Assembly: GCA_964371255.1 (NCBI GenBank) | Contig: CAYJKV010000003.1 | Location: 8,458 to 72,457 of the forward strand | Direction of reading: 5' to 3' | Length of the DNA stretch: 64,000 bases | Source: an uncultured Candidatus Saccharibacteria bacterium | GTDB lineage: Bacteria; Patescibacteriota; Andersenbacteria; UBA10190 | Translations under genes and position numbers: made by a program | Part shown: positions 1-64,000 of the stretch, piece by piece | How the letters are laid out: every line of letters begins with the position of its first letter | How positions within the stretch are numbered: position 1 is the stretch's first letter | Notes under the pieces: model-generated | What the model saw: only the letters and a program-made list of their open reading frames with translations | The model's database searches: none | What the model was told of the DNA's origin: nothing

Positions 1-108
1 CAGCAAATCGCTCCATTCCTGCCTGACACTCACGCCAAGCTTGATCAATTACTTTCTGCCCGTCCCATCAAAAAACCAAGCGAGCCATTATTTGCTAGAA
101 AAATCTAA
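1..108 (+). CDS. 3' end of an upstream ORF that starts before the window (C-terminal fragment, function unknown)
   Basis: Frame 1 is open from the window edge to TAA at 106-108. No recognisable domain is present in the fragment. Confidence 0.25.
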   Translation, partial: QQIAPFLPDTHAKLDQLLSARPIKKPSEPLFARKI

Positions 109-126
109 GATTATTACCCATCTTTA

Positions 127-151
127 CACCCCGGGGGTGTAAAAGAGGGGA
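127..151. repeat. GC-rich palindromic repeat CACCCCGGGGGTGTAAAAGAGGGGA, copy 1
   Basis: Contains the perfect palindrome CACCCCGGGGGTG. A near-identical copy lies at 199-222 and a related palindrome TACACCCCGGAGGTGTA at 877-893. Confidence 0.6.
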
Positions 152-198
152 TTAGTATCTATCTTTGCACCCTTTCTACGCCCGTCTTCCCACCCTTC

Positions 199-222
199 CA
201 CCCCGGGGGTGTAAAGGAGGGA
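199..222. repeat. GC-rich palindromic repeat, copy 2 (CACCCCGGGGGTGTAAAGGAGGGA)
   Basis: Direct repeat of 127-151. It lies about 35 bp upstream of the CYTH gene start. Confidence 0.6.
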
Positions 223-256
223 AACAAGATCCAGCTTTTACTTTCTTAATAGACCC

Positions 257-865
257 ATGATCGAAGTAGAAATCAAATTTCCTCTTATCAAGAATAACGA
301 GCAGTTAGTAACGGCTGGTGCTCGGCTGCTTGGTGAAAAAAAAGTTGTCGATCTGTATTATGACAACCCTTCACGACAACTGACCCTAGCCGACCGGTGG
401 CTGCGGTGCCGCAACGGCCAATTCGAATTCAAAGTCCCGGTCGACAACAACCACAAGAACACAACCTTTGTCGCGCGCCGCTACACGGAATTAACGACTG
501 ATCAGGAAATACTGCACGCTTTAAAATTATCTAGCCAAGACTTATCAACCGCTCTTGAGCAGAATAATTACACGCCATTCGCTACCATTAATACCACCCG
601 TCTCTCTTATGAATATGGAGATATTCACATCGACATTGATCGCACGGATTTTGGCTACGCGATCGGCGAAGTAGAAAGGCTCATCACAGACCCTGTACAA
701 ATCAAGGACGCGGAAAAAGAATTAAAGCGCTTTTTGTCAGAACGCCACATCGCTTATTCACACGGCCATATGGGCAAAGTCGCTCTCTATTTGCAGAAAC
801 ATAAGCCTGACCACTTTCATCTATTAGTCAAAGCCGGAGTAATCAGTCACACTCGTACAAACTAA
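257..865 (+). CDS. CYTH-domain protein (CyaB / thiamine-triphosphatase-like)
   Basis: N-terminal MIEVEIKF matches the CYTH ExExK signature. Its ~200-aa size fits the family, and acidic motifs such as DIDRTDFGYAIGEVE occur later in the sequence. Confidence 0.65.
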   Translation: MIEVEIKFPLIKNNEQLVTAGARLLGEKKVVDLYYDNPSRQLTLADRWLRCRNGQFEFKVPVDNNHKNTTFVARRYTELTTDQEILHALKLSSQDLSTALEQNNYTPFATINTTRLSYEYGDIHIDIDRTDFGYAIGEVERLITDPVQIKDAEKELKRFLSERHIAYSHGHMGKVALYLQKHKPDHFHLLVKAGVISHTRTN

Positions 866-876
866 CTTCCCCTCGG

Positions 877-893
877 TACACCCCGGAGGTGTA
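877..893. repeat. GC-rich palindrome TACACCCCGGAGGTGTA, directly downstream of the CYTH stop (possible terminator or REP-like element)
   Basis: Imperfect palindrome related to the two upstream copies. No T-run follows it. Confidence 0.4.
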
Positions 894-1038
894 CTATTAA
901 GCCGCGCAATGATCACGGTGCTTGTTTTCTGCTGCTGCACGACATCCAAGAATCTTCACGCTATATACTCGGGTGGTTAAAAAACATAGAAAGGGAAACA
1001 ACTTGCCATAAAATACTATTACTGGTACGACTCAATAT

Positions 1039-2040
1039 ATGAAATTATTAATCACCGGCGGGGCAGGATTTATCGGCAGTAACTTTATTCATTACTGGCT
1101 CAAAAAGCATCCCGATGATCATATCGTCAATCTGGACATCTTAACGTATGCCGGCAACCTAGCCAATGTCGATGACATTTCCCAGGACAAACGGTACCAA
1201 TTTGTTCAAGGCGACATCCTGGATAAGGACATCGTGGATGACTTGGTTAAGAGTTGTGATACGGTCGTCCACTTTGCCGCTGAATCTCATGTCGATCGTT
1301 CAATTCAAGGACCATCTGCCTTTGTGGAAACTAACATCAAGGGCACCTTTGTCTTATTGGAAGCTGCTCGCACCTATAATAAACGCTTCCACCATATCTC
1401 CACTGACGAAGTGTTTGGAGCACTGCCTTTAGGCACTAAAGATAAATTTAACGAACACACCCCGTATCAACCGAGCAGCCCCTACTCCGCGTCCAAAGCC
1501 GCCGCCGACCATCTCGTGCGGGCTTATCACGAGACATATAAAGTACCGGTAACCATCACCAACTGTTCCAACAACTTTGGTCCATATCAGCATCCGGAAA
1601 AATTTATCTCCCGCATGATTACCAATTTAATTGATGGCGAGAACATCAAGGTTTATGGCGACGGCAAATACGTGCGTGATTGGCTGCATGTTCAAGATCA
1701 CTGCCGCGCCATTGATGCCGTCCTCACCTCGGGTAAAATAGGGGAGACCTATTTAGTCGGCGGTATGACGGAGGATATCAATAATCTAGCGGTGGCCAAA
1801 CTGATACTGCAGCATATGAACTTAGGCGAAGATCGTATTGAATTCGTTAAGGACCGACTCGGTCATGATCGCCGTTACGCCGTCGACTGGACCAAGATCA
1901 AGCGTGACCTTAATTGGGAACCTGAATACACCTTCAACAAATGGCTAAAAACCACTGTTGACTGGTACCAGCAAAATGAAGATTGGTGGCGGCCGCTCAA
2001 AGAAGAAGCCGAAGCTATCTATAAAAAAAGCGGTCAGTAA
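1039..2040 (+). CDS. rfbB: dTDP-glucose 4,6-dehydratase
   Basis: N-terminal Rossmann motif TGGAGFIGSNF and catalytic YSASKAAAD (YxxxK). Its 333-aa length and overall similarity to RmlB/RfbB support the call. Confidence 0.85.
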   Translation: MKLLITGGAGFIGSNFIHYWLKKHPDDHIVNLDILTYAGNLANVDDISQDKRYQFVQGDILDKDIVDDLVKSCDTVVHFAAESHVDRSIQGPSAFVETNIKGTFVLLEAARTYNKRFHHISTDEVFGALPLGTKDKFNEHTPYQPSSPYSASKAAADHLVRAYHETYKVPVTITNCSNNFGPYQHPEKFISRMITNLIDGENIKVYGDGKYVRDWLHVQDHCRAIDAVLTSGKIGETYLVGGMTEDINNLAVAKLILQHMNLGEDRIEFVKDRLGHDRRYAVDWTKIKRDLNWEPEYTFNKWLKTTVDWYQQNEDWWRPLKEEAEAIYKKSGQ

Positions 2041-2144
2041 CTCAACATTGTAGCTGCAACCTGCCACGTCTCGCCAATAAAAAAACCAGTCCGAGATGAA
2101 CTGGGGTGCAATGAATGATTTACGCACTGGCATTTTGGCGTAGA

Positions 2145-2507
2145 CTATAATCTTCCTGCCGTTATGTACAGGATTAATATCATTTCGACCACGGCAATCA
2201 ATATCATAATCTTTCCCGCCAATATCCATTCCTCTATCATGCGTTGCCTATTTCGCCTTCTTCTCTGCCGCCTTGCCTCAGACATAATAGTAATTGCTTC
2301 CCGTTGATCAGGATACGCCGCTGCCAAATTTGGAGGATGTTTATGCCGCGGCCAAACAGACGCATGAGGCATGATTACTGCTTGATGACAATCTTGGCAA
2401 TAAACCCTCCTCCCGATAAACGCACTGTTGTGTGGCAGATAGTTGCCGCAGGGACATAGAAAGTGAACATCCTCTATAGCTTCTAGAACAGGATTCAATC
2501 TAATCAT
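2145..2507 (-). CDS. hypothetical small protein with a CxxC..CxxC zinc-ribbon-like motif and a C-terminal hydrophobic helix
   Basis: ORF with ATG start. Motifs CPCG...CQDCHQ are followed by IMILIAVVEMILILYI. No family was recognised. Confidence 0.35.
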   Translation of the reverse strand: MIRLNPVLEAIEDVHFLCPCGNYLPHNSAFIGRRVYCQDCHQAVIMPHASVWPRHKHPPNLAAAYPDQREAITIMSEARRQRRRRNRQRMIEEWILAGKIMILIAVVEMILILYITAGRL

Positions 2508-3106
2508 GGCTAGGCCCCCAATATATTATTGATAACGCCGCTAATTTAAAAGAACACCTTGCAACTGCAAATTGCTTACGTTGCACAGGATAAAAAACCC
2601 AATAATATACGTCAAGCATATTAACTTCTATTTTGTCAACATCTATTGGCATGTTTTCGTATCCATTTTCCACTCAGGACTGTAATAGCTATAACTTACG
2701 AAGCCGATTTTTCTTATATTCTCTTGTTTCTGTTCTGCGTGAATTTCACGCCATGTTACTCCTCAACTATTGTGATCAGCCAAGATTAATAAATAAATCT
2801 ATATAAAATATTATTATGTCAGCGAATTTTGACGTATTCATTTCAGAATAGAAGTACTTTCTTTGGCTGGTGCATTTACCCTTGGCGTTATCACGAACCT
2901 GAATAGTCTGGCTTGCCCAGAATGATCATGCCCCTTATAGGGCCTAAAGTCTGGTTTGCTAGCTAAAAGACGTTACTAAGCCGATTCCATAGACCCGTTG
3001 CAGGAACAATAATCTAGTAGTATAGCTGCTAGGCCATCACCAGACTCTAAAAATTCTCTTGCACTATAATTATTTTAAAAAATGAGGATCCAATAATACT
3101 CAACTT

Positions 3107-3148
3107 TTGTCATAAAGATTTGACAAAATGCTATTTGTGGCGTATAAA
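3107..3148 (+). promoter_or_regulatory. sigma70-like promoter (TTGACA-17-TATAAA) overlapped by inverted repeat TTGTCA-N8-TGACAA
   Basis: -35 TTGACA at 3120-3125, a 17-nt spacer, and -10 TATAAA at 3143-3148. A 6-bp inverted repeat at 3107-3126 overlaps the -35. The nitroreductase-fold gene starts about 25 bp downstream. Confidence 0.5.
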
Positions 3149-3172
3149 TACCTGTTTTAGCTTAAATATCAT

Positions 3173-4195
3173 ATGCTACAAAAAACCCCAAAACCAGCCG
3201 CCCAACAGCTCATATCTGCCAATACTTTAGCACGGCACATTATTCCATCTGCCATTCTGGCACCGTCCGCCCATAATACCCAACCTTGGAAATTTGAAAC
3301 TTCGTCAAACGTGATTGACATTTTTATCGACTGGAGCCGTCACTTAACTATATCCGATCCAACTCTCCGTCAACTTTATGTCAGTCTTGGTTGTGCTACG
3401 GCCAACGCGCTAAATGCTGCCAATTACTGGAACATGACAGCCGCTGTTCAATATTTCCCAGACGGTGCTGGTAAAGATAAACCGGTCGTGCGTCTAAGCT
3501 TCGCACCTGCCCACAAACCGGGAGAACACAATCAAGCGGAGGCAGACATGTTTGCGGCCATCGTCCAGCGGCACACCAACCGGTCTTTCTTTGATGAGCA
3601 GCCCCTGACTGTCGATGAACAAAAGGCTCTTAACCAGGACATTGATCAAAGCATCACCACCTTCGTCTCTGATCGTAACCAGATCGAACAAATCGCCCAA
3701 ATATCCCAAGAGGGGACTTTTAGCACTTTATCCCGCAAGGAATTTAAGGAAGAATTGTCTCATTGGGTGCGCAATAGTTGGACTTACCAGCATGACGGCA
3801 TGCCCGGTTATGCTATGGGCATTCCTGCCCCCCTTTCCCTGGTTGCTCCGATGATGGTTCGCATTGCCCCAATTCATGTTCAGGAAGCGCCCAAAACTAA
3901 ACAGCAAGTTGCCAGTTCCTCGACTCTGGCTATCTTTTCTACCGATACTGACACGCCTGTTGATCATCTAAAAGTTGGCCAGCAACTCCAGCAAGTCTGG
4001 CTCAACGCGACCGCGGCCGGATTAGCCGCCATGCCTGTGGTTGCCGCCATAGAAGCTGGCGAAGAATATCGCAACAGGTTGCGCGACATTACTCATGCCA
4101 AAACCTACCCCCAGTCTTTATTGCGTATCGGCCATTCATCTGCCACCAATCTTCGTGCCACACCCCGCCGTACGCTCGACGAATGCGTCCGCTAA
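3173..4195 (+). CDS. nitroreductase-fold flavoprotein (tandem or extended type, Acg/SagB-like size)
   Basis: Nitroreductase signature PSAHNTQPW near the N-terminus. The 340 aa is longer than classical ~200-aa nitroreductases, suggesting a tandem or extended fold. Confidence 0.6.
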   Translation: MLQKTPKPAAQQLISANTLARHIIPSAILAPSAHNTQPWKFETSSNVIDIFIDWSRHLTISDPTLRQLYVSLGCATANALNAANYWNMTAAVQYFPDGAGKDKPVVRLSFAPAHKPGEHNQAEADMFAAIVQRHTNRSFFDEQPLTVDEQKALNQDIDQSITTFVSDRNQIEQIAQISQEGTFSTLSRKEFKEELSHWVRNSWTYQHDGMPGYAMGIPAPLSLVAPMMVRIAPIHVQEAPKTKQQVASSSTLAIFSTDTDTPVDHLKVGQQLQQVWLNATAAGLAAMPVVAAIEAGEEYRNRLRDITHAKTYPQSLLRIGHSSATNLRATPRRTLDECVR

Positions 4196-4196
4196 T

Positions 4197-5306
4197 TTAG
4201 CTTTTCAAAATCTCCGCGACTTTTCGTGCCGCTTCTTCCCGCGCGGCAAAGTGAATTCGTAAGTATCCAGTTTCTTTACTGCTATCGTTAAACAATATGT
4301 TCGCCGGTGTTGTTACGATCTTTTTCTTGATCAATTCCTCCACTACTGCCATATCCGTCGGCCGGTCATGTTTCATCAGCATGTAATAAGTTGCGGGTAC
4401 GTGTAGGGGACTAAAACCATAATGAACAAACGCCTCTTCCAACACTGCTTTATTACGGAGTAACATTTCCCTCAAGTCACTGACGTATTGGTTTAGCTCC
4501 GGCAGATTATTTTTTAGCACCTCTGCCAGCACATGCTGGGACACCGTCGATCCTCCGATATACAGCGCATCGTGCCGCACTGCCATCTCTTCAATCCGTT
4601 CCGGGCTGGTTATGGCAAATCCCACGCGCCAGCCGGGAATCGCAAATGACTTTGACCAGCTGCGCACCAAGACCGTCTTTGACCAATCCATTTTCTTGTA
4701 GTCCGCGTCATCCTTCGGCGGATTGTCCCAGATAAATTCCCGATACATTTCATCCAATACCAGCAAACAATTCTTGGCCTTCGCCGCTTCGCTTAACTTC
4801 TTTAACGTCTCAAGAGACGCAGTCTGTCCCGTCGGATTAGCCGGAGAAGTAATAATGACCCCATCCACCTCATCCATTTTTTCTATCACAACATCCCAAT
4901 CAAGTTCTTCCCCAATCCTGGTTGGCAAAAAAACTATTTTATAGCCCAATGCGTTCAGCAGTATTTCATGCGCTATATAAAAAGGTTCTGGCAGCAGTAC
5001 CTTAGCACCCGGTTTAAGATCGGTTAATAAAGCGCTAGTTATTCCGGCCATCGCTCCGGCCACGGACATCACGTTTTCTACTTCAATATGCCACTCTCGT
5101 GAGTCTAAATATTGTACTAACGCCTCCCGATAAGCCGGCACGCCACGCTTGTTGTCGTACCGCGAAATTTGCTGGATCGGTACTTTATGGAGAGTCTCTA
5201 CCAAAACCTCCGGCAGATCCGTATCAATTACTCCCTGCGCTAAATCAATCGCCCCTTCCTTCTTAGCCCTTTCGGCTAATTCTCTGATCCCTAATTGTAT
5301 AGTCAT
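4197..5306 (-). CDS. class I/II PLP-dependent aminotransferase
   Basis: Motif SWSKSFAIPGWRVGFA around the PLP-lysine. Its 369-aa size and overall aminotransferase-like architecture support the call. It is convergent with the nitroreductase gene, 1 bp apart. Confidence 0.75.
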   Translation of the reverse strand: MTIQLGIRELAERAKKEGAIDLAQGVIDTDLPEVLVETLHKVPIQQISRYDNKRGVPAYREALVQYLDSREWHIEVENVMSVAGAMAGITSALLTDLKPGAKVLLPEPFYIAHEILLNALGYKIVFLPTRIGEELDWDVVIEKMDEVDGVIITSPANPTGQTASLETLKKLSEAAKAKNCLLVLDEMYREFIWDNPPKDDADYKKMDWSKTVLVRSWSKSFAIPGWRVGFAITSPERIEEMAVRHDALYIGGSTVSQHVLAEVLKNNLPELNQYVSDLREMLLRNKAVLEEAFVHYGFSPLHVPATYYMLMKHDRPTDMAVVEELIKKKIVTTPANILFNDSSKETGYLRIHFAAREEAARKVAEILKS

Positions 5307-5493
5307 ATCGTCCTATAATATACAACAATTCCAATCCTCACAAACTTAAAAATCCGCGCCGGGTCACCTTTAGGTGATCCTCTCTGCGGCGGGTAGAACC
5401 TCGCCGCGCCGGAAAAAACCCGGGTGTTAAAGAGGCGCGGTCGTTATTATCCGGGGTGGTTACGGATCAACTATCTTCCGCTATACTAAATTC

Positions 5494-6726
5494 ATGACAA
5501 AAAACCTTTTTAAAAAATTAGCATCAACACCTAACACCAACCCAGAACCTCCTAAACCGATTTTCTTTAGCTTATCTAATTCAGACGACGCTGCCCGATT
5601 GTCTGATCTCCTAGACCAGAATCCGCACATCAAGATTATTGACACTTACGACACCCAGCTCAAAGAATTGTTTACCCTGAATAATCCCGCTTTAAAAATG
5701 AACCCGCCCGAATTGGCTAAGCAGTTCGAGGCGTACCAAAAAGAACACTACCAAGACCTCGATCCGCGACAGGCAGGAAGCTGGGTTTATCTTCCCTGGC
5801 GGTTCGTGTTGCTCCACCTTCTTCAAGACAAAGATTTCCAGCAAGTCCGCACCGGCCGCAATCGCAACCTGATCACACCGGAAGAACAAGTAAAATATTA
5901 TAACAGCACCATCGGCATTGCCGGACAGTCCGTCGGCAATAGCTGCACCTTGAGCATCGTCTTAACCGGCGGCGGTAAGCATCTCAAAATTGCCGATCCG
6001 GACACACTAGAGCTGACTAACTTAAACCGCATCCGCGGCTCCATCGCCGATCTGACAGAACCGAAAGTATACATGTCCGCCCGCCAAATTTATGAACTGA
6101 ATCCCTATGCCGACATTACCATGTTCACTGACGGCATCACTGAGGATAATATCCAGGAATTTTGCGATGGGCTGGATGTGATGGTCGAAGAGATAGACAA
6201 TCTCGAAATGAAAATCCGTCTGCGTCAGGAAGCGCAAGTCAGAAAGATTCCCATCGTCATGGCCACTGACAATGGTGATAGCGGTGTGCTCGATGTCGAG
6301 CGTCACGATCTGGCAGATAATATCCCGCCTTTTCATGGACGGGGTGGTGATGACATCGCTGAACGTGTAGTTGGCAAAAAATTACCCTTGCCGGCCATCG
6401 GACAGATTATCGGCGGGGAATTGCTTGGTTATGACATTGCCGAGGAACGAACCGTACGCTCGCTGCTGGAAATTGGGCGTTCTATTCCCACCTGGCCGCA
6501 GCTCGGCTCCGCCGCCACCCTCAACGGTGCTGTTGTCGCTGTCGCCGTGCGCCGTATTCTAACGGGACAGCCCATCGTCGATGATCGTGCCAACATTTCC
6601 GTACCAGCGCTTATTGAACCTGGTTACACCGACAAAGAAACTACCGAGAAGCGCCTTAAAACCATCCACGAACTCGGCGACCAATTCAACACCATAGTCC
6701 AGCAAATCCTCAAGCATTCAAAATAA
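5494..6726 (+). CDS. ThiF/MoeB/E1-like adenylyltransferase-fold protein with ~130-aa N-terminal extension
   Basis: Rossmann and E1 signature IGIAGQSVGNSCTLSIVLTGGGKHLKIADPDTLELTNLNR (GxGxxG ... DxDxxExxNLNR). No CxxC zinc motif is present. Confidence 0.65.
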   Translation: MTKNLFKKLASTPNTNPEPPKPIFFSLSNSDDAARLSDLLDQNPHIKIIDTYDTQLKELFTLNNPALKMNPPELAKQFEAYQKEHYQDLDPRQAGSWVYLPWRFVLLHLLQDKDFQQVRTGRNRNLITPEEQVKYYNSTIGIAGQSVGNSCTLSIVLTGGGKHLKIADPDTLELTNLNRIRGSIADLTEPKVYMSARQIYELNPYADITMFTDGITEDNIQEFCDGLDVMVEEIDNLEMKIRLRQEAQVRKIPIVMATDNGDSGVLDVERHDLADNIPPFHGRGGDDIAERVVGKKLPLPAIGQIIGGELLGYDIAEERTVRSLLEIGRSIPTWPQLGSAATLNGAVVAVAVRRILTGQPIVDDRANISVPALIEPGYTDKETTEKRLKTIHELGDQFNTIVQQILKHSK

Positions 6727-6804
6727 TTGCATCGTCCGTTGTCTATCATGATAGCCTCCAATCATGTGAGGGAATAACATTAAGAAGATTTCGCGTCTTC
6801 CCTC

Positions 6805-6892
6805 TGCCTCGCCCCGCATAGCCCCGCCAACGGCGGGGCGACGTGGGGATAAGGGGCCTGCCTGCCGGTAGGCAGGGATAGGGGGGGTCTGC
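6805..6892. other. GC-rich double hairpin in an otherwise AT-moderate intergenic region (terminator or REP-like)
   Basis: Hairpins GCCCCGCCAACGGCGGGGC (6821-6839) and CCTGCCTGCCGGTAGGCAGG (6857-6876) lie between the ThiF-like stop and the NUDIX start. Confidence 0.45.
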
Positions 6893-6926
6893 AAACCAAC
6901 ACTTTCTAACTTAATCGATCGCATCA

Positions 6927-7409
6927 ATGAAAACAGCCAAAGAAAACAATGCGTTATTTGAAGTCTCCTTAAAATTCATCATCAAGGATGAAACTGATAA
7001 AATATTACTGCTTAAAATGCCCAAAACAGGGCCTATGGGTGGGTATTATGATTTGCCGGGTGGAAGAATAAAGGAACATGAAAAATCAAAACCATTCAGT
7101 GAAATTATTTCTCGAGAACTTACAGAGGAGCTCGGCACAAAGCCACGGATTACTTTTAATCAAATTCCCGTTGCTGCAGGACGGCACACCTATCCCAGAC
7201 CATCCTCGGGTGACGATGGACATATTTTCTGGGTGTTCTTTGAAGGCCTATTTCAAGGAGGAGAGATAGAGATATCCCCCGAACACGCTGGCTATAATTG
7301 GATTAGTTTAGGTAAGCACAATCTTGATAAATACTTTGTGCGAGGCCCATGGGAAGGAATGTATAACTATTTTTATAAGAGATTTCCACCTAAATTAATC
7401 CAAGATTAA
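6927..7409 (+). CDS. NUDIX hydrolase
   Basis: Nudix box GGRIKEHEKSKPFSEIISRELTEELG (Gx5Ex7REuxEExGu). Confidence 0.75.
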   Translation: MKTAKENNALFEVSLKFIIKDETDKILLLKMPKTGPMGGYYDLPGGRIKEHEKSKPFSEIISRELTEELGTKPRITFNQIPVAAGRHTYPRPSSGDDGHIFWVFFEGLFQGGEIEISPEHAGYNWISLGKHNLDKYFVRGPWEGMYNYFYKRFPPKLIQD

Positions 7410-7511
7410 TTTTTAAATTCAGACTATTAAGAACGAGTTGGGAAGTTATAATCACCCGACAACTATTTGCGATCAAACCAAACATACCAAGCAACTGTTC
7501 CTAATGTGAAA

Positions 7512-8222
7512 CTAGTCATATTCCTTATCTGATTTCATTATGACGATTGCTTCATCAAGCAACTTTTGAAAATTTCTATTTTCCCTCCAAGCTTGTCGCA
7601 ACTTATTTCTTAGTATTTGGTGCTTGGGGTAACCCCTGTCCTCAGATAAAATCACAGCATCGAATTCAGGTTCATTCAACAGAATCGTTAGCGCTTCTTT
7701 CAAATTATCGCTTTGCTTCATATTTAATCCGTTCTTCTTCAGATAATTTCTATAGTAATGCAGAAATTGAAGATGCATGATTTCATGGCAAATTGTTGTA
7801 ATCGAATCCGGGAGGCTACGCCACAACGAAACCATGAACCAATTTCCCTTTTCGTTATATGGGCACATGTAGCCTGTCGTCCAAAAACAATTAAACTTCT
7901 CAGAACAAATCGGCTTACCTGTCATTTTCTCTAAAGCTTGCCAGTACTGTTGTTCCACCATCTTCCAGGCGACTTCTAGTGATCTTATTTCTTCTTTAAT
8001 TATCAAATCCCTGTATTTACGTTTCTGATCACCTTGCAGATACTCCCTGATTATTTCTTCAGCGTCTGTAAAACTGGCTTTTAACACCTGCGATAATAAA
8101 TTCTTTGGGATATGGCCGACTTCGTCCTTCCAGTCCAGTCCCCAGAGATTTTTATCTTTAGCAATTAAAACCCAGCTCCAAGCGTCCTTCACGATATCAT
8201 ATTGAAATTTTATTTGTGACAT
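7512..8222 (-). CDS. hypothetical protein with HExxH motif (possible zinc metallopeptidase)
   Basis: ORF with ICHEIMHLQFLHYY (HExxH). The start is taken at ATG 8222 (MSQIKFQYD). The longer TTG-initiated version to 8336 would run into repeat copy A. No family was recognised. Confidence 0.45.
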   Translation of the reverse strand: MSQIKFQYDIVKDAWSWVLIAKDKNLWGLDWKDEVGHIPKNLLSQVLKASFTDAEEIIREYLQGDQKRKYRDLIIKEEIRSLEVAWKMVEQQYWQALEKMTGKPICSEKFNCFWTTGYMCPYNEKGNWFMVSLWRSLPDSITTICHEIMHLQFLHYYRNYLKKNGLNMKQSDNLKEALTILLNEPEFDAVILSEDRGYPKHQILRNKLRQAWRENRNFQKLLDEAIVIMKSDKEYD

Positions 8223-8281
8223 ATAAATTTCTATCAATATGTACCCTGTTAACCGTGTATCCCAACAGTAGCACCTATTTT

Positions 8282-8477
8282 CTCTTGATATACTATAAAA
8301 CCACATAATCCCATGGCTCCGTCGTCCCAATAACAATCACCGCGACTCGCTATTCAACCTGCCTATCTACCCTCCCCGCCCCTAAAAAATGGGGGAGTAG
8401 ACCTAGCCTGCCAGCAGCTCACTACTGACGTTAATCAAACGCTAACGTCCTTCTCTGTTGTTAAAGCCCGATGTCAG
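8282..8477. repeat. Direct repeat copy A (~196 bp), a degenerate duplicate of the 5' end of the downstream adenylating-enzyme gene (pseudo-fragment)
   Basis: Nearly identical to 11200-11396. Relative to copy B the start codon is lost (ATA versus ATG). An A-run of 6 versus 8 causes a frameshift, and the reading frame terminates within 7 codons. Confidence 0.85.
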
Positions 8478-8721
8478 CCGGCGAGGGAGAGGTTGGGCTC
8501 ACCGAAACAATTGTCAACCAACACTGACAAAACCATTTATTAATAATTGTCAAAAATCAGTTCTAACACTATGATTACACGTTGTATCTACTGTTGGTTC
8601 TTTAGACAAAAATCCCACATACAAGACCTTGTTGAAGAGCGCATAACGCTAATCGCCAGCAATGTTGCCAGCGGCTACTTCACAATGTACGTGTGTTAGG
8701 TATAGAAAGGAGGTTAATACG

Positions 8722-8880
8722 ATGAAGACAGAGCAAGTCAAGGGCATGCAAGAGAAACAGACTTACGGATTCAGCGGAAAACAAGAATCTGCCAAGATTT
8801 CTCTGAAAGCCACCAAAGTTCATGTCCAAAAGAGAGGAATGAATTCTGGCATCTCAGGCGGAAGTTCCCAATGTTGCTGA
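8722..8880 (+). CDS. candidate RiPP precursor peptide (52 aa, Lys-rich leader, C-terminal ...GISGGSSQCC)
   Basis: AAGGAGG sits 8 nt upstream of ATG 8722. The ORF track's longer 8662 start lacks an RBS. The peptide lies immediately upstream of an RRE-radical-SAM-SPASM gene and is followed by a hairpin terminator. Confidence 0.5.
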   Translation: MKTEQVKGMQEKQTYGFSGKQESAKISLKATKVHVQKRGMNSGISGGSSQCC

Positions 8881-8892
8881 ACAGATAAACTC

Positions 8893-8936
8893 GCGTGGCA
8901 TGTAATTGCTTTTTTGCATCATGCCACGCCTTTTTT
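8893..8936 (+). terminator. intrinsic terminator/attenuator between the precursor peptide and the radical SAM gene
   Basis: Stem GCGTGGCATG...CATGCCACGC is followed by CTTTTTT. Confidence 0.6.
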
Positions 8937-8950
8937 AAAAGGAGAACAGA

Positions 8951-10285
8951 ATGTCACCAACATATGTGAGGTTAGCTGATAGTGCCATATTCAAATCACG
9001 CTATGAGCAGAGGTACCTGATCAACACCTCTTGTCGTAACCGGGAACGCATTCTAATTGAAGGAGGGGCTGAACAAGTATTGCTTTTTCTATTTTCAGGA
9101 AAAAGTATCAGTGGCGCATGTACACATTTTTGTCTGGATTCAGAACAACTGACTGCCTATATACAAGGGCTGGTAGCCGAAAATGTTGTTGCTTGGTGCA
9201 CCAGTGCGATTGACTCCACAGCAAAGTGCTACAACACAGAGCCGCCACTCGATAGTATAAACATTCTTCTCACAAACGCGTGCAATCTTCATTGTGTACA
9301 CTGTGGCTTCTCGAGTGGCAAACCAATCGTGGGGGAACTAACTGGAGATGAGTGGATTAGTGTTCTTCAGGAAGCAGAACAGCTCGGTGTTTTTGAGGTC
9401 AACGTTTCCGGAGGAGAGCCAACGCTTCATAGAAATTTTATTCAGATAGCAAAACATATTTCTTCGATCCCATGCTTCAATGCCAATCTGAATACTAATG
9501 GTGTATCATTACCACCCCAGTACATTGAAACCATCGCGCAGGCCTTCACTAGTGTCCAAATTAGTATTGACGATGTTGTAGCATCAAAACATGACAAGTT
9601 TCGTGGTCGCAGAGGAAGTTTCAAGCGGTCAATAGAAACAATAAGACAGCTCGTCAATACAGGCGTCGAAACGAATATCGGTTTTACGTTAACCGCTGAT
9701 AATATTACAGCCCTAGATGATATTGTTGAGTTAGCGGAAAACTTAGGTGTCACTGTGCTGAACATCGGTCTAGTTGCCAATCTTGGTCGTGCTCACGATA
9801 ACCTACTACTAAAGGAGTTTGGAACAGGGCCGTGTCATAACAGTCCATTCATGGACCAAGTGTACCAGAGGATAAAGAAGTTATCGGTTAGTTCATCAAA
9901 TGTCCAGATTCTCCTGCCGTTTCGCATCCCTGACAAAAACCGGCCCGCGCCATTACAAGATAAGCGATACATTTGTGACGGCGATAACACGCAGGTTCTC
10001 TACATAACAGCGAATGGAAATATGATGCCTTGTGACAAGTTACCAGTTGAGGCGTTCTCTTACGGCAATGTGCGGCAGAACACGATACTGGGTACTTGGC
10101 AGTCTGATCGGATGAAAAAGTTCAAACTAATGAGTCCTAATGAGCTTCCCAAATGTAAAAAGTGCCCCGATTTAAGATTGTGTGGCGGAGCTTGTGTAGC
10201 ACGTGCTTATCAAGAGGGTGGTAGTCTGGATTCCTCAGATTGGATATCATGCGTTATTGCACAAAAGGTTTCTCAAGACTACTAG
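8951..10285 (+). CDS. radical SAM / SPASM-domain peptide-modifying enzyme with N-terminal PqqD-like RRE
   Basis: Cx3Cx2C motif NACNLHCVHCGF. The C-terminal Cys-rich SPASM region includes CDGD...MPCDKL...CKKCPDLRLCGGACVARAY. The first ~90 aa have a PqqD/RRE-like pattern. AAGGAG lies 7 nt upstream of the ATG. Confidence 0.8.
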   Translation: MSPTYVRLADSAIFKSRYEQRYLINTSCRNRERILIEGGAEQVLLFLFSGKSISGACTHFCLDSEQLTAYIQGLVAENVVAWCTSAIDSTAKCYNTEPPLDSINILLTNACNLHCVHCGFSSGKPIVGELTGDEWISVLQEAEQLGVFEVNVSGGEPTLHRNFIQIAKHISSIPCFNANLNTNGVSLPPQYIETIAQAFTSVQISIDDVVASKHDKFRGRRGSFKRSIETIRQLVNTGVETNIGFTLTADNITALDDIVELAENLGVTVLNIGLVANLGRAHDNLLLKEFGTGPCHNSPFMDQVYQRIKKLSVSSSNVQILLPFRIPDKNRPAPLQDKRYICDGDNTQVLYITANGNMMPCDKLPVEAFSYGNVRQNTILGTWQSDRMKKFKLMSPNELPKCKKCPDLRLCGGACVARAYQEGGSLDSSDWISCVIAQKVSQDY

Positions 10286-10360
10286 GCACCAGGAGAACGA
10301 TCTATCTCCTGTGCCTTTTTTATTTGTACTATCGCAGTATTATTATGTAGTTTTATTAGT

Positions 10361-11110
10361 ATGATGGATAAGCCTTGGTGGAAAACAGCCTTTAACGAAT
10401 CGTATCTTACTGCTTTTGATGACTACTACTCTGCAGTAAAAGGGGAAAAAGAGGCAGTTTTTCTTATTCAGGCATTGTCGATTAAGAAAGGCGCCAGTGT
10501 CCTTGATCTTGCATGCGGGCAAGGAAGGCACGCTATTGCACTTGCACAGAATGGCATGAAAGTAACTGGTCTTGATACTTCGGCTATTCTTTTAAACGAA
10601 GCTGGGAAAAGAGCGAAAATGGAAGGAGTGACAATCTCGTTTGTGAATGGAGACATGCGTTCATATCATGATACTAATAAATTTGAGGCTGTGCTTGTTC
10701 TGGGTAATTCGTTTGGATATTTTAGCGACAAAGATAACGAGAATGTATTATCAAATATCTCCACTTCTTTACAAGTTGGTGGTTGGTTGGTCTTAGATTT
10801 ACCAAATACACCTGGTATGCTCCGCCGGAAAATGACGGGGAAACAAATTCAGAAAAACGTGAACACAACAGTGACAACGCGCACGGTTAATTTCAACCCG
10901 GAAACATTTCGTGCAGATTTACAGTGGGAAATTTATCAAAACACAAAAAAGGTCTCATTCAATGGAAATTTGCGTTTGTACACGCCACCAGAGATTAATC
11001 ATCTTCTTAGCGAGCGAGGCTTGGTTATCAGAAAAACGTATGGTTCATTCAGTGATGAAACATACAATATTGATACAAAGCGTTACCTGGTAATAGCGCA
11101 AAAGATATAA
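10361..11110 (+). CDS. class I SAM-dependent methyltransferase
   Basis: Motif I VLDLACGQGRHAIALAQNGMKVTGLD, in a 249-aa protein. Confidence 0.75.
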   Translation: MMDKPWWKTAFNESYLTAFDDYYSAVKGEKEAVFLIQALSIKKGASVLDLACGQGRHAIALAQNGMKVTGLDTSAILLNEAGKRAKMEGVTISFVNGDMRSYHDTNKFEAVLVLGNSFGYFSDKDNENVLSNISTSLQVGGWLVLDLPNTPGMLRRKMTGKQIQKNVNTTVTTRTVNFNPETFRADLQWEIYQNTKKVSFNGNLRLYTPPEINHLLSERGLVIRKTYGSFSDETYNIDTKRYLVIAQKI

Positions 11111-11199
11111 TTAATATCACAAATAAGTTTATATTCTAAGGAAATTAGTCTTTGAGAACAGTTGAGCATTGTGGGCGCCATTCAGTAGCCTCAACCTCC

Positions 11200-11396
11200 C
11201 TCTTGATATACTATAAAACCATATGATCCCCTGGCTCCGTCGTCCCAATAACAATCACCGCGACTCGTTATTCAACCTGCCTCTCTACCCTCCAGCCCCT
11301 AAAAAAAATGGGGGAGTCGATCTAGCCTCCCAGCAGCTCACTACTGACGTTAATCAAATCTTAACGTCCTTCTCTGTTGTTAAAGCTCGCCGTCAG
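11200..11396. repeat. Direct repeat copy B (~197 bp), the intact 5' end of the PaaK-like gene
   Basis: Matches 8282-8477 with a few substitutions and a 2-nt A-run difference. It contains the ATG 11223 start and an open frame continuing into the 540-aa ORF. Confidence 0.85.
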
Positions 11397-12845
11397 TTAT
11401 CTGACGTAAGTGAGGAGGAATGGCAAGGCAGGGGAGAGAAGAGGGCGTTGGCCCTTTTCCGAGCAGCCGCTGAATATGTTCCCGCCTACAAAGATTTTCT
11501 TAAGAAGAATAAGGTTAACCCGGATAAAATTAAAACCGTCAGTGACTTCAAACAGGTGCCCTTCGTCGATAAAGAAAACTACCTGCGTGTTTACCCCTTA
11601 CAACAGCTTTGTTGGTATGGTGACTTGTCTTTCTCTCAAATAATTTCTTTTAGCTCTGGTTCATCTGGACAGCCATTGTTTTGGCCTCGCGGTCAAATAC
11701 TAGACACAGAAACTACCCTTGAACATGAATTATTCCTGTCATCGTTTTTTAATATTGATACAAAGTCCACCCTATTGCTCAATTGCTTTTCCATGGGTAT
11801 GTATGTCGCCGGTAGCATCACATTAAATAGCGTCCTTAATTTAGGCCGAAAAGGTTATCCCATAACTGTCGTTACTCCCGGAATAGACATGGAAGATATC
11901 ATCCGAGTCATCCCTGAACTAAATCCTCATTTTAACCAAATCATCATTGCTGGTTATCCACCTTTTGTAAAAGATATCCTCGATGAAGGCATCCGAGCAG
12001 GAATTAACTGGCAGGACATTTCCATTAAATTCATCTTAGCTGGTGAAGGATATAGTGAAACTTGGCGAAAGCACATATCCAAAATTGTTAATGACGGGAG
12101 CCCTCTCTACGATTTCATAAATCTTTACGGATCAGCTGACGCAGCTGTGTTAGCTCATGAAACCCCTACTTCTATTATAACGCGATCGCGACTGGCGGGA
12201 GATGATAAAGTTCGAGAAAAACTCTTTGGTAGTTCACTGTTACCATCCTTATTACAGTATTATCCTGAGCATAAATTCTTTGAGCCTGTAAACAACGAAT
12301 TGATCTTCTCTACCACCGGCGGCGTCCCTCTTGTCCGCTATAATATTCACGACAAGGGAGGAATATTAAGCAAAAAGGACATAACAAGTAATATCCCGGA
12401 ACTGGATGAGTATCATACGGAATTAAAACGCCAAAACCATCTCTGGAATTTGCCCTTCGTGTATGTTTTTGGTAAAAGCGACTGCACTATAATGTTGTAT
12501 GGTCTTAATATTTACCCGGATAACATAAAAACTGCCTTGGAAAGTGAAGCCTTAAGAAAAACAACTACTGGTCGGTTTACTATGACATCTGAATTCAACG
12601 CCAATATGGATCAATATTTGCTCATTAATGTTGAGCTTGCCCCCGCTACAGAGCCTTCTCAAGCCTTGACCAGTGATATTAGCGACGCGATTGTATCAAC
12701 TCTTAAGAAAATGAATCGTGAGTACCAAAAATTATTTAACTCCATTGGCAACAAAGCCCTACCCACAATACGTCTGCACAAAAAAGGGGAAGGTAATCTG
12801 TTCTCACGAGCCGGCAAACAAAAATGGGTGAGAAATAATCCATAA
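11223..12845 (+). CDS. phenylacetate-CoA ligase / coenzyme F390 synthetase-family adenylate-forming enzyme (CapK-like)
   Basis: AMP-binding motif SFSSGSSGQPLFWP (PaaK-family SSGTTG-like). The N-terminal LRAAAEYVPAYKDFL region is typical of the PaaK family. The protein is 540 aa. Confidence 0.7.
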   Translation: MIPWLRRPNNNHRDSLFNLPLYPPAPKKNGGVDLASQQLTTDVNQILTSFSVVKARRQLSDVSEEEWQGRGEKRALALFRAAAEYVPAYKDFLKKNKVNPDKIKTVSDFKQVPFVDKENYLRVYPLQQLCWYGDLSFSQIISFSSGSSGQPLFWPRGQILDTETTLEHELFLSSFFNIDTKSTLLLNCFSMGMYVAGSITLNSVLNLGRKGYPITVVTPGIDMEDIIRVIPELNPHFNQIIIAGYPPFVKDILDEGIRAGINWQDISIKFILAGEGYSETWRKHISKIVNDGSPLYDFINLYGSADAAVLAHETPTSIITRSRLAGDDKVREKLFGSSLLPSLLQYYPEHKFFEPVNNELIFSTTGGVPLVRYNIHDKGGILSKKDITSNIPELDEYHTELKRQNHLWNLPFVYVFGKSDCTIMLYGLNIYPDNIKTALESEALRKTTTGRFTMTSEFNANMDQYLLINVELAPATEPSQALTSDISDAIVSTLKKMNREYQKLFNSIGNKALPTIRLHKKGEGNLFSRAGKQKWVRNNP

Positions 12846-12953
12846 TTTCAGGTTATTTATCATCGTTCTCAATTGAAGCCCATTTCAATCCCCGATATGC
12901 CAAACACACCTGCCCTGAAATCATGCCCTTTGCGCCACAATTATCTTGCCATA

Positions 12954-12974
12954 TTGTCAATAACGGTTGACAAA
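12954..12974. promoter_or_regulatory. palindromic motif TTGTCAATAACGGTTGACAAA in the long intergenic region upstream of the 922-aa gene
   Basis: 7-bp inverted arms TTGTCAA/TTGACAA. It closely matches ATGTCAATAACCATTGACAAAA at 16523-16544. Related TTGTCAATAAATTGTTACAA and TTGTAACAA palindromes lie nearby at 13085-13180. Confidence 0.45.
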
Positions 12975-13215
12975 ACGCCCCAAAACTCGCTGTAGATCGT
13001 CGCTATATACCCCATAAATCAAGCCGTCTTAGGCCCTTTCAAGACAGAATCCTGCACTGTTTAACCATGTTCGTATATTGTTTGTCAATAAATTGTTACA
13101 AATTGCCTATATATACCGATTGACGTAAACCTATTCTCCTGCCTATTGTAACAATACTCAGTTTTCTGCTCGTCCTTTCCAACTAAATTTCCTCTGTTTC
13201 GAAAGGAGCTACCCA

Positions 13216-15984
13216 ATGGGTACCTCACGCCGCGTGAGGGGACTCGCCATGGAAAGTCTGGAAAGAAGGATTTATCTTTCTGCCGACCCCATTAGCCTGT
13301 CCCAATGGCAGAGCCAAGCCTGGTGTACAGGCTCGGTTTCTGAACAATCCGGTACAATCGTTGTAGCCGCCAATGGTCAAAGCCAGGGAGGCGACCATGT
13401 CGCCCTCACTGACTCGCCGGCCGTGGTTGACAGTGATCTCTATCTTGAGTTCACGCCGCAAGTCAACCATCTTGGCAACGACAAGGTGGTCTTCGAGATC
13501 AGTAATGGCAGTGGTACGCGCGTCGTCATCAACCTCGAACGCAACGACGCTGGTAACCTCTTTAGCATTACTGAACAAGAAGGGTATGGTGCACCGTCAT
13601 ATATCCAGACCGTCACCATCACCAACAACACTTCACACCGCCTGGAAATGAATGTGGATGAAGCAAGTTTTACTCTCTTCATCGACCAGCTGCCGCTCGC
13701 CACTTACCCTGGACAGCTGGCCGCGAACTCCTTTGTTCGTCTGTGCGTTCGCGGTGATAGGGAAATCGCGCAATTGCAGCTGACTGGTTTAGGCGGGATG
13801 TTCTCGGACTATACCAGTTCCTTAGGTGAATCTGGTGAAGCATCCGACCCCGCTGATCCGCTTGATGCGTCGCTTTGGCAACAGCAAACCTGGAGTACCG
13901 GTCAAGTCTCATCGACCGGCAGCCAGATTAGCCTTAGCGCCAACGGCGGAGCGCAGGGTGGAGACCATGTCGTAATCTTGCAGTCCCCAGTCGTTCCGGG
14001 AGATTTCTTTCTGGATATTCTTCCCAGTGTCAACTACGCTGCTGCGAACGCTGACAGCGACAAAGTCTTGGTTGAAATCGGCAACGGTACCACCTCGCGC
14101 CACACGGTCAATCTTGTCCGTGACAGCAATGGTGATCTGTACACAATTGTCGAGACCACAGATCCAGAGGCTCAGATTAGCCAGGTGACAATCACCAACG
14201 GCCAATCTCATCGCCTCGAGGTTAATGCGACAGAAACCGACTTCTCCGTCTTTGTCGATGAATCGCTCGTCGCTGCTTTCTCTGAGCCTTTAGCGGCCGA
14301 TGCTTTCGTCCGTTTGGGGCTGCGTGGTGACAAGGCTTTAGCGCAGGTAAGTCTCACTGGCTTAAATGGCGTCTTTACACCATATACCAGCGAGCTGATT
14401 GCCGGCGCTGAACCTCAAATCATCGAGCTCTTTGCTCTAGTTACTCTGGATGCCGCTGTCCTTCCAGTGGTGGAAGTGCCCAGCTTTGTAGCTAGCCTCT
14501 CCGCGCCGGCACCGACAGTGCCAAGCATGGGTACCGTTGAAACTGCCAGCTTCGCGCAACGCATTGCTCGCAGTATTACGTCTGCTAATACGATTGCTCG
14601 CACTGGTCGGACATATTACGACGCCGACTACGGAGTAGACGTCTACGCCGGTTCTAACCAGTACTTCGTGGAGTACAATAACGGCGCTGTTGAACTGCGA
14701 GTCATCCCCTCCGGTCTACCAGCCGGCCAGGACCACCCGTTTGTTCATGAAGTAACGCCGATTCTCCGCAACACTGCAGACGTCGGTCAGGTTGCTAAGC
14801 CGGTTAGTCGAACTGGCGCGACCTTCTACGATCCGGCACGCGGTATTGATGTCTATGCCGGTGAGGGCAAATACTTGATCGAATACACGGATGGCACCAT
14901 TGAAGAACGTAATCGACCTAGCGGCGGATACATTCCTCTTCCGGAAGACTTCACCGTCGGCGGCTCGGACTATTCCGAGCCCATGTCTGCCTTCGGACCT
15001 TCCGCGCAAGTCCTCGGTCTTTCCACGGATGGCACCAGCCCCAAGTCTAGCAGCGAACTCTACTATATCGGCCCTTCGTATGTGTCGAATAGCGGACAGC
15101 AGCGCATCGCCGGACCAGGTCAAGTTTTTCTGCAGGATCCTGTCACTAAAACGATTCTTCTTCGTCCCGTGGCAGATGGTGACGTAGCTCTGCAGAGGCC
15201 CGTATCCCCAGTAGTCACTATTGCCACCCATCCCGCTACGGTCATTACCGACCTCTTCCAGCAAACCTATGGCCGGACGCCAACCAGTGAAGAACTCTCT
15301 TACTGGCGCCAACGTACGGATAAGAGTGGGGATTCATTACTTGGAGCGATGGAGTATGCGCATCAGCAGTCTGTTGATGCAACTATAACTCAGTTAGGGT
15401 TAATAGATAGCAGTGCTATTGGATACTTTGATTCAGAGAGTCCAATGTCAGCATATGACCTTCCTGAGTTTCACAGCATTTCTCAGGTCCCCGTTGCAGA
15501 ATTCGTGGTGTCCTTAAATCTTGGCTTAATCGACCGTGATCAAGCAGCAGCCACGATTTATACGCACATCGAAGAGCTTGAGTTATGGTGGAACACTACG
15601 GTGCAAACGCATCTTGATGCATTCAGTTTATGGAAGAACGAATTAAGTTTTGTACCACCATCGCCCGTAAGCATGGAAGCGTTGTCGTTTTACATCAACA
15701 GTCCTGATTACGTAGTCACTGTAGACTCTTTACCATCATTTGTAACTGGAAGTATACATGATGGTGCCTCAACATCTATCCGAATTCGTCGTATTGGTAG
15801 TATCACTGGCACTCAAGTAACACTTGATGCCTCAGGCAATATCATTCAAGTAGGCGAGCAAGGAGCAGGCTCTGACGACATGATAAGCCCCACTAGCACC
15901 CCAGGACACATTTCACTCATAGACGGTGCACGACTTTGGGGGCATGTAACCTTGGACGTGCTTCCTTGGCTAATTTTTCAGTAG
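13216..15984 (+). CDS. large repetitive secreted or surface protein (two ~190-aa tandem N-terminal repeats, two ~80-aa repeats, DUF4214-like motif)
   Basis: AAGGAG RBS upstream of the ATG. Internal duplication is visible (QSQGGDHVALTDSP... versus AQGGDHVVILQSP...; TGRTYYDADYGVDVYAG versus TGATFYDPARGIDVYAG). A DUF4214-like LFQQTYGRTPTSEELSYWRQRTDKSGDSLLGAMEY lies near residue 700. The first ~2.1 kb is GC-rich and the last ~0.65 kb is AT-rich. Confidence 0.7.
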   Translation: MGTSRRVRGLAMESLERRIYLSADPISLSQWQSQAWCTGSVSEQSGTIVVAANGQSQGGDHVALTDSPAVVDSDLYLEFTPQVNHLGNDKVVFEISNGSGTRVVINLERNDAGNLFSITEQEGYGAPSYIQTVTITNNTSHRLEMNVDEASFTLFIDQLPLATYPGQLAANSFVRLCVRGDREIAQLQLTGLGGMFSDYTSSLGESGEASDPADPLDASLWQQQTWSTGQVSSTGSQISLSANGGAQGGDHVVILQSPVVPGDFFLDILPSVNYAAANADSDKVLVEIGNGTTSRHTVNLVRDSNGDLYTIVETTDPEAQISQVTITNGQSHRLEVNATETDFSVFVDESLVAAFSEPLAADAFVRLGLRGDKALAQVSLTGLNGVFTPYTSELIAGAEPQIIELFALVTLDAAVLPVVEVPSFVASLSAPAPTVPSMGTVETASFAQRIARSITSANTIARTGRTYYDADYGVDVYAGSNQYFVEYNNGAVELRVIPSGLPAGQDHPFVHEVTPILRNTADVGQVAKPVSRTGATFYDPARGIDVYAGEGKYLIEYTDGTIEERNRPSGGYIPLPEDFTVGGSDYSEPMSAFGPSAQVLGLSTDGTSPKSSSELYYIGPSYVSNSGQQRIAGPGQVFLQDPVTKTILLRPVADGDVALQRPVSPVVTIATHPATVITDLFQQTYGRTPTSEELSYWRQRTDKSGDSLLGAMEYAHQQSVDATITQLGLIDSSAIGYFDSESPMSAYDLPEFHSISQVPVAEFVVSLNLGLIDRDQAAATIYTHIEELELWWNTTVQTHLDAFSLWKNELSFVPPSPVSMEALSFYINSPDYVVTVDSLPSFVTGSIHDGASTSIRIRRIGSITGTQVTLDASGNIIQVGEQGAGSDDMISPTSTPGHISLIDGARLWGHVTLDVLPWLIFQ

Positions 15985-16039
15985 TCCATCGTACTCTTTA
16001 GGAGACAGATTTATGGCCGCATGTAACATTGCGGCTTTT

Positions 16040-16390
16040 TTATACTACCATTCCTAAAACCATCATTATTCCAATAATAAATACCCCCAAACTTAAATGT
16101 AACCACCCAGACAGATATCTGCGATGCAGAATTCGATAAACTCCAAAAAGAGCCAGCATACCAATACTACCTATCCATAAAAAACCAAATAAACCCGTCA
16201 ATATTAGTAATAAAATTGACGTCTCGTCTCGCATCCAGGCAAAACGATTAATAGAAGAGAAGAATACACTTAAGAATCCAAGAGACATTGAAACTAATAA
16301 AGGCAGCCACCACGACTCGACATATAACCTTATAAATCTTTCAAAGGATGGTAGGGACTGAGCAGGTATCTTTTGACCGTTATTTACCAT
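16040..16390 (-). CDS. hypothetical small membrane protein (3-4 TM helices)
   Basis: Hydrophobic ORF with no recognised family. Confidence 0.35.
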   Translation of the reverse strand: MVNNGQKIPAQSLPSFERFIRLYVESWWLPLLVSMSLGFLSVFFSSINRFAWMRDETSILLLILTGLFGFLWIGSIGMLALFGVYRILHRRYLSGWLHLSLGVFIIGIMMVLGMVV

Positions 16391-16522
16391 AAATAATTTA
16401 TACTCTTAAAAAAGATATATCTCAATCTGTATGCCTCATAAAAGTAGGACATTACACGAGATGACATAGCCATAATCTTCTAAACAACTAAAATATTCCT
16501 TTAGCAGAGCGTAAAATAAAAA

Positions 16523-16564
16523 ATGTCAATAACCATTGACAAAAACCTGTTGCCATAATATAAA
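16523..16564 (+). promoter_or_regulatory. sigma70-like promoter (TTGACA-17-TATAAA) embedded in palindrome ATGTCAATAACCATTGACAAAA
   Basis: -35 at 16536-16541, a 17-nt spacer, and -10 TATAAA at 16559-16564. It lies about 50 bp upstream of the secreted-protein gene. Confidence 0.5.
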
Positions 16565-16615
16565 TAAAAGCCCAAAGTAAGCGAAATTAATTATTTAAAT
16601 AAATCTGTGAAAACA

Positions 16616-17512
16616 ATGAAAAGTCTAATTATACTTACAGGAGCGATTTTATTGCTCTCCCCATCAATCGGCTACGCGGTCACCAGTCAGGTTTGGGTAG
16701 ACGATTTCGCTGTGAGTTTATGCGGTAATCAAAGCTTCGCCTTCTCAGGAACAGCTGAACTCAATAGTTCGGAAGAATTACTGGTGAAACTAGACAATGT
16801 GATTATTAATCACACCTTAAGCGACATTAATTGGATAACCGGACTGACACCGGTTGGTGTTGGTGCTCACACGATCAGAGCGGAAATAGTTCGCACTGCT
16901 GATAATTACATCGTAAACCAGCACCAAAGACCCTTTGTTGTTGCTTCTTGTGTGGTAAATCCCACGCCAGCCCCATCCAATGAAGGCAGCAATAGTGATT
17001 CTGACGGAGGAGGTAGTTCTGGCGGTGGTGGCGGTGGAGACGGGGGAGACGACGGCAACAACACGCCAGAACCGGCAGCTAGAAAACCTAAAGTTAAAGG
17101 CGCTAAAATCAAAGGCTCGAAATGCAGCATAGCTAACCTATCAGTACCTGCCGTTGTCGCCCGTAACTTCTCGCAAGTCTTCGGCCGCTCTATTACCCAC
17201 GCTGAAAGTGTTTATTGGAAAACAAGAGCCAGAGGCGACAAATGTAATGAAATTACTTTGGCGGGCGCGATGCGATGGCATAAACAAAAAGGTTCCGCCG
17301 GACCTACCAGAAGCCAAAACGTAGCGGGTATCAATCATGTCTCAGGTAAAGTACATCAATCTCAGATAAATTCGTTATTCCTCTCGGTTTATAACCGCAA
17401 CCCTAGCATCAGTGAAAATTCATACTGGCTATCCCGAATAAACGACAAACCATCCGTGGCCGCCATGCTTGGTGCTATGAAATTTCATTTGGCAACCCGT
17501 ATATCGCACTAG
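16616..17512 (+). CDS. secreted Gly/Asp-rich protein with two DUF4214-like motifs
   Basis: Signal peptide MKSLIILTGAILLLSPSIGYA. A low-complexity region SDSDGGGSSGGGGGGDGGDDGNN is present. Motifs ESVYWKTRARGDK...LAGAMRWH and ENSYWLSRINDKPSVAAMLGAMKFH also occur. The ATG 16616 start is preferred over the track's GTG 16607. Confidence 0.65.
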   Translation: MKSLIILTGAILLLSPSIGYAVTSQVWVDDFAVSLCGNQSFAFSGTAELNSSEELLVKLDNVIINHTLSDINWITGLTPVGVGAHTIRAEIVRTADNYIVNQHQRPFVVASCVVNPTPAPSNEGSNSDSDGGGSSGGGGGGDGGDDGNNTPEPAARKPKVKGAKIKGSKCSIANLSVPAVVARNFSQVFGRSITHAESVYWKTRARGDKCNEITLAGAMRWHKQKGSAGPTRSQNVAGINHVSGKVHQSQINSLFLSVYNRNPSISENSYWLSRINDKPSVAAMLGAMKFHLATRISH

Positions 17513-17729
17513 GCGTACCGATTAAATTTATTACCGCCAATGTTACAGATAGCAATTGCATTCTTGGCTTGAACTAGTAACTATCGTAACCACTTTCTAC
17601 GGTTGCTCTCTTAAACAATCAACAAACCAATCTAGAAGTATGTCCGTACTATCAGTGCGGTACAAAATGTCATCCCCATGCATATTAGTAAAACCTATTA
17701 CCCGCTTGCTATACTTAAAAAGGAAGTCT

Positions 17730-18707
17730 ATGGATACCATACAAAAACCTGTAATAAAAAAACGTTCTGCAATTATTGATGCCGCCATTCTTGATTTGCT
17801 TGAGTACAGAAAAAGTTGCGATCAGCAACTATATTATTCAATAGATGAAAACATCAGGTTCTTTGAGGCTGCTCGTTCGTTGCCTCGTTATATTTTTTGG
17901 CTCCTTACAGAATACTCTAAAATCAACGGACATCGTATCTTAGAGCTTTCAGATTTTCATTTGCGTGAGGGTGAATGGGAAAAGATGTTGCTTGGTCAAC
18001 TGCTTACCCTGGAAAGAAAAAACATTCCAGACCTGATCGGACCATTAAGGAAACAGCTATCAAAAGAAATCCGAACAATAACTCAGCAAAAAAATGAACC
18101 AATCGTAGTAATTAATATGGGCTGTGGCGGAATGGAAACCGAGCGAAGAATAGCCTTAGGGCTATTCAAAAAACCTCTTACCCAACCCATCATCTTTATT
18201 GGTATCGATTCTTCCCCAGCTGCCATCAAGGTTGCTCAGCAAAATTTGCGTAGTTTTAGTAAGGAATTTACGCAATTGGAAAGCCTTACCCCTGATGTCA
18301 TTCATTCAATCAAAAATATCCAAACAGACAAACCTGTTCAATTTAAAGTATTTATTGGCGATGCCCTAAATATTCATAATTATGCCGAGCCTCAAACAAT
18401 CGACATAATTTTTCATTCCAAGTTTCATCATCATCTGTCAGATCAAGACAAAAGACGCTTTGACGATATGATAAGAAAGACTGCTTGTTGTGCAATCGAA
18501 TTCGATGATTATCGGGGTGCCTATTTACCTATACTCTCTATCCTAACCGGCTGGAATAAGCCCATTCTACTAAATGGCGCTGTTATTAGCAGTCTGCGTG
18601 ATCCAACTAAAGAGGATATTAAAAACTACAAAAAAGAAGGATGGATAACCAAAATCTATCCGTTAAAAGGATTTTTGAAAATACATCACTCGTCCCAAAC
18701 CTGTTAA
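17730..18707 (+). CDS. putative class I SAM-dependent methyltransferase-fold protein
   Basis: Gly-rich motif VINMGCGGMETERRIALGL followed by IFIGIDSSPAAIKVAQQNL. The start is taken at ATG 17730, which has AGGAAG upstream. The track's TTG 17556 gives a longer version. Confidence 0.4.
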   Translation: MDTIQKPVIKKRSAIIDAAILDLLEYRKSCDQQLYYSIDENIRFFEAARSLPRYIFWLLTEYSKINGHRILELSDFHLREGEWEKMLLGQLLTLERKNIPDLIGPLRKQLSKEIRTITQQKNEPIVVINMGCGGMETERRIALGLFKKPLTQPIIFIGIDSSPAAIKVAQQNLRSFSKEFTQLESLTPDVIHSIKNIQTDKPVQFKVFIGDALNIHNYAEPQTIDIIFHSKFHHHLSDQDKRRFDDMIRKTACCAIEFDDYRGAYLPILSILTGWNKPILLNGAVISSLRDPTKEDIKNYKKEGWITKIYPLKGFLKIHHSSQTC

Positions 18708-18737
18708 TATAGAAGCACCACTTAACCAGCAGTCTTT

Positions 18738-20990
18738 ATGTACGCAGAAACAGTCTTCCGTCTTATTATTCTTTCCATAACTATAATTCTCGGCTTTCTT
18801 GCATATCGCAGGAATTCTCGTCATGCAACCAATACACTTCTGGCACTACTAACCGTCCTAATTTTTTTATGGGGTGTTAGTAATGAAATATCACTTTATT
18901 CAACAACTACCACAGGCACATTGTTCTGGATCCGCATGACGATGTTTTTTGCGGTACCAACAGCTGTCCTCTTTTTTGTTTTTATGCATACGTTTCCTCG
19001 TGCCAGCCTCGCGATGTCACGTCAACTAATGGCACTCGTTCTTCTAGTGACTGGCAGTGTTATGTCACTATCGTTATCACCCTGGTTGTTCACCACTATT
19101 GCCGATGGCGTGGGAGCAAACGCGAAACCTGTGCCAGGGTTTGGCATTATAATATTTGCCTTAACAGTCACCGCCGCAAATCTAACTGCTATCTACCTTT
19201 TGATTGTAAAAAACTTTAAACTCTCTGGCGTCTTTAAGCTCCAAGCCCGTTATCTCTTGCTTGGTACAGCCATTACTCTGAGTTTAATCATGGGTCTCGT
19301 TTTCTTCCCAGTTGTCTTGCTCCGCTTCACTGCTTTTGTGCCCTATCAGAGTGAGCTCATGCTACCTTTTGTCGCCCTCACCGCCTACGCCATTGTCCGT
19401 TACCGCCTCATGGACATCCGCGCTGCCATCGCTCGCAGTCTTTCCTTTTCCATTCTGCTCGGCGCCTTCTTCGCCATCTACGGCGCTATTCTCATCTTCG
19501 CTGTACCACGTTTAGCTGACTGGTTAGGTATCCGTGAAGGGTTTATCGCCGCTGTCGGCGCCCTTCTCTCTGTTTTGCTTGCCCGCTATATCCAAGAAGC
19601 CCTGCGCCGTCTCACCGACCGTTTCCTTTTCCAAAACCAAATTGATTACCGCCGCGCTCTCGTTGAAACCAGCAAGGAACTATCTACCACCATCCACATC
19701 GAAGACGTCACCAGGACTGTCCTGGATATTATGGAGAAGGTTATCCGTACTAAGAAAACCATCATTTTTCTTCAGGAAAACAAAGGCCACAATTTTACCC
19801 CTTATGCCAACCGCGGCGCCAGTTCCATCAAAGTCTCTATCCCCAAGGAGCATGTCCTAGTTCGCCATATTCAACACAACATGGGCCTGCTTGTTAAGGA
19901 TGAATTGGCTCATGAGCGCGAGCAGGAACGCGACGAATCCCACGCAGCGGAAATTAAGCAAGTGGAGCAAACTTTTGTCTGGCTCGACATGGCTGTCGTG
20001 TTACCCCTGTACGTTAACAAACAACTGACCGGCCTGATCGTTCTGGGCGACAAAAAATCCGGCACTCCTTACATGCAGGATGACCTAAACTTTCTAGCTG
20101 CCTTATCTCCCCAGGCTGCCACCGCCCTCGAAAATGCCCGTCTCTACCAGGAATCTCTGGCTTTCGGGGAAAAATTGAAATCTGAAGTTAAGCGCGCCAC
20201 TCACGAACTGGAAATTGCCAACGCCCAGTTGCGCGACTTAGACAAGGCCAAGAGTGAATTCTTGAGCATCGCTAGCCACCAGTTGTACACCCCCATGACC
20301 GCCCTCCGGGGCTACCTGTCCATGTTGCGGGAAGGGGACTATGGCGCTACTCCATCCAAACAACAACCCATCATTAAAATTCTGGAAACCAGCTCTACCC
20401 GCCTCATTAATCTAATCAAGAATTTACTCGATGTGTCGCGCATTGAAAGCGGCCGTCTTGAGCTCAATCTTGAGTCGCTGGACTTTAGTCACATGGTTAA
20501 AGAGCTTGTCCAAGATCTCATGCCTAACGCCCTTAACAAAAAAGTTAAGCTGCAATACTACCAGCCTGCAGAACAATTGCCCCATGTCGTGGCCGACCAG
20601 GAACGCGTTCGCCAGGTCATCCTCAACATCGTTGACAATGCCATTAAATACACAGACCAAGGTCGCATTGATGTCCGTGTGCAGCAAACGGACCACACCA
20701 TCACCCTTACGGTCAATGACACGGGCCGCGGCATGACGCCGGACGAAATGACCAAGCTCTTCACCAAATTCACCCGTGTCGGCGGTGCCTCCAAATACCG
20801 CAAAGAGGGGACTGGCCTTGGCCTCTACGTTGCCAAGCAAATCATCCGCGAGCATCATGGCGACATCGAAATAACGAGTCCCGGCCTGAACCACGGCTCT
20901 ACTTTCTATGTTCATCTGCCCATCGAAGGCTCGCCCAATGCCCTCACCGCCGGCAAGAAAGTATCCGTCGAAATTAAAGCGGGGAAATAA
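18738..20990 (+). CDS. sensor histidine kinase (multi-TM N-terminal sensor, GAF, HisKA, HATPase_c)
   Basis: About 6 N-terminal TM helices. A GAF-like region ends at ...LENARLYQE. The H-box is LSIASHQLYTPMTAL. N/G1/G2 boxes NIVDNAIKYT, DTGRGM and GTGLGL are present. Confidence 0.85.
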   Translation: MYAETVFRLIILSITIILGFLAYRRNSRHATNTLLALLTVLIFLWGVSNEISLYSTTTTGTLFWIRMTMFFAVPTAVLFFVFMHTFPRASLAMSRQLMALVLLVTGSVMSLSLSPWLFTTIADGVGANAKPVPGFGIIIFALTVTAANLTAIYLLIVKNFKLSGVFKLQARYLLLGTAITLSLIMGLVFFPVVLLRFTAFVPYQSELMLPFVALTAYAIVRYRLMDIRAAIARSLSFSILLGAFFAIYGAILIFAVPRLADWLGIREGFIAAVGALLSVLLARYIQEALRRLTDRFLFQNQIDYRRALVETSKELSTTIHIEDVTRTVLDIMEKVIRTKKTIIFLQENKGHNFTPYANRGASSIKVSIPKEHVLVRHIQHNMGLLVKDELAHEREQERDESHAAEIKQVEQTFVWLDMAVVLPLYVNKQLTGLIVLGDKKSGTPYMQDDLNFLAALSPQAATALENARLYQESLAFGEKLKSEVKRATHELEIANAQLRDLDKAKSEFLSIASHQLYTPMTALRGYLSMLREGDYGATPSKQQPIIKILETSSTRLINLIKNLLDVSRIESGRLELNLESLDFSHMVKELVQDLMPNALNKKVKLQYYQPAEQLPHVVADQERVRQVILNIVDNAIKYTDQGRIDVRVQQTDHTITLTVNDTGRGMTPDEMTKLFTKFTRVGGASKYRKEGTGLGLYVAKQIIREHHGDIEITSPGLNHGSTFYVHLPIEGSPNALTAGKKVSVEIKAGK

Positions 20991-21093
20991 CCCTTCTTCA
21001 CCTACTCAAAATAAACCAGCCATCAATCGCTCATACAACTAAAAAATACACTAACTCAGTGCACTGATTCTCCGTATACTCTAAACTAAGTTT

Positions 21094-22929
21094 ATGCCTA
21101 AGCTCTCATTCGTTATTGGCGCGCTAACCATGGCCATTATTTTGGTTGTAGGCCTTTTTGTGCTCACGCCCGTGGTATTTTCCGGTCGTATCGCCCCGGG
21201 CATCCAAGCCGGTGTCCATAACCTCACCGGTGTCAGTACAGATGATTTACCATCCATCATCAAACTGCTCGAGGAAGATATCGCCCGCCAAACCGTTACA
21301 TTGACTCTCAAAGACAAGTCGCAGTCTTATCAGTTAGCGCAGCTGGGAGTGAGCTTAGATCAGGCAGCCACACGCCAAGCCATAGAGCAAAGTAGTGTGT
21401 ATTCTGTCATCGTGAATCCATCGACCATACAGCCGGTACCTCTAATTGATGCCAATATTCTGCTCCAGCAGGTTAATACAGATTTTTCTATACTCATTAA
21501 TAATCCGCTAAACGCCACCCTGCAAATTAATGACGCTGACGCACTCCTGCTCATGCCCAGCCATCCGGGCGAGGTTATTGCCACGGACGATTTAGTGTCT
21601 GCCCTGCAGGACGTCGTCACAACTTCTGCCTGGTCCACGACGATCCCGCTCACGGTACGAACCAGCCCCGCCAGTGTTCAAGATGACGAAACACAGGCCG
21701 CCCAAACCTTTGCGCAGCAGCTGTTGACCGATGGACTTGTCCTCACATTTTCTGACAAGACATTCACTATGAAGCCCTTCACTATTAAACGGCTGCTGGA
21801 ATTTGCTCCGCAGGTCGATCCTAACAATTATGACAATCAGGTACTAGGCTTGAAAATTAATTCAGAAGGTTTAGCCGAATACTTAACTACCACAATAATT
21901 CCCGAGATTGACCAACCCGCGCAAAATGCTCGCTTTGTTTTAAGCGATGATGGACGCGTCGAGCAGTTCGGTCTGCCCCAATCAGGCCAACAACTTGACC
22001 TGACGGCTACCGCTGCCAACATCGCTGCTAAGTTAGCCAAGCATGAACGCACCGCTTCTTTAGTCGTTAATGTCGCCGAACCGGCCATTTCCGAACACGC
22101 GGATATTAAACAACTGGGTATCACCGCCAAACTATCCACTGGTGAATCGGATTTTGCCGGCTCACCAGCCAACCGGAAGCACAACATCACAATCGGTGCC
22201 GCGCGCTATCATGGCTTGCTCATCGCACCCGGCGCTGAATTTTCCTTTAATGAATTCCTTGGTCCGGTCAACGCCGCTGCTGGTTTCAAACCGGAACTGG
22301 TTATTAAAGAGAATGTTACTACTCCTGAATTTGGCGGGGGATTGTGTCAGGTTTCAACGACCTTATTCCGCTCCGCCTTATACGCGGGTTTGGAAGTCAC
22401 TCAGCGCCGCAACCATTCGTATGCGGTCAGCTACTATGGCCAACCCGGCCTTGACGCGACCATTTATCCCCCTTATACTGACCTTCGTTTCCTGAATAAT
22501 ACTCCCGGATATATACTTATCCAGTCTCGTATTGAAGGAACCAAACTTGCTTTTGACTTCTGGGGAACAGAAGATGATCGCTCAGTGACGGTCACCGGAC
22601 CGATTACCTATGAGCGTGGATCGGATGGATCAGTCAAAGCCTATGTCAGCCAGCAAGTTGCCTTGGCTGATACGACGATTATCGATCAGACATTTTATAG
22701 TCGATACAAATCTCCCAAGTTATTCCCGCGTGTGTTAGCGGCCAATGGGGAAGCAACCGTGGCACCAGCCCCCGCTCCGGCCAGTGCCAAGATTAGCCCC
22801 TCGCCCGTTATTACCCCTACTCCCACTAATAACCCTACGTCGCCCTCACCCAGTATTAAACCAGTTAGTAAATCACCTAAACCAACCAATGAATCCAGTT
22901 CCGCCGCCACTCCGCCAGCCAACCCCTAA
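21094..22929 (+). CDS. VanW-family protein with N-terminal TM helix and Pro/Ser/Thr-rich C-terminal tail
   Basis: VanW core GGGLCQVSTTLFRSALYAGLEVTQRRNHSYAVSYYGQPGLDATIYPP. N-terminal TM helix IGALTMAIILVVGLFVL. The low-complexity tail is APAPAPASAKISPSPVITPTPTNNPTSPSPS. Confidence 0.75.
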   Translation: MPKLSFVIGALTMAIILVVGLFVLTPVVFSGRIAPGIQAGVHNLTGVSTDDLPSIIKLLEEDIARQTVTLTLKDKSQSYQLAQLGVSLDQAATRQAIEQSSVYSVIVNPSTIQPVPLIDANILLQQVNTDFSILINNPLNATLQINDADALLLMPSHPGEVIATDDLVSALQDVVTTSAWSTTIPLTVRTSPASVQDDETQAAQTFAQQLLTDGLVLTFSDKTFTMKPFTIKRLLEFAPQVDPNNYDNQVLGLKINSEGLAEYLTTTIIPEIDQPAQNARFVLSDDGRVEQFGLPQSGQQLDLTATAANIAAKLAKHERTASLVVNVAEPAISEHADIKQLGITAKLSTGESDFAGSPANRKHNITIGAARYHGLLIAPGAEFSFNEFLGPVNAAAGFKPELVIKENVTTPEFGGGLCQVSTTLFRSALYAGLEVTQRRNHSYAVSYYGQPGLDATIYPPYTDLRFLNNTPGYILIQSRIEGTKLAFDFWGTEDDRSVTVTGPITYERGSDGSVKAYVSQQVALADTTIIDQTFYSRYKSPKLFPRVLAANGEATVAPAPAPASAKISPSPVITPTPTNNPTSPSPSIKPVSKSPKPTNESSSAATPPANP

Positions 22930-23587
22930 ACCGGCCGCCAAGCCGAGCCGGCCTTTTAGTCGTCCTGCGGCTAAGCATGAACGAAAAGAATATAATCGTC
23001 CGTCCAATCGTCGTCCGATCCGTTGGGAAATATCCGCTGGCGGTGTCGTCGCCCGTCAGGAACAAGATCGCTGGCTAGTTGCATTATTAAAAACCGAACA
23101 CAAACGCGGACCGGTTTGGATTTTACCGAAGGGGCATGTTGAACCAGCCGCGGGGGAAACTGTTTCCGATGCCGCCATACGCGAGGTACAGGAAGAGGCC
23201 GGTATCACCTCTCTTTCCATTAAAGATCAGCTGGGCGTCACCCGTTATTCCTTTCAGGCCGAAGAAGCCTTAGTAAAAAAAACCGTCCATTATTTTCTAA
23301 TGACCACCGACCAAAAACGTCTTACCCCACAAGCTGAAGAAAATCTTATTGATGCGGCCTGGCATCCCATCGACGAGGCTATTGAATGTCTGGAGTACGA
23401 CTCAGATAAAAATATTGTGGCTAAAGCCCGCGAGAAGCTCACCGGCCAGAAAGCCCAATTGATTCGCCGCCCCTCATTCAAACGAACTCATCGCGCCGCG
23501 CCGCAACCTATCGACCCTGCCATCAACAAAACCACGCATCCCCATCAGCCAACCACTGGCCACCGGCCAAAACGGATTCACACCTAA
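22888..23587 (+). CDS. NUDIX hydrolase with Pro/Arg/Lys-rich N-terminal extension (start uncertain)
   Basis: Nudix box GHVEPAAGETVSDAAIREVQEEAGI. The frame is open from 22745 and overlaps the VanW 3' end in a different frame. The first in-frame ATG after the poly-Pro stretch is at 22888. Confidence 0.6.
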
Positions 23588-23612
23588 ATTCAACCCGTTA
23601 ACTTTTGTTGCC

Positions 23613-24656
23613 CTAATTGATCCGCTCTAAACTGCGGGCAATTTGTTGTTCCAATAATGTCGTCGGATGTACAGCTCCCGCCTTTAGCTGCTGCCAGAGT
23701 GGCGTTAACGCGGTCAAAGTTGGTATCGTATTTACCTCCAGCAGGCGAATGTCTTCCCCGTCCACACTGACATCAAAACTCACGACCCCGTCGCATCCCA
23801 CATCGTCATAAATATCTCTGGCTACTGCCTGCACTTTTTTCAAGATTGAGTTGCTTTCCAGGGGCGGGGTATTCAGGGTGACTCGTCCGGCGCGACGCTT
23901 GGCCAAATGGTCATAAAAAGATACTTTTTGCGGCACAATCACTGTTGGTGGCAAAGCCTTAACATTGCCTCGACGGTCATTGAATAACGTCACGGACATT
24001 TCCGTACCGGCTGCTCTCTTTTGCACAATCACATCACCGGCTTGTTGCGCCCGGCGCACCGCCGCGCCCAGTTCATCAATGCTGTTTACTTCCTCGACGC
24101 CCACACTGGCCTCCTCATAAACCGGTTTAACGAATAATGGCGGTACATACAAACCTCTAACAAGCTCAACAATTTTGTTGCTGTCCGCGTTTTTTTTGAA
24201 CCGCTGCATTTCGGGACTATCTACTATATTACTGACCCGTTGCGCGCAGATGTATTTATCGCTGGTTTGTTGGCACACCGGGAGAGAGGACCCCATAACC
24301 GGGATAGAAAGCGTCCTTCCCACCCCCTGGAGCGAGCCATCGTCGCCACCCACGCCGCGGACAAATGTCAGCAACAAATCTATCGGCCGGCGCAGCAGCC
24401 GCTCAATTCCTTTGGCTGCCGATATTACCGGCACTGCTTCAAACATCTTGCTCATCATCCGATGGATGGGACCTTGCTGCGGTAAGCTGCCCAACGGGAC
24501 CTGCCAACGGCCGTCTAATGCTACCCGGACAGGCGTAATCTGATACTGGGAGCGGGGGATATACTGGCACGCCCAATAACCCGTTTCCTCACTCAAATCA
24601 TGACTGCCAGCCTGGCCGCCAAAAAATATTGCGATATGCGGTTTCCTGTTTCTCAT
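23613..24656 (-). CDS. ddl: D-alanine--D-alanine ligase-family ATP-grasp enzyme (divergent)
   Basis: N-terminal HIAIFFGGQAGSHDLS. ATP-grasp motifs PLFVKPVYEEASVGVEEV and GCDGVVSFDVSVDGEDIRLLEVNTIPTLT. ATG 24656 is preferred over TTG 24662. Confidence 0.65.
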   Translation of the reverse strand: MRNRKPHIAIFFGGQAGSHDLSEETGYWACQYIPRSQYQITPVRVALDGRWQVPLGSLPQQGPIHRMMSKMFEAVPVISAAKGIERLLRRPIDLLLTFVRGVGGDDGSLQGVGRTLSIPVMGSSLPVCQQTSDKYICAQRVSNIVDSPEMQRFKKNADSNKIVELVRGLYVPPLFVKPVYEEASVGVEEVNSIDELGAAVRRAQQAGDVIVQKRAAGTEMSVTLFNDRRGNVKALPPTVIVPQKVSFYDHLAKRRAGRVTLNTPPLESNSILKKVQAVARDIYDDVGCDGVVSFDVSVDGEDIRLLEVNTIPTLTALTPLWQQLKAGAVHPTTLLEQQIARSLERIN

Positions 24657-24867
24657 TTCCAAAAAGAAGGAATACGGGTAAATCCAATGCCCTTAGCATA
24701 ACACGACCAAGGGAGGAGAAAAATCCAAATGTCCAAATACTAATACTCAATGACCAACTGGTTGCGCAATTATATTACAGGTTTTGTCACTTTGGTATTT
24801 TGGATTTGGTTGGTCCCGAAGGGATCCCTTAGGGATCATTGGGATTTGGTCATTGGGATTTTTGCGT

Positions 24868-26442
24868 CTACCTTCTCGTCTTCCCCTGCGCATCTTTCAA
24901 CCATTGAATCGTCCCTCCTAGTTTTTCTATAGTGTTCCGGTCACCTGACTCTATCCGGCCATACCAATAATCCTTATCCGCCTCGTCCGGCTCCTTTTGG
25001 TGCGTAAAGTAGAACAGGTAGGGAAACCAATGGCTCTTTAATTTGTCGCCGCCAATCTCAGCCGTCCATGACGTTCTTGCTGGCTTTTTCCCGGTAACAG
25101 CCGCCCTCTTCATCGCCGCGCGCAAGTCCGCCTCATTATTCACTTCACCGTTGTAAATATAATCCACCCAGAATTTATTCTCACTCACCGTCGGCTCCTT
25201 GTCATACGCTGTCAGGTAATAATCATTCACGTTATTAATCATTGTTCGGATATGCGGTCTCACCTTTATTAAAGTAGATGAAGTATTGGGCGCGGCCGAG
25301 GGCTGCTCTTTGCCGGCACTGCTCGCCACCACCGATTTAAAAGCGCCGATCGAATAACCGTGCGGATAGCGTTTTAAGAATTCCGGATAATTTTTCATTA
25401 CGTATTTTTGTTTATATCCCATCGCGGCGAATACCCCGGGAGAGGCGACTAACCTCAGCTTCCCGCCTTGCACCACGTAGATATTGTTACCCAAGCCGAC
25501 CACCCATCCGTTCGGGTATCTTTCAATATTTGATCCTCTTTCATGACGTGCCAACATGGCCGTATTAGCGGGTGCGCGCATACTCTCGTCCGGATTCCCG
25601 TCTGCTTCGTAAATATAATCAGAGAGATACAAATGCTTTGTTAATTTGCCTCCACTGGCTTCCTTAATCCGCCAAATCTGGCCGCCGTGCCACGCTCCGG
25701 AATAAACCACCATCCCGCCCGGATATTGCGTGGTGGAAGATAACGCCGGCCCTGTCGCAAACTCACTCAAGTGCGCGGCGCTCGTGCCGTATAAATTACC
25801 ATCCGGCATCTTGTAAGCCGCGCGTAAACTCGCTGAGATTTTCCGTTTGCGGAACTTATCGTCAATATAATATTGCGTTCCGTCTGGGTGCTGTAACACT
25901 TTACCGATGTAAATCTCATTCACTGATATTGTTTGGGGGTAACGTGCCAGGTCTTCCTCAGAAACAGTAATAATAATATCATGTTTAAAATAGTGGTTCT
26001 CGTTCAGCCACCGGTCGATCACGGCCGGCAACACCCAACTTTTCTTTCCGCCTCGTAAATAATAAACAGCGCTCTTGGTGGGGGATTTTACCAGTGTTCC
26101 GTCCGGCAAGAAATTTGGATTTATCGCGGAAGGATATAGATTTTTCGCCACTTTAAAATTTTTCGCCGTCGGTACATTGCTCGCGTTCAGACTGGTGATT
26201 CCAGCCACGCTTGTTCCCATAGTTTTTCTATATCCGATTGCCCCCACTAGTTCCCGATAGGTCTTTTTCTCACCGCGAGTGACCCGCGCGGCCCAATAAG
26301 ACCATTCAGCTGTCGTCGGCAGGCGATTGTTTATCTCTCGAAACGCTTGATTAATCTGGTCAATCAACGCCGCCTCCGCGACAAGTGGTAGGCTTAATAA
26401 AAGCAAAAAAGTGGCTATCAATTTTGCCACACGACTTCTCAT
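24868..26442 (-). CDS. secreted protein with DUF4214-like motifs
   Basis: Signal peptide MRSRVAKLIATFLLLLSLPLVAEA. Motifs TAEWSYWAARVTRGEKKTYRELVGAIGY and DKDYWYGRIESGDRNTIEKLGGTIQWL. Confidence 0.65.
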   Translation of the reverse strand: MRSRVAKLIATFLLLLSLPLVAEAALIDQINQAFREINNRLPTTAEWSYWAARVTRGEKKTYRELVGAIGYRKTMGTSVAGITSLNASNVPTAKNFKVAKNLYPSAINPNFLPDGTLVKSPTKSAVYYLRGGKKSWVLPAVIDRWLNENHYFKHDIIITVSEEDLARYPQTISVNEIYIGKVLQHPDGTQYYIDDKFRKRKISASLRAAYKMPDGNLYGTSAAHLSEFATGPALSSTTQYPGGMVVYSGAWHGGQIWRIKEASGGKLTKHLYLSDYIYEADGNPDESMRAPANTAMLARHERGSNIERYPNGWVVGLGNNIYVVQGGKLRLVASPGVFAAMGYKQKYVMKNYPEFLKRYPHGYSIGAFKSVVASSAGKEQPSAAPNTSSTLIKVRPHIRTMINNVNDYYLTAYDKEPTVSENKFWVDYIYNGEVNNEADLRAAMKRAAVTGKKPARTSWTAEIGGDKLKSHWFPYLFYFTHQKEPDEADKDYWYGRIESGDRNTIEKLGGTIQWLKDAQGKTRR

Positions 26443-26582
26443 GCCATTATTATAACACGCCTAATTGTAAAAAGCAAATTTATTTGTTACGTTAGCCAAA
26501 AAAAATGGACGTCAGGGTGACGTCCTAAAAGTACTAAAATTATTTGCGACGCATAGCTTCAGTTAATCGGCGCAAAAACTAC

Positions 26583-27209
26583 TTAGGCAACCGGATGTTC
26601 GAAGCAGCATAATTCACGCAGCTGATCCAATGCAAACAGGGCATGAAGCCTTAGATCTGCTTTTGCTAATTCCTCGGCACCTCCTTGCTGCAAGTCTACC
26701 AACGTAAGCACATCCCGCACCGTGAATTCATGTCTGGTCAGCACGGCAATGGACTCCAGCGTGCTTTCGGCATCAGTGATGAAATCATCGATAACCAGCA
26801 CAGTGCCGCGGGGTCGGTCATTTGATCGTCGAAAATCCCAGGCATCCGACGCTGTATTGACCATCTCCAGTAACCCAACATTACAGCCGACCGTTCGATG
26901 TGCCCGCGCGAGTGCTTCTGCAAATGGACCGCCGGCTTCCGGTAATCCCACGATATAATCATAAGGTCTCACGCATCTTTCAATTGCTATTTCTTGCCAC
27001 AGTTTGTGCCCCGTTGTTGCCACCAAATCAGACGTCACAGGGCCGCGGTTCGGATTGTCCGTGGTCCGCAGATTCAAACCGTCGGGAGATAGCGATTGCA
27101 GGTCACCAAATGCTCCCACTTCAAAATACCGCCGAGCCAACGACTTCAACGATTGTCTCATTACCATTCCCATATCCTTTCTACACCAGTGACGAGCCAT
27201 GTCTAACAC
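26583..27209 (-). CDS. type I phosphoribosyltransferase (orotate PRTase-like)
   Basis: PRPP-binding motif GTVLVIDDFITDAESTLESIAVL. The start is probably at the internal Met (MGMVMRQ, near 27170). Confidence 0.5.
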   Translation of the reverse strand: MLDMARHWCRKDMGMVMRQSLKSLARRYFEVGAFGDLQSLSPDGLNLRTTDNPNRGPVTSDLVATTGHKLWQEIAIERCVRPYDYIVGLPEAGGPFAEALARAHRTVGCNVGLLEMVNTASDAWDFRRSNDRPRGTVLVIDDFITDAESTLESIAVLTRHEFTVRDVLTLVDLQQGGAEELAKADLRLHALFALDQLRELCCFEHPVA

Positions 27210-27447
27210 AAAAAGACCGCGTACTCATTTCCTAACTTATACCGTCAACCAAGCCTATATTGTGAAGGAACAATCAATTCTACCTAACTATCATACCTGA
27301 TCATACTGTGTATTATTACACCCTAAATCAATCGCTTTCAAAAGGCAAATGTTTTCCTCAGGCCTAAGGAAATCAGACATTTTGAAGCATTGATGCTAAA
27401 CAGCAGACGCCTCAAGACGCTAACTGCCAGACAAAATTATTGTTTAC

Positions 27448-27520
27448 ACACTAAGTGTGCACTCGGCAGGATTCGAACCTGCGACCCCCAGCTCCGCAAG
27501 CTGATGCTCTATCCACTGAG
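27448..27520 (-). tRNA. tRNA-Arg (anticodon read as GCG)
   Basis: Manual cloverleaf with acceptor GCACTCG/CGAGTGC, D-arm GCTCAGTGGATAGAGC, anticodon loop TTGCGGA and T-arm GCAGGTTCGAATCCTGC. It resembles E. coli tRNA-Arg. No CCA is encoded. Confidence 0.7.
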
Positions 27521-27825
27521 CTACGAGTGCCCAACTACGCTCTGCTTTCCAGCAGAACTTCGTTGGGCGAGAGGTACGTTATTTAACGTACGCTCGTCCC
27601 GCGAAGCCCTGAGAGAATGCGAAGGGCGAAGTGGGAAGCTACGAGTGCAAGATATAAAATTTTACAGTTTTCAAATCACGTTTTTACAAAGATCCGCGAT
27701 TTCCCCGTGAGTTTACAATACCATCAAAACTCTGGCAACTTTCCCCTTGGTACACCTTCAGGGCATGCCAGGAACTTTCCGGCCGGATAAAAACTATTTA
27801 TAATTAAAAGTGTTATACTATTTCT

Positions 27826-28527
27826 ATGATTATTAGCCGATTTCGTCGTCGCGAAAACAAGCTGCAGCCGCCTATCCCGTCCCAGCCCCAGTCCCCGCCA
27901 GCTACAGATCAATGGAGAAAAAATCACCCTAACGAACCTCTTCGTCAGGCTGCTGAAAAACGCATCGGAACAAGTCAGACGGACCCTCGTTGGCAACATG
28001 AAGCAAAAGAAATGCGGGCCACTCATGACTTGGATGAGGTTGATGATGATGTCGAAAAAGCTGCCACTTTGCTTGAATGGCGGGCGCTGGAACACGAACA
28101 TCGTCCCAAAAGTACTGTCTGGTTCGCGGTCTTGGCTGGCGGAACAACTGCCATCGTCGGCATTATGTTGTTTATTTTTACCAACATCATAGGTGCGATT
28201 ACTGTCGGCCTAATTGGGGGATTAATGTACTACATAGCCCAACAAAAACCGAATGTTACTCGCTATCGGATTATGCTAGATGGCATTGCTTTAAATAATA
28301 TTCTCTACCACTGGGAAGACTTAGCCGCCTTTAATGTTATCTATGAGCCGGGCGAAACCAAGACTGTGATTTTTCGCAGTGCTAAACGTTTTTCACCTTA
28401 CCTGCACATGGAAATAGGGGACGCTGACCCCATAGCTATCCGCGAGATTTTAATGGAATTCGTCACCGAAGATCAGAGCATTGAGGAGCCCATCGCCGAT
28501 ATCATCGCGCGCCGTCTCGGGTTTTAA
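27826..28527 (+). CDS. hypothetical membrane protein (2 TM helices plus possible bacterial PH-like C-terminal domain)
   Basis: TM helices VWFAVLAGGTTAIVGIMLFIF and IIGAITVGLIGGLMYYI. No recognisable catalytic motif. Confidence 0.45.
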   Translation: MIISRFRRRENKLQPPIPSQPQSPPATDQWRKNHPNEPLRQAAEKRIGTSQTDPRWQHEAKEMRATHDLDEVDDDVEKAATLLEWRALEHEHRPKSTVWFAVLAGGTTAIVGIMLFIFTNIIGAITVGLIGGLMYYIAQQKPNVTRYRIMLDGIALNNILYHWEDLAAFNVIYEPGETKTVIFRSAKRFSPYLHMEIGDADPIAIREILMEFVTEDQSIEEPIADIIARRLGF

Positions 28528-28731
28528 AACCAAAAGCTGCAAGATAAAACGACGGATAAAAACCGCCGTTATTTATTTGGGCGGGCCACTAGAGTTAAGT
28601 GCCACCACAGTATGGTATGTTGAGGCCTTTTTCAAGCATTAGTTTGGGCTTGGATTTGAGGCACTCGAGTCGCTATCTAATTTCCGAACTGTTACAAATG
28701 TTACGTTTTTTGGGTTTTGGAGTGTAACATT

Positions 28732-29232
28732 TTATATGATCCGAGTCTCCATTAATTGAATAGTCAGAGCCTGCTCACTCACACGATAGAGCTTTGATAA
28801 CTCTTTTAAATTTCGGGTTTTCTTAAAATCATTTTTAATAAAATCTGTTGGCATAAGCAGTTCGCTTGCAAAAACATTAGCCTCGCGCTCGTTATGAGAC
28901 CCACCACCCTCACTGTTACAGGTATGGCCAAGTAATAGGTGTCCTATCTCATGAGCAATAGTGAAGCGACGTCGATACCAAGGATGACTGGCATTAAAGC
29001 CAATCGTTACGTACTCTTCATCAACTTCCTTGCAGACCACTAGCAACCCGGACACCCTCTCTCCTGCGTCGGGTATATGCTGAACTGCAATTGACCGCGT
29101 AGACTGCAGATACTCAATAACTCGTTGCAAGGAAACAGGAGCCTTGTTCACCGCAACATCTTTTAGAAGTCGTGCCGCGAGGGTCTTAGCAAACTTTTTT
29201 CTGGGACCCAGATTAGGAAGATCGCTTTCCAT
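28732..29232 (-). CDS. ImmA/IrrE-family zinc metallopeptidase
   Basis: HEXXH motif FTIAHEIGHLLLGH in a 160-180-aa protein. It overlaps the 3' end of the upstream XRE gene. The start at MESDL is chosen and a longer version is possible. Confidence 0.7.
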   Translation of the reverse strand: MESDLPNLGPRKKFAKTLAARLLKDVAVNKAPVSLQRVIEYLQSTRSIAVQHIPDAGERVSGLLVVCKEVDEEYVTIGFNASHPWYRRRFTIAHEIGHLLLGHTCNSEGGGSHNEREANVFASELLMPTDFIKNDFKKTRNLKELSKLYRVSEQALTIQLMETRII

Positions 29233-29557
29233 GCTTCTTTTTAGCCATTTCAATAAAATGCAATATGGCATACTTATCTTCGTCGCTTAAATCCTTATCA
29301 GTCCGTAATGCAATTCGCACGTCGACAGGAGCGTCTTCGTCTTGTCCTAGAAAATACTTCGTATCCCTGTGCAAAACTTCGGCAAGTTTAGGCAAAATAC
29401 CCGACGGCACCCGTCGCTCACCACTTTCAATAAGCGAGATCGCAGTAGCAGATTGAAAGCCTACAATTTTAGCTAATTTGAGCTGGGAAAGCCCCCTAGC
29501 CTCACGGGCGGCCTTGATGCGGTCTCCAATACCCCCCTTGTTTTGTTCATTTTTCAT
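29213..29557 (-). CDS. XRE-family helix-turn-helix transcriptional repressor (ImmR/DdrO-like)
   Basis: HTH RIKAAREARGLSQLKLAKIVGFQSATAISLIESGERRVP. It pairs with the downstream ImmA/IrrE gene. ATG 29557 is taken as the start. Confidence 0.7.
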   Translation of the reverse strand: MKNEQNKGGIGDRIKAAREARGLSQLKLAKIVGFQSATAISLIESGERRVPSGILPKLAEVLHRDTKYFLGQDEDAPVDVRIALRTDKDLSDEDKYAILHFIEMAKKKHGKRSS

Positions 29558-29574
29558 ATTGTAACTATAGTATT

Positions 29575-29614
29575 TGCACTTTGATTTGACAAGTGCATTT
29601 ACGTTTTGATAAAT
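29575..29614 (+). promoter_or_regulatory. divergent promoter/operator: palindrome TGCACT-N11-AGTGCA overlapping a TTGACA-17-ATAAAT promoter
   Basis: -35 TTGACA at 29586-29591, a 17-nt spacer, and -10 ATAAAT at 29609-29614, reading toward the GIY-YIG gene. Inverted repeat arms lie at 29575-29580 and 29592-29597. The XRE gene diverges from this region. Confidence 0.5.
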
Positions 29615-29692
29615 TGTGTATAGCAAAGTGAAAGCCGATAGGTCGACGGTGTTCAGCTTTGTCACTTAATTAACAATAGGTAAAAAATCACT

Positions 29693-29998
29693 ATGATCAA
29701 TAAGTACCAAGGAAACTATCCCTATAGTAAAGCAATTGTCAGCGGCTGGAATTCGGTCGCAACAGGTGTCTACTATTGCGGCTCCCTGTCTAATGGTGCC
29801 TTAACGGCACTCTATATAGGGAAGGCAGTTGCTGACGGAGGCATACGCAACCGACTTCTTCAGCACCTGCAAAGCGACAACTGGCCAGGCGTTACTCACT
29901 TTGGGTATCGCACCTGCACCACAGCCCAAGAAGCGGAAAACCTTGAGGCAAGTGAAATCAAGCGCTGTCAGCCAAGGTATAACACACAGGGGAAATGA
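29693..29998 (+). CDS. GIY-YIG nuclease-domain protein (small, stand-alone)
   Basis: GVYY...LYIGKA...RLLQHL...EAENLEASEIKRCQPRYN fits GIY-YIG motifs (GIY, YIG, R, H, E...N). Confidence 0.6.
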   Translation: MINKYQGNYPYSKAIVSGWNSVATGVYYCGSLSNGALTALYIGKAVADGGIRNRLLQHLQSDNWPGVTHFGYRTCTTAQEAENLEASEIKRCQPRYNTQGK

Positions 29999-30031
29999 TA
30001 CGGAAAATCCGTAAAATTAAGCTGAGGCGTA

Positions 30032-30058
30032 AAAGGAGTTAGCAATGCTAGCTCCTTT
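30032..30058. terminator. bidirectional hairpin between convergent GIY-YIG and dinD genes
   Basis: AAAGGAGTTAGCAATGCTAGCTCCTTT has a nested stem (AAAGGAG/CTCCTTT and TAGCA/TGCTA). Confidence 0.45.
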
Positions 30059-30256
30059 ACTATTACCATAAATATATGTCCGCCAAAGAAAAAAATAAGT
30101 ACATATACACCACCGACTATTACCGCATGCGGAAGCTGGTCAAAAATAAGCGTTTCAAGTAAAGACGGCACCAATGAAGAAAAGCGCGAATTAATGGGAT
30201 GCTTTAACTCGAAAATTACGGTCACGAAAAAAGTAGTAGCAATCAGCAAGTAGCTT

Positions 30257-31096
30257 CTACTTCTTTAGTTTTTTTATTTTGTCTAATTGGCCGACTTTTT
30301 TAATCCTTCTTTCGAGTTTTTTTATATCCTCTTCTGGCGGTAAATGTTCCGGATAGATCCCTTCGTCGGTTAACACCTCGCGCACACTGGTATTATGCGA
30401 TTCGTGGGTATGCATTATCTGATTTCCACTCTTTAAGCCTTTTTCCTTAGTCTTAAAAGTTGTCATTTCAGCAGCCAAGTCTTTTGCTTTAATGGTGATT
30501 GTCGGCAGAAAATCAGCTATGGGTCGATTACCCCTGATTCCCAGCTTATCTTTCATTTGCTTTGTCGTTCTACCTCCAAACAATGCCTTGTCGCCAGCAG
30601 ACTTGATAATAGCCAAGCCTCTTCCATCTATACCCCTTTCAAACAAGACGCCAGCAAATTCCTTTTCCGTTTGGGATAACTTTTGTCTTGCTAATAAACG
30701 CTCCAGCGCCCCCATTCGTTCTTGCTGTACTTCTTGTTTTCTGGTCTGAAAAGCAAAATATGTCTGTGCAAGAGCTATTTCTTGATTACTTCGTGGATCG
30801 CCGTTTTGTGCAATTAAGTAGCATGCATATCTTGTTAGTGCGATATCATACACGCCCGTAGCTTGCCTATTGATAGAAATTTGACTTGTTACACGGTGAA
30901 AATGGTCTTCTACCTTAAAGCCACTACGAGCACAGGCCGCTTTTGCTCGATCGATCAGTACAGAAAATTCCGTCCAGTTGGTATATCCTAGAGCTTCCAT
31001 AAAAGCACTGGCAAACCAAAACTCTTCATTATTGGCGTTTACCTGCCTAATTGCTTCAAATTTTTTACCGGCAATACTAAGCTTTAAATCTTCCAT
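30257..31096 (-). CDS. dinD: DNA-damage-inducible protein D family (DinD-like)
   Basis: EEFWFASAFMEALGY...LTRYACYLIAQNGDP...ALAQTYFAFQ parallels E. coli DinD (QEFWSARELAPLLDY...LSRYACYLVVQNGDP...AAQTYFAIQ). Confidence 0.65.
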   Translation of the reverse strand: MEDLKLSIAGKKFEAIRQVNANNEEFWFASAFMEALGYTNWTEFSVLIDRAKAACARSGFKVEDHFHRVTSQISINRQATGVYDIALTRYACYLIAQNGDPRSNQEIALAQTYFAFQTRKQEVQQERMGALERLLARQKLSQTEKEFAGVLFERGIDGRGLAIIKSAGDKALFGGRTTKQMKDKLGIRGNRPIADFLPTITIKAKDLAAEMTTFKTKEKGLKSGNQIMHTHESHNTSVREVLTDEGIYPEHLPPEEDIKKLERRIKKVGQLDKIKKLKK

Positions 31097-31189
31097 AGTC
31101 CATCTATGTTACATTTGTTGTTCGGCGTCGACAAGTCATATTGCCGTGCAGTCTAGGCACTCGCGTCACCCGATACTTAATATTTAAGG

Positions 31190-31279
31190 CGGAGAGGGTG
31201 GGATTCGAACCCACGGACCGGTTTTACCCAGTCAACGGTTTAGCAAACCGCTCTATTCGGCCACTCTAGCACCTCTCCC
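31190..31279 (-). tRNA. tRNA-Ser (anticodon GCT)
   Basis: Acceptor GGAGAGG/CCTCTCC, long variable arm, anticodon loop TGCTAAA and T-arm GTGGGTTCGAATCCCAC. Confidence 0.8.
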
Positions 31280-31384
31280 AGTAATGCATTATTACCTAAA
31301 TTTGCCTCTTATGTAAAATATTAGTATAAAGTCTGCACAGACGCATTCGTATTTATAGCTCTTTAGAAACTACTATATATTAAG

Positions 31385-31456
31385 CACCCGTAGCTCAATT
31401 GGCAGAGCAGATCCCTCTTAAGGATACGGCTGAAGGTTCAAGTCCTTCCGGGTGCA
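31385..31456 (+). tRNA. tRNA-Lys (anticodon CTT)
   Basis: Acceptor GCACCCG/CGGGTGC, D-arm GCTCAATTGGCAGAGC, anticodon loop CTCTTAA and T-arm GAAGGTTCAAGTCCTTC. Confidence 0.8.
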
Positions 31457-31517
31457 CAATAGACAATAGAGTGAAGCGACTTCCCCAACAACTTAAGATG
31501 AGATATAAAGGGTACAC

Positions 31518-31604
31518 GGAGAGATCGCATAGCGGCCGAGTGCGCGTGCTTGGAAAGCACGTAGGGCTTCACCGCCCTCGAGGGTTCGAATCCCTCTCTC
31601 TCCG
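31518..31604 (+). tRNA. tRNA-Ser (anticodon GGA)
   Basis: Acceptor GGAGAGA/TCTCTCC, anticodon stem-loop CGTGC-TTGGAAA-GCACG, long variable arm and T-arm GAGGGTTCGAATCCCTC. Confidence 0.8.
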
Positions 31605-31765
31605 CAGCAAAAAGAATTTTTGCGAGGAAGAGCGAGCGAATGACATTGAGTCATTCGCGTTGGGATGAGAAGGCCGGAGCAATGTGCGAGTTTGCCCATC
31701 AAGGCAAGGCGAGCACTGCGAGGCCAGGCCCGGAAGAAATTCCCGTCAGGGAATTTACTGTAGGG

Positions 31766-31783
31766 GAATCCCTCTCTCTCCGC
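31766..31783 (+). repeat. 18-bp direct repeat of the tRNA-Ser(GGA) 3' end (GAATCCCTCTCTCTCCGC), an att-like remnant
   Basis: Identical to 31588-31605 inside the tRNA. The intervening 160 bp carries two perfect hairpins (GCGAATGAC/GTCATTCGC and AAATTCCC/GGGAATTT). Confidence 0.6.
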
Positions 31784-31830
31784 CAAGACAAGTTTTATCG
31801 CGCAACCCATGGGTAACATACTAATAAAAT

Positions 31831-32664
31831 ATGAAGCGCTATCGTATTTTGAACATTGATTTTGATTCCAGGGCAATACTATTGTCTCAAAAAATTGGAG
31901 ATCATTGGGAAGAGCAAGTTAAAAATCTCTATCGTGAGAACAAAGAAAAGACTAGCGCTGGTCTCATTGAAGAGTTTGGGGAGTTCCGGTTTGAAGATAA
32001 GCTTAAGAATTTCTTAGATCTTGGCCCTAAGCCTTTCTCTATCATTGCATTTCACAACAAATTCTTTGAGCAATGCCGTAGAGCCTTTATTGTTGAAGCA
32101 TATTATTCAGCTCTTACAGGTGCATGTGCTCTAGGTGAAAGAATATTAAATCATTTGATTTTAGCGCTTCGTGATGATTTTAAGTCTACACCTGAGTACA
32201 AGCATGTATACCGCAATGAGTCATTCGATGATTGGAATCGGGCTATTACCACGCTTGAAACATGGAATGTTTTGTTATTATCAACAGCAAAGAAGTTTCG
32301 AGAACTTGCCGATGTTAGACACAGAGAAGCACTTCATTTCAATTCAGAAATAGAAAGCAATGATCGGGAAATTGCATTAAAAGCATTAAAACTATTAGAA
32401 AGTATAATATTAAACCAGTTTGCTGCTTGGGGAAGTTTGCCTTGGATTTTTATCATTCCGGGGCAGGCTTACATAAAGAGGCAGTATGAAGTAGATCCTT
32501 TTGTGCGAAAGGTGTATTTGCCAAACTGTGTATATGTTGGCCCCTTTCATAAAGTTAAAGAGATAACGCCAGAGGGTCACTGGATAATTCAGGATCAGGA
32601 ATATGAAGATCGGGAAATTACGGACGAGGAATTTTCTAGATTACAAACTCAAGGAAAAATTTAG
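31831..32664 (+). CDS. hypothetical protein, AT-rich (~36% GC), with Rx5H (HEPN-like) motif
   Basis: A 277-aa ORF immediately downstream of the tRNA cluster and att-like repeat. Motif ADVRHREALHF. Composition differs from its neighbours. It is followed by a hairpin terminator. Confidence 0.5.
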   Translation: MKRYRILNIDFDSRAILLSQKIGDHWEEQVKNLYRENKEKTSAGLIEEFGEFRFEDKLKNFLDLGPKPFSIIAFHNKFFEQCRRAFIVEAYYSALTGACALGERILNHLILALRDDFKSTPEYKHVYRNESFDDWNRAITTLETWNVLLLSTAKKFRELADVRHREALHFNSEIESNDREIALKALKLLESIILNQFAAWGSLPWIFIIPGQAYIKRQYEVDPFVRKVYLPNCVYVGPFHKVKEITPEGHWIIQDQEYEDREITDEEFSRLQTQGKI

Positions 32665-32777
32665 CAACAATGACCCAACCTACCTACATCAATTTGTGTT
32701 TCGAATTGACCTTCAATAAAAGCCTCAACACACGGAAAGGTGTGGGTACCTAACCCAAGTGGCCCGCATCTAATATA

Positions 32778-32803
32778 AAACCGGCATCAGCCGGTATTTT
32801 ATT
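32778..32803 (+). terminator. intrinsic terminator after the 277-aa gene
   Basis: AAACCGGCATCAGCCGGTATTTTATT. Confidence 0.6.
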
Positions 32804-32991
32804 AGATATGATACTAGTGGGATTCGAAGGGTATTCTAAAAACGTAAAATTGATTTACGTTTTTAGAAACCCTATCTGCGAAGGAGGAGCCAAACCTCAA
32901 GCGAAGCGAGTGCGAGGCGATGGGTGAGCAGGAAGCCCTCTCTTTGCAATAATAAGAGAGGCTGACCTTGCCTCCGCTGCTTTTAATTTTA

Positions 32992-33714
32992 TTACCCCCG
33001 CAACACCGTTAAGCCCCACACTTCCTTTGTCCCGCCGTCCCACAGCAGATTAGCCACGGCACTCAAGGTCGATCCGGAGGTAGTCACGTCATCTATCACG
33101 ATATAACGCTCAGCCGCCAGTATATCTTTATCAACTAAAGCAAAGGCATCTCGCACGTTGTTCACCCTCATTTCTGAGGGCAGCATCGCCTGCGTCCACG
33201 TCTTCTTACTGCGCTGAACAATTGGCCACATTGGCAAGCCCAGCCATTGACTCAGCTCTTTGGCTAATACTTCGCTTTGATTAAATCCTCTTTGCCGCAG
33301 CCGTGAGCGGTGCAGGGGAACAGGCACCAGCGTCGTTGCTCGCCTGAGCTCAACCAGGGGAGCGATGGTTGTAATTCTGGCCGCCATCAAATAAGCCAGA
33401 GTTGGCGCCACCCCGGTAATACTCTTAAACTTCAGCCAGTGTACCCCCCGTCTCAGTAAATTAGATCCATATAACCCAACGCTCACCACACCCGTTAAAG
33501 CAATTTTTCTACGGCAGTCTTTACACACTCTGCCTTGCGGCTGGACTTTGCCGCACCCCACACAAATCAGTGGTGCAAAACTTACCTCTCTCTGACAAGT
33601 ACTGCATAGCCACTCTCCTTCGCCCAGACAACCCATACACCGCACTGGCGCCAACATGTCTGTTAGACTGTTGCCTATATCCCGGACAAACTTTTGAGAA
33701 TCTTTAAGCCTCAT
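32992..33714 (-). CDS. comFC: ComF-family protein (double zinc ribbon plus phosphoribosyltransferase domain)
   Basis: N-terminal CMGCLGEGEWLCSTC...CVGCGK...CKDC and C-terminal PRTase motif RYIVIDDVTTSGSTL. Confidence 0.7.
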   Translation of the reverse strand: MRLKDSQKFVRDIGNSLTDMLAPVRCMGCLGEGEWLCSTCQREVSFAPLICVGCGKVQPQGRVCKDCRRKIALTGVVSVGLYGSNLLRRGVHWLKFKSITGVAPTLAYLMAARITTIAPLVELRRATTLVPVPLHRSRLRQRGFNQSEVLAKELSQWLGLPMWPIVQRSKKTWTQAMLPSEMRVNNVRDAFALVDKDILAAERYIVIDDVTTSGSTLSAVANLLWDGGTKEVWGLTVLRG

Positions 33715-33807
33715 TCATGCACAAACCACCATCACTTTTGCCATAGTTTTATTGGTATTCTTTTCTGGACACTGCTGCAGTACCCGGGACCGCTAACTTA
33801 ATTAGAA

Positions 33808-36366
33808 TTATTTCTTCTTGATCGAATCAATCGGTACAACTTTGATCTGTCCGCCGGTCTTTTTTGCCAAAACGCTATGCCCTTCCGACAATTCTTCTGC
33901 CACCACTGAGCTGGCGATTGGATCCTCTAGCAGTTCCTGAATAATTCGCCTGATCGGTCTGGCTCCCGCTCCTTCTCGAAAGGCTTTCTCGGCAATCTCG
34001 TCCCGCACACCTTTAGATACTTCCAGCGTGATTTGTTTACCCTGCAATCGTTTTTGTAGTTCCTGTACCTGTAAGTCAGTAATCGCCTGCAAGTCATTTT
34101 GTTGCAGCGGTGAGTACACAATCACTTGATCAATGCGCCCCAATAGTTCCGGTGCCATCTTGTTACGCAACTCTTTCAACACTGTATCTTTCAATTCGTC
34201 ATACCTGGACTGGACGGTCTCTTTCATGCCGCTTTCTTCTTTTAAAGCAAATCCCATGCGGGCCTGTTGCGACAGCTCATGCGACCCGATATTGCTTGTC
34301 ATAATCACGATCGTGTTACGGAAGTTCACGTGCTTGCCGTGTTGATCCGTCAACTCACCTTCATCTAATATCTGCAGCAGGATATTAGTCACATCCGAGT
34401 GGGCTTTCTCGATCTCATCGAACAATACAATCGAATATGGCTGGCGCCTGACCTGTTCCGTCAATTTACCACCCTCCTCATACCCGATATAACCAGCGGG
34501 CGCACCGATTAATCTGGCTACGGAATGCGCTTCCATAAACTCCGACATATCCACGCGGATTAAGGCTGATTCATCCTCAAAGACTTCCCGCGCTAAAACT
34601 TTGGCCGTTTCCGTCTTACCAACTCCCGTGGGACCTAAGAAGATGAAAGAGCCAAGCGGCCTGTTCGGGCTGGCAATACCCGCTCGACTGCGTCGGACAT
34701 ACCGCGCTAAAGATTTAATGGCTTCCTCCTGGCCGATAATATGCCGGCGCAAAATATCCTCCAGATTTGTGAGCTTCTTAAGCTCTGATTTCAATAGTCT
34801 TGTCACCGGCACCCCAGTGCTTTCCGCCACTATGTTGGCAATGTGCTCTCTGGTTATCTCCGGCCGCTGGTTGCCTTTTTTAGCGCTCATCTTGCGTGTG
34901 TAAGCCGCCAGTTTTTCATTCAACAGATCCTCTTCGCGCTTAACCAATAGTGCTTCCTCGTAGTTTTCCGCTTCAATCGCTTTTTCCTTCTTTTCCTGCA
35001 AATGATCCAATTGTTTTTTTAGTTGATTGGCACCCTGCGCCTCATCCGTACCAGCCAGTTTCAGCTGCAAAGTCGAAGCGGCTTCGTCCAGCAAATCAAA
35101 AGCTTTATCCGGCAAGAAACGATCGGGTACATAGCGGACACTCATCTCTACCGCTGCCTTAATGGCCTCGTCCGTCACTGTTAATCCATGGTGTTGCTCA
35201 TAGGCCTCTCGGGCCCCTTCTAAAATGGCAGTCGTTTCCTCTTGTGTCGGTTCCTTGACCTGTACTGGTTGGAAACGGCGCTCCAGCGCGGAATCTTTTT
35301 CAATATGTTTCCGATATTCATCCATGGTTGTTGCGCCAATCACACTAATCTCTCCCCGGGTCAGTGCCGGCTTAAGCATATTGGCTGCGTCTAAACTGCC
35401 GCCGGCTGATCCAGCCCCCACGATGGTGTGTATTTCATCAATAAACAGCACTGCGTCCTCATCGTTTTCCAATTCTCTCATTAACTCTTTAATACGCTCC
35501 TCAAACTCACCCCGGAAAGTAGTGCCCGCCAGAATACTCGCCATATCTAACACTAAAATCTTTTTATTTTGTAGCTTCGCTGGTACGGCGCCGGCCGCAA
35601 TCCTTTGCGCTAGACCGATCACTATCGCTGTTTTACCTGTCCCCGGATCACCAATCAACAGGGGATTGTTCTTGGTCTTACGGTTTAAAATACTCATCAC
35701 GCGGTCGATTTCCTTGCTTCGTCCGATGACCGGATCGTATTTTCCCTCGGCTGCTGCTTGCGTTAAATTCTGTGTGAAGAAATCAAACGCCGGTGTCTTG
35801 GCCTTCTTGGTTGATGGTTCCTCGTCCAGCATTGGATCTATCGGCCCGCGTTTTTGCAGGGCTGTTTGGGTGGGGCTAACTGACGGCTGCGCTGGTATCC
35901 CTAAAAAATTAGACAGGTCCGGAAAATGCGACGTGCTCTTTAACACAATCTGCACTTGTTGCATCAACGCCTTGGTGTCCACCGTCGACTTCTCTAGAAT
36001 CTTATATGCCGTACAGTCTTTGAGCGACAATATACCGAACAAGATGTGCTCCGTGCCAATATACCGGTGGTGGTACTGAAAAGCTGTTCTTGCCCCTTTT
36101 TCGAAAACTGTTCGGGTATGGGCTGATAGCTCTTCTTGCCAGTGCGCAGTCTTGGCTATTTTATCCAGTTCGCCCCGCACAAACTCAGGCGTCAAACCAA
36201 ACTTCTTTAAAATACTATAAGCCAATGAACCGGCCTCCAGAGTCATTCCATACAAAACATGCTCGGTACCAATTCTGGCCTGTTTCATCTCCTGCGAAGT
36301 TTTAGTAGCGTTCGTTAAGATATTTTTGAGTCGGCTAGTGAGCTTGTCTTGAATTGGATTTTTCAT
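33808..36366 (-). CDS. clpC: ATP-dependent Clp protease ATP-binding subunit (ClpC/ClpB-family AAA+ chaperone)
   Basis: Two Clp-N repeats, two AAA+ modules (Walker A GDPGTGKT and GPTGVGKT) and a short middle domain. 852 aa. Confidence 0.85.
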   Translation of the reverse strand: MKNPIQDKLTSRLKNILTNATKTSQEMKQARIGTEHVLYGMTLEAGSLAYSILKKFGLTPEFVRGELDKIAKTAHWQEELSAHTRTVFEKGARTAFQYHHRYIGTEHILFGILSLKDCTAYKILEKSTVDTKALMQQVQIVLKSTSHFPDLSNFLGIPAQPSVSPTQTALQKRGPIDPMLDEEPSTKKAKTPAFDFFTQNLTQAAAEGKYDPVIGRSKEIDRVMSILNRKTKNNPLLIGDPGTGKTAIVIGLAQRIAAGAVPAKLQNKKILVLDMASILAGTTFRGEFEERIKELMRELENDEDAVLFIDEIHTIVGAGSAGGSLDAANMLKPALTRGEISVIGATTMDEYRKHIEKDSALERRFQPVQVKEPTQEETTAILEGAREAYEQHHGLTVTDEAIKAAVEMSVRYVPDRFLPDKAFDLLDEAASTLQLKLAGTDEAQGANQLKKQLDHLQEKKEKAIEAENYEEALLVKREEDLLNEKLAAYTRKMSAKKGNQRPEITREHIANIVAESTGVPVTRLLKSELKKLTNLEDILRRHIIGQEEAIKSLARYVRRSRAGIASPNRPLGSFIFLGPTGVGKTETAKVLAREVFEDESALIRVDMSEFMEAHSVARLIGAPAGYIGYEEGGKLTEQVRRQPYSIVLFDEIEKAHSDVTNILLQILDEGELTDQHGKHVNFRNTIVIMTSNIGSHELSQQARMGFALKEESGMKETVQSRYDELKDTVLKELRNKMAPELLGRIDQVIVYSPLQQNDLQAITDLQVQELQKRLQGKQITLEVSKGVRDEIAEKAFREGAGARPIRRIIQELLEDPIASSVVAEELSEGHSVLAKKTGGQIKVVPIDSIKKK

Positions 36367-36441
36367 CGAATATTTTTTAATGAATTACCTTCCCAGTATA
36401 GCTGATTATAAAGGCAATTCCACGGAATTACGAATTCAACT

Positions 36442-36686
36442 TAAAACGTAAAAAGCAAAATTAAAAGCAACGGTCTAAAGCTAAAAATAACCACTCAATT
36501 AAGCCCGTATTCAAAAATTGCATTTAACAATCTGTATATTATGAACATGTTATTTTCGCTAATTTTTATCCGTAGTCGCGTTTCTAATTTGAGATTTTTA
36601 GATTTCTAATTTGTTTCGGATTTCCAGATTTCGAATTTCGGATTTTAAAGTATCCCTTTGCTTTTTTCTCTTTACGTTTTACGTTC
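36442..36686. repeat. A-rich inverted-repeat pair of the GCGTAAAA family flanking the clpC/recX divergent promoter region
   Basis: Left arm TTAAAACGTAAAAAGCAAAAT (36442-36472). Right arm CTTTACGTTTTACGTTCTAA (36655-36686), which is its approximate reverse complement. Related pairs lie at 38659-38779 and 49805-49945. Confidence 0.5.
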
Positions 36687-36691
36687 TAATC

Positions 36692-37168
36692 ATGCCTCTT
36701 CCCAAACGTGCCGATCCATTCTACCAAGCTCAAGACATCCTCTCTCGGCGTGACCATTCCGAGTTTGAGTTACGAACCAAAATGCGCCGCAAACATTTCA
36801 CGCCAGCCCAGGTCGACGCCGTCGTCATCAGGCTTAAAAAAATCAATTTGCTTAACGATAGAAAATTCGCCGCCATGTTTATCGCGAATACCCTGCTTTT
36901 CAAACCAGTCGGACCGAAATATTTGAGCTATAAACTTAAGCAAAAAGGAATTAGATCCTCTCTGATTGAAGCCGCTTTGGCCGAAGCGTTCGTACCAGGT
37001 CGGGAAGCAGAACTCGCCCGTCAAGCCGCGACCGCATGGCGCCGCACCCATTATCCGAAGAATACCGACCACATCGAAATAAAAAAACATCAGCAGCGCT
37101 TAATTCGTATTCTTGTTTCCCGCGGCTTCTCTTTTTCCGCGATTGAATCTGCCACAACTAAAGGATAG
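36692..37168 (+). CDS. recX: regulatory protein RecX
   Basis: A 159-aa protein with a RecX-like repeated helical pattern (ELRTKMRRKHFTPAQVDAVVIRLKKINLLNDRKFAAMF...). ATG 36692 is taken as the start. Confidence 0.6.
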   Translation: MPLPKRADPFYQAQDILSRRDHSEFELRTKMRRKHFTPAQVDAVVIRLKKINLLNDRKFAAMFIANTLLFKPVGPKYLSYKLKQKGIRSSLIEAALAEAFVPGREAELARQAATAWRRTHYPKNTDHIEIKKHQQRLIRILVSRGFSFSAIESATTKG

Positions 37169-37329
37169 GGGACAAACCACACCCAAACCCCTCAGGTGTC
37201 GGAGTGGGTTCCGGACCAGTCAACTGGCTTTCCGAAGGGCTTCCTTCAATTTCCATGTACGCAACAATGGCACATTAGTGCGCTCCTCGAGTAATTTTGT
37301 TTTATAAGCGAATCTACGCCAGTAAAAGG

Positions 37330-37713
37330 CTAGTGCGCTTGCGCTTTGTTATGTATTTTTCTCTTCAGGTCATACACGTCCTGCTCCAGCCTCTCCACTC
37401 TCTCAGGTAAATCCTGCTGATAACGTACTCGCTCATCTAAACGCAATACCGAACGGTGAATCAATTTTAACTCCTGCATCATTTCTGCTCGTTCTTGTTT
37501 AGCGTCTCTGTTATCTAATTTTAAACCCAGGATATCACCCTTCATAACCTTAATATCTTTTTCTATTACATCAAACCGCTGGTCCACAGCATCAAACCTC
37601 TGGTCTATTGATGCGTACTTCTTTTCTGCTGTGGCATTGTGCTTGTCTACAACCCTCTCTAACCTTCGCAGATCCCCCTTGGTTGCCGGCTCGTTATCTC
37701 CTTTTTTAGACAT
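37330..37713 (-). CDS. hypothetical coiled-coil protein
   Basis: A 127-aa charged ORF with heptad-like content. No family recognised. Confidence 0.35.
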   Translation of the reverse strand: MSKKGDNEPATKGDLRRLERVVDKHNATAEKKYASIDQRFDAVDQRFDVIEKDIKVMKGDILGLKLDNRDAKQERAEMMQELKLIHRSVLRLDERVRYQQDLPERVERLEQDVYDLKRKIHNKAQAH

Positions 37714-37751
37714 AGCTAAATATTAACAAGATCTCTCACCTTTAGCCATTA

Positions 37752-38651
37752 CTATCTTGACTCTCTCAATCGTCGTATGCGATCTTCCACTGGCGGATGT
37801 GTCGCGAATAAAGTGCTCAGGCTCTTTCCTTTGAATGGATTGGCGATAAAAAGATGAGCCGTGGCATGCCCGGCAGTCTCTAACGGTGGGCCGCTGGAAA
37901 TTTTTTCGAGCGCCCGTGCCAAGCCCTCCGGATAACGGGTTAACAACGAGCCGGCCGAATCAGCCAAATATTCTCGTTGTCGGGAAACCGCCAGTTGAAT
38001 CAACTTCCCGATAATAGGCGATACGATGAGCAGGGTCAGACCCACAACGGCGAGTATCGCCCCCAGTCGATTATCGCTGCGATTATTATCCCGGCCTCTA
38101 AAACCGCCGCCCCAAAAAGAGACCCGCATGAACATGTCCGATAAAATAACCAGAAAGCCGACAAAAATAGCGACCAGAGTGGCAAACCGTATATCATAAT
38201 TTTTTACGTGTCCTAGTTCGTGCGCTATAACACCCTCTAGTTCTGATCGTTCTAATCTCTCTACCAGCCCCCGTGTCACGGCAATGGAGGCATGCTCGGG
38301 GTCTCGGCCCGTGGCGAAGGCGTTGAGAGCAGGGGAGTCAATGTAATATAACTTCGGCTTGGGCAGTCCCGCCGTTATCGCCAGATTCTCAACCATTCTG
38401 TTTAATTCAGGCGCCGCGTCCGGCGGCAGATTTACCGCGCGATTGGTGGCCAAAGCAATTTTATCTCCGGAGTAATAACCGATTAAGGATGAAGGGATGG
38501 CAAAAATGGCAGCGATAATTGGCAACACAAAATCCCCGCGTACATAGAACGAATACAAACCAACTACCCCGATTACGAGTCCTAACACTAATGTGATCAG
38601 AATAATCGAAGCCCGCTTATTGGCTTCAATTTGTTTATATAAATTGGGCAT
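37752..38651 (-). CDS. htpX: M48-family zinc metalloprotease HtpX
   Basis: HELGHVKNYD (HEXXH) with multiple TM helices. ATG 38651 (MPNLYKQ) is preferred as the start. Confidence 0.8.
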   Translation of the reverse strand: MPNLYKQIEANKRASIILITLVLGLVIGVVGLYSFYVRGDFVLPIIAAIFAIPSSLIGYYSGDKIALATNRAVNLPPDAAPELNRMVENLAITAGLPKPKLYYIDSPALNAFATGRDPEHASIAVTRGLVERLERSELEGVIAHELGHVKNYDIRFATLVAIFVGFLVILSDMFMRVSFWGGGFRGRDNNRSDNRLGAILAVVGLTLLIVSPIIGKLIQLAVSRQREYLADSAGSLLTRYPEGLARALEKISSGPPLETAGHATAHLFIANPFKGKSLSTLFATHPPVEDRIRRLRESR

Positions 38652-38658
38652 AATTTTA

Positions 38659-38779
38659 GCGTAAAGTTTAAAATGAAAAACGCAAACCAACAGTTCAAAA
38701 CTAAAATCAACACACCAATCAACTATACTTTACACTTTTGGTTATTGTTTTGCGCTTTTCGTTTTACGCTTTTATTTTG
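38659..38779. repeat. A-rich inverted-repeat pair (GCGTAAAA family) between the lemA stop and the htpX start
   Basis: Left arm GCGTAAAGTTTAAAATGAAAAACGCAAACC. The right arm GTTTTGCGCTTTTCGTTTTACGCTTTTATTTTG is its approximate reverse complement. Confidence 0.5.
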
Positions 38780-39335
38780 TATTGCCAAATTCCACTTTCG
38801 GTAGTTCTTTCTCGCTTTCGTCAGCGGCAAAAAATTCTTCGGCTTTGAATTTGAACAAGCTGGCAATAATATTTTTCGGCACTTGCTGGATGGCCGTATT
38901 GTAATCCTTCACGTTAGTGTTGTAGAACCGGCGGGCCGCCTGGATTTTGTTTTCTGTATCCGACAATTCCCTTTGCAATTCCAGGAAATTTGCATTGGCC
39001 TTCAAGTCCGGATAGGCTTCGGCCACCGCGAACAAACTTTTCAATGTCGATGACAACATATTTTCTGCCTTGGCTTGTTCCTCTGGCGTTGTTGCACCCA
39101 TGGCCTGGGCCCGTGCTTGCGTCACGTTTTCAAATGCTTCTCTTTCGTGCGTGGCGTAGCCCTTGACTGTCTCTACCAAATTTGGAATTAAGTTATACCG
39201 TCGCTTTAACTGGACATCAATGTCGCTCCACGCTTCTTTGACTTGATTGCGCTGTCGAATCAAGGCGTTATAAACCAACAACGCGTAAGCGGCTACGGCG
39301 ATAACAATTATTAGTAACCAAGTTCCCAAACTCAT
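38772..39335 (-). CDS. lemA: LemA-family protein
   Basis: N-terminal TM helix then LemA core [34 protein letters not shown]... Confidence 0.8.
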
Positions 39336-39414
39336 ATCACTTCTTATGGTAAAATAAATGCATTAATAATTCAACTCCTTCTTAATCTTCCATTACCAGG
39401 TTCACTTATTGTCT

Positions 39415-40446
39415 ATGGTCGCTTTTCACGGACAACCTCGCTCATTTCTCGGCATCAATCTAACCTCTACTCAGGTCAGTGTAGTGGAATTGATCAATCG
39501 GGGTCCGCGCATTGAGTTAGCCACTTATGCGTTAGCGGACTTACCCCCGGCTGCTCAGCCTGCCATTAACACGCATGACCCGCAGGCCACACAGCAGCTG
39601 GTCGCTTTTCTGGAACAGGTTTTTGAACAGGCGGCCTTATCCAGTGATGCGGCGATCTTCTCTTTATTTAGTCCCCATATTTTTTCCACCATTATGGAGT
39701 TTCCTGATATCGCAGACCAGGAACTCGCATCCGCCATCTATTCTAAAGCGCGTGACCTAGTACCAGCCGATCTTAACAATATGGTCATTACCGCCACCCG
39801 GCCGAATGAACATAAGCACCATGTGCCATGGCAGCAGCCGCAGCCCGCCACTGTCGTCTTATCACCCGCGCCAGCTATTGAGGCACCCGGCACCGGCACT
39901 GGACGTCCTGTGGCCGCCAGTAACTCTCGTTACCTTATTCATGCCATTCCTTTACCGACTCTCACCTGGTATCGGGAACTGGCCCGCGCTCTTCATCTAG
40001 AGCTCATCGCGCTGGAAGAAAATGTTTTTCCCATATCCCGCATCCACCCCGTCACAAATTCACATTGTACTTTCTTTATTCACACGGACAATAACATGGT
40101 CAATGTCTACGCGGCCAATCGTCAGTCTGCTTATTTAACCCGGACCATCGATTATAATAATCAAAAGCCTGACCCGACCAGTCTAGCGGACGAAATTGAG
40201 CGCACCATTGCTCGTCACGTACAGACTGGTTTTCCTGCCCCCTCCCAAGTGTATCTGCTCGGACGCGGTGCAAACCTCTCATCTTTACAGCAGGTTTTAT
40301 CCAGCGCCCTCTCCTGCCCGGTTAACATCAGCCAGCCGTTTAGCGGTCTGGCTTATCCGCAGGGAATTGAACAGAGCCTGTCTGTTCAAGGCCCGGCTTT
40401 TACGGTCGCCGTCGGTTTGGCCGAGCGCCAAATCAATATCATGTAG
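39415..40446 (+). CDS. pilM: type IV pilus assembly protein PilM-like (actin-fold)
   Basis: It lies at the head of the pilB-pilT-pilin-pilD operon. The ~340-aa size fits PilM, with N-terminal FLGINLTSTQVSVVEL. The motif conservation is weak. Confidence 0.5.
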   Translation: MVAFHGQPRSFLGINLTSTQVSVVELINRGPRIELATYALADLPPAAQPAINTHDPQATQQLVAFLEQVFEQAALSSDAAIFSLFSPHIFSTIMEFPDIADQELASAIYSKARDLVPADLNNMVITATRPNEHKHHVPWQQPQPATVVLSPAPAIEAPGTGTGRPVAASNSRYLIHAIPLPTLTWYRELARALHLELIALEENVFPISRIHPVTNSHCTFFIHTDNNMVNVYAANRQSAYLTRTIDYNNQKPDPTSLADEIERTIARHVQTGFPAPSQVYLLGRGANLSSLQQVLSSALSCPVNISQPFSGLAYPQGIEQSLSVQGPAFTVAVGLAERQINIM

Positions 40447-40479
40447 TATAATAACTGTATTCACCCTTATCCTTCCTTT

Positions 40480-42210
40480 TTGACTGTGGCTAATCCTAAA
40501 AATTCCTTAGAAAACTTGCTCTTGGAACACGGTTTACTTAAGCCGAATCAGTTGGAGTATGTGCAAGATAAAGCTCAAAGCCAAAAACAATCGATCACAG
40601 ATATCATTCGCGCTGAACAGTTAGTCTATCCAGAACCATTAGCGCAACTGACCGCCGAGTCCTTAGGTCTGCCTTATGTTGATTTACAATCCGTTCAGGT
40701 CGACCCCTCCGCCATGGCAGATATTTCCTCTCGCGCTGCCCACACCTATCGCTTCCTGGCTTTCGGCCAGACTGCCGATAAGCTGCAAGTGGCCCTGGCC
40801 GATCCAGCCGATTACCAGGCGCTGGAAGCGGTGCGCTTTATCGCTAAAAAACAAAATCGCAACCTAGAATTATACTGCGCCTCTGCGGAGGGGATTGAAC
40901 AAGTGTCCTCGCCTGAGCCGCGGCCAAATATTAATCAAGCCCTGCGAGATTTCGGCAAGGATATTCAGCAATCTTCCCGTTTGCCGGAAGACGAAACTAA
41001 ACTGCAGCAAACATTAGCGGAGGCACCGATCAGTAAGGTTTTTGCTGTCATTATGCGTCACGCCGTTGAAGGCCTGGCCTCTGACGTGCACATCGAACCT
41101 TTTGGCAATGAGTTACGCATTCGTTACCGGATTAACGGGGAACTGCATACTTCACTGCTGCTTTCCCATAACCTCCATCGCTCAATTGTCTCGCGTATAA
41201 AAATGTTAGCGAGTATGCAGGTCAGTTCCTCAAACGTACCGCAGGAAAGCCGCTTCACTTTTGCTTCCGGCCAGCAAGTCTACAGTGTCCGCGTCGCTAT
41301 CATGCCGACCATTCATGGCGAAAAAATCACTTTGCACTTGGTGGATACGACTAAAGCCGCTCCCTCCTTTGCCGAACTAGGTTTTGTGGGCTTGGCTTTG
41401 TCGCAGCTCAAAGAGCAGCTGCAAGACCCCAAGGGATTAATTATTGTGGCTGGACCGGACGGATCAGGAAAATCAACCACCATTAATGCTATTTTAACTT
41501 CGCTCAACGTGCCCTCAACCAGTATCGCGACCGTTGAGGAAACAATTGAATATGAGGTGCCCGGTATTACTCAAACGCAAATCAGCCCCGCCATGGAAAT
41601 TACTTATGAACGGGTGCTGCAAAATTTACTGCGACAAGACGTGGATATTATTATGGTTGAAGAAATCCGTTCGGCTAAAACGGGCCACCTGCTCACCAAG
41701 GGAGCATTGGCCGGCCGCCTGATGTTGTCGACCATTCATGCCCAGGACGCTTTGCGAACCATTCCTCAACTAATTGATTTAGGCATCAGTCCCTATGTTT
41801 TGTCGTCCAGTCTTCGCCTCATCATCGCGCAGCGCCTCGTCCCCAAACTGTGCCAGTTCTGTAAAAAACCAGTGCCCATCCCCAAATCCTTAACCAAAAC
41901 CGTCAGCGAAGAAATCAAACGCCTCCCTACCCAATTCGTCTCCGCGTATTCACTTGCTTCGCCGGCCACCTTCTATGCCAGCGCCGGTTGTCCGAAGTGC
42001 CACGAGCGAAAAACTTTTGGTCAGATCGCTATCTTCGACCTGGTTCGCATCTCCAAAGATCTGGCGCAGGCTATTGCTAACGGCGGAAACTATGAAGAGT
42101 TAACGACTATCGCCAGCAGCGCTGGTCACTTAACGTTAGCCCAGGATGGATTGCTGAAAGCGCTTCAAGGCTTGGTGCGTTATGCCGATGTTGTTCGTGT
42201 GACTGCCTAG
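40480..42210 (+). CDS. pilB: type IV pilus assembly ATPase PilB (GspE family)
   Basis: GspII_E N-terminal domain, Walker A AGPDGSGKSTT and a C-terminal tetracysteine motif (CQFC...CPKC). TTG start. Confidence 0.85.
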   Translation: MTVANPKNSLENLLLEHGLLKPNQLEYVQDKAQSQKQSITDIIRAEQLVYPEPLAQLTAESLGLPYVDLQSVQVDPSAMADISSRAAHTYRFLAFGQTADKLQVALADPADYQALEAVRFIAKKQNRNLELYCASAEGIEQVSSPEPRPNINQALRDFGKDIQQSSRLPEDETKLQQTLAEAPISKVFAVIMRHAVEGLASDVHIEPFGNELRIRYRINGELHTSLLLSHNLHRSIVSRIKMLASMQVSSSNVPQESRFTFASGQQVYSVRVAIMPTIHGEKITLHLVDTTKAAPSFAELGFVGLALSQLKEQLQDPKGLIIVAGPDGSGKSTTINAILTSLNVPSTSIATVEETIEYEVPGITQTQISPAMEITYERVLQNLLRQDVDIIMVEEIRSAKTGHLLTKGALAGRLMLSTIHAQDALRTIPQLIDLGISPYVLSSSLRLIIAQRLVPKLCQFCKKPVPIPKSLTKTVSEEIKRLPTQFVSAYSLASPATFYASAGCPKCHERKTFGQIAIFDLVRISKDLAQAIANGGNYEELTTIASSAGHLTLAQDGLLKALQGLVRYADVVRVTA

Positions 42211-42225
42211 GCATATAATACAATC

Positions 42226-42621
42226 ATGACTAAACCAAACACTTCAATTTTATTAGTCGAGGACGATTCCTTCATCTCTGGTATGTACCAGACCAAGCTC
42301 ACTAATCTGGGCTACCAGGTCGAGTTAATCGATGATGGGGAAGCGGCGGCAGTTAGACTAAAACAAGATCCGTTGCCTGACCTTCTATTACTGGATGTCG
42401 TGCTGCCGAAGAAGGATGGCTTTGAAATTTTAGAGGACCTGCGCCAGGAAGAGCGCACGGCCAAACTACCGGTTATCTTACTTACCAACTTAGGCCAGAA
42501 GCCTGATGTCGAACGGGGCATCAAGCTGGGCGCCGACGACTATATTATTAAAGCCCACTACACGCCGACCGAAGTAGTGGAAAAAATTACTAAAGTACTC
42601 TCCGAACGCACCGCCCAATAA
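42226..42621 (+). CDS. stand-alone response-regulator receiver (CheY-like) protein
   Basis: LLVEDD...LLLLDVVLPKKDGFEIL...K fits the REC domain with phospho-acceptor Asp. 131 aa. Confidence 0.8.
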   Translation: MTKPNTSILLVEDDSFISGMYQTKLTNLGYQVELIDDGEAAAVRLKQDPLPDLLLLDVVLPKKDGFEILEDLRQEERTAKLPVILLTNLGQKPDVERGIKLGADDYIIKAHYTPTEVVEKITKVLSERTAQ

Positions 42622-42662
42622 TGTTTATCTGATGTGCTTTATAAAATAGGAGGCTGGTTCAC

Positions 42663-43721
42663 ATGGATAAATTAAACGACCTTTTAGCCGAAGCCAAAGC
42701 CGCTGGCGCGTCTGATGTACACCTTGCGCCGAATCGCCCGCCGTATTTTCGTGTTGATGGCCAGCTGCTCAAAGCGGCCGACGCCGCCCTCACCGACGAT
42801 CACCTCAAGACGGTGATTGATGTATTGCTTAAAAACAACTCTAAATCACAACAAGAGTTGGACACCAACCAACAGACTGATTGTTCGTATTCTTTACCAG
42901 ACAATACCCGTTTTCGTGTTAACGCATTTTATCGCACTGGACATTTTGCGGTCGCTTTGCGGTTGATCAGTGCCAAGTTAAAAACCATCGAGGAACTTAA
43001 CCTGCCCGGGGGAATTCTTGAGTTTGCCGAGTTGCGCCAGGGTTTTTTACTCGTCACCGGTCCGGCGGGGGAAGGAAAATCAACCACTTTAGCTGCTCTA
43101 GTTAATTACATCAACCAAACGCGCAGCGAACATATTATTACTATCGAAGACCCCATTGAGTATTTATTTACTGAAGTGAAGTCCATTATCGACCAACGCG
43201 AGATCGGCCGTGATGCCGTTTCTTTTCCTGCCGCCATCCGCGCCACCCTCCGCCAGGATCCGGACGTTATTCTGATCGGTGAACTGCGCGACCGAGAATC
43301 TATGCAAACGGCCCTGACCTTGGCGGAAACAGGTCACTTGGTCATGGCCTCTCTCCATACCAACGATGCCGCCCAAACCATCGAACGGATTATCGACATT
43401 TTTCCCGCCAGCCAGCAATCGCAGATCCGTTCGCAATTGGCCGCCTCTTTGTCCGGCGTCATTACGCAGCGGTTAATCCCCACCGGTAAAGGCGGGCGCT
43501 TGCCGGCGGTCGGCATTATGCTGGCGACCACGGCAATCCGCAACGCCATTCGCGAGGACAAAGCTCACCAGATTGAAGGCATGATTCAAACCAGCCAGGA
43601 ATCCGGCATGCAAACATTGGACAAAAGTATTAACGATATGATCGCCGTCAATCTCATCACTAAAGAAGCGGCCCAACCGTATTTAACTCCCGAGATCTCT
43701 TACGCTAAAAATAAAAGTTGA
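42663..43721 (+). CDS. pilT: twitching-motility / pilus retraction ATPase PilT
   Basis: Walker A TGPAGEGKSTTLAALVNYIN and His box GHLVMASLHTNDAAQTIERI. 352 aa. Confidence 0.85.
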   Translation: MDKLNDLLAEAKAAGASDVHLAPNRPPYFRVDGQLLKAADAALTDDHLKTVIDVLLKNNSKSQQELDTNQQTDCSYSLPDNTRFRVNAFYRTGHFAVALRLISAKLKTIEELNLPGGILEFAELRQGFLLVTGPAGEGKSTTLAALVNYINQTRSEHIITIEDPIEYLFTEVKSIIDQREIGRDAVSFPAAIRATLRQDPDVILIGELRDRESMQTALTLAETGHLVMASLHTNDAAQTIERIIDIFPASQQSQIRSQLAASLSGVITQRLIPTGKGGRLPAVGIMLATTAIRNAIREDKAHQIEGMIQTSQESGMQTLDKSINDMIAVNLITKEAAQPYLTPEISYAKNKS

Positions 43722-43843
43722 TGTCTAAGCCCCCGCGTCTGCTGGTTACGCTTGTTAATTAAAATATTCCAGTATGCTACAATCAACACAGGTCGTATGT
43801 GGATAAAAAACAAGCTAATTTCTTTGAGAGGAGGTGAGGGTAT

Positions 43844-44305
43844 ATGAAGAAGAATAAAGGTTTCACCCTCATTGAGTTACTAGTTGTCATCGCTATTATT
43901 GGTATCTTGGCCGCCTTAGTCTTGGTCGCCCTGGGCAACGCCCGCGACAAAGCCAACGACGCGCGCATTAAAGCTAATATTGGACAGCTGCGCACTTTGG
44001 CTGAAATCATCTACGATGCAGCCGGGTCAAGCTACAACAACGGTACTATTACCGTAGCCGGTTGTTTTGCAGGACCAACGACTGCTAACTGTGGCAACGC
44101 TACTACCGCATCTTCTGTTACTACACTGCGTGCTGATACTGTCGCCGCTAATGCTAGCGCTGCGATCACTTCCACGGATACAGCCTCTGCTTTTTGCGTC
44201 ATGGCAACGATGCTGTCCGGTCAAGAAGTCTGCGTTGACAGTACTGGTGTCACAAGAACAGCTGCAGCTGGCACTTGTGTTGCCGGTGTATGTGCCGGGA
44301 CATAA
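43844..44305 (+). CDS. pilA: type IV pilin (major pilin candidate)
   Basis: Class III leader MKKNKG|[18 protein letters not shown] and C-terminal Cys pairs. A strong RBS GAGGAGGTGAGGG precedes the gene and a terminator follows it. Confidence 0.85.
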
Positions 44306-44330
44306 ACGTAAGTACGTAAGCTAAGAACAA

Positions 44331-44364
44331 ACTAGTCGCCTTCCAATGGCGACTAGTTTTTTTA
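44331..44364 (+). terminator. intrinsic terminator after pilin gene 1
   Basis: ACTAGTCGCC-TTCCAAT-GGCGACTAGT followed by TTTTTTT. Confidence 0.7.
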
Positions 44365-44386
44365 ATCTAATTTATCGTGTGTTATA

Positions 44387-44860
44387 ATGTGCTCAATCCA
44401 TCCTATGCCCAGCGGAATAAATCCTTCTACTCACCATAAAACTCACGGCTTCACCCTCATTGAATTGCTGGTAGTCATCGCTATTATCGGTATCCTAGCC
44501 TCGTTGGTTGCTGCGGCCACTATTAGCGCCCGGCACAAAGCGGATGATACCAAAATCAAGAACGATGTTCGACAGGCGCGCTGGTTAGCCGAAATTGTTT
44601 ATAACACCAATAACAACGATTTCACGGACTGGTCGACCAACTCGCAAATCACTGCCGATTTGGATATTTTAGTGGCCGATATTGAGGACGTTCATGATGA
44701 CGCTCACACTGTCACGATTGGTGATACTGATATGCAGACTTTCTGCGTCAGTGCTCCAATGAAAAGTGATGTCAATCAGCATTACTGCATCGATGCCAGC
44801 CGTGAAATTCACATCACAGATAGTCCCTGCGAGGTTGATGCTCCTCACGTGTGTCCTTAA
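44387..44860 (+). CDS. type IV pilin-like protein 2 (minor pilin candidate)
   Basis: HG|[19 protein letters not shown] prepilin motif. The leader length is uncertain and an alternative ATG lies at 44405. C-terminal Cys residues are present. Confidence 0.75.
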   Translation: MCSIHPMPSGINPSTHHKTHGFTLIELLVVIAIIGILASLVAAATISARHKADDTKIKNDVRQARWLAEIVYNTNNNDFTDWSTNSQITADLDILVADIEDVHDDAHTVTIGDTDMQTFCVSAPMKSDVNQHYCIDASREIHITDSPCEVDAPHVCP

Positions 44861-45708
44861 TTATTCCAATTAGCGCCATCTTCGGGGCTGCCTTAGGCAG
44901 TTTTTTAAATGTTGTTATCCTGCGCTATCCAACCAGACCGTTAACCGGCCGCTCCCATTGTCCGCGCTGTCATCGCCAGCTCACCGCTTGGGATTTAATC
45001 CCCGTTCTATCCTGGATCATATTACGCGGACAATGTCGGCACTGCCATACGCCAATTTCCATCCAATATCCAGTAGTCGAACTCCTGAGCGCCGTCGCGG
45101 CCGTTCTCCTCACTCGCTCCGCTATTTTTTACCAGGTTAACCCCCTATTAGTCACGCTGGAGTTTTTGGTGGTCCTTACCCTAATGGTCTTATTCGCCAT
45201 CGATCTGCGTACCATGTTGCTGCCCGATACATTCATCTTTATCCTAACCGCCCTTGTGCTCCTGGTTATTTTTTCTCATGTCTTGCCGGTCCTTTCCCTT
45301 CAAAATTACCAACCATCTTTTAGCTCCGATCACAGCTTGTCCTTATTTAATAAAATAAACCTCGAACCACCATCGGCCTTTCGCGCCAGTCTTTATTCTG
45401 CCCTCAGCGGTGCCTTCCTGGGAGCAGGATTACTCTTGCTTCTCTGGCTTCTGACCTCAAAACAGGGGATAGGCTTTGGGGATGTTAAGCTGATGGTTCC
45501 CTTGGGGTTGCTGTTCGGGCCTGTTAATACCATCCTGCTTCTCTTTGTGGCGTTTATCTGCGGCGGTTTTGTTGGCACCTACTTGCTTGTCACCAAACAA
45601 GCCACCCTAAAAACCGCCGTCCCCTTTGGACCATTTTTAGCCGGAGCAGCAATTATATTTATCCTCTTTCCACGCATTCCAACGTATTTGTTGTCGTTGA
45701 TAATATAA
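44851..45708 (+). CDS. pilD: prepilin peptidase PilD (A24 family)
   Basis: N-terminal CPRCHRQL...CRHCHTPI zinc motif then a polytopic membrane peptidase domain. GTG start overlaps pilin 2. Confidence 0.8.
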   Translation: MSLIIPISAIFGAALGSFLNVVILRYPTRPLTGRSHCPRCHRQLTAWDLIPVLSWIILRGQCRHCHTPISIQYPVVELLSAVAAVLLTRSAIFYQVNPLLVTLEFLVVLTLMVLFAIDLRTMLLPDTFIFILTALVLLVIFSHVLPVLSLQNYQPSFSSDHSLSLFNKINLEPPSAFRASLYSALSGAFLGAGLLLLLWLLTSKQGIGFGDVKLMVPLGLLFGPVNTILLLFVAFICGGFVGTYLLVTKQATLKTAVPFGPFLAGAAIIFILFPRIPTYLLSLII

Positions 45709-45769
45709 TTACATTAAATCCAAAGACCAACGATGTGATTAATTACGATTCCGCCATTGACTAGACTGA

Positions 45770-47869
<2,100 letters not shown>

Positions 47870-48011
47870 GTAAAAAAAATGTCAAAATCCAATTACAAAT
47901 GAAATCCAAAATCCAAATATTCAAAACTGCTCTTTTCCAAAGCGCCCACTTTAATGATCAAAAGATCAAGCTGATTTTTGACATTTACCATTGATTTAAC
48001 ATTTGGATTTT

Positions 48012-48308
48012 ATGCAATACATTTCTTCCTCTGAAGTAAAACGCATCGCTAGCCTCTCGCGTCTCCAATTATCCAACGCCGATGTTAAACAAGCCACGAA
48101 AGATTTGGGCAACGTGCTGGATCATTTTTCCCAAATACAAGCTATCGACACATCTAACGTCCCCACCTCTGACGACGTCACCGGTTTAAGCAATATTAGC
48201 CGCGTCGATCAGGCCGTGGATGATTTATTGTGTTCCACCCAGTCCTTGCTCGACAATGCGCCGAAGACTTATCAAGGACAATTCAAAGTTAAAGCCATCT
48301 TTTCTTAA
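48012..48308 (+). CDS. gatC: Asp/Glu-tRNA amidotransferase subunit C
   Basis: ISSSEVKRIASLSRLQLSNADVKQ is typical of GatC. It lies immediately upstream of gatA. ATG 48012 is preferred. Confidence 0.8.
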   Translation: MQYISSSEVKRIASLSRLQLSNADVKQATKDLGNVLDHFSQIQAIDTSNVPTSDDVTGLSNISRVDQAVDDLLCSTQSLLDNAPKTYQGQFKVKAIFS

Positions 48309-48310
48309 TT

Positions 48311-49879
48311 ATGGCTCCTCCACAAACCATTATTGAAGCCGCTAACGCGATCCGTAGCCGTGATATATCTGCTACTGAAATAATCGAGACCTCGTTACGC
48401 AGCATTGAACAATGGGAACCGCATGTGCACGCCTTCTTGGAAATATTTGCCGATACTGCCCGCCAGCAAGCCGCTGCCTTAGACTCCTCAAAACCGGGGA
48501 GTAATCAGCCGCTGGCCGGCATTCCCATTGCCATTAAAGACGTGATTTGTACCACTGAGGGGCACACCACTGCGGGATCAAAAATTCTACAGCACTTTCG
48601 ATCGCCCTACGAAGCCACCGTTATTAAGCGACTCCGTCATGCCGGTGCGATTCTGATGGGCAAAGCCAATCAGGACGAATTTGCCATGGGAGCCAGTAAT
48701 GAATTTTCTGCTTACGGTCCCGCGTATAATCCTTGGGATACCAGCCGTGTTACCGGTGGCAGCAGCGGTGGATCAGCGGCTAGTGTATCTTGCGGTGAAG
48801 TACTGGGCTCACTGGGTACGGACACGGGCGGGTCAGTCCGTCAGCCGGCCAGTTTTTGCAGTGTCGTTGGACTAAAACCTACCTATGGCCGTGTTAGTCG
48901 CTTTGGTGTCGTCGCTTATGCTAGTAGCTTGGATCAAGTCGGCCCCTTCGCCCGTACGGTACAGGACTGTGCTTTGTTGTTCGAGACTATTGCCGGACCG
49001 GACAAGCTCGACGCGACAACTTCTCCGCAGCTGGTTGGTCAATACGTCCAAGCTTGTGGCCGGGACATAAAAGGCCTGCGCGTCGGCTTGCCAGCTGAAT
49101 ATTTTACTAAGGAAGTTGATCCGGCAGTAGTGTCAATCGTTCAGACCGCCATTAAACAGCTAGCCAAATTAGGGGCGGTTATCAAAGAGATATCCTTGCC
49201 TTTAACCAAATATGCCGTTCCGACATATTACGTCATCGTTAAGTCCGAAGCTTCAACCAACCTCGCCAGATTTGATGGTTTGCGCTATGGCCACTTGGCT
49301 GTTGCCGCTAATGATTTACTCGAACAATACTTTGTCGGTCGCGGTAAATATTTTGGGCCAGAAGTCAAACGGTCCATCCTGATGGGCACCTTTACCTTAT
49401 CCTCTGGCTATATTGATGCCTGGTACAAACAAGCCAGTAAAGTTCGGACGTTAATTAGGAATGAATTTAATGAACTGTTTAAGGAGGTAGATGTTATTGC
49501 CGGACCGGTTTCTCCTGAACCGGCTTTCCCGGTCGGGCAGAAAGCCGATGATCCTCTGGCTATGTATCTGGCGGACATGTTAACCGACCCGGCCAGCGTC
49601 GCCGGTCTGCCGGCTATCTCCGTACCCTGCGGCTTCAGTTCGGTTGCCGCTCTGGAAGAGGACAGTCATCCTGTCCAACTGCCGGTTGGTCTTCAACTGA
49701 TCGCCCCCCACTTCATGGAAGAGCGCCTATTCCAGGTTGCCCATGCCTATGAACAGTCCACTGCTTGGCATAAACAAAAACCAGTTTTACCCGCTAGGGT
49801 AAATGGAAACACGAATAAAAAAGCGAAAAGTGTAAAGCGTAAAATGAAAAACAACAGCGTAAAACCTAAAGCACTGTAG
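48311..49879 (+). CDS. gatA: Asp/Glu-tRNA amidotransferase subunit A (amidase signature) with Lys-rich C-terminal extension
   Basis: Amidase signature GGSSGGSAASV and a Ser-cisSer-Lys triad region. The last ~35 aa (NTNKKAKSVKRKMKNNSVKPKAL) are encoded by an A-rich repeat. Confidence 0.9.
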   Translation: MAPPQTIIEAANAIRSRDISATEIIETSLRSIEQWEPHVHAFLEIFADTARQQAAALDSSKPGSNQPLAGIPIAIKDVICTTEGHTTAGSKILQHFRSPYEATVIKRLRHAGAILMGKANQDEFAMGASNEFSAYGPAYNPWDTSRVTGGSSGGSAASVSCGEVLGSLGTDTGGSVRQPASFCSVVGLKPTYGRVSRFGVVAYASSLDQVGPFARTVQDCALLFETIAGPDKLDATTSPQLVGQYVQACGRDIKGLRVGLPAEYFTKEVDPAVVSIVQTAIKQLAKLGAVIKEISLPLTKYAVPTYYVIVKSEASTNLARFDGLRYGHLAVAANDLLEQYFVGRGKYFGPEVKRSILMGTFTLSSGYIDAWYKQASKVRTLIRNEFNELFKEVDVIAGPVSPEPAFPVGQKADDPLAMYLADMLTDPASVAGLPAISVPCGFSSVAALEEDSHPVQLPVGLQLIAPHFMEERLFQVAHAYEQSTAWHKQKPVLPARVNGNTNKKAKSVKRKMKNNSVKPKAL

Positions 49880-49945
49880 TAACACGCTCGGAGTCATTTT
49901 AATTTTTTAGTTGTTGCTTTGCGCTTTTTGCTTTACATTTTGCGA
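49805..49945. repeat. A-rich inverted-repeat pair (GCGTAAAA family) spanning the gatA stop and the gatA/gpmI convergent junction
   Basis: Arm D AAAAAGCGAAAAGTGTAAAGCGTAAAATGAAAAACAACAGCGTAAAACC lies inside the gatA 3' coding region. Arm E GCTTTGCGCTTTTTGCTTTACATTTTGCGATTT lies downstream. Confidence 0.5.
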
Positions 49946-49946
49946 T

Positions 49947-51542
49947 TTATTGCAACGAGCCAAGAAGTGATACGCCTGTCATGCTGCTCGGTTTCGGCAA
50001 TCGCAAAACATCCAACACTGTTGGTGCTACATCGGCTAATACCCCAATCGGAGACATTAAGCTGGTAATGACTTCACTATCGCTCTTCTTGGTCGTGCGG
50101 CGCAGCTCTTCTCTGACATAATAAAAAGGCACGGGATTTTTAGTATGCTCAGTAAACTGTTGGTGCGTTTCTTTCTCTCCCACCTCTTCGGCTTTGCCGT
50201 GATCGGCTGTCACGATCATGGCGCCGCCTTGCTGGTTAACACTGTTATAAATTTTACCTAAACACTCATCCACACAGGCGCACGCTTTAACAGTGGCATC
50301 AAAGTCCCCGGTATGGCCAACCATATCGGCATTCGCAAAATTCACGAAATATACATCATATGCACCGCGCGCTAGCTCGTCTGTTATGCGTTTGGTTATT
50401 ACGTCTGCCTCCATGCGCGGCTTTTGAGCCCAATCTTTCACGCCTGACGAGTGTACTAAATCATGTACTTCGCCGGCGAAGGGTTCTTCATGGCCTACGT
50501 TCAAATAATATGTGATATGAGCATATTTCTCTGTTTCAGCAATGTGCAGCTGCATTAATCCGGCCTCGGACACCACCCGGGCTAATGGATACTCGGCAAT
50601 TTCTTCACGATATGCGGCTGGACAGGGGAGTGCCTTATCGTACTCATTCAAGGAAGCAAAATATAAATTTTTTAATGTCTTCGCCGGCCACCCGACCTTA
50701 TCGGGAGCCACAAAGGAGGCAGTCAGCTGCCGGGCACGATCGGGTCGGAAGTTAAAGAAGATTACCGCGTCATTGTCCTTGATTAGCGCAATCGGCGCGC
50801 CGCCCGAAGTAATAACAGTCGTCGGAATTTTTTCATCAATGAATCCTTTCGCGTGCGCTTGCGCTATCGCTACCTCTGGCGAGGGTGCTCCATCTGGCCT
50901 CAGCCCTCCCGTTAACATATCAAAAGTCGCCTGGGTCCGGTCCCAGTTCTCATTACGATCCATAGCGTACAACCTCCCCGTGACTGACGCGATCGTCCCC
51001 ACTCCCCAATGCCCTATGGCTTCCTCCAGTTTTCTTAAATAGAATGGCGAGCTCTTCGGTGGCGTGTCGCGGCCATCAGTAAACATATGAATGTACACCC
51101 GGTCCCGGAATTTCTCCTGAGCCAGCATCTGCAGCAAGGCAATCAGATGATTCATATGCGCGTGCACGCCACCCGGTGAAACCAGCCCCATTAAATGCAA
51201 GTCGCTGTTATTATCGCGTGCGTGCTTAATCGCGTTTAGTAACACTTCATTTTGAAAAAAGGAGCCGTCATCAATCGCTTGATCAATATCGGCCATAATC
51301 TGATACTGCACGCAACCCGCTCCAATATTGCGATGTCCCGTTTCTGAATTTCCAGCCACGCCGCTCGGTAAGCCGACCTCTAATCCAGACGCTACCAAGG
51401 ATGCGCTGGGATAGTACCAAGAAAACATATTCAAAGTCGGGGTCGGCGCGGCATCAATCGCGTTACCTTTGCCTTTTAAACTTAAACCCCAGCCATCTAG
51501 AACTATCACCACTAATGGTCTGGGTCGGGGCAAAGTATTCAT
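49947..51542 (-). CDS. gpmI: 2,3-bisphosphoglycerate-independent phosphoglycerate mutase
   Basis: N-terminal LVVIVLDGWG and overall iPGM architecture. 531 aa. Confidence 0.9.
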   Translation of the reverse strand: MNTLPRPRPLVVIVLDGWGLSLKGKGNAIDAAPTPTLNMFSWYYPSASLVASGLEVGLPSGVAGNSETGHRNIGAGCVQYQIMADIDQAIDDGSFFQNEVLLNAIKHARDNNSDLHLMGLVSPGGVHAHMNHLIALLQMLAQEKFRDRVYIHMFTDGRDTPPKSSPFYLRKLEEAIGHWGVGTIASVTGRLYAMDRNENWDRTQATFDMLTGGLRPDGAPSPEVAIAQAHAKGFIDEKIPTTVITSGGAPIALIKDNDAVIFFNFRPDRARQLTASFVAPDKVGWPAKTLKNLYFASLNEYDKALPCPAAYREEIAEYPLARVVSEAGLMQLHIAETEKYAHITYYLNVGHEEPFAGEVHDLVHSSGVKDWAQKPRMEADVITKRITDELARGAYDVYFVNFANADMVGHTGDFDATVKACACVDECLGKIYNSVNQQGGAMIVTADHGKAEEVGEKETHQQFTEHTKNPVPFYYVREELRRTTKKSDSEVITSLMSPIGVLADVAPTVLDVLRLPKPSSMTGVSLLGSLQ

Positions 51543-52204
51543 TCTCTAAAAATACCATGCCAACCTAGACCAGAAAACAGATAGTCGGTTTCGAGTTTTG
51601 AATTTCTGATTTGTCTAGGGTTTCTCGATTTCTCCCTAGGGGACCACATGGGGGGATTTCGGATTTTATGTAGCGGGGGTCGGAATTGCACCGACGATTT
51701 CCTGGTTATGAGCCAGGCGAGATACTACTTCTCCACCCCGCGTTATATTGGTCAGTCCGAGTCACCTAAACGTATACTCTCAAACTGATATTTCTGTTTC
51801 TTTACTGCCTCCCGTCTTAAAAAATCGCTTAACGAATATTTATAACGCTATCTGGTTGCAGTGTGCCCCATTGTACGCTCAACCAATTAAGCATGCAACT
51901 GTCAATGATTATTTACAAAATGGTGGTAAAAAACCTTGCGCCTCTCCTCTGCTTCTAGGCATGGTTATATTGACCGGTGGGACATTAATAGGGGGGAATA
52001 TTTACACACAGATCACGCCCCGAATAAACCTACTGCGTCCTTAAGAGCTACCGCACCCAGTGCGAGCTTTACATCCCCGCTCATGCGGGGTTGTTCTTTA
52101 TTATAAAATTGGCTACATTTTCTCTGCCTCTTCTTTTATGATGAATAGTATCGTCAGCTTAATGTTTTTAGGCCACAAGGCTTTTTGAACATTTAGCCTC
52201 GGTG

Positions 52205-52281
52205 AAACTTGTTTGGCGGGGTAGCTCAGTTGGTTAGAGCGCGGGACTCATAAGCCCGAGGTCGGAGGTTCGAACCCTCTC
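52205..52281 (+). tRNA. tRNA with CAT anticodon (Met or Ile2/lysidine), CCA encoded
   Basis: Acceptor GGCGGGG, D-arm GCTCAGTTGGTTAGAGC, anticodon loop CTCATAA, T-arm GGAGGTTCGAACCCTCT and 3' ACCA. Confidence 0.75.
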
Positions 52282-52363
52282 CCCGCTACCACGTAAAATC
52301 TGCACCCGCCTTTGGCGGGATGCAGATCACGTGGCAAGCCGCGCCAGCAGATTGTCACGTGAA

Positions 52364-52401
52364 AGCCCCATAAGAGGCGTATGCCTCATGGGGCTTTTTT
52401 T
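52364..52401 (+). terminator. intrinsic terminator downstream of the tRNA
   Basis: AGCCCCATAAGAGGCGTATGCCTCATGGGGCT followed by TTTTTTT. Confidence 0.65.
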
Positions 52402-52450
52402 ACGTGAGCCCCGTGATCGCGGAGTTTACGACGCGATTTTACGTACACTC

Positions 52451-52789
52451 ATGTACTGGATCTACCTACTCAGATGTGATGACGACGAGTCATGGTATAT
52501 CGGTTACACCACCAATCTAAAAACTCGTCTTAAGGATCACCTCGAAAAACATGGAGCAAGAACAACACGAAGAAAAGAAAACTGGAAACTCATCTACTGC
52601 GAAGGCTACGTAAATAAGAAAGATGCACAAGGACGGGAGAGATTTCTAAAAAGTGGATCGGGGAGAAGATTTCTAAAAAAGCAGCTGAAATACTATTTGG
52701 CAGATAAAGTTAAAAAAACCGCAGGGCGAACCATGCGGTCTACAACCTTTTCTCATAAAAGATCGTCTCAATCTAGACAACAGCGGTAA
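52451..52789 (+). CDS. GIY-YIG nuclease-superfamily protein (YhbQ/UPF0213-like)
   Basis: MYWIYLLRCDDDESWYIGYTTNLKTRLKDHLEKHG...WKLIYCEGYVNKKDAQGRERFLK. The start is taken at ATG 52451 because the longer track ORF includes the terminator hairpin. Confidence 0.7.
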   Translation: MYWIYLLRCDDDESWYIGYTTNLKTRLKDHLEKHGARTTRRKENWKLIYCEGYVNKKDAQGRERFLKSGSGRRFLKKQLKYYLADKVKKTAGRTMRSTTFSHKRSSQSRQQR

Positions 52790-52853
52790 ATCATGTACTC
52801 TACATCTACAGTCCTTTAATATATAGACTAAACAACTAACCTGTAATTCACCC

Positions 52854-52927
52854 GGGCCCGTAGCTCAGCTGGTTAGAGCGATTGCCTGTCACGCAATAGG
52901 TCGCCGGTTCGAGTCCGGTCGGGCCCG
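52854..52927 (+). tRNA. tRNA-Asp (anticodon GTC)
   Basis: Acceptor GGGCCCG/CGGGCCC, anticodon stem-loop ATTGC-CTGTCAC-GCAAT and T-arm GCCGGTTCGAGTCCGGT. Confidence 0.8.
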
Positions 52928-52959
52928 CCCAAGTCTCAATAATTACACCTTTTTCTCAT

Positions 52960-53379
52960 ATGGAAAATAGACCTCTCGTTGGTGTCGGTGTCATGGTGCT
53001 TAAACAAAACCTTGTTTTATTAGCACAAAGAAAAGGTTCGCATGGTGCCGGGGAGTACTCTTTCCCTGGTGGTCATTTAGAATTTGGCGAGTCGATCACC
53101 CATTGTGCCAGGCGCGAGGTGGCGGAAGAAACTGGCCTAAAAATAAAAAACATCAGGTTTTTGCTGGTTGAAAACATTCTCACGTACTCTAACAAACATT
53201 ACTTGCACGTTGGTCTTGTCGCCAACTGGCAATCCGGCGTACCCCAAATTTTGGAACCAGATAAAAGCATGGCCTGGGGCTGGTATAAAATGAACCATTT
53301 ACCCCGCCCCCTTTTCGCCACCATCAAGCATACGATTCAAAGTTATCAATCGGGTCGTAACTTCTATGATTCTTTTTAA
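52960..53379 (+). CDS. NUDIX hydrolase (MutT-like)
   Basis: Nudix box GGHLEFGESITHCARREVAEETGL. Confidence 0.8.
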   Translation: MENRPLVGVGVMVLKQNLVLLAQRKGSHGAGEYSFPGGHLEFGESITHCARREVAEETGLKIKNIRFLLVENILTYSNKHYLHVGLVANWQSGVPQILEPDKSMAWGWYKMNHLPRPLFATIKHTIQSYQSGRNFYDSF

Positions 53380-53589
53380 CGTCTGGCTATTAATTACTTA
53401 TCACTAAATAATTATCAATTTTATGCTCCAGCCCTACGAGCTTGAAGACGATTCCTCAGAATTACTCTCCTGGCCGCGGCTCATTGTGCTTGCTCTGGTC
53501 GTTTGGGTAATCGCTTGGTGGATACGGCCGTGAATTTGTTACAATGAAAGAATAGTAAGTTTAATCAAAGCCCTTATGACTTTTGCTCA

Positions 53590-54000
53590 ATGATGACTGT
53601 TCGCGTTTTTATTGTCGGTTCTTTTTTAACCGCCATAATCGGATGGTCAATTTGGCTAGCTATCATTTTGCTGCTCGATCCGCTGCAAGCGGGTATCTTA
53701 GGTTTTGTCCTATTCTTTCTCGCCCTCTTTCTAGCGGTCGCTAGCAGCGCCAGCCTGGCCGGTTATCTAGTGCGTCGTTTAGTCGCGCCGACCATATTCT
53801 CCGCCTATACCGTTCGTGTCGCTTTGCGTCAGGGATTATGGCTAAGTCTGTTTCTTAATCTGCTCCTTCTCCTCCATTTAAGTGAACTTTATCGCTGGTA
53901 TTTAGGTGTTTTCCTAATTGTTATCTTTCTATCCGTTGAACTGGTATTTTTAAGTATTGATCGTTTGGTTACCCAACGCTTAAACAAACCGCATGACTAA
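53590..54000 (+). CDS. hypothetical membrane protein (4 TM helices)
   Basis: A hydrophobic 136-aa ORF that overlaps the pheS start by 8 nt. Confidence 0.45.
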   Translation: MMTVRVFIVGSFLTAIIGWSIWLAIILLLDPLQAGILGFVLFFLALFLAVASSASLAGYLVRRLVAPTIFSAYTVRVALRQGLWLSLFLNLLLLLHLSELYRWYLGVFLIVIFLSVELVFLSIDRLVTQRLNKPHD

Positions 54001-55021
54001 TTCGCTCACCCAATCTTTAACCAAACTATCCGCTGCTGCCCTTCAGGAGTTGGAGCAGATCGGTGACCTGGCCCAACTTGAAAAGTGGCGCATAAATTAC
54101 CTGGGTCGCAAGGGACAAGTGCCCCAGCTGCTGCGAGCAATTAAAAATGTCTCACCCGCTGACCGCAAAAGCTATGGTCAACTGGGTAATCAGATACGCG
54201 CGCAGTTGACCCACGCCTTTGCGCAACAGCTAACGCGCTTAATGCCCACTGCCACTGCCGCACTCAAAACCGGCCCCGCCCAGTCCCAAGCCTCTGACCG
54301 TCCCGGCCACTTACATCCTCTCACCCTCGCTGTTCGGGATCTGCAGGCGATCTTCTATCAACTTGGTTTTCAGCTGGTGGAGGGACCGCTCGTAGAAGAA
54401 ACAAAATACAACTTCGACTTATTAAATATTCCCTTGGAACATCCTGCCCGGACCGAGACCGACACCTTTCATTTAGCGGACGGTTTAGTCCTGCGCACCC
54501 ACACTTCGCCTGTCCAATTGCGTTCCGTACTGGCCAATGGCCTGACTCCGCCGTTTCAAGTCTATTCCACCGGCCGCACTTTCCGCGCTGAACGGACGGA
54601 CGCTTCGCACGATCACACCTTTAACCAGATTGAGGCTTTAATGGTGGGCAGCTCAATTAGTATCGCTGACTTTAAAGGTGTTCTTGAATATGTTTACGCA
54701 GAATTTTTCCGCCAAAGCGTGGTCACGCGCTTGCGGCCTTCGTATTTTCCTTTTGTCGAACCTGGCTTTGAAGTGGATATGAGCTGTGTCATCTGCCAGC
54801 AGCAGGGCTGTCGCGTTTGTCACCAGACAGGGTGGCTGGAAATGATGGGTGCTGGGATGGTTCACCCCAACGTTCTGACAAATATGAATATCGATTATCA
54901 GCAGTATCAAGGGTTTGCTTTCGGTGGGGGAATTGAACGCCTCGCTATGCTTCGTCATCGCATTCCCGATATCCGGCTTTTCCAGTCGGGTGATCTTAAG
55001 TTCCTTCGGCAGTTCAGTTAA
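53993..55021 (+). CDS. pheS: phenylalanine--tRNA ligase alpha subunit
   Basis: Class II aaRS motifs FRAERTDASHDHTFNQIEALMVG and GFAFGGGIERLAMLRHRIPDIRLF. Confidence 0.9.
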   Translation: MTNSLTQSLTKLSAAALQELEQIGDLAQLEKWRINYLGRKGQVPQLLRAIKNVSPADRKSYGQLGNQIRAQLTHAFAQQLTRLMPTATAALKTGPAQSQASDRPGHLHPLTLAVRDLQAIFYQLGFQLVEGPLVEETKYNFDLLNIPLEHPARTETDTFHLADGLVLRTHTSPVQLRSVLANGLTPPFQVYSTGRTFRAERTDASHDHTFNQIEALMVGSSISIADFKGVLEYVYAEFFRQSVVTRLRPSYFPFVEPGFEVDMSCVICQQQGCRVCHQTGWLEMMGAGMVHPNVLTNMNIDYQQYQGFAFGGGIERLAMLRHRIPDIRLFQSGDLKFLRQFS

Positions 55022-55062
55022 TAGTAGTTTTATTTTATTACCGGCATTTTTCTTAATTTGTT

Positions 55063-57408
55063 ATGTTGATTTCTTACAATTGGCTGCGCCAGCTACTGCC
55101 GGCCCTAACGGATAGTCCCTCAAATGTGGCGGATTTATTAACCAGCCATAGTTTTGAAACAACCATCAGTCATTCCTTCGCCCTTGATCCGAATGTCACT
55201 GTTGCGCGGATTGTGGCTATTGCATCCCACCCGAATGCCGACCGGCTGCAGCTCGTCACTGTCGACAACGGCAGAGGCGAGGCGACCGTCGTTTGTGGCG
55301 CCCACAATATTGAAGTCGGGGATATTGTCCCTTATTCTCCAACCGGAACGAAACTACTTGATGACCAGGGCCGCCTCTTTACCTTGACCTCGGCCAAAAT
55401 CCGCGGCGTGATCAGTGCCGGCATGTTAAACTCACCGCGTGAATTAGGGTTAGGGGATAGCCACCAAGGCATATATATTCTCCCGCCGGACACCACCCCC
55501 GGTACCAGTTTGGCCACGCCTCTGCCCCCCGATACTATTCTTGACGCAGATATCACTCCCAACCGGGCGCACGATTGCCTGAGCCACTTAGGCATCGCCC
55601 GCGAATTGGCTGCCATTAAAGACTATCCCGCGCCCGTCCTCACCATACCGCCTCTGCCAACCGCGCCGGCTCAGCCTTGGCTGCTGGATATCACCGAGCA
55701 GAATAAGGTGATGCGATATATTGGTATCGCTTTGCGGGACATTAAAATTAAGCCATCTCCTCTCTGGTTGCAGGCTAAACTTTGGGCCATTGGCAGTAAA
55801 CCAATTAATAATGTTGTCGATATAACTAATTACGTATTATTTGAAACCGGCTATCCCTCTCATGCCTTTGATAGTGCCCGCTTGCCCGGTCAAACTATTG
55901 GTGTCCGGTTTGCCAAACCTGATGAATGCCTAACCACCTTGGATGACAATGAACATAACTTAACTTCCCAAAACCTGGTGATTACTTCTTCCAATCAACC
56001 CGTTGCTGTCGCGGGTGTGATCGGTGGAGTTGCCAGCCAGGTCGGGGACAGTACCCGCGAGATTTTTCTGGAAACAGCCGTCTTTCATCCTTACACTATC
56101 CAACAGTCAGCCGCGTCCCTTAAAATCGAGACGGAAAGTGCTCGTCATTTCAGCAAAGGCATGACCCCCGCCTTAGTGGATATGGCTGCGGCCCGCGCAG
56201 CTGCCTTATTGCAGGAGCTGGCGGACGCCAAGGTAACCAGTTATGTAGAATATTTTCCGTCACCATCAGAGCCGCGCCAAATAAAATTCAATCCCCGTCG
56301 TGTCTCCGCTTTATCCGGCACTGCTATTTCCGCCGCCAGCATTAAAGACGCGCTTACCCGCCTGCGCTGTCGGGTCAAAGGCAGGCTGAACTGGCAGGTA
56401 ACCGTACCGGCTGATCGGCTCGATTTAACCGGGGAACATGACCTGATCGAGGAGGTTGTCAGACTAAGCGGCCTGCAAGCAATCATGAGTCATTCGCCCC
56501 GACTAACTAACCAGGGGCCAAAGTTACCGGAGATAGCGCAGTGGCGCGAGATGGTGCGCGACGTGCTCGTTGCGCATAACCTAACAGAGACATCCAATTA
56601 TTCTTTTTCCGACTCGAACCTGGAACATATGTTAGGTTTGGCTGTTGTTAATGACGCGGCCCTTGTCGTTTCCAACGCCGTCGCGCCAGAACAGTCTCAC
56701 TTACGTCAGTCACTTTTACCTCGCTTAGCCGGAAATTTATTAACCAATAAAGCGGCCTGGCGTACTAAATTTTCCCATAAGGAGTCCGGTGTATTTGAAA
56801 TTGGCATTGTTTTCCAAACCGGGGATGGCGGCCTGGTGCCCGGTGTGGTGGAGCAGGAGTATGCGGCGGTTGCGCTGGTTGGCGAGAGCGCCAACGAACC
56901 TGCCGCCCACGCTATTGTCACTGCCCTGTGTGCTCCTTTCGGCATCACTAATCCGCCGGCTGATATAATTAGCATACTGCCCGTGCCGGCTGCTTCACCT
57001 ATTCAACGCAAGCTTGGTTTACCGGTTGTGTTTATTGAAATCAACTTAAGTATCCTCTTGACGCACGCTTCTCTGCCGCCTGATTATACTCCCGTTTCAT
57101 CCGGTCCTATTGTTGTGTATAAGAGCACCAGTAAATTCCCGCCTGTTTATCGCGATCTCTCCTTGCTAGTCGATGCACCTGTTACCAGCGAGCAAATCCA
57201 AGCAATAATTGCTCAGGTTGGTGGTTCAACAGTGGCGGCCGTCGATCTTTTTGATCAATACCAACCGATCGATTCGAGCCAAAAAGGACTCGCTTTTCAT
57301 GTGGCTTACCAAGCCCAGGACAGAACTTTAAACGACTCAGAAGTAAATAGTCTGCACAATAACATTATCGCTGCTCTGCAAAGAGAATTAAAGGCCCAGT
57401 TAAGATAA
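55063..57408 (+). CDS. pheT: phenylalanine--tRNA ligase beta subunit
   Basis: N-terminal MLISYNWLRQLL is typical of PheT. B3/4 and B5 regions and a C-terminal FDVA-like domain are present. 781 aa. Confidence 0.9.
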   Translation: MLISYNWLRQLLPALTDSPSNVADLLTSHSFETTISHSFALDPNVTVARIVAIASHPNADRLQLVTVDNGRGEATVVCGAHNIEVGDIVPYSPTGTKLLDDQGRLFTLTSAKIRGVISAGMLNSPRELGLGDSHQGIYILPPDTTPGTSLATPLPPDTILDADITPNRAHDCLSHLGIARELAAIKDYPAPVLTIPPLPTAPAQPWLLDITEQNKVMRYIGIALRDIKIKPSPLWLQAKLWAIGSKPINNVVDITNYVLFETGYPSHAFDSARLPGQTIGVRFAKPDECLTTLDDNEHNLTSQNLVITSSNQPVAVAGVIGGVASQVGDSTREIFLETAVFHPYTIQQSAASLKIETESARHFSKGMTPALVDMAAARAAALLQELADAKVTSYVEYFPSPSEPRQIKFNPRRVSALSGTAISAASIKDALTRLRCRVKGRLNWQVTVPADRLDLTGEHDLIEEVVRLSGLQAIMSHSPRLTNQGPKLPEIAQWREMVRDVLVAHNLTETSNYSFSDSNLEHMLGLAVVNDAALVVSNAVAPEQSHLRQSLLPRLAGNLLTNKAAWRTKFSHKESGVFEIGIVFQTGDGGLVPGVVEQEYAAVALVGESANEPAAHAIVTALCAPFGITNPPADIISILPVPAASPIQRKLGLPVVFIEINLSILLTHASLPPDYTPVSSGPIVVYKSTSKFPPVYRDLSLLVDAPVTSEQIQAIIAQVGGSTVAAVDLFDQYQPIDSSQKGLAFHVAYQAQDRTLNDSEVNSLHNNIIAALQRELKAQLR

Positions 57409-57534
57409 TAATATTAATACTATCTCTCCCAACGAAAGCCCTGAAAAGGCTGTCTTTTTTGTTCCATTCATGCTATTATTTACAGGTAAAAGAGCGGGGG
57501 AAAGCCCTACTTTTTACTTCAAGTCAGCCAATAA

Positions 57535-59610
<2,076 letters not shown>

Positions 59611-59682
59611 TGTCCATCTGGCCTCGACAAATGATTCTCTATTGTTACCCTGGTAGCAGTCTAATAAACTAACTTAATACAT

Positions 59683-60228
59683 ATGGTCACAATCGGAGAA
59701 CCAGTCGGGGATTTTAATCTTGAAGCCTATCACAACAAGGGGATTAAGCGCGTTCAGCTATCCCAATTTAAAGGCAAATGGGTGCTGTTGTATTTCTATC
59801 CGGGTGATTTTACCTTCGTTTGCCCCACCGAACTGGGCGAGGCAGCGGACCACTATCAAGAAATAAAAAAATTGGGTGCCGAAATACTGAGCATTAGCAC
59901 GGATAGCGTCTACGTTCATCAAGCCTGGCACACCTCTGCTTCCGTGATTGCCAAAATAAAATATCCAATGCTGGCCGATCCCACTGGCGCCGTTTGCCAG
60001 CAGTTTGGGGCCTATCAGTTTTCTCAAGGCATTGCTTGGCGAGCCACTTTTACTATCGATCCGCAAGGTATCCTGCGCGCCCTGGAAATGCATGATGACA
60101 GCTTTGGACGAAGCACGACAGAGATCATCCGCAAACTAAAAGCAGCTATTTATACCGCTAAACATCCCGGCCAAGTTTGTCCGGCCAGTTGGCAACCCGG
60201 TGACGAAGTCATTATAAAAAAAGCGTGA
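59683..60228 (+). CDS. peroxiredoxin (AhpC/TSA family, 2-Cys type)
   Basis: FTFVCPTEL peroxidatic Cys motif. 181 aa. Confidence 0.85.
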   Translation: MVTIGEPVGDFNLEAYHNKGIKRVQLSQFKGKWVLLYFYPGDFTFVCPTELGEAADHYQEIKKLGAEILSISTDSVYVHQAWHTSASVIAKIKYPMLADPTGAVCQQFGAYQFSQGIAWRATFTIDPQGILRALEMHDDSFGRSTTEIIRKLKAAIYTAKHPGQVCPASWQPGDEVIIKKA

Positions 60229-60365
60229 CGCACCTTTAAAGATCTTACAACCTCGCCGTCAATTGCATTATTTCTTACTTTGATATACATTCACATTAAT
60301 AGCCCCCCGGGGCTGTTTTTAAGAAATATTAACTAGGATCTCACCCCGCAAAATATATTACCGAT

Positions 60366-60593
60366 ATGCCCCATCAGCCCAAAACAACGGCTATCACGCG
60401 CCTTACTGGTTTTCCACAAACCGTGCTGTCTTTTCTTAAGGAGGCAAAAGAAGAATTAAAAAAAGTGACCTGGCCGACACGCCAAGCCACCATCCGTTAT
60501 ACCCTGATTGTAGTTGCCGCTTCCATTGTCGTCAGTCTTATTATTGGCGGCATCGACTACTTGTTGGAGATTACTTTGGAAACCGTTGTCTAA
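60366..60593 (+). CDS. secE: preprotein translocase subunit SecE
   Basis: Position immediately upstream of nusG. KEAKEELKKVTWPTRQAT plus a single C-terminal TM helix. Confidence 0.75.
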   Translation: MPHQPKTTAITRLTGFPQTVLSFLKEAKEELKKVTWPTRQATIRYTLIVVAASIVVSLIIGGIDYLLEITLETVV

Positions 60594-60610
60594 ATTATTA
60601 AACTAAACCC

Positions 60611-61210
60611 ATGACTAATAGTCCTCGAGATAATCAGCCGCCTCGCCCCACCGATTTAGTGGACGATCAATCAATTACCCCCGATAACATTCATTGGTAC
60701 GTACTGCACACTTATTCGGGTTATGAGGATAACGTCGCTCGTAACTTGCGGCAGCGGATAGAATCAATGGGTATGGAAGATAAGATCTTGGATGTCGTCG
60801 TGCCCCGTGAAAAGAAAATACGAGTAAAACACGGCAAGCGTCGCACCATCGAAGAACGTCTCTTTCCCGGTTATGTCCTGGTCAAAATGATCGTCACAGA
60901 AGACTCTTGGTACGTAGTCAGAAATACACCTAACGTAACCGGTTTCGTCGGTTCTGGCACAACCCCGACCCCTGTCTCGCAAGATGAAATCGACCGCTTA
61001 CTTAAACGGATGGGTGAGGATGAACCTAAGTACAAGATGGACGTGGCTGAAGGCGATGCCGTTAAAATCATTGATGGGCCGTTTAAGGACTTTGAAGGGC
61101 GCATCTCTGAAGTTAGTGAAGCCAAAGGCACTGTTAAAGTTCTGGTCAATGTCTTTGGTCGGGAAACACCGGTGGAGTTGGACTTTCTTCAAGTTCATAA
61201 AGAGGCGTAA
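60611..61210 (+). CDS. nusG: transcription termination/antitermination factor NusG
   Basis: NGN domain WYVLHTYSGYEDNV and a C-terminal KOW (GDAVKIIDGPFKDFEGRI). Confidence 0.9.
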   Translation: MTNSPRDNQPPRPTDLVDDQSITPDNIHWYVLHTYSGYEDNVARNLRQRIESMGMEDKILDVVVPREKKIRVKHGKRRTIEERLFPGYVLVKMIVTEDSWYVVRNTPNVTGFVGSGTTPTPVSQDEIDRLLKRMGEDEPKYKMDVAEGDAVKIIDGPFKDFEGRISEVSEAKGTVKVLVNVFGRETPVELDFLQVHKEA

Positions 61211-61338
61211 TTGGCTATCCACGGGTGATAAACCAGATAAGCACTTGCCAAATCAACTCTTCTGTCTTACTTTATCATGTTAGCCTCTTGCCAGAACTAT
61301 TTACCTGATTAACTTACTTATTTACTAATTCACTTAAA

Positions 61339-61758
61339 ATGCCTGAAATACTTACCAAGTTTAAAATCCAAGCTCCCGGCGGCAAGGCGACACCTGCCCC
61401 GCCAATCGGTCCTGTGCTGGGTCAGCACGGTGTGAACATTCAAGACTTCGTCAATCGTTTTAATGAGATGACCAAAGAAATGATGGGTGATGTCATCCCG
61501 GCTGAAGTCACTGTTTATGCTGATCGGTCTTTTTCGTTAGTCCTTAAAACTCCTCCTGCCGCTGAATTATTAAAGAAAGCCGCCGGTATTCCCAAGGGCT
61601 CGGGTACCCCCAATACGGCCAAAGTCGGTACCGTCACTCAAGAGCAGGTCAGAGAAATTGCTGAGCGTAAATTGGCGGACTTATCCGCCCGGGATATTGA
61701 TGCGGCCATCAAAATTATTGCCGGTACCGCTCGCTCCATGGGCATTACTATTAAGTAA
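61339..61758 (+). CDS. rplK: 50S ribosomal protein L11
   Basis: [28 protein letters not shown], the L11 N-terminal signature. Confidence 0.9.
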
Positions 61759-61826
61759 ACTGGTCCATCTTTTAAACCTCGCCCTGTCCGTTACCACTTA
61801 ATTTACTTGTTAACCAATTATCAGCT

Positions 61827-62504
61827 ATGCGATCAAAATCATTTGATAAAATGAAAAAGGCTATACCGTCTCAACCCATCTCCATCGATGAGGCTGTCGC
61901 CTGGTTGAAAGCCAATGTGAAGACTAAGTTTGATTCCACAGTCGAAGTGCATATTAGGCTGGGTGTAGATGCTCAAAAATCCGAACAAATGGTCCGCGGG
62001 CAAGTAGTTCTGCCAGCCGGGGCGGTTACTAAACCGGCGATTGTGGTCTTCACCGACGATGCTGCTGCGCAGAAGGAAGCCATGGCGGGCGGGGCCGAAG
62101 CCGCCGGCGGTGTCGAGCTTATTGAGCAGATTAAAAAAGACGGATCACTCAGGGCGGACATAACGATCGCCACACCATCCATGATGCCCAAAGTAGCCCA
62201 GATAGCTAAAATCCTGGGGCCCCAGGGACTCATGCCCAACCCCAAAACAGGCACCGTAACCGATCAGCCTGCCGCCGTGATCAGTGAATTACTTGCCGGT
62301 AAAATTTCTTTTAAGATGGATCAGCTAGGCAACTTGCATCAAGCCGTCGGTAAAATAAGTTGGGACGAAGAAAAAATTACCCTTAACACCAAGACTTTCT
62401 TGGACGCGGTGAAAGCGGCTAAACCATCTGCCTCACGAGGCGAGTTCTTAAAGTCGGTTTTTCTCAAGAGCACAATGAGCCCCAGTCTCCCGCTGAACGT
62501 ATAG
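61827..62504 (+). CDS. rplA: 50S ribosomal protein L1
   Basis: Conserved L1 pattern (FDSTVEVHIRLGVD...) downstream of rplK. Confidence 0.9.
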   Translation: MRSKSFDKMKKAIPSQPISIDEAVAWLKANVKTKFDSTVEVHIRLGVDAQKSEQMVRGQVVLPAGAVTKPAIVVFTDDAAAQKEAMAGGAEAAGGVELIEQIKKDGSLRADITIATPSMMPKVAQIAKILGPQGLMPNPKTGTVTDQPAAVISELLAGKISFKMDQLGNLHQAVGKISWDEEKITLNTKTFLDAVKAAKPSASRGEFLKSVFLKSTMSPSLPLNV

Positions 62505-62689
62505 GGCACACCCTCGGTCCAGCCACCCCCCCCAACACTAATGTTAAAATCAAAATTTCCCTTCAGGCATTCCTTTGGGACCATTCAATGCCAAATCTTA
62601 ATACCTAAATCCACGGATCAGCTATATTTATTCTACATCAGGCTCTTGGCATTTATTTAACATTGTAATTTGGAATTTTGGATTTTTTT

Positions 62690-63391
62690 ATGCCAGGCAC
62701 ACTAATCTCATTTGATGGCATTGACTCTTCAGGCAAAGAGACTCAAGCCAAACTACTGTTGGATAAAATTAAGGCGGCGGGCCATTTAGTCGGCTTCTTT
62801 CAAACGCCAGACTATCAAACAGCCTCCGGCATGAAACTAAAGCGCTTGTTCCAGGGCGTTGATGGCTCATGGGATAATCTGGCCTGGCCGAAGAAGATGC
62901 GGTTGATCGCAGCCAACCGCGCTGAGCATAAAAACGAAGTCGTGCAGCTCTTACAGCAAAACGGCGTGGTTATCTATGACCGATACGTGCCCAGCAGTAT
63001 TACTCATATGACGGCTGATGCTTTACCAAATGAAGCAACGCATTCTGATCGACAGACTATTCGCACACTAGTCGAGGAACATGAATACAAAGAGCAACAG
63101 ATGCCTCGCGAGGATTTGTCGATCTTCTTGGATCTTTCACCCGCCCAGGCGGCTGCCTTATTGCATGTCAGAAAACAGCAGTTAGGTGAGCCGGATGAAG
63201 CCACTGATCAGATTGAATTGCAGTCTAGAATTTACCAGGAGTATCAAATATTTGTCAAAGAAAATCCTGACCGCTGTATCAAAATTAATTGTGTCAGTCG
63301 CGGGCAGTTGTTGGCGATTAGTACCATTGCTGACCGAGTCTGGCAAACCGTCAGCCAACGGTTTCCTCATCTATTGCGCGGTGATAAATAG
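62690..63391 (+). CDS. thymidylate-kinase-fold protein with degenerate P-loop (paralog 1)
   Basis: ISFDGIDSSGKETQ replaces the canonical FEGxDGSGKST motif, and DRYVPSSITHM replaces DRYxxSxxAYQ. ATG 62690 is taken as the start and the track used TTG 62678. Confidence 0.55.
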   Translation: MPGTLISFDGIDSSGKETQAKLLLDKIKAAGHLVGFFQTPDYQTASGMKLKRLFQGVDGSWDNLAWPKKMRLIAANRAEHKNEVVQLLQQNGVVIYDRYVPSSITHMTADALPNEATHSDRQTIRTLVEEHEYKEQQMPREDLSIFLDLSPAQAAALLHVRKQQLGEPDEATDQIELQSRIYQEYQIFVKENPDRCIKINCVSRGQLLAISTIADRVWQTVSQRFPHLLRGDK

Positions 63392-63417
63392 AGATTTATT
63401 TTAAATCTATAACTTCT

Positions 63418-64000
63418 ATGTCGAAATTCTTCGTTATTGAAGCCCTCGACGCGGGTGGCAGCCAAACACAAACAGACCGTCTGGCTGAACACTTTACACA
63501 ATCTCATTATCAGGTTTTGCAGCTGCATTTTCCTCAAGAGGACCAGCCCACTGGCCGATTCGTGTATGAAAAATTTTTGTTATCGCATAACCAGCCAAAA
63601 TTCACGCGTCGCGAACAAGCGCTCATCTATATTCAAGATTTCTACTCGCAAGCAGACGCCATCCAGACGCACTTATCTCGATCAAACAAGTCCATTGTTG
63701 TCTCCGACCGCTTTTATACCAGCACACTCGCGTACCAATCCATCGGGCTCACCGGCCGCCAGCGGTTAGCCATGCTGTCCTGGATTAAGTTCCTCGCGGA
63801 GCAGGGGACGCATCCTTTACCGCGTCCCGACATGGTAATATTCTTAGATACGCCGGTCAGTATTTCTCTCCATCATCTTAAGGACAAAACTAAAGACTTC
63901 TTCGAGAACAAGCAAAAATTGGTCGCGATTCGTAACAGCTACCTGCGTCAGGCCAGATCAGAACAATGGTTAGTCGTTAACAGTGTGAACGAGCAGGGGG
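63418..64000 (+). CDS. tmk: thymidylate kinase (paralog 2, 3'-truncated by window end)
   Basis: The frame is open from ATG 63418 to the window end. P-loop-like FVIEALDAGGSQTQ and DRFYTSTLAYQ (DRY..S..AYQ motif). Confidence 0.6.
   Translation, partial: MSKFFVIEALDAGGSQTQTDRLAEHFTQSHYQVLQLHFPQEDQPTGRFVYEKFLLSHNQPKFTRREQALIYIQDFYSQADAIQTHLSRSNKSIVVSDRFYTSTLAYQSIGLTGRQRLAMLSWIKFLAEQGTHPLPRPDMVIFLDTPVSISLHHLKDKTKDFFENKQKLVAIRNSYLRQARSEQWLVVNSVNEQG

Follow-up and report, generated by a model that had tools for sequence, protein, structure and literature searches.

The window, by which we mean the whole 64-kb stretch of DNA analysed here, contains an islet with a GC-content of 40-45%, compared to ~50% in its flanks. 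Within this tRNA-flanked, low-GC islet lie the genes of an XRE repressor and an M78 peptidase (minus strand), a divergent GIY-YIG gene (plus strand) and a convergent DinD gene. The tRNA-Arg and the three-tRNA cluster that an earlier note on this DNA had placed around the segment are both located at its flanks. In order of position the features are:

27457-27530: tRNA-Arg, one flank of the islet
28732..29232, minus strand: M78 (COG2856, ImmA/IrrE-type) zinc metallopeptidase, 166 aa (Pfam PF06114, 4.5e-18)
29213..29557, minus strand: XRE-family HTH repressor, 114 aa (Pfam HTH_3, 2.1e-10)
29551-29565, 29573-29587, 29598-29612 and 29620-29634: four phased 15-bp boxes, putative operators
29564..29592, minus strand: promoter of the repressor-peptidase operon, TTGTCA-17-TATAGT
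29575..29597: palindrome TGCACTT-N9-AAGTGCA, arms of 7 bp
29586..29615, plus strand: nuclease promoter, TTGACA (29586)-18-TAAATT, extended -10 TG, sigma-70-like
29623..29662, plus strand: stem-loop in the 5' leader of the nuclease mRNA (P1 GCAAAG/CTTTGT, P2 GCCG/CGGT, loop AUAGGUCGA)
29693..29998, plus strand: stand-alone UvrC/Cho-type GIY-YIG nuclease, 101 aa, the putative regulated cargo
29968..30249, minus strand: 93-aa ORF, with homologues only within its own species and possibly no gene
30257..31096, minus strand: DinD homologue with Bro-N domain (NCBIfam PRK11525, 2.1e-87; PADLOC PDC-S13, 5.4e-96)
31188..31605: tRNA-Ser(gct, minus), tRNA-Lys(ctt, plus) and tRNA-Ser(gga, plus), border of the islet
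31766..31783, plus strand: att-like repeat of 18 nt, identical to the 3' end of tRNA-Ser(gga) at 31588-31605

The 18-nt repeat, for which 0.02 matches are expected, is best read as an att-like scar left by past integration. At the islet's left border, a search for a corresponding att repeat of the tRNA-Ser(gct) 3' end found none. The 64-kb window holds no recombinase, terminase or methyltransferase gene beside the cassette, so that a mobile-element origin is inferred from relatives; a serine-recombinase homologue is absent throughout the window.

Repressor, peptidase and nuclease

Cleavable XRE/M78 repressor switches are known from ICEBs1, Deinococcus and CBASS. The earlier note had assigned the pair in the window to the ImmR/ImmA and DdrO/IrrE kind, with an XRE gene overlapping a HEXXH metallopeptidase gene by about 20 nt, and both points are borne out. 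The 3' end of the repressor gene overlaps the peptidase gene by 20 nt (29213-29232), and the pair, which faces the nuclease gene, is of the CapH/CapP kind as well: the best PADLOC matches are capP for the peptidase (2.4e-23) and capH for the repressor (2.6e-13).

The peptidase carries the active-site residues H94-E95-x-x-H98 (HEIGH) and E117, which are invariant in the alignment of homologues. It is made up of a peptidase domain and a short helical tail; the M78 domain runs to residue 160, the capP match covers only positions 5-152 of the 242 in the profile, and profile matches to CapP (7t5t, 3.8e-10) and IrrE (3dte) are confined to the peptidase part. The AF2 model (pLDDT 90.6) has no extra domain, and its best structural match in Foldseek is IrrE/PprI (TMq 0.63, TMt 0.44). 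By PADLOC profile coverage, PDB profile matches and AF2/Foldseek, the GAF domain that contributes the ssDNA groove of CapP and IrrE is absent from the window peptidase. A cysteine-switch loop is likewise not present: the stretch from H98 to E117 has 19 residues, compared to 29 in CapP, and no insertion. Without the GAF domain of CapP and IrrE the peptidase is therefore ImmA-like, and homology does not demonstrate a DNA-damage trigger. Its nearest homologues (60-69% identity) have the same promoter architecture and other cargo, and lie within a recombinase/terminase-like element.

For the repressor profile, the best match among solved structures is C.BclI (2.4e-7), the HTH domain of ImmR (7t8i) being reached at 1.6e-4 only; there are also weak NCBIfam matches to the spr1629 repressor/antitoxin family. 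The motif A83-L84-R85 (ALRxDKDL) is invariant in an alignment of 21 orthologous repressors. Known cuts in such repressors fall between a hydrophobic residue and arginine (F82 and R83 in CapH, L106 and R107 in DdrO), and the predicted site of cleavage by the peptidase lies between L84 and R85.

The small divergent GIY-YIG nuclease proposed in the earlier note is genuine. Its catalytic motifs (G25-V-Y-Y, Y41-x-G43, R54, H58, E85/E88 and N97) are invariant in 27 homologues, the family profile matches the N-terminal domain of UvrC (1yd6) at 5.5e-6, and the AF2 model (pLDDT 92) finds UvrC GIY-YIG domains as its only fold matches in the PDB (1yd6/1ycz, TM 0.67-0.72). Pfam, including its PF01541 GIY-YIG model, gave no match to the 101-aa protein, none of the PADLOC defence models matched it convincingly (best E 0.005), and no relatives were found in IMG/VR viral contigs. 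The family is rare (261 clusters among 1.84 billion) and patchy, occurring here and there in CPR classes and in a few MAGs from outside the CPR. In fold and catalytic residues the nuclease agrees with the GIY-YIG domain of E. coli Cho and of the UvrC N-terminus. Cho is a LexA-controlled paralogue of UvrC, and in 13 loci the mini-nuclease, too, is linked to LexA; it differs from both Cho and UvrC in consisting of 101 aa only, with neither a UvrB-interaction region nor any other domain, and in being rare and found in accessory DNA.

The divergent promoters and the nuclease leader

The -35 hexamers of the operon promoter and the nuclease promoter overlap. Because the -10 of the former ends 7 nt before the ATG, the operon mRNA is probably leaderless. 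The nuclease promoter is at the site that the earlier note had given as TTGACA-17-ATAAAT, a reading that is one base off from ours (TTGACA-18-TAAATT); across loci of the XRE/M78 type the nuclease promoters conserve the sequence TGATTTGACA ... TGATAAAyT.

The four boxes belong to a family with the consensus TTwTCA-N3-TGaTAa and a spacing of 22-25 bp, and together they reach over the start codon of the repressor gene, the two promoters and the first part of the leader. They occur at the same four positions, in fixed phase, in 28 orthologous promoters, and a PWM trained on the other loci, with the window left out, places all four within the top 25 of 64,000 positions. On this comparative evidence we regard the boxes as the putative operators of the repressor. 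Beyond the four in its own intergenic region, a search of the 64 kb with the box PWM yielded no match that could be tied to a promoter. The strongest matches elsewhere include 8194 (score 16.5) and 36452, in the clpC-recX intergenic region (11.5), and none is upstream of DinD; neither a box nor the palindrome was found at a meaningful score upstream of DinD or recX.

A different element, the palindrome TGCACT-N11-AGTGCA, had been put forward in the earlier note, together with the idea that further sites would define a regulon. The palindrome exists, its arms being in fact 7 bp long, but the boxes are conserved instead: related loci do not have it in their orthologous promoters, and in dinucleotide shuffles of the 135-nt intergenic region an arm of at least 7 bp arises in 19% of cases and one of at least 6 bp in 54%. 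Across the 64-kb window there is a single site without mismatches, and the 3 matches with up to two mismatches, compared to 2.2 expected, are at chance level. With P about 0.19 by shuffling and no conservation, we rejected the palindrome as an operator or regulon marker; it is real and probably incidental.

The 5' leader of the nuclease mRNA contains a hairpin that appears in the MFE fold and, with the same helices, in RNAalifold. Among 22 loci, both sides have changed in 7 of the 13 pairs, and the covariation score of 0.306, compared to 0.213 in shuffles, was reached by none of 500 shuffles. An Rfam scan of the intergenic region, leader included, returned noise only and no match. A covariance model of the leader run over 419 kb recovered its training sites only and did not reach leaders of the LexA type; in a simpler test on loci with such leaders, a hairpin with a GTCG loop was present in 12 of 33 (1.6 expected). 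This conserved and covarying hairpin is a new observation, made in passing.

Related loci and their neighbours

The comparison set comprised 51 related loci with upstream sequence. In 45 of these a divergent repressor lies directly upstream of the GIY-YIG gene: an XRE+M78 pair in 28, a LexA-like protein in 13 and an XRE-Panacea fusion in 4, counts that do not represent independent events because many of the loci are close relatives. The LexA-like S24 repressors had TIGR00498 as best match in all ten scanned, two of them above the cut-off. The conserved unit is thus the repressor paired divergently with the mini-GIY-YIG gene, and literature searches found no description of a module of XRE/COG2856 plus GIY-YIG.

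The neighbourhood of these loci is rich in restriction-modification genes. N6_N4 methyltransferases account for 19 of 148 neighbouring ORFs, and other methyltransferases and restriction enzymes of the ScaI and BglI types occur too; in at least 12 loci the gene immediately following the nuclease gene encodes an N6_N4 methyltransferase, and in 5 of these both genes share a strand. The adjoining restriction-modification systems already own a ScaI-type or BglI-type endonuclease. Downstream of the cassette there is a serine recombinase in 6 loci, with terS/terL-like genes in addition in three (L013, L026, L027). A position inside a mobile element, with induced genes starting at the divergent promoter, is seen in L013, L026, L027, L031, L097 and L098; the corresponding signs in the window are the att-like scar and low GC, with no recombinase. 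An OLD nuclease gene is adjacent in L013, and genes for a ThsB-type TIR (Thoeris) and an SduA_C domain (Shedu) lie near sister switches.

The convergent DinD gene, which the earlier note had also pointed out, encodes a true homologue: it scores 293 bits against the DinD equivalog NF008573 (cut-off 242) over residues 9-268, and its PADLOC match, PDC-S13, is a candidate defence gene. Its supposed membership of a regulon, however, did not hold, there being no box upstream of it and a DinD gene in only one (L079) of about 50 other related loci. DinD is best regarded as an independent neighbour of the defence-island type, with no conserved partnership.

Proposed mechanism and rival explanations

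The locus is probably a switch of the ImmR/ImmA type with a single regulated cargo, that is, a portable accessory-genome cassette of Patescibacteria/CPR-like bacteria, at home in mobile elements and defence islands and represented here by an orphan copy within the low-GC islet between the tRNA genes. The XRE repressor would sit on the four boxes (29551-29634) over the two back-to-back promoters, and would thereby shut off the nuclease promoter; its own, likely leaderless, operon would probably be autoregulated. Upon a stress signal, for which DNA damage or a cue for element induction is the likeliest candidate, the M78 peptidase would cut the repressor at the predicted site, removing the C-terminal oligomerisation helix. 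Repression would then collapse and the 101-aa nuclease would be made from an mRNA that starts with the conserved hairpin. Given this reading, the role most often to be expected of the nuclease would be that of an induced anti-phage or anti-element effector, for which the chance falls somewhat short of even; an early function of an integrative element (excision, replication, attack on host DNA) is a serious possibility, and Cho-like repair a weaker one.

The closest known system is ImmR/ImmA of the Bacillus subtilis element ICEBs1 (and the phi105 repressor with ImmA), where an XRE gene is followed in the same order by a short (about 170 aa), GAF-less M78 gene, the pair is likewise divergent from the promoter of the genes it represses, and the repressor is inactivated by proteolysis near its C-terminus. 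IrrE-like proteins of mobile elements are generally without GAF, and relatives of the window pair are located at the margin of a small integrative element. The sequences are nonetheless distant (7t8i is matched at 1.6e-4, and no ImmA structure was matched), the gene to be derepressed first codes for a GIY-YIG nuclease and not for an excisionase, and the window is without integrase or transfer genes. The host is of the CPR type, to judge by the organisms that carry the homologues. CapH/CapP (Lau et al. 2022; Calloji et al. 2026) is the best family-level match in PADLOC and by PDB profile (7t5t); it shares the divergent position, the defence-island surroundings and a small repressor whose C-terminal oligomerisation region is cut between a hydrophobic residue and arginine, as predicted here. 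CapP, however, is a protein of about 290 aa that combines a peptidase, an HTH-like and a GAF domain, with ssDNA bound in the groove between the first and the last of these; about one third of CapPs have the cysteine-switch loop. The third relative, DdrO/IrrE (PprI) of the radiation-desiccation response of Deinococcus, offers the best structural match and a LexA-independent repressor cleaved between leucine and arginine near its C-terminus. It differs in the GAF domain of IrrE and in its chromosomal regulon of about 20 repair genes under the RDRM motif; in the 64 kb scanned here, operator boxes mark one local promoter only.

The earlier note had favoured a compact SOS-like regulon of the host, with the immunity region of a decayed mobile element as the alternative, and it is the alternative that better fits the low GC, the restriction-modification neighbours and the recombinase- and terminase-like genes of relatives. 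As a host regulon, the XRE/M78 pair would stand in for LexA and control a few repair genes, including DinD and the GIY-YIG gene as a 'mini-Cho'. The nuclease is indeed nearest to the GIY-YIG domain of UvrC/Cho, and its divergence from LexA-like repressors in 13 other loci resembles non-orthologous repressor displacement at a damage-inducible gene; no S24/LexA gene was found within the 64-kb window, and recX is 7 kb off. To this extent the link to DNA damage has comparative support, and the LexA-linked loci and UvrC-type fold would be equally compatible with a repair role. The compact regulon with DinD is another matter: the window has no operator site besides that of the cassette, the DinD linkage is not conserved, and the cassette is rare, patchy and low in GC, standing beside restriction-modification and defence genes or in small serine-recombinase/terminase-like elements, not among repair genes. 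We consider such a regulon improbable. The XRE protein might instead be a C-protein-like regulator of an adjacent restriction-modification system, with the GIY-YIG protein as a restriction or nicking subunit, as C.BclI at the top of the structure matches and the methyltransferases downstream of the nuclease gene would suggest; but the window has no methyltransferase, adjacent systems have endonucleases of their own, C proteins have no protease partner and the 101-aa protein has no specificity domain, which makes this explanation hard to credit.

Less easily set aside, albeit doubtful, is an anti-phage module of the CapH/CapP type, in which a toxic nicking nuclease is freed from repression by DNA damage or ssDNA arising in the course of infection or restriction, and serves alongside restriction-modification systems as a second line of defence or an abortive effector. 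The explanation overlaps with the ImmR/ImmA-type switch and differs only by committing to a role for the nuclease. It draws on the capP and capH matches, on the position of CapH/CapP-like pairs divergently upstream of many immune operons, whose regulators are reported to be interchangeable as they are here, and on the surroundings: the strong enrichment of restriction-modification genes, the OLD nuclease, the TIR and SduA_C genes around sister switches and the match of DinD to PDC-S13. The peptidase, however, has neither the GAF domain nor the cysteine-switch loop by which CapP activated by ssDNA is defined, and the nuclease is a catalytic core with no evident targeting domain and no convincing match among defence models. 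Comparative genomics has also proposed COG2856 with Xre as a toxin-antitoxin pair, which would make the protease a toxin, the HTH protein its antitoxin and the nuclease unrelated; the spr1629 matches and the XRE-Panacea fusions (Panacea being an antitoxin-type domain) point the same way. Yet the divergent nuclease is the conserved partner under every repressor type, LexA can substitute for the pair, and ImmA, IrrE and CapP target their own repressors and have no toxin role. A toxin-antitoxin pair is accordingly very unlikely.

The modularity runs in both directions: varied cargo stands behind one switch, and one rare nuclease core stands under three mechanistically different repressors. This provides a clean natural test bed for how GAF-less ImmA-type peptidases sense signals and for what an induced, bare GIY-YIG core does. 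The promoter-operator architecture, with its four phased boxes, overlapping divergent promoters and probably leaderless repressor mRNA, is a reusable part in CPR bacteria. More speculatively, the mini-GIY-YIG gene and its 5' hairpin with (A)GGUCG loop could together form an undescribed stress-induced effector unit that fits under a cleavable repressor of whatever kind (XRE/M78, LexA or XRE-Panacea). The hairpin would then be a novel cis-regulatory RNA, or else a nucleic acid that the nuclease itself targets, for autoregulation or nicking; were this so, ultra-small CPR bacteria would use a minimal nuclease system triggered by damage or infection. For annotation, the combination of DinD, a nuclease and an XRE/M78 pair should not be read as a host substitute for SOS.

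A 50-nt inverted repeat brackets the islet, and no further copies of it were found. All assemblies of the species carry the islet, with no empty site seen among them. The module region is identical across these assemblies, or differs by at most one mismatch, apart from a gap in L008; the truncated repressor of that assembly is only apparent, and is caused by a gap of Ns.

Genes of the probable switch and its cargo

The order of genes at the locus is taken from an ORF listing, a tRNA scan and direct reading of positions 27800–32400 of the window.

27457–27530, minus strand: tRNA-Arg(gcg), from the tRNA scan
27826–28527: 233-aa ORF, no family match
28732–29232, minus strand: M78 peptidase gene, 166 aa; PF06114 (Peptidase_M78), 4.5e-18
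29213–29557, minus strand: XRE repressor gene, 114 aa; HTH_3, 2.1e-10
Between repressor and nuclease genes: intergenic region, 135 nt
29693–29998, plus strand: GIY-YIG nuclease ORF, 101 aa
Between nuclease gene and DinD: 93-aa ORF, doubtful
30257–31096, minus strand: DinD; NCBIfam DinD equivalog, 293 bits against a curated cut-off of 242
31188–31605: tRNA-Ser(gct), tRNA-Lys(ctt) and tRNA-Ser(gga), from the tRNA scan

The length of the peptidase is that given by the MESDL start, as called in the source assemblies; its gene overlaps that of the repressor by 20 nt. Family scans, profile and fold largely bear out an earlier note that had recognized the XRE repressor, the ImmA/IrrE-type peptidase, their overlap, the nuclease and DinD. 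The same note placed the first two in a switch of the ImmR/ImmA and DdrO/IrrE kind, and this agrees both with the M78 and XRE family matches and with PADLOC, where capP (2.4e-23) and capH (2.6e-13) are the top matches of the pair. DinD itself matches the PADLOC candidate defence gene PDC-S13 (5.4e-96). By eye, the 233-aa ORF appears to contain a hydrophobic stretch.

A Pfam scan of the 101-aa nuclease ORF returned no match. Its 47 homologues, each ~100 aa long, align with invariant GVYY, YxG, R54, H58, E85/E88 and N97; the family profile finds the N-terminal endonuclease domain of UvrC (1yd6, 5.5e-6), and in the PDB the AlphaFold model (pLDDT 92) has no fold matches other than UvrC GIY-YIG domains, which it matches over its full length (TM 0.67–0.72). 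By family, the ORF is a genuine GIY-YIG nuclease. The family is rare: an exhaustive profile search of 1.84 billion representatives recovered 261 clusters at E ≤ 1e-3, nearly all of them stand-alone proteins of ~100 aa. Candidate roles are those of a defence effector, an early function of an element, or repair.

CapP and IrrE have three domains and ~290 aa, and bind ssDNA in a peptidase/GAF groove, whereas the window peptidase has 166 aa and matches the capP model only at positions 5–152 of 242. Its profile finds CapP (7t5t, 3.8e-10) and IrrE (3dte, 2.7e-8) in their peptidase parts only, and its model (pLDDT 90.6; TMq 0.63 and TMt 0.44 when superposed on IrrE/PprI) comprises the peptidase domain and three short helices but lacks a GAF domain. 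The alignment also shows no insertion for the cysteine-switch loop that is present in one third of CapPs. The short, GAF-less form is reported as usual for mobile-element relatives of IrrE. Being short, confined to the peptidase part, and without GAF domain or switch-loop insertion, the window peptidase is ImmA-like by architecture. In the repressors, A83-L84-R85 is invariant within ALRADKDL, ~30 residues from the C-terminus; CapH is cut between F82 and R83, and DdrO between L106 and R107. On these grounds the peptidase is predicted to cleave the repressor between L84 and R85.

A divergent repressor and nuclease in related loci

Related loci (numbered L0xx) were gathered by exact-match look-ups, one genome scan and one metagenome scan, and their ORFs were classed by phmmer, by reading and by NCBIfam. 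Named hosts in the genome scan are mostly Patescibacteria/CPR MAGs. Upstream sequence is available for 51 distinct loci, and in 45 of them the nuclease gene has a repressor gene immediately upstream, in divergent orientation: an XRE+M78 pair at 28, a LexA-like S24 protein at 13 and an XRE-SocA/Panacea fusion at four. For all ten LexA-like repressors scanned, TIGR00498 is the top match, near full length, and two lie above its curated cut-off. DinD is absent from the 51 loci, the sole exception being a distant homologue in L079; phmmer classification and reading found neither the 93-aa ORF nor either of the flanking unknown ORFs there. The conserved unit is the divergent repressor and nuclease, and not the four-gene block. 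One distant homologue of the 233-aa ORF (3.6e-14) was noted at 9378–9827 of L015, ~3 kb from the GIY-YIG gene.

Three loci of the LexA type (L019, L020 and L011) have in common a palindrome, TTGTCAA-N14-TTGACAA, upstream of the GIY-YIG gene, the right arm of which is the nuclease promoter's -35; these CPR LexA-like repressors may use the palindrome as their LexA box. The Panacea fusions lie at L015 5195–5878, L025 5157–5852, L052 1471–2250 and L063 519–1244; in L015, L052 and L063 the fusion is followed by a small ORF (111–158 aa) of toxin-like appearance. In L043 a 301-aa ORF for an IS-type transposase (67–972) occupies the place of the peptidase gene and leaves repressor, promoter and nuclease gene intact; this cassette adjoins a type II restriction-modification pair.

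Putative operators, promoters and leader

A consensus scan places a nuclease promoter on the plus strand (TTGACA-18-TAAATT, with an extended -10 TG) and a repressor promoter on the minus strand (TTGTCA-17-TATAGT), the two -35 hexamers overlapping. The repressor -10 ends 7 nt ahead of the ATG (29564–29557), a spacing common to the orthologous promoters. A Shine-Dalgarno sequence would not fit into this space, and the transcript of the repressor gene is therefore probably leaderless, as are many phage repressor transcripts.

The orthologous promoters have in common a near-invariant core, TGATTTGACA-N17/18-TGATAAAyT, and four boxes of 15 bp each, whose positions counted from the -35 hexamer are fixed (-35, -13, +11/12 and +33/34). 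The box consensus sequences, in that order TTTTCATATTGttAt, tTaTCAaaatGATTT, TTaTCAtTTTGaTAA and aTAGCAaagTGaaAa, are all variants of TTwTCA-N3-TGaTAa. With a PWM built from the other loci only, the window's boxes at 29551, 29573, 29598 and 29620 fall within the top 25 positions of the 64 kb; no site was found upstream of DinD. The XRE repressor would bind these four boxes, and the invariance of its recognition-helix region (SATAISLIESGER, in 21 of 21 aligned repressors) argues for one shared operator type. The palindrome TGCACT-N11-AGTGCA, which the earlier note took for the operator, is present, with true arms of 7 bp (TGCACTT-N9-AAGTGCA). It does not hold up in that role: when the intergenic region is shuffled, an arm of this length arises in 19% of cases, and the palindrome was not found in the orthologous promoters.

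A 9-mer, TTACGTTTT, occurs six times in the window (28701, 29599, 32839 on the minus strand, 32855, 36443 on the minus strand, and 36672) against 0.9 expected, a count reached in none of 100 shuffles. One copy lies in box 3 of the nuclease promoter, two form a perfect palindrome with 15-bp arms (32834–32868) downstream of a 277-aa ORF, and a further two fall between clpC and recX, one at 20 nt before recX. No lengthier motif common to these sites was seen.

Between the -10 and the start codon of the nuclease gene, 22 loci of the XRE/M78 type have a two-helix stem-loop (29623–29662 in the window; also L018 5914–5971, L022 936–993, L040 3915–3972 and others). P1 is GCAAAG(UG)/(CR)CUUUGC and P2 has 4 bp; the internal loop is GAAAA (invariant GUGAAAA) and the apical loop ..AAAGGUCGN / AAAGGUCG. 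A covariation test on the alignment, with a structure that we specified, found that 79.7% of cells pair and that both helices covary: double changes occur in seven of 13 pairs, and P2 covaries at each of its four pairs (UCCG/CGGA, CCAA/UUGG, CCAG/CUGG, GCCG/CGGU). These mutually related sequences score 0.306 for covariation; shuffles score 0.213, with none of 500 reaching the observed value, and slid controls 0.03–0.14. RNAalifold predicts the same helices, a covariance model matches these sites only in 419 kb, all on the sense strand, and an Rfam scan returned no family. DNA- and RNA-level constraints are mixed here, because box 4 falls on the 5' half of P1; the excess of G-U over A-C is modest (27 against 16 cells), and the window's own leader has a fold z-score of only -1.7. 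Simpler hairpins with GTCG(A/G) loops occur at -75 to -20 in 12 of 33 loci of the other types, those of LexA and Panacea type among them, where 1.6 are expected.

The cassette as probable accessory DNA

A Pfam census of 148 ORFs within ~2.5 kb of the cassette at 48 loci recorded methylases (N6_N4 19, N6_Mtase 4, D12-class 4, Eco57I-type 3, C5 1) together with ResIII, PD-(D/E)XK, HNH, and ScaI-, BglI- and SfiI-type endonucleases; an N6_N4 methylase directly adjoins the nuclease gene in at least 12 loci. Downstream of the nuclease gene, L013, L026 and L027 encode a 425-aa N6_N4 methylase, terS-like and terL-like products and a large serine recombinase; L013 and L027, but not L026, also have a conserved 137-aa ORF ahead of the methylase; a serine recombinase also lies downstream in L015, L020 and L031. 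The closest of 363 M78 homologues of the peptidase (60–69% identity, all ~166 aa, annotated ImmA/IrrE in Patescibacteria) have the same promoter architecture and different cargo: a 90-aa ORF and DUF2188, then the 137-aa ORF and the methylase, terS/terL-like and recombinase backbone (L097, L098); this 90-aa ORF again, then a ThsB-type TIR protein (L095); or an MBL-fold protein (L096). Switch and nuclease are thus both modules of mobile or defence DNA.

A compact element recurs in CPR-type contigs (L013 5019–11679, ~6.7 kb; L026, L027, L097, L098): M78 peptidase, XRE repressor, divergent small early gene(s) (GIY-YIG, or the 90-aa ORF and DUF2188), usually the 137-aa ORF, then the 425-aa methylase, terS-like, terL-like and serine recombinase genes. 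Its appearance is that of a satellite or a defective prophage.

The earlier note offered two readings of the block, a compact SOS-like regulon or the immunity region of a decayed mobile element. We reject the former as a host regulon, since DinD is not a conserved partner and has no box upstream; the neighbouring DinD/PDC-S13 gene is unrelated to the cassette. What survives is the nuclease as a damage-inducible gene, for which the best evidence is that LexA repeatedly takes the place of the XRE/M78 pair: a connection to stress or damage is probable. Decay of a mobile element is favoured by low GC, by an att-like tRNA-Ser repeat and by the recombinase and terminase-like genes of relatives; against it, no recombinase was found in the 64-kb window, no islet-free strain among assemblies of this species, and no relative of the nuclease family in IMG/VR. 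The window's copy looks like an orphan or a remnant. The locus is best read as a cassette of the accessory genome of CPR-like bacteria, on balance probably a switch of the ImmR/ImmA type whose cargo is a rare UvrC-type mini-nuclease.

GC is 40–45% across 28400–32900 against ~50% on either side. The 3' end of tRNA-Ser(gga) (31588–31605) has an exact 18-nt direct repeat at 31766–31783, 160 nt downstream of the tRNA, which we take as a putative att-like scar; the 277-aa ORF (31831–32664; 38–40% GC, no family match) follows it. A 50-nt inverted repeat (28581–28630 and 32718–32767; 74% complementarity, its terminal 10-mers perfect), of which the window holds no further copies, brackets the low-GC block almost exactly, with the switch, nuclease, DinD, three tRNAs and the 277-aa ORF inside.

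Follow-up and report, generated by a model that had tools for sequence, protein, structure and literature searches.

The DNA analysed here, in the following called the window, is a stretch of 64,000 nucleotides (GC 0.469) from a tiny-genome groundwater bacterium of Candidatus Andersenbacteria (CPR/Patescibacteria). A short cluster of tRNA genes is followed in it by an exact duplicate of a tRNA end and then by an AT-rich gene for a protein of 277 amino acids (ORF277), which raises the question of how such a gene came to lie there, what the repeats mark and what the gene encodes. CPR bacteria have genomes of about 1 Mb with few recognised mobile elements, and to our knowledge little has been established on how they acquire defence genes. 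We consider it fairly probable that very small mobile inserts devoid of a recombinase gene have settled at tRNA ends of this genome, chiefly at the 3' end of tRNA-Ser, and form two layers, with the HEPN-type ORF277 among their cargo. The tRNA genes, the repeats and the non-coding modules associated with them are:

31188-31278, - strand: tRNA-Ser(GCT), called by ARAGORN and Rfam; its 3' end ...CTCTCCGCC (- strand) is the insertion point of a second cassette
31384-31457, + strand: tRNA-Lys(CTT), called by ARAGORN and Rfam
31518-31605, + strand: tRNA-Ser(GGA), called by ARAGORN and Rfam
31588-31605, + strand: DR1, the last 18 nt of tRNA-Ser(GGA), beginning at G57 in the T-loop
31606-31765, + strand: unit A, a conserved non-coding module of 160 nt, GC 0.53, with three perfect hairpins and six GCGAR motifs
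31766-31783, + strand: DR2, which repeats the last 18 nt of tRNA-Ser(GGA) exactly
32808-32931, + strand: unit B, a second conserved non-coding module with the motif GGGATTCGAAGGG and a 15-bp AT-rich hairpin (32834-32868)
32932-32949, + strand: DR3, a third, degraded copy of the tRNA-Ser 3' end (13 of 18 matches)
27519-27648, + strand: unit C, in which two 12-nt copies of AGCTACGAGTGC enclose a module of 106 nt (27531-27636)

The three tRNA genes of the original prediction were thus all called by both programs, and the duplicate that it had noticed is exact, with two copies of GAATCCCTCTCTCTCCGC on the + strand, where about 0.02 matches would be expected by chance even with up to three mismatches. 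The search for a third copy, which had been suggested, led to DR3. Its level of matching was reached in 28 of 5000 shuffles, and the corresponding position of unit B in a related genome (L002) is occupied by a perfect copy of the repeat. In L002 the tRNA end of that genome, GAATCCCACCCTGTCCGC, occurs three times, and in L017 the corresponding end occurs twice; the repeat copies carry the three genome-specific substitutions of the local tRNA. Where the gene encodes CCA the repeat measures 20 nt, otherwise 18 nt, and in every case it stops at the end of the gene. A fixed-length target-site duplication was rejected on these grounds, and an element-borne copy or selection fits better than a staggered cut. 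A retro-derived tRNA copy was likewise rejected, because the CCA after DR2 is made up of the first bases of the ORF277 insert and the nearest relative has CCGCAT there.

The repeats were originally taken for the attL and attR sites of the island that holds the gene. They bracket instead a 160-nt non-coding module, unit A, which relatives possess without the gene. Where the original prediction counted two perfect hairpins between the repeats there are three, at 31607-31623 (7 bp), 31636-31658 (9 bp) and 31737-31756 (8 bp), and the folding of the 225-nt stretch 31606-31830 has a z-score of -2.9. Both unit A and unit B occur in relatives without ORF277, each copy with the tRNA-Ser end of its own genome. 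DR2 and the decayed DR3 together bracket the ORF277 cassette plus unit B, and the direct flanks of the cassette share CCGC only. In unit C, AGCTACGAGTGC is the reverse complement of the 5' end of tRNA-Arg(GCG), and the unit C of L050 bears the 5' end of L050's own tRNA-Arg. The segment that follows DR2 comprises:

31784-32767, + strand: ORF277 cassette, 984 bp, GC 0.38, no recombinase gene, absent in the nearest relative (L001)
31831-32664, + strand: ORF277, 277 amino acids, GC 0.374, HEPN-like
32718-32767, + strand: RE50, a conserved 50-nt right-end motif of the cassette family, ending ...AGTGGCCCGC
32768-32807, + strand: terminator-like palindromic sequence (hairpin 32780-32795), located directly after DR2 in L001

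The extent of the insert follows from the comparison with L001, the nearest relative (amino-acid identity 95% for ClpC and 76% for ComF). Flanks of about 90% identity enclose a clean absence of 984 bp: L001 reads ...GGGGAATCCCTCTCTCTCCGC/ATCTAATAAAAAACCGGC..., with the slash marking the junction, so that DR2 is fused directly to window position 32768. The alignment with relatives that had been proposed as a check therefore gave a variable segment of 31784-32767 in place of the predicted 31606-32810. Within the cassette, ORF277 is preceded by a 47-nt leader, which is a diverged left end, and followed by a tail of 103 nt. CCGC stands at both junctions, which read CCGC/CAAGAC and CCCGC/ATCTAA in the window. 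The low GC content announced for the gene (~36%) was borne out, and the insert as a whole has 0.38 against 0.47 in the window; the neighbouring genes for ComF and ClpC have 0.52 and 0.49. Variable presence and deviant composition are thus found together, and the reading of the gene as horizontally acquired island cargo gains from its being missing at precisely this site in L001. The gene had also been credited with a terminator of its own. A terminator-like hairpin does exist, but it is present in L001 without the gene and, judged from this comparison, probably predates the insertion. Three assemblies break at 32802.

The right end of the cassette, RE50, was found again at four places in all, namely 32718-32767 (+) and 28581-28630 (-) of the window, 9538-9605 of L005 and 19112-19181 of L008. 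An origin of RE50 as a tRNA fragment was rejected, as it has no T-arm geometry. The minus-strand copy closes a second cassette of the same family:

28581-31187, - strand: second cassette, 2.6 kb, GC 0.43, abutting tRNA-Ser(GCT)
31165-31186, - strand: left end of the second cassette, TAAATATTAAGTATCGGGTGAC
30257-31096, - strand: DinD/PDC-S13
between DinD/PDC-S13 and XRE, - strand: ORF93, then a possible GIY-YIG-like ORF101
29213-29665, - strand: XRE
28732-29271, - strand: ImmA/M78, followed by RE50 at 28581-28630

The left end TAAATATTWAGTATCGGRTGAC stands directly after ...CCGCC both at tRNA-Ser(GCT) of the window and in L005, where the cargo is a different one, an inorganic pyrophosphatase. 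Another Andersenbacteria genome contains a third cassette with the same two ends as the second; the left end of the ORF277 cassette has only a loose likeness to that of the family. Between its tRNA-Ser(TGA) and ComF, L072 has an MjaI restriction-modification island with a 20-nt flanking repeat that starts at the same GAAT. A relative contains a gene for a ThsB-type TIR protein, which is followed by the cassette end motif.

The protein had been described as having no family resemblance. It has in fact 1057 homologous clusters at 90% identity with E ≤ 0.001, of which the best 120 matches have 51-61% identity, and 438 clusters at 50% identity. The proposed R-x5-H motif of HEPN type, VRHREALHF, covers residues 162-170, and its R163 (32317-32319) and H169 (32335-32337) are invariant in 36 aligned homologues, as are E103, R104 and N107. 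The dyad has the spacing Rx5H in the window (R-H-R-E-A-L-H) and Rx4H in most homologues (R-N-R-A-I-H), within the Rx4-6H motif conserved in HEPN proteins. In the AlphaFold2 model (mean pLDDT 93) the dyad belongs to an α-helical up-down bundle of about residues 76-196, with extra domains at the N- and C-terminus. The best Foldseek matches were HepT, AbiA and Csm6, with E-values > 0.2. Sequence profiles of the HEPN clan stayed below significance (Pfam DUF4145 with E 0.16, in 2 of 36 members; HepT-like with E 0.05-0.18), and PADLOC, PHROGs, PDB sequence profiles and BFVD gave no match; the sole NCBIfam match was TrbD, sub-threshold at E 0.02. From the modelled fold and the motif, membership in the HEPN group is probable. 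By analogy with HepT, Csm6, LsoA and RAZR, ORF277 would most likely be an RNase under regulation that arrests growth in response to phage or other stress. Members of the family are found in four IMG/VR contigs and two large plasmids, and the homologue in Vibrio parahaemolyticus is an integron cassette with attC-like repeats on both sides.

We propose that the locus was built in two layers. The first, older and common to relatives, would be formed by the non-coding units A, B and C of 100-160 nt beside a tRNA gene, each ending in a copy of the last 12-20 nt of its tRNA; for tRNA-Ser, the copy extends from G57 of the T-loop as far as the gene end. Elements that integrate into tRNA or tmRNA genes duplicate the same block, from the T-loop to the gene end. 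The 18-nt repeat would accordingly be a boundary of unit A. The second layer would consist of cassettes with a conserved left end, RE50 and variable cargo, which insert directly after ...CCGC(C), the final bases of the tRNA-Ser end. The 2.6-kb cassette with DinD/PDC-S13, XRE and ImmA would have entered the genuine tRNA-Ser(GCT) and the 984-bp cassette with ORF277 the duplicate DR2, which acts as a pseudo-attachment site. Most likely, a recombinase provided in trans would carry out conservative site-specific recombination in the CCGC(C) core, with RE50 and the left end as the two arms of attP. Excision should then leave the empty site ...CTCTCCGC/ATCTAATA and a circle with the junction ...AGTGGCCCGC/CAAGACAAG. 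The data show directly the insertion polymorphism, the ends common to the cassettes, the fold and the catalytic dyad.

The search for an integrase or its pseudogene that had been called for, extended to transposases, gave none among the window ORFs tested up to 55 kb, either beside the att sites or elsewhere, and the recombinase is hence hypothetical. The reconstructed attP has no clear dyad symmetry and no 8-mer arms with ≥ 7 matches. Viral contigs yielded no circular or phage-borne attP; scans of them with the cores of units A and B, the junction of RE50 and left end, the left end and the RE50 tail returned nothing, or short matches without flanking similarity that are most likely due to chance. 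On balance, integration at the tRNA 3' end, as originally predicted, is supported as a hotspot at tRNA-Ser ends occupied by miniature cassettes without recombinase, in which the RNase or defence function would be that of the cargo.

Other readings account for parts of these observations. It is unlikely that units A, B and C are not integration scars but function as structured RNAs or as structures of single-stranded DNA, mimicking the acceptor-side end of their cognate tRNA and kept matched to it by selection. Such units might be signals in processing, lure tRNA-targeting enzymes away as decoys, or provide recombination with guides or landing pads. Unit A of the window is 79% identical to that of L002, and unit B about 78% (blastn segments), which exceeds the DNA of ClpC (67%) and the ComF protein (47%). 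The 20-nt core of unit A, TTGGGATGAGAAGGNCGGAG, is the same in all four copies found, including those of L099 and L093 that have no intact tRNA nearby. Compensatory changes, which a plain att scar does not need and which therefore count against our explanation, affect 7 of 20 predicted base pairs in four sequences, with G-U pairs on the + strand, and the changes of L001 in the unit B hairpin are compensatory as well, so that its pairing is kept. GCGAR motifs occur strand-specifically and in excess, with 6, 4 and 3 copies where 0.2-0.6 would be expected. The substitutions shared by the local tRNA and the repeat copies agree with this reading too, as does the non-coding character of unit A: a peptide encoded there (58-aa ORF, 31640-31816) was rejected, since the differences fall on the three codon positions as 10, 7 and 14 without third-position bias. 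On the other hand, no Rfam family was found for unit A, unit B or RE50 at the gathering threshold or even at E ≤ 10 (an sX4 match only overlaps the tRNA), the covariation statistics are weak with three to four copies per unit, and the unit B hairpin resembles a bidirectional terminator, any of which would covary. An acceptor-like closing stem between the 5' end of unit A and the tRNA-like tail is not claimed, because its pairing register shifts between genomes, and a recent spread of mobile mini-elements would explain the high identity and the host-matched repeats, too. With nhmmer profiles of the units and RE50 no more copies were detected in the loci searched, and just 2 of 18 matches in a metagenome scan with the unit A core were real. 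It is quite doubtful, but conceivable, that units A-C form an undescribed class of CPR elements, structured and matched to the cognate tRNA, which multiply attachment sites and act as decoy pads or RNA guides that capture defence cassettes without recombinase while sparing the essential single-copy tRNA.

Concerning the cassettes, we regard it as improbable that they move by single-strand transposition of the HUH/Y1 type, as non-autonomous, cargo-bearing relatives of IS200/IS605 that insert 3' of CCGCC without target duplication. The target rule of these elements fits, as insertion is always directly 3' of CCGC(C) and the right end of the element also ends in CCGC(C); terminal inverted repeats and longer target duplications are absent, and RE50 has an internal hairpin, variable in sequence, about 20 nt from its end. 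Yet RNAalifold detected no covariation among the pairs of RE50, a conserved hairpin is missing from the left end, neither TnpA nor TnpB is encoded by the window ORFs tested, and four copies of RE50 in the ~1.3 Mb of CPR-rich sequence searched are few for such elements. Since the repeat flanking the ORF277 cassette has just 4-5 nt, it is also conceivable, but very improbable, that ORF277 is an ancestral housekeeping protein of RNA metabolism and not mobile defence cargo, with a low GC content owing to constraints of its own, and that it was lost in L001 by deletion through CCGC microhomology. The 4 nt at the junctions suit a deletion as much as an insertion, and every assembly of the same population that spans the locus has the gene, the polymorphism being one between species and not within the population. 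Against ancestry, ORF277 is missing in L002 and in the other Andersenbacteria loci compared as well as in each of the 80 loci retrieved from other genomes with ComF as anchor, its closest homologues, at 61% identity, come from unrelated contexts outside CPR genomes including the Vibrio integron, its GC content is 9 points below that of the genome, and the RE50 that flanks it is common to other variable cassettes.

The hotspot reading, which we prefer, offers a concrete route by which CPR bacteria could gain defence genes: tRNA-Ser ends and their duplicates would gather cassettes of 1-3 kb without recombinase, whose cargo comprises the HEPN-like protein, DinD/PDC-S13 with XRE-ImmA and, in relatives, a restriction-modification pair. 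The conserved cassette ends provide a search handle for cataloguing such cargo across CPR genomes. ORF277 itself draws attention to a large family (> 400 clusters at 50% identity, no Pfam model) that is a candidate HEPN effector and is also borne by integrons.

Among known systems, ORF277 resembles the HEPN RNases, above all the divergent DUF4145 branch (RAZR/PD-T7-4, PMC13017515; Anantharaman et al. 2013, PMC3710099) and the HepT toxins, in its helical core, in the dyad with a polar residue after the arginine (RN/RH), in its occurrence as a single, sporadic gene in a mobile context and in extra terminal domains that could sense a trigger. It differs in that no profile match to DUF4145, HepT or PADLOC is significant, in having no zinc-finger domain, which RAZR has, and in having no adjoining MNT antitoxin, which HepT has. 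With integron cassettes the ORF277 unit shares the size of about 1 kb, the single ORF, the scarcity of promoters and a structured, conserved 3' end. Unlike these, it lacks attC sites (RYYYAAC ... GTTRRRY) with their R''/R' boxes and has no G/TT boundaries; its target is a tRNA end, and intI was not found in the window ORFs tested. Close parallels are also the tandem islands at ssrA of Dehalococcoides, each bounded by a 20-bp repeat that starts in the T-loop, with a conserved motif beside each repeat and in some cases without integration genes (PMC3146451), and the CIMEs, decayed elements that keep only their att sites, whose accretion has been reviewed for the ICESt1 type (PMC5704250). The units described here are much smaller (160 nt-2.6 kb, where the known islands measure several kb to tens of kb), no copy seen encodes a recombinase and no autonomous relative of the cassettes was found, the host is a CPR bacterium, the ORF277 cassette and its target share a core of 4-5 nt only, and one module duplicates a tRNA 5' end. 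Like the CIMEs, unit A with its 18-nt repeats and no ORF, and the cassettes with their conserved ends, keep att sites in the absence of integration and transfer genes. Common to the islands and the units described here are direct repeats of the 3' end of an RNA gene from the T-loop to the gene end, their tandem arrangement downstream of that gene, conserved sequence beside the distal repeats, low-GC cargo that varies between strains and the lack of integration genes in some units. The ORF277 cassette represents a known type of genomic island, only unusually small.

The locus is best read as a two-layer integration hotspot at a tRNA-Ser end. In the first layer, old mini-inserts would have duplicated the tRNA end; in the second, cassettes without a recombinase gene would recombine at a terminal CCGC(C), and ORF277, the 277-aa HEPN-like open reading frame, would be cargo that landed on the duplicated tRNA-Ser end.

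Features of the locus (window positions)
27531-27636: unit C, a 106-nt GC-rich module between two 12-nt copies of AGCTACGAGTGC (whole arrangement 27519-27648)
28581-28630, inverted: second window copy of RE50, the conserved cassette right end, downstream of the ImmA gene
28581-31187, minus strand: second cassette, low in GC, starting directly after the tRNA-Ser(GCT) 3' end (junction ...CTCTCCGCC / TTAAATATTAAGTATCGGGTGAC)
31188-31278, minus strand: tRNA-Ser(GCT) (ARAGORN and Rfam, as for the next two)
31384-31457, plus strand: tRNA-Lys(CTT)
31518-31605, plus strand: tRNA-Ser(GGA)
31607-31623, 31636-31658 and 31737-31756: perfect hairpins inside the 160-nt inter-repeat stretch
31831-32664: ORF277, 277 aa
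32718-32767: RE50 of the ORF277 insert, its last 50 nt, ...AGTGGCCCGC
32780-32795: terminator-like hairpin 3' of ORF277
32808-32931: unit B, a second module 3' of ORF277, ending in a decayed third repeat

The features described in the original prediction were all found, namely the three tRNAs, the 18-nt repeat, the hairpins, the low-GC reading frame, the motif and the terminator-like hairpin. The repeat GAATCCCTCTCTCTCCGC is present in exact copies at 31588-31605 and 31766-31783, against a chance expectation of ~0.02 matches with up to three mismatches permitted, and the 225 nt of 31606-31830 fold better than 200 of 200 shuffles (z = -2.9). The GC content of ORF277 is 0.374 compared with 0.469 for the window, and VRHREALHF corresponds to its residues 162-170. 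The proposal of a variable island held for the gene itself, which is absent from the nearest genome, L001 (MHHQ01000010; amino-acid identity 95% for ClpC and 76% for ComF), but the 18-nt repeats are not the boundaries. Pairwise alignment with L001 gives a single clean 984-bp gap, window 31784-32767, with flanks ~90% identical; thus, the variable unit leaves out the 160 nt between the repeats. In window orientation L001 reads ...AAATTTACTGACGGGGAATCCCTCTCTCTCCGC followed directly by ATCTAATAAAAAACCGGCATTAGCCGG...: the last part of the 160-nt stretch, with the second repeat after it, runs straight into the hairpin of window 32768-32807. Due to the presence of this hairpin in the gene-less L001, the terminator predates ORF277 and is not, as had been suggested, the gene's own. 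CCGC stands at both junctions of the insert, and attB (from L001), attL and attR were all recovered. ORF277 was found in none of 80 ComF-anchored loci of other genomes, and in same-population assemblies it is present in every contig spanning the site.

Three contigs from three samples of this population end exactly at window 32802, inside the palindrome beside the cassette, and two more end at 31253 and 31492, inside the tRNA cluster (together L113, L114, L115, L116 and L120). Strain heterogeneity could account for these ends, as could an assembly problem at the locus.

The right end is common to three cassettes with differing cargo, the left end to two. RE50 follows an inorganic pyrophosphatase gene in L005 and a ThsB-type TIR gene in L008, where it ends right at the next gene's start codon. 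The L005 cassette lies directly after a tRNA-like ...CTCACCGCC and matches the left end of the second window cassette at 20 of 22 nt; the ORF277 leader bears only a loose likeness to this family left end. All three cassettes start just 3' of CCGC(C) and finish in CCGC(C). The second window cassette, which terminates in RE50, encodes a DinD-like protein (PADLOC defence candidate PDC-S13, E 5e-96), a possibly GIY-YIG-like 101-aa reading frame (sub-threshold DUF123 match only) and an XRE regulator paired with an ImmA/M78 protease. Viral contigs yielded no attP junction. The TIR gene of L008 belongs to an array of small same-strand genes at 16000-20624, beyond the tRNA-Arg/tRNA-Ser pair, in which three ~160-aa genes are paralogous.

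What the two 18-nt repeats enclose is a conserved 160-nt module, unit A. A metagenome scan with its core recovered two further copies of the module, one 92% identical to the window copy (L093) and one diverged (L099) that keeps TTGGGATGAGAAGGCCGGAG and ends in GAATCCCTCCGTCTCCGC; no intact tRNA lies near either. The L002 copy is 79% identical to that of the window, compared with only 67% for ClpC DNA. Unit B is also found in L001, L002 and L017. A search for a third repeat copy or an integrase pseudogene further downstream had been proposed as a check. A decayed third copy, GAAGCCCTCTCTTTGCAA, follows unit B (13 of 18 positions, reached by 28 of 5000 shuffles); no recombinase was found among the tested window ORFs up to 55 kb. 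L002 is ordered tRNA-Ser(GGA), terminator, unit B, repeat, unit A, repeat, and all three repeat copies carry its own sequence, GAATCCCACCCTGTCCGC. In each genome the repeat begins at GAAT (T-loop G57) and stops at the tRNA gene end, with a length of 18 nt without encoded CCA and 20 nt with it. Unit C, a third module built in this way, sits upstream of tRNA-Arg(GCG), whose 5' end is the reverse complement of AGCTACGAGTGC, and L050 (11640-11770) is arranged likewise, its repeat altered to fit its own tRNA-Arg. The native-looking promoter lies upstream of the distal 12-nt copy.

The main rival explanation takes the modules for functional structured RNAs mimicking tRNA ends, and the three to four copies available per module fit either reading. 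RNAalifold on four copies of unit A gives 20 pairs with compensatory changes in 7, the unit B hairpin keeps its pairing despite changes in L001, and GCGAR motifs are enriched strand-specifically in all three window units (A, B and C); units A and B match no Rfam family. The integration hotspot, which we prefer, has a clean parallel to its window insertion in the related CPR genome L072 (9400-11164). There tRNA-Ser(TGA) and ComF are separated by a 1.66-kb AT-rich island that encodes an MjaI restriction endonuclease and an N6/N4 methylase and has a 20-nt tRNA-end repeat (18/20 identical) on either side.

ORF277 has homologues in 1057 clusters at 90% identity (E <= 0.001), the best 120 of which are 51-61% identical, and in 438 at 50% identity. 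Among the named sources are WOR-3, Kouleothrix and Vibrio; family members also occur on four IMG/VR contigs and on two large plasmids. All aligned homologues keep R163 and H169 (majority motif RNRAIH). No partner gene is common to the genomic contexts of the family. In Vibrio parahaemolyticus (L106 1-12819) the homologue P0094 is an integron cassette with attC-like repeats on either side, in a chromosomal array of 17 such repeats, where acetyltransferase cassettes and a PhdYeFM/ParE pair are also present. One of the closest homologues (58%; L110 331-1977) has immediately upstream a gene for a Peptidase_M78 (ImmA-like) protein, a protease type also encoded in the window cassette neighbouring that of ORF277.

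The ComF-anchored scan of reference genomes assigned the window to Candidatus Andersenbacteria (CPR/Patescibacteria), with ComF identities of 38-47% in L002, L003, L005-L008 and L012. In L006, L008 and L012, tRNA-Arg(GCG) and tRNA-Ser(GGA) stand side by side on one strand; in the window (27457-31605) the two are oppositely oriented and separated by 4 kb. A 27-nt inverted repeat (89% complementary) common to the two window tRNA-Ser genes could promote inversions of this kind. Elsewhere, nitroreductase-like and ThiF-like genes cluster with radical SAM/SPASM genes at 3173-10285, possibly as a locus for peptide modification.

Dehalococcoides, with its tandem ssrA islands (PMC3146451), and CIME accretion (PMC5704250) offer the closest precedents for the locus. 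In comparison to these, the window inserts are miniature, the recombinase is missing and the host belongs to the CPR.

What the first reader, a model, noticed from the sequence alone, without database searches (positions are those of the whole stretch)
36442..49945. Dispersed A-rich inverted-repeat family (core GCGTAAAA / TTTTACGC) at three gene junctions, one copy supplying a Lys-rich tail to GatA
Three loci (36442-36686, 38659-38779, 49805-49945) each contain a left arm rich in AAAACG(T/C)AAAA / GAAAAACGCAAA and a right arm that is its approximate reverse complement. All three share the subsequences TAAAATGAAAAAC, GTAAAGC and TTGCGCTTTT. They sit at a divergent promoter region, between lemA and htpX, and across the convergent gatA/gpmI junction. 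In the last case one arm lies inside the gatA reading frame and encodes ...NTNKKAKSVKRKMKNNSVKPKAL, extending GatA ~35 aa beyond where amidase-family homology ends. This looks like a genome-specific MITE/REP-like element that can form long AT-rich hairpins and occasionally invades coding 3' ends.
Basis: seen in the sequence. Interest (0 to 1): 0.5.

Follow-up and report, generated by a model that had tools for sequence, protein, structure and literature searches.

The report
Old inverted-repeat element family in Andersenbacteria
Three gene junctions in this uncultured groundwater-type bacterium carry copies of an old, diverged 120-250 bp inverted-repeat element, and one gene (gatA) lost its stop codon and now reads into one copy, gaining a lysine-rich tail. 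This is a new family of a known kind of bacterial repeat, not a new kind of system.

Summary
All three loci are real inverted repeats with an A-rich left arm and a T-rich right arm, and they align as whole units ('G family').

The source is a Candidatus Andersenbacteria (CPR) metagenome contig. The family is not genome-specific. G-type arms also sit beside ligA and gatC in two other Andersenbacteria species, and two solo arms lie just outside the window.

A second, commoner family (C: AAATCC/TTTGACATTTG words) fills other spacers. In relatives it occupies the very spacers that hold G copies here. Other relatives have a terminator-like hairpin or no spacer at all.

The GatA tail is unique among 120 homologues. 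The ancestral TAA is still present but out of frame, so the ORF ran into the T-poor arm.

Arm words are kept between species whose four-fold sites are saturated (31% identity), which implies upkeep or selection.

No target-site duplication, transposase, near-identical copies or strain polymorphism was found. Predicted RNA hairpins are moderate (z -2.6 to -3.2) with little covariation.

Best reading: a REP/REPIN/MITE-like family, co-transcribed as AU-rich hairpins at gene boundaries. Mobility and function are inferred, not shown.

The parts
36438..36486 (.). G-family copy 1, A-rich left arm. It lies 72-120 nt upstream of the clpB-type gene, whose ATG is at 36366 on the minus strand.
   Evidence: Inverted-repeat arms. 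Aligns to the family consensus in A1. nhmmer E 4e-7.
36500..36640 (.). About 130 nt of extra sequence inside copy 1. It includes a T-tract array (GATTTC/GGATTT words, about 36576-36646) of the C'-type seen after gatA in relatives.
   Evidence: Appears as an insertion relative to the other three full elements in alignment A1. The words match L027/L028.
36641..36689 (.). G-family copy 1, T-rich right arm. It ends a few nt before the recX ATG (36692).
   Evidence: nhmmer E 8e-7.
38657..38706 (.). G-family copy 2, A-rich left arm. On the minus strand it is the T-rich arm, ending 8 nt before the htpX ATG at 38651.
   Evidence: nhmmer E 1e-8.
38727..38776 (.). G-family copy 2, T-rich right arm. On the minus strand the A-rich arm starts right at the lemA stop (38772-38774).
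   Evidence: RNA fold z -3.2 (+) and -2.9 (-).
49796..49879 (+). gatA read-through extension: 27 codons (RVNGNTNKKAKSVKRKMKNNSVKPKAL) plus a TAG stop.
   Evidence: Translation. None of the 120 best homologues covers it. The closest relatives stop at the aligned position of 49795.
49799..49816 (+). Relic of the start of an older C'-type arm (gTAAATggaaacacGAATA). It contains the ancestral stop TAA (49800-49802), now out of frame.
   Evidence: Aligns with cTAAATCCGAAATCCGAATA, which follows gatA in L027/L028. After the conserved CCA there are 16 nt here, against 12 or 18 in relatives.
49817..49871 (.). G-family copy 3, A-rich left arm, lying wholly inside the extended gatA ORF.
   Evidence: nhmmer E 4e-8. 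40/49 identical to the L026 gatC-upstream arm.
49896..49951 (.). G-family copy 3, T-rich right arm, ending at the gpmI stop (49947-49949, minus strand).
   Evidence: RNA fold z -2.6 on the + strand and -1.0 on the - strand.
32834..32868 (.). Perfect 15-bp hairpin TTCTAAAAACGTAAA/TTTACGTTTTTAGAA carrying the G-type core word. It may be a minimal relative of the family.
   Evidence: Repeat I21; sequence. Not detected by the arm HMM.
24714..24868 (.). C-family element (AAATCC / GGATTT words with a GC core, CCCGAAGGGATCCCTTAGGG), between an unknown 524-aa gene and ddl.
   Evidence: (z 26 against the L016 ligA-spacer element).
45780..45850 (.). C-family T-rich array upstream of ligA. It is orthologous to the C elements in L016 and L032.
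47868..48011 (.). C-family element filling the ligA>gatC spacer from stop codon to start codon.
   Evidence: Its arms are 24/28 and 25/28 identical to the L016 orthologue, while four-fold sites are 31% identical.
62538..62689 (.). C-family element upstream of the thymidylate-kinase gene.

Best explanation
The three loci are copies of an old, diverged family of small non-coding inverted-repeat elements (the 'G family'). Each has about 55-nt arms built from ~7-nt (G)CG(T)AAAA words, with the A-rich arm on the left and the T-rich arm on the right. The family belongs to the same broad kind as REP/REPIN, ERIC and MITE-like repeats and is shared by several Candidatus Andersenbacteria species.

Copies arose by duplication or insertion of whole units into the very short spacers of these compact genomes. 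As a result they run from the stop codon of one gene to within a few bases of the next start codon. Sometimes they sit next to or inside elements of a second family (C).

The elements are transcribed with their neighbours. The A-rich and U-rich arms can pair into long, sloppy AU-rich hairpins. These most likely act as 3'-end or intercistronic structures (transcript-end protection, weak termination, or processing sites), and the arm words are kept by selection or by continuing turnover.

The GatA tail is a by-product. A frame-shifting indel just before the old TAA removed the stop, and because the A-rich arm contains few T the frame stayed open for 27 more codons.

Shown: family membership, distribution, the relic stop and the uniqueness of the tail. 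Inferred: copy-and-paste spread, transcription, and hairpin function.
For: Unit-level alignment of loc1, loc2, loc3 and L026 2778-2938 over about 55 nt on each side. Arms are 64-84% identical, and the best pairs are between species at non-orthologous junctions. The order of sub-motifs is conserved beyond motif content.

Extra G arms occur just outside the window on the same genome (L030 573-613; L029 about 12738-12790) and next to the ligA ATG in L026 and L032.

Orthologous spacers differ between relatives:
- lemA>htpX holds a G element here, a C element in L016, another A/T repeat in L023, a hairpin plus T7 in L025, L026 and L032, and a GC-rich repeat in L024.
- gatA><gpmI holds G here, C in L016, C' in L027/L028, and nothing in L018/L007.
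- ligA>gatC has no spacer in L024/L025.

Nesting or adjacency of the two families is seen at 49799-49816, 36500-36640 and L032 3123-3315. The contigs L027 and L028 end inside such elements.

Four-fold sites between the window and L016 are 31% identical, yet arms keep 24-25/28 identity at orthologous sites and 19-23/28 at non-orthologous sites.

Predicted hairpins: loc2 z -3.2/-2.9, loc3 + strand z -2.6.

Tail.
Against: No consistent target-site duplication. No transposase or Y1/RAYT-type Pfam hit among the ORFs of about 82 kb of this genome. No copy pair is above about 84% identity, so there is no sign of recent movement. Contigs that are 99.9% identical show no presence/absence difference.

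The consensus RNA structure is weak (-8 kcal/mol) and shows little covariation. Locus 1 folds no better than shuffles (z -1.4 to -2.0), and the minus strand of locus 3 is at z -1.0.

Much of the arm similarity comes from shared short words. Orthologous arms are only slightly more alike than non-orthologous ones.

Locus 1 lies between divergent genes, where a 3'-end hairpin has no obvious role. The genome also has many canonical terminators, so these elements are not its general terminator.
Confidence: 0.55

Rival explanations
1. The elements are not mobile at all. They are selected, locally evolving gene-boundary modules: arrays of ~7-nt A-tract words and their complements, read by a lineage-specific RNA- or DNA-binding factor, or acting as AU-rich bidirectional terminator or processing hairpins. 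Resemblance between loci reflects shared functional words rather than common descent of copies.
For: Arm words are kept across species whose neutral sites are saturated (31% at four-fold sites). Non-orthologous arms are nearly as similar as orthologous ones. Arms abut stop and start codons precisely. Relatives carry a hairpin plus T-run at the same lemA>htpX position. In the ligA>gatC element the conserved words occur in the order X Y ... X' Y', which does not fit one simple hairpin. There is no target-site duplication, no transposase and no young copies.
Against: Whole units align in a fixed order of sub-motifs across non-orthologous loci and species. One spacer can hold G, C, another repeat type or nothing in related species. 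The two families are found nested or adjacent. Solo arms exist. Locus 1 sits between divergent genes.
Confidence: 0.25
2. The feature works at the DNA level. The phased A-tract and T-tract arrays form bent or cruciform-prone DNA, or are operator arrays for a nucleoid protein or a stress regulator. Two of the three copies lie upstream of the heat-shock genes clpB and htpX.
For: Loci 1 and 2 flank a ClpB-type chaperone gene and HtpX. At clpB the arm lies just upstream of a TATAAT box, in the position where an UP element would sit. The arms consist of regular A3-5 runs.
Against: Other copies sit at gatA/gpmI, ligA, gatC, gatB and tsaD, which are not stress genes. The period is about 7 nt, not the 10-11 nt needed for in-phase bending. 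The positions relative to start codons are inconsistent: 8-9 nt at htpX and recX but 72 nt at clpB. No match to the CIRCE, CtsR or HAIR operator consensus is visible; that comparison was made from memory only.
Confidence: 0.1
3. The resemblance is chance similarity between A-rich and T-rich low-complexity spacers.
For: The octamer GCGTAAAA and the heptamer GTAAAGC are not enriched in the window. A-rich sequences align well by chance.
Against: There is a clear two-family block structure, with cross-family z near 0 and within-family z up to 12.7 (G) and 26 (C). A motif-permutation control is still exceeded. A 13-mer is shared by loci 2 and 3 (0.29 expected). The same consensus is recovered in other species.
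Confidence: 0.03

Closest known systems
REP / REPIN elements (repetitive extragenic palindromes and their inverted doublets, maintained by RAYT transposases) of Escherichia and Pseudomonas. Comparison from my own knowledge of the family.
   Same: Both are dispersed and extragenic, made of two inverted arms around a short spacer, sit right after stop codons or between cistrons, lack target-site duplications, persist for a long time within a lineage, and have diverged copies.
   Different: The arms here are about 55 nt, AT-rich and built from ~7-nt A-tract words, not 20-40-nt GC-rich palindromes with a conserved 5' GTAG. No RAYT gene was seen in about 82 kb. Copy number is unknown.
ERIC/IRU and Correia (CREE) elements (MITE review PMC10969869)
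   Same: Both are imperfect palindromes of about 100-200 bp in transcribed intergenic regions that fold in the mRNA. Known effects are RNase III or RNase E processing, promoter donation and altered transcript stability. They lie immediately upstream or downstream of genes.
   Different: Correia elements have 26-bp terminal repeats, a TA duplication and an IHF site. None of these features was found here. No experimental data exist for this lineage.
Pneumococcal BOX / RUP / SPRITE elements (PMC10969869)
   Same: Several unrelated small repeat families coexist, cluster in the same spacers and insert into one another. SPRITE resembles a terminator.
   Different: There is no sequence relationship. 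The families here share one design (A-rich arm, then T-rich arm).
Rickettsia palindromic elements, RPE (PMC10969869)
   Same: A palindromic repeat of about 150 bp ends up being translated as part of a housekeeping protein.
   Different: RPEs insert in frame inside genes and encode a conserved peptide. Here the ORF ran into a downstream element after losing its stop, only at the C-terminus, and in one gene only.
Bidirectional intrinsic terminators (A-tract, GC-rich stem-loop, T-tract)
   Same: Both have A-rich-then-T-rich polarity that reads the same on both strands. Both occur at convergent and co-directional gene ends. Relatives carry a hairpin plus T7 at the same lemA>htpX position.
   Different: There is no short GC-rich stem followed by a T-run at any of the three loci. 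The arms are 28-54 nt and imperfect. One copy lies between divergent genes.

Membership tests
Prokaryotic MITE | Small (about 50-800 bp) non-coding unit with terminal inverted repeats | tested here: met
   Units are 120-250 bp. Arms are 28-54 nt and 72-82% complementary. No ORF lies within a unit.
Prokaryotic MITE | Target-site duplication flanking each copy | tested here: not met
   Allowing +/-6 nt on each boundary, only 3-5-nt matches were found, each different and at different offsets in the four full copies.
Prokaryotic MITE | Many dispersed copies in one genome | tested here: inconclusive
   About 82 kb of this genome holds 3 full copies, 2 solo arms and 1 mini hairpin. The rest of the genome was not available.
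Prokaryotic MITE | Terminal repeats shared with an autonomous IS or transposase partner | not testable with these tools
   No transposase Pfam hit among the window ORFs tested or the annotated neighbours.
Prokaryotic MITE | Filled versus empty sites between related genomes | tested here: inconclusive
   Between species the answer is yes: gatA/gpmI abut in L018/L007, and ligA/gatC abut in L024/L025. Between 99.9%-identical contigs there is no difference. No sharp excision or insertion boundary was seen.
REP/REPIN | Short GC-rich imperfect palindrome with a conserved 5' tetranucleotide (GTAG) | tested here: not met
   The arms are AT-rich and about 55 nt. The consensus outer end is A(G/A)CGTAAAACG.
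REP/REPIN | An associated RAYT (Y1 transposase) gene in the genome | not testable with these tools
   None found in about 82 kb. The genome is incomplete.
Intrinsic (Rho-independent) terminator | Stem of at least 5 bp with at least 3 G-C pairs, a 3-8-nt loop, and a T-run directly after the stem | tested here: not met
   The scan of 36000-52000 finds none at the three loci. It does find canonical terminators elsewhere in that range (e.g. 44329-44359).
Rickettsia palindromic element (in-frame coding insertion) | Element inserted in frame inside an ORF, with host coding sequence on both sides | tested here: not met
   The element lies downstream of the relic stop TAA (49800-49802). Only the C-terminus is affected.
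Any Rfam RNA family | A match at the family's gathering score | tested here: not met
   Only tRNAs were reported in the window.

The most novel reading that the evidence does not exclude
The A-arm/T-arm cassettes are not selfish DNA. They are a selected form of gene punctuation specific to Andersenbacteria. At least three word families (G: CGTAAAA; C: AAATCC/TGTCAAA; a third with TTGAAAATTGA) share one design, with about 7-nt A-tract words on one side and their complements on the other. The words are recognised by a dedicated factor, or pair as AU-rich bidirectional end or processing hairpins. They are kept in roughly 1-Mb genomes across divergence that has saturated neutral sites, and they replace canonical terminators at some junctions.
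Probability: 0.2. Interest if true: 0.6.

Novelty: new member of a known kind. Interest (0 to 1): 0.35.

Why it matters
Small dispersed repeats have hardly been described in CPR/Patescibacteria; a full-text search for MITEs together with Patescibacteria returned nothing relevant. These streamlined genomes are not expected to carry junk. Yet here several repeat families fill whole intergenic spacers and keep their words across species whose neutral sites are saturated. That makes them candidates for lineage-specific RNA-end or regulatory signals.

There are also practical consequences. The elements break assemblies (two contigs end inside them). They can mislead gene callers. And they can lengthen proteins, as in the 27-aa basic tail on GatA, a tRNA-dependent enzyme subunit. 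If the elements prove to be selected punctuation rather than selfish repeats, they would give a first handle on how transcripts are delimited in an uncultured phylum.

Tried and rejected
1. Exact-word enrichment. GCGTAAAA, GTAAAGC, CGTAAAACG and TTGCGCTTTT are not enriched in the window, so the family cannot be defined by one word.

2. Rfam. No family matches at the loci.

3. Canonical terminator or sigma-70 promoter at the loci. None was found. The TTGACA inside C-type arms has no matching -10 box at 16-18 nt (by eye).

4. RNA covariation. RNAalifold on four full copies gives only 18 pairs at -8 kcal/mol, with a covariation term that does not favour the structure.

5. Strand asymmetry of folding as a sign of RNA-level selection. 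The z-scores are similar on both strands for locus 2 and mixed for locus 3, so this is uninformative.

6. Left/right arm asymmetry as proof of unit duplication. Local z-scores hinted at it, but global identities did not bear it out.

7. Target-site duplications. None found.

8. Strain polymorphism. L001-L005 are 99.9-100% identical and have no differences inside the elements.

9. The idea that the T-arm replaces a Shine-Dalgarno site. Rejected, because about 45 of 55 genes in the window lack one anyway.

10. The heat-shock operator idea (clpB, htpX). Rejected, because other copies flank gatA, ligA, gatC, gatB and tsaD.

11. The DNA-uptake-sequence idea (type IV pilus genes are nearby). The words are degenerate, confined to spacers and arranged in arrays, unlike DUS/USS.

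12. Literature searches for CPR repeats or terminators. Nothing specific was found.


Full report
**What is at the coordinates**

All three loci are inverted repeats with an A-rich left arm and a T-rich right arm:
- 36438-36467 / 36656-36685 (30 nt, 80% complementary, 188 nt apart)
- 38663-38690 / 38745-38772 (28 nt, 82%)
- 49817-49870 / 49898-49951 (54 nt, 72%)

Loci 3 and 1 are the 1st and 3rd longest inverted repeats with arms no more than 400 nt apart in the window.

Pfam confirms the neighbouring genes:
- ClpB-type AAA+ (33808-36366, minus) and RecX (36692-37168, plus), divergent
- LemA (38772-39335, minus) followed by an M48 HtpX peptidase (37752-38651, minus)
- GatC and GatA (48012-49879, plus) converging on a cofactor-independent phosphoglycerate mutase (49947-51542, minus)

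The left arm of locus 3 is translated as the end of GatA.

Some details in the finding are wrong. TAAAATGAAAAAC and TTGCGCTTTT occur only in loci 2 and 3. GTAAAGC occurs only in locus 3. GCGTAAAA is not enriched in the window and is absent from locus 1.

**Where the sequence comes from**

The window is part of a 173-kb metagenome contig (ENA ERZ13693046 NODE_190). The closest named genome is Candidatus Andersenbacteria RIFCSPHIGHO2_02_FULL_46_16 (GatA 79% identical). This is a CPR/Patescibacteria lineage.

Gene order around the loci is conserved in many relatives: gatA-gatC-ligA-pil genes | lemA-htpX | recX | clpB. That allowed a spacer-by-spacer comparison.

**Is it a family, and how large?**

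Local alignment of arms, all turned A-rich side up, gives two clean blocks.

The G family holds the six arms of the finding plus two arms in L026. L026 is another species, with HtpX 81% and GatA about 60% identical.

The C family uses the words AAATCC, TGTCAAA and CAAATG. It has members in this window (24714-24868, 45780-45850, 47868-48011, 62538-62689) and at four places in 21 kb of L016.

Cross-family z-scores are near zero. Within-family scores reach 12.7 (G) and 26 (C).

The four full G elements (loc1, loc2, loc3, L026 2778-2938) align as whole units over about 55 nt at each end. The left-arm consensus is AAATAAGCGTAAAACGTAAAACGAAAAATGAAAAACAACAGTnTAAAACTAAAAAC. Locus 1 carries about 130 nt of extra internal sequence.

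Arms are 64-84% identical to one another. Each arm is a string of ~7-nt tokens of the type (G)CG(T)AAAA. For that reason I permuted the tokens as a control. Real pairs still score higher (mean z 2.1; up to 5.1). So the order of sub-motifs is shared, although much of the raw similarity is word content.

An HMM of the arms finds no further copy inside the window. It does find two solo G-type arms just outside it on the same genome, upstream of tsaD and of gatB. It also finds a G-type T-arm abutting the ligA start in L032, as in L026.

A perfect 15-bp hairpin with the G core sits at 32834-32868.

The family is therefore real and is not genome-specific. In the roughly 82 kb sampled it occurs about once per 15-20 kb.

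**Comparative picture of the same spacers**

- lemA>htpX: G element here; C-type array in L016; a different A/T inverted repeat with an AAAACGCAA/TTGCGTTTT core in L023; a short hairpin followed by T7 in L025, L026 and L032; a GC-rich repeat in L024. The consensus scan detects the hairpin only in L026.
- gatA><gpmI: G here; C in L016; a C' variant (AAATCCGAAATCCGAATA...) in L027 and L028; the two genes abut or overlap in L018/L007.
- ligA>gatC: C element here and in L016 (orthologous); a solo G-type T-arm in L026; no spacer at all in L024 and L025.
- pilD>ligA: C here, in L016 and in L032; in L032 and L026 a G-type arm also lies directly against the ligA ATG.

The elements typically begin at the stop codon of the upstream gene and end within 0-9 nt of the next ATG.

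The two families occur adjacent or nested. A C' relic lies at 49799-49816, next to the G copy. A C'-type T-tract array lies inside locus 1. A C element is followed directly by a G arm in L032.

The short contigs L027 and L028 both end inside such elements, as assemblies do at multi-copy repeats.

**The GatA tail**

The 120 best homologues are 441-507 aa long, against 522 here. None covers the tail. All end within about a dozen residues after ...AYEQxxxW(H/W)K....

In L016, L027 and L028 the stop codon (TAA) is followed at once by the A-rich arm.

The window keeps the homologous gTAAATggaaacacGAATA, but the TAA (49800-49802) is out of frame. After the conserved CCA codon there are 16 nt here, against 12 or 18 in the relatives. 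So a frame-shifting indel removed the stop. The frame then stayed open through the T-poor arm to the TAG at 49877-49879, adding RVNGNTNKKAKSVKRKMKNNSVKPKAL.

The extended protein is identical in 15 contigs read, so it is not an assembly error. Whether the basic tail does anything is unknown.

**Structure and function**

As RNA, locus 2 folds better than dinucleotide shuffles on both strands (z -3.2 and -2.9). Locus 3 does so on the plus strand (z -2.6) but not on the minus strand (z -1.0).

Shuffles that preserve the A-rich/T-rich blocks give z -3.2 to -3.8 for locus 2 (both strands) and for the plus strand of locus 3. Locus 1 is weak at -1.4 to -2.0.

Several pairing registers are possible. 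The consensus structure of four copies is weak and shows little covariation.

None of the loci matches a canonical terminator or an Rfam family. The genome does have many canonical terminators elsewhere.

The strongest hint of function is evolutionary. Four-fold degenerate sites of gatA, gatC and ligA are only 31% identical between the window and L016, which means they are saturated. Yet the arms of the orthologous ligA>gatC element keep 24/28 and 25/28 identity while the loop has diverged. Non-orthologous arms of the same family still reach 19-23/28.

The words are therefore being maintained, either by selection or by continuing turnover from conserved sources. These are not decaying relics.

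**Mobility**

Points in favour:
- Dispersed units at non-orthologous sites in several species
- Different occupants of the same spacer in related species
- Nesting of the two families
- Solo arms
- Contig breaks inside elements

Points against, or missing:
- No target-site duplication
- No transposase or Y1-type gene among the ORFs of about 82 kb
- No young copies
- No polymorphism among near-identical contigs

This profile resembles REP/REPIN and ERIC-type repeats more than classical MITEs with target-site duplications. The defining REP features (a GC-rich palindrome, GTAG, a RAYT gene) are either not met or not testable here.

The review PMC10969869 documents the analogies used:
- RNase III cutting at Correia repeats
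- ERIC effects on 3' transcript stability
- Terminator-like SPRITE elements
- Pneumococcal repeat families inserting into one another
- RPEs translated within proteins

**Verdict**

This is a new family, together with a commoner sister family, of small inverted-repeat elements in Andersenbacteria. It is old and diverged, is shared between species, and fills the short spacers of these compact genomes. The elements probably act in transcripts as AU-rich hairpins at gene boundaries.

The GatA tail is a lineage-specific read-through after stop loss. It is not an insertion into the gene.

Interest is moderate to low. It would rise if the cassettes proved to be selected punctuation signals rather than selfish repeats.

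Noticed in passing
window 24714-24868, 45780-45850, 47868-48011, 62538-62689; L016 1-100, 7356-7539, 9526-9701, 11489-11621: A second and commoner inverted-repeat family (C: AAATCC / TGTCAAA / CAAATG words, some copies with a GC core CCCTAAGGGATCCCTTCGGG). It has the same A-rich-left/T-rich-right design and fills whole spacers from stop to start codon. Its arms are conserved between species whose four-fold sites are saturated.
   Followed up: partly
L023 5165-5267; L032 about 11560-11662; L029 about 12600-12740 (upstream of gatB, same genome as the window): A third word type (TTTTCAATTTTCAA / TTGAAAATTGAGA arrays) occupies spacers in the same clade. This suggests at least three related 'dialects' of A/T-tract repeats.
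   Followed up: no
window 49786-49803 (minus strand): A small hairpin, TTTACCCTAGCGGGTAAA, followed by ACTGGTTTTTGTTT on the minus strand, lying inside the end of gatA. L016 has a different 7-bp hairpin (ATGCCGG/CCGGCAT) plus TTTGTTTG at the same place. This may be the gpmI terminator, which would put the repeat element inside the gpmI 3' UTR. L027/L028 have no such hairpin.
   Followed up: partly
window 125-141, 197-213, 877-893: Three copies of a GC-rich palindrome, TACACCCCGGGGGTGTA (0-1 mismatch; 0.12 expected by chance), flank the CYTH-domain gene at 257-865. This looks like another small repeat family, of the classical REP-like GC-rich type.
   Followed up: partly
L026 11920-12400: The recX<>clpB spacer of this relative holds two tandem units of about 190-200 nt. 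Each is bounded by near-perfect terminal inverted repeats (AGGCATCACAAAATAATAAC...) and has an internal palindrome. These look like classical MITEs and are unrelated to the G and C families.
   Followed up: no
window, all gene starts: Only about 10 of 55 called genes have a recognisable Shine-Dalgarno motif. Many have a TATA(A/C)T hexamer 7-13 nt upstream of the ATG, which suggests widespread leaderless or very short-leader mRNAs.
   Followed up: partly
window 28732-31604: This stretch looks like a mobile island: an IrrE-like M78 peptidase (28732-29271), a Bro-N domain protein (30257-31096) and small unknown ORFs. Next to it is a cluster of three tRNA genes, two of which (31190-31278 minus, 31518-31604 plus) form a 27-nt, 89% inverted repeat.
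   Followed up: no
window 52388-52789: A GIY-YIG nuclease ORF lies between two tRNA genes. In the near-identical contig L002 exactly this stretch (52290-52770) is a run of N (a scaffold gap), so its presence there cannot be judged. It may be a strain-variable homing-endonuclease-like insertion.
   Followed up: no
window 32665-32991: This 327-nt convergent spacer contains a canonical bidirectional terminator (32768-32807), the perfect G-core hairpin (32834-32868) and about 120 nt of GC-rich sequence with no ORF and no Rfam hit. An undescribed small RNA is possible.
   Followed up: no
L027 1796-1951; L028 1671-1718: Both short Logan contigs from related species end inside the repeat element that follows gatA. 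This is consistent with the elements being multi-copy and breaking assemblies.
   Followed up: no
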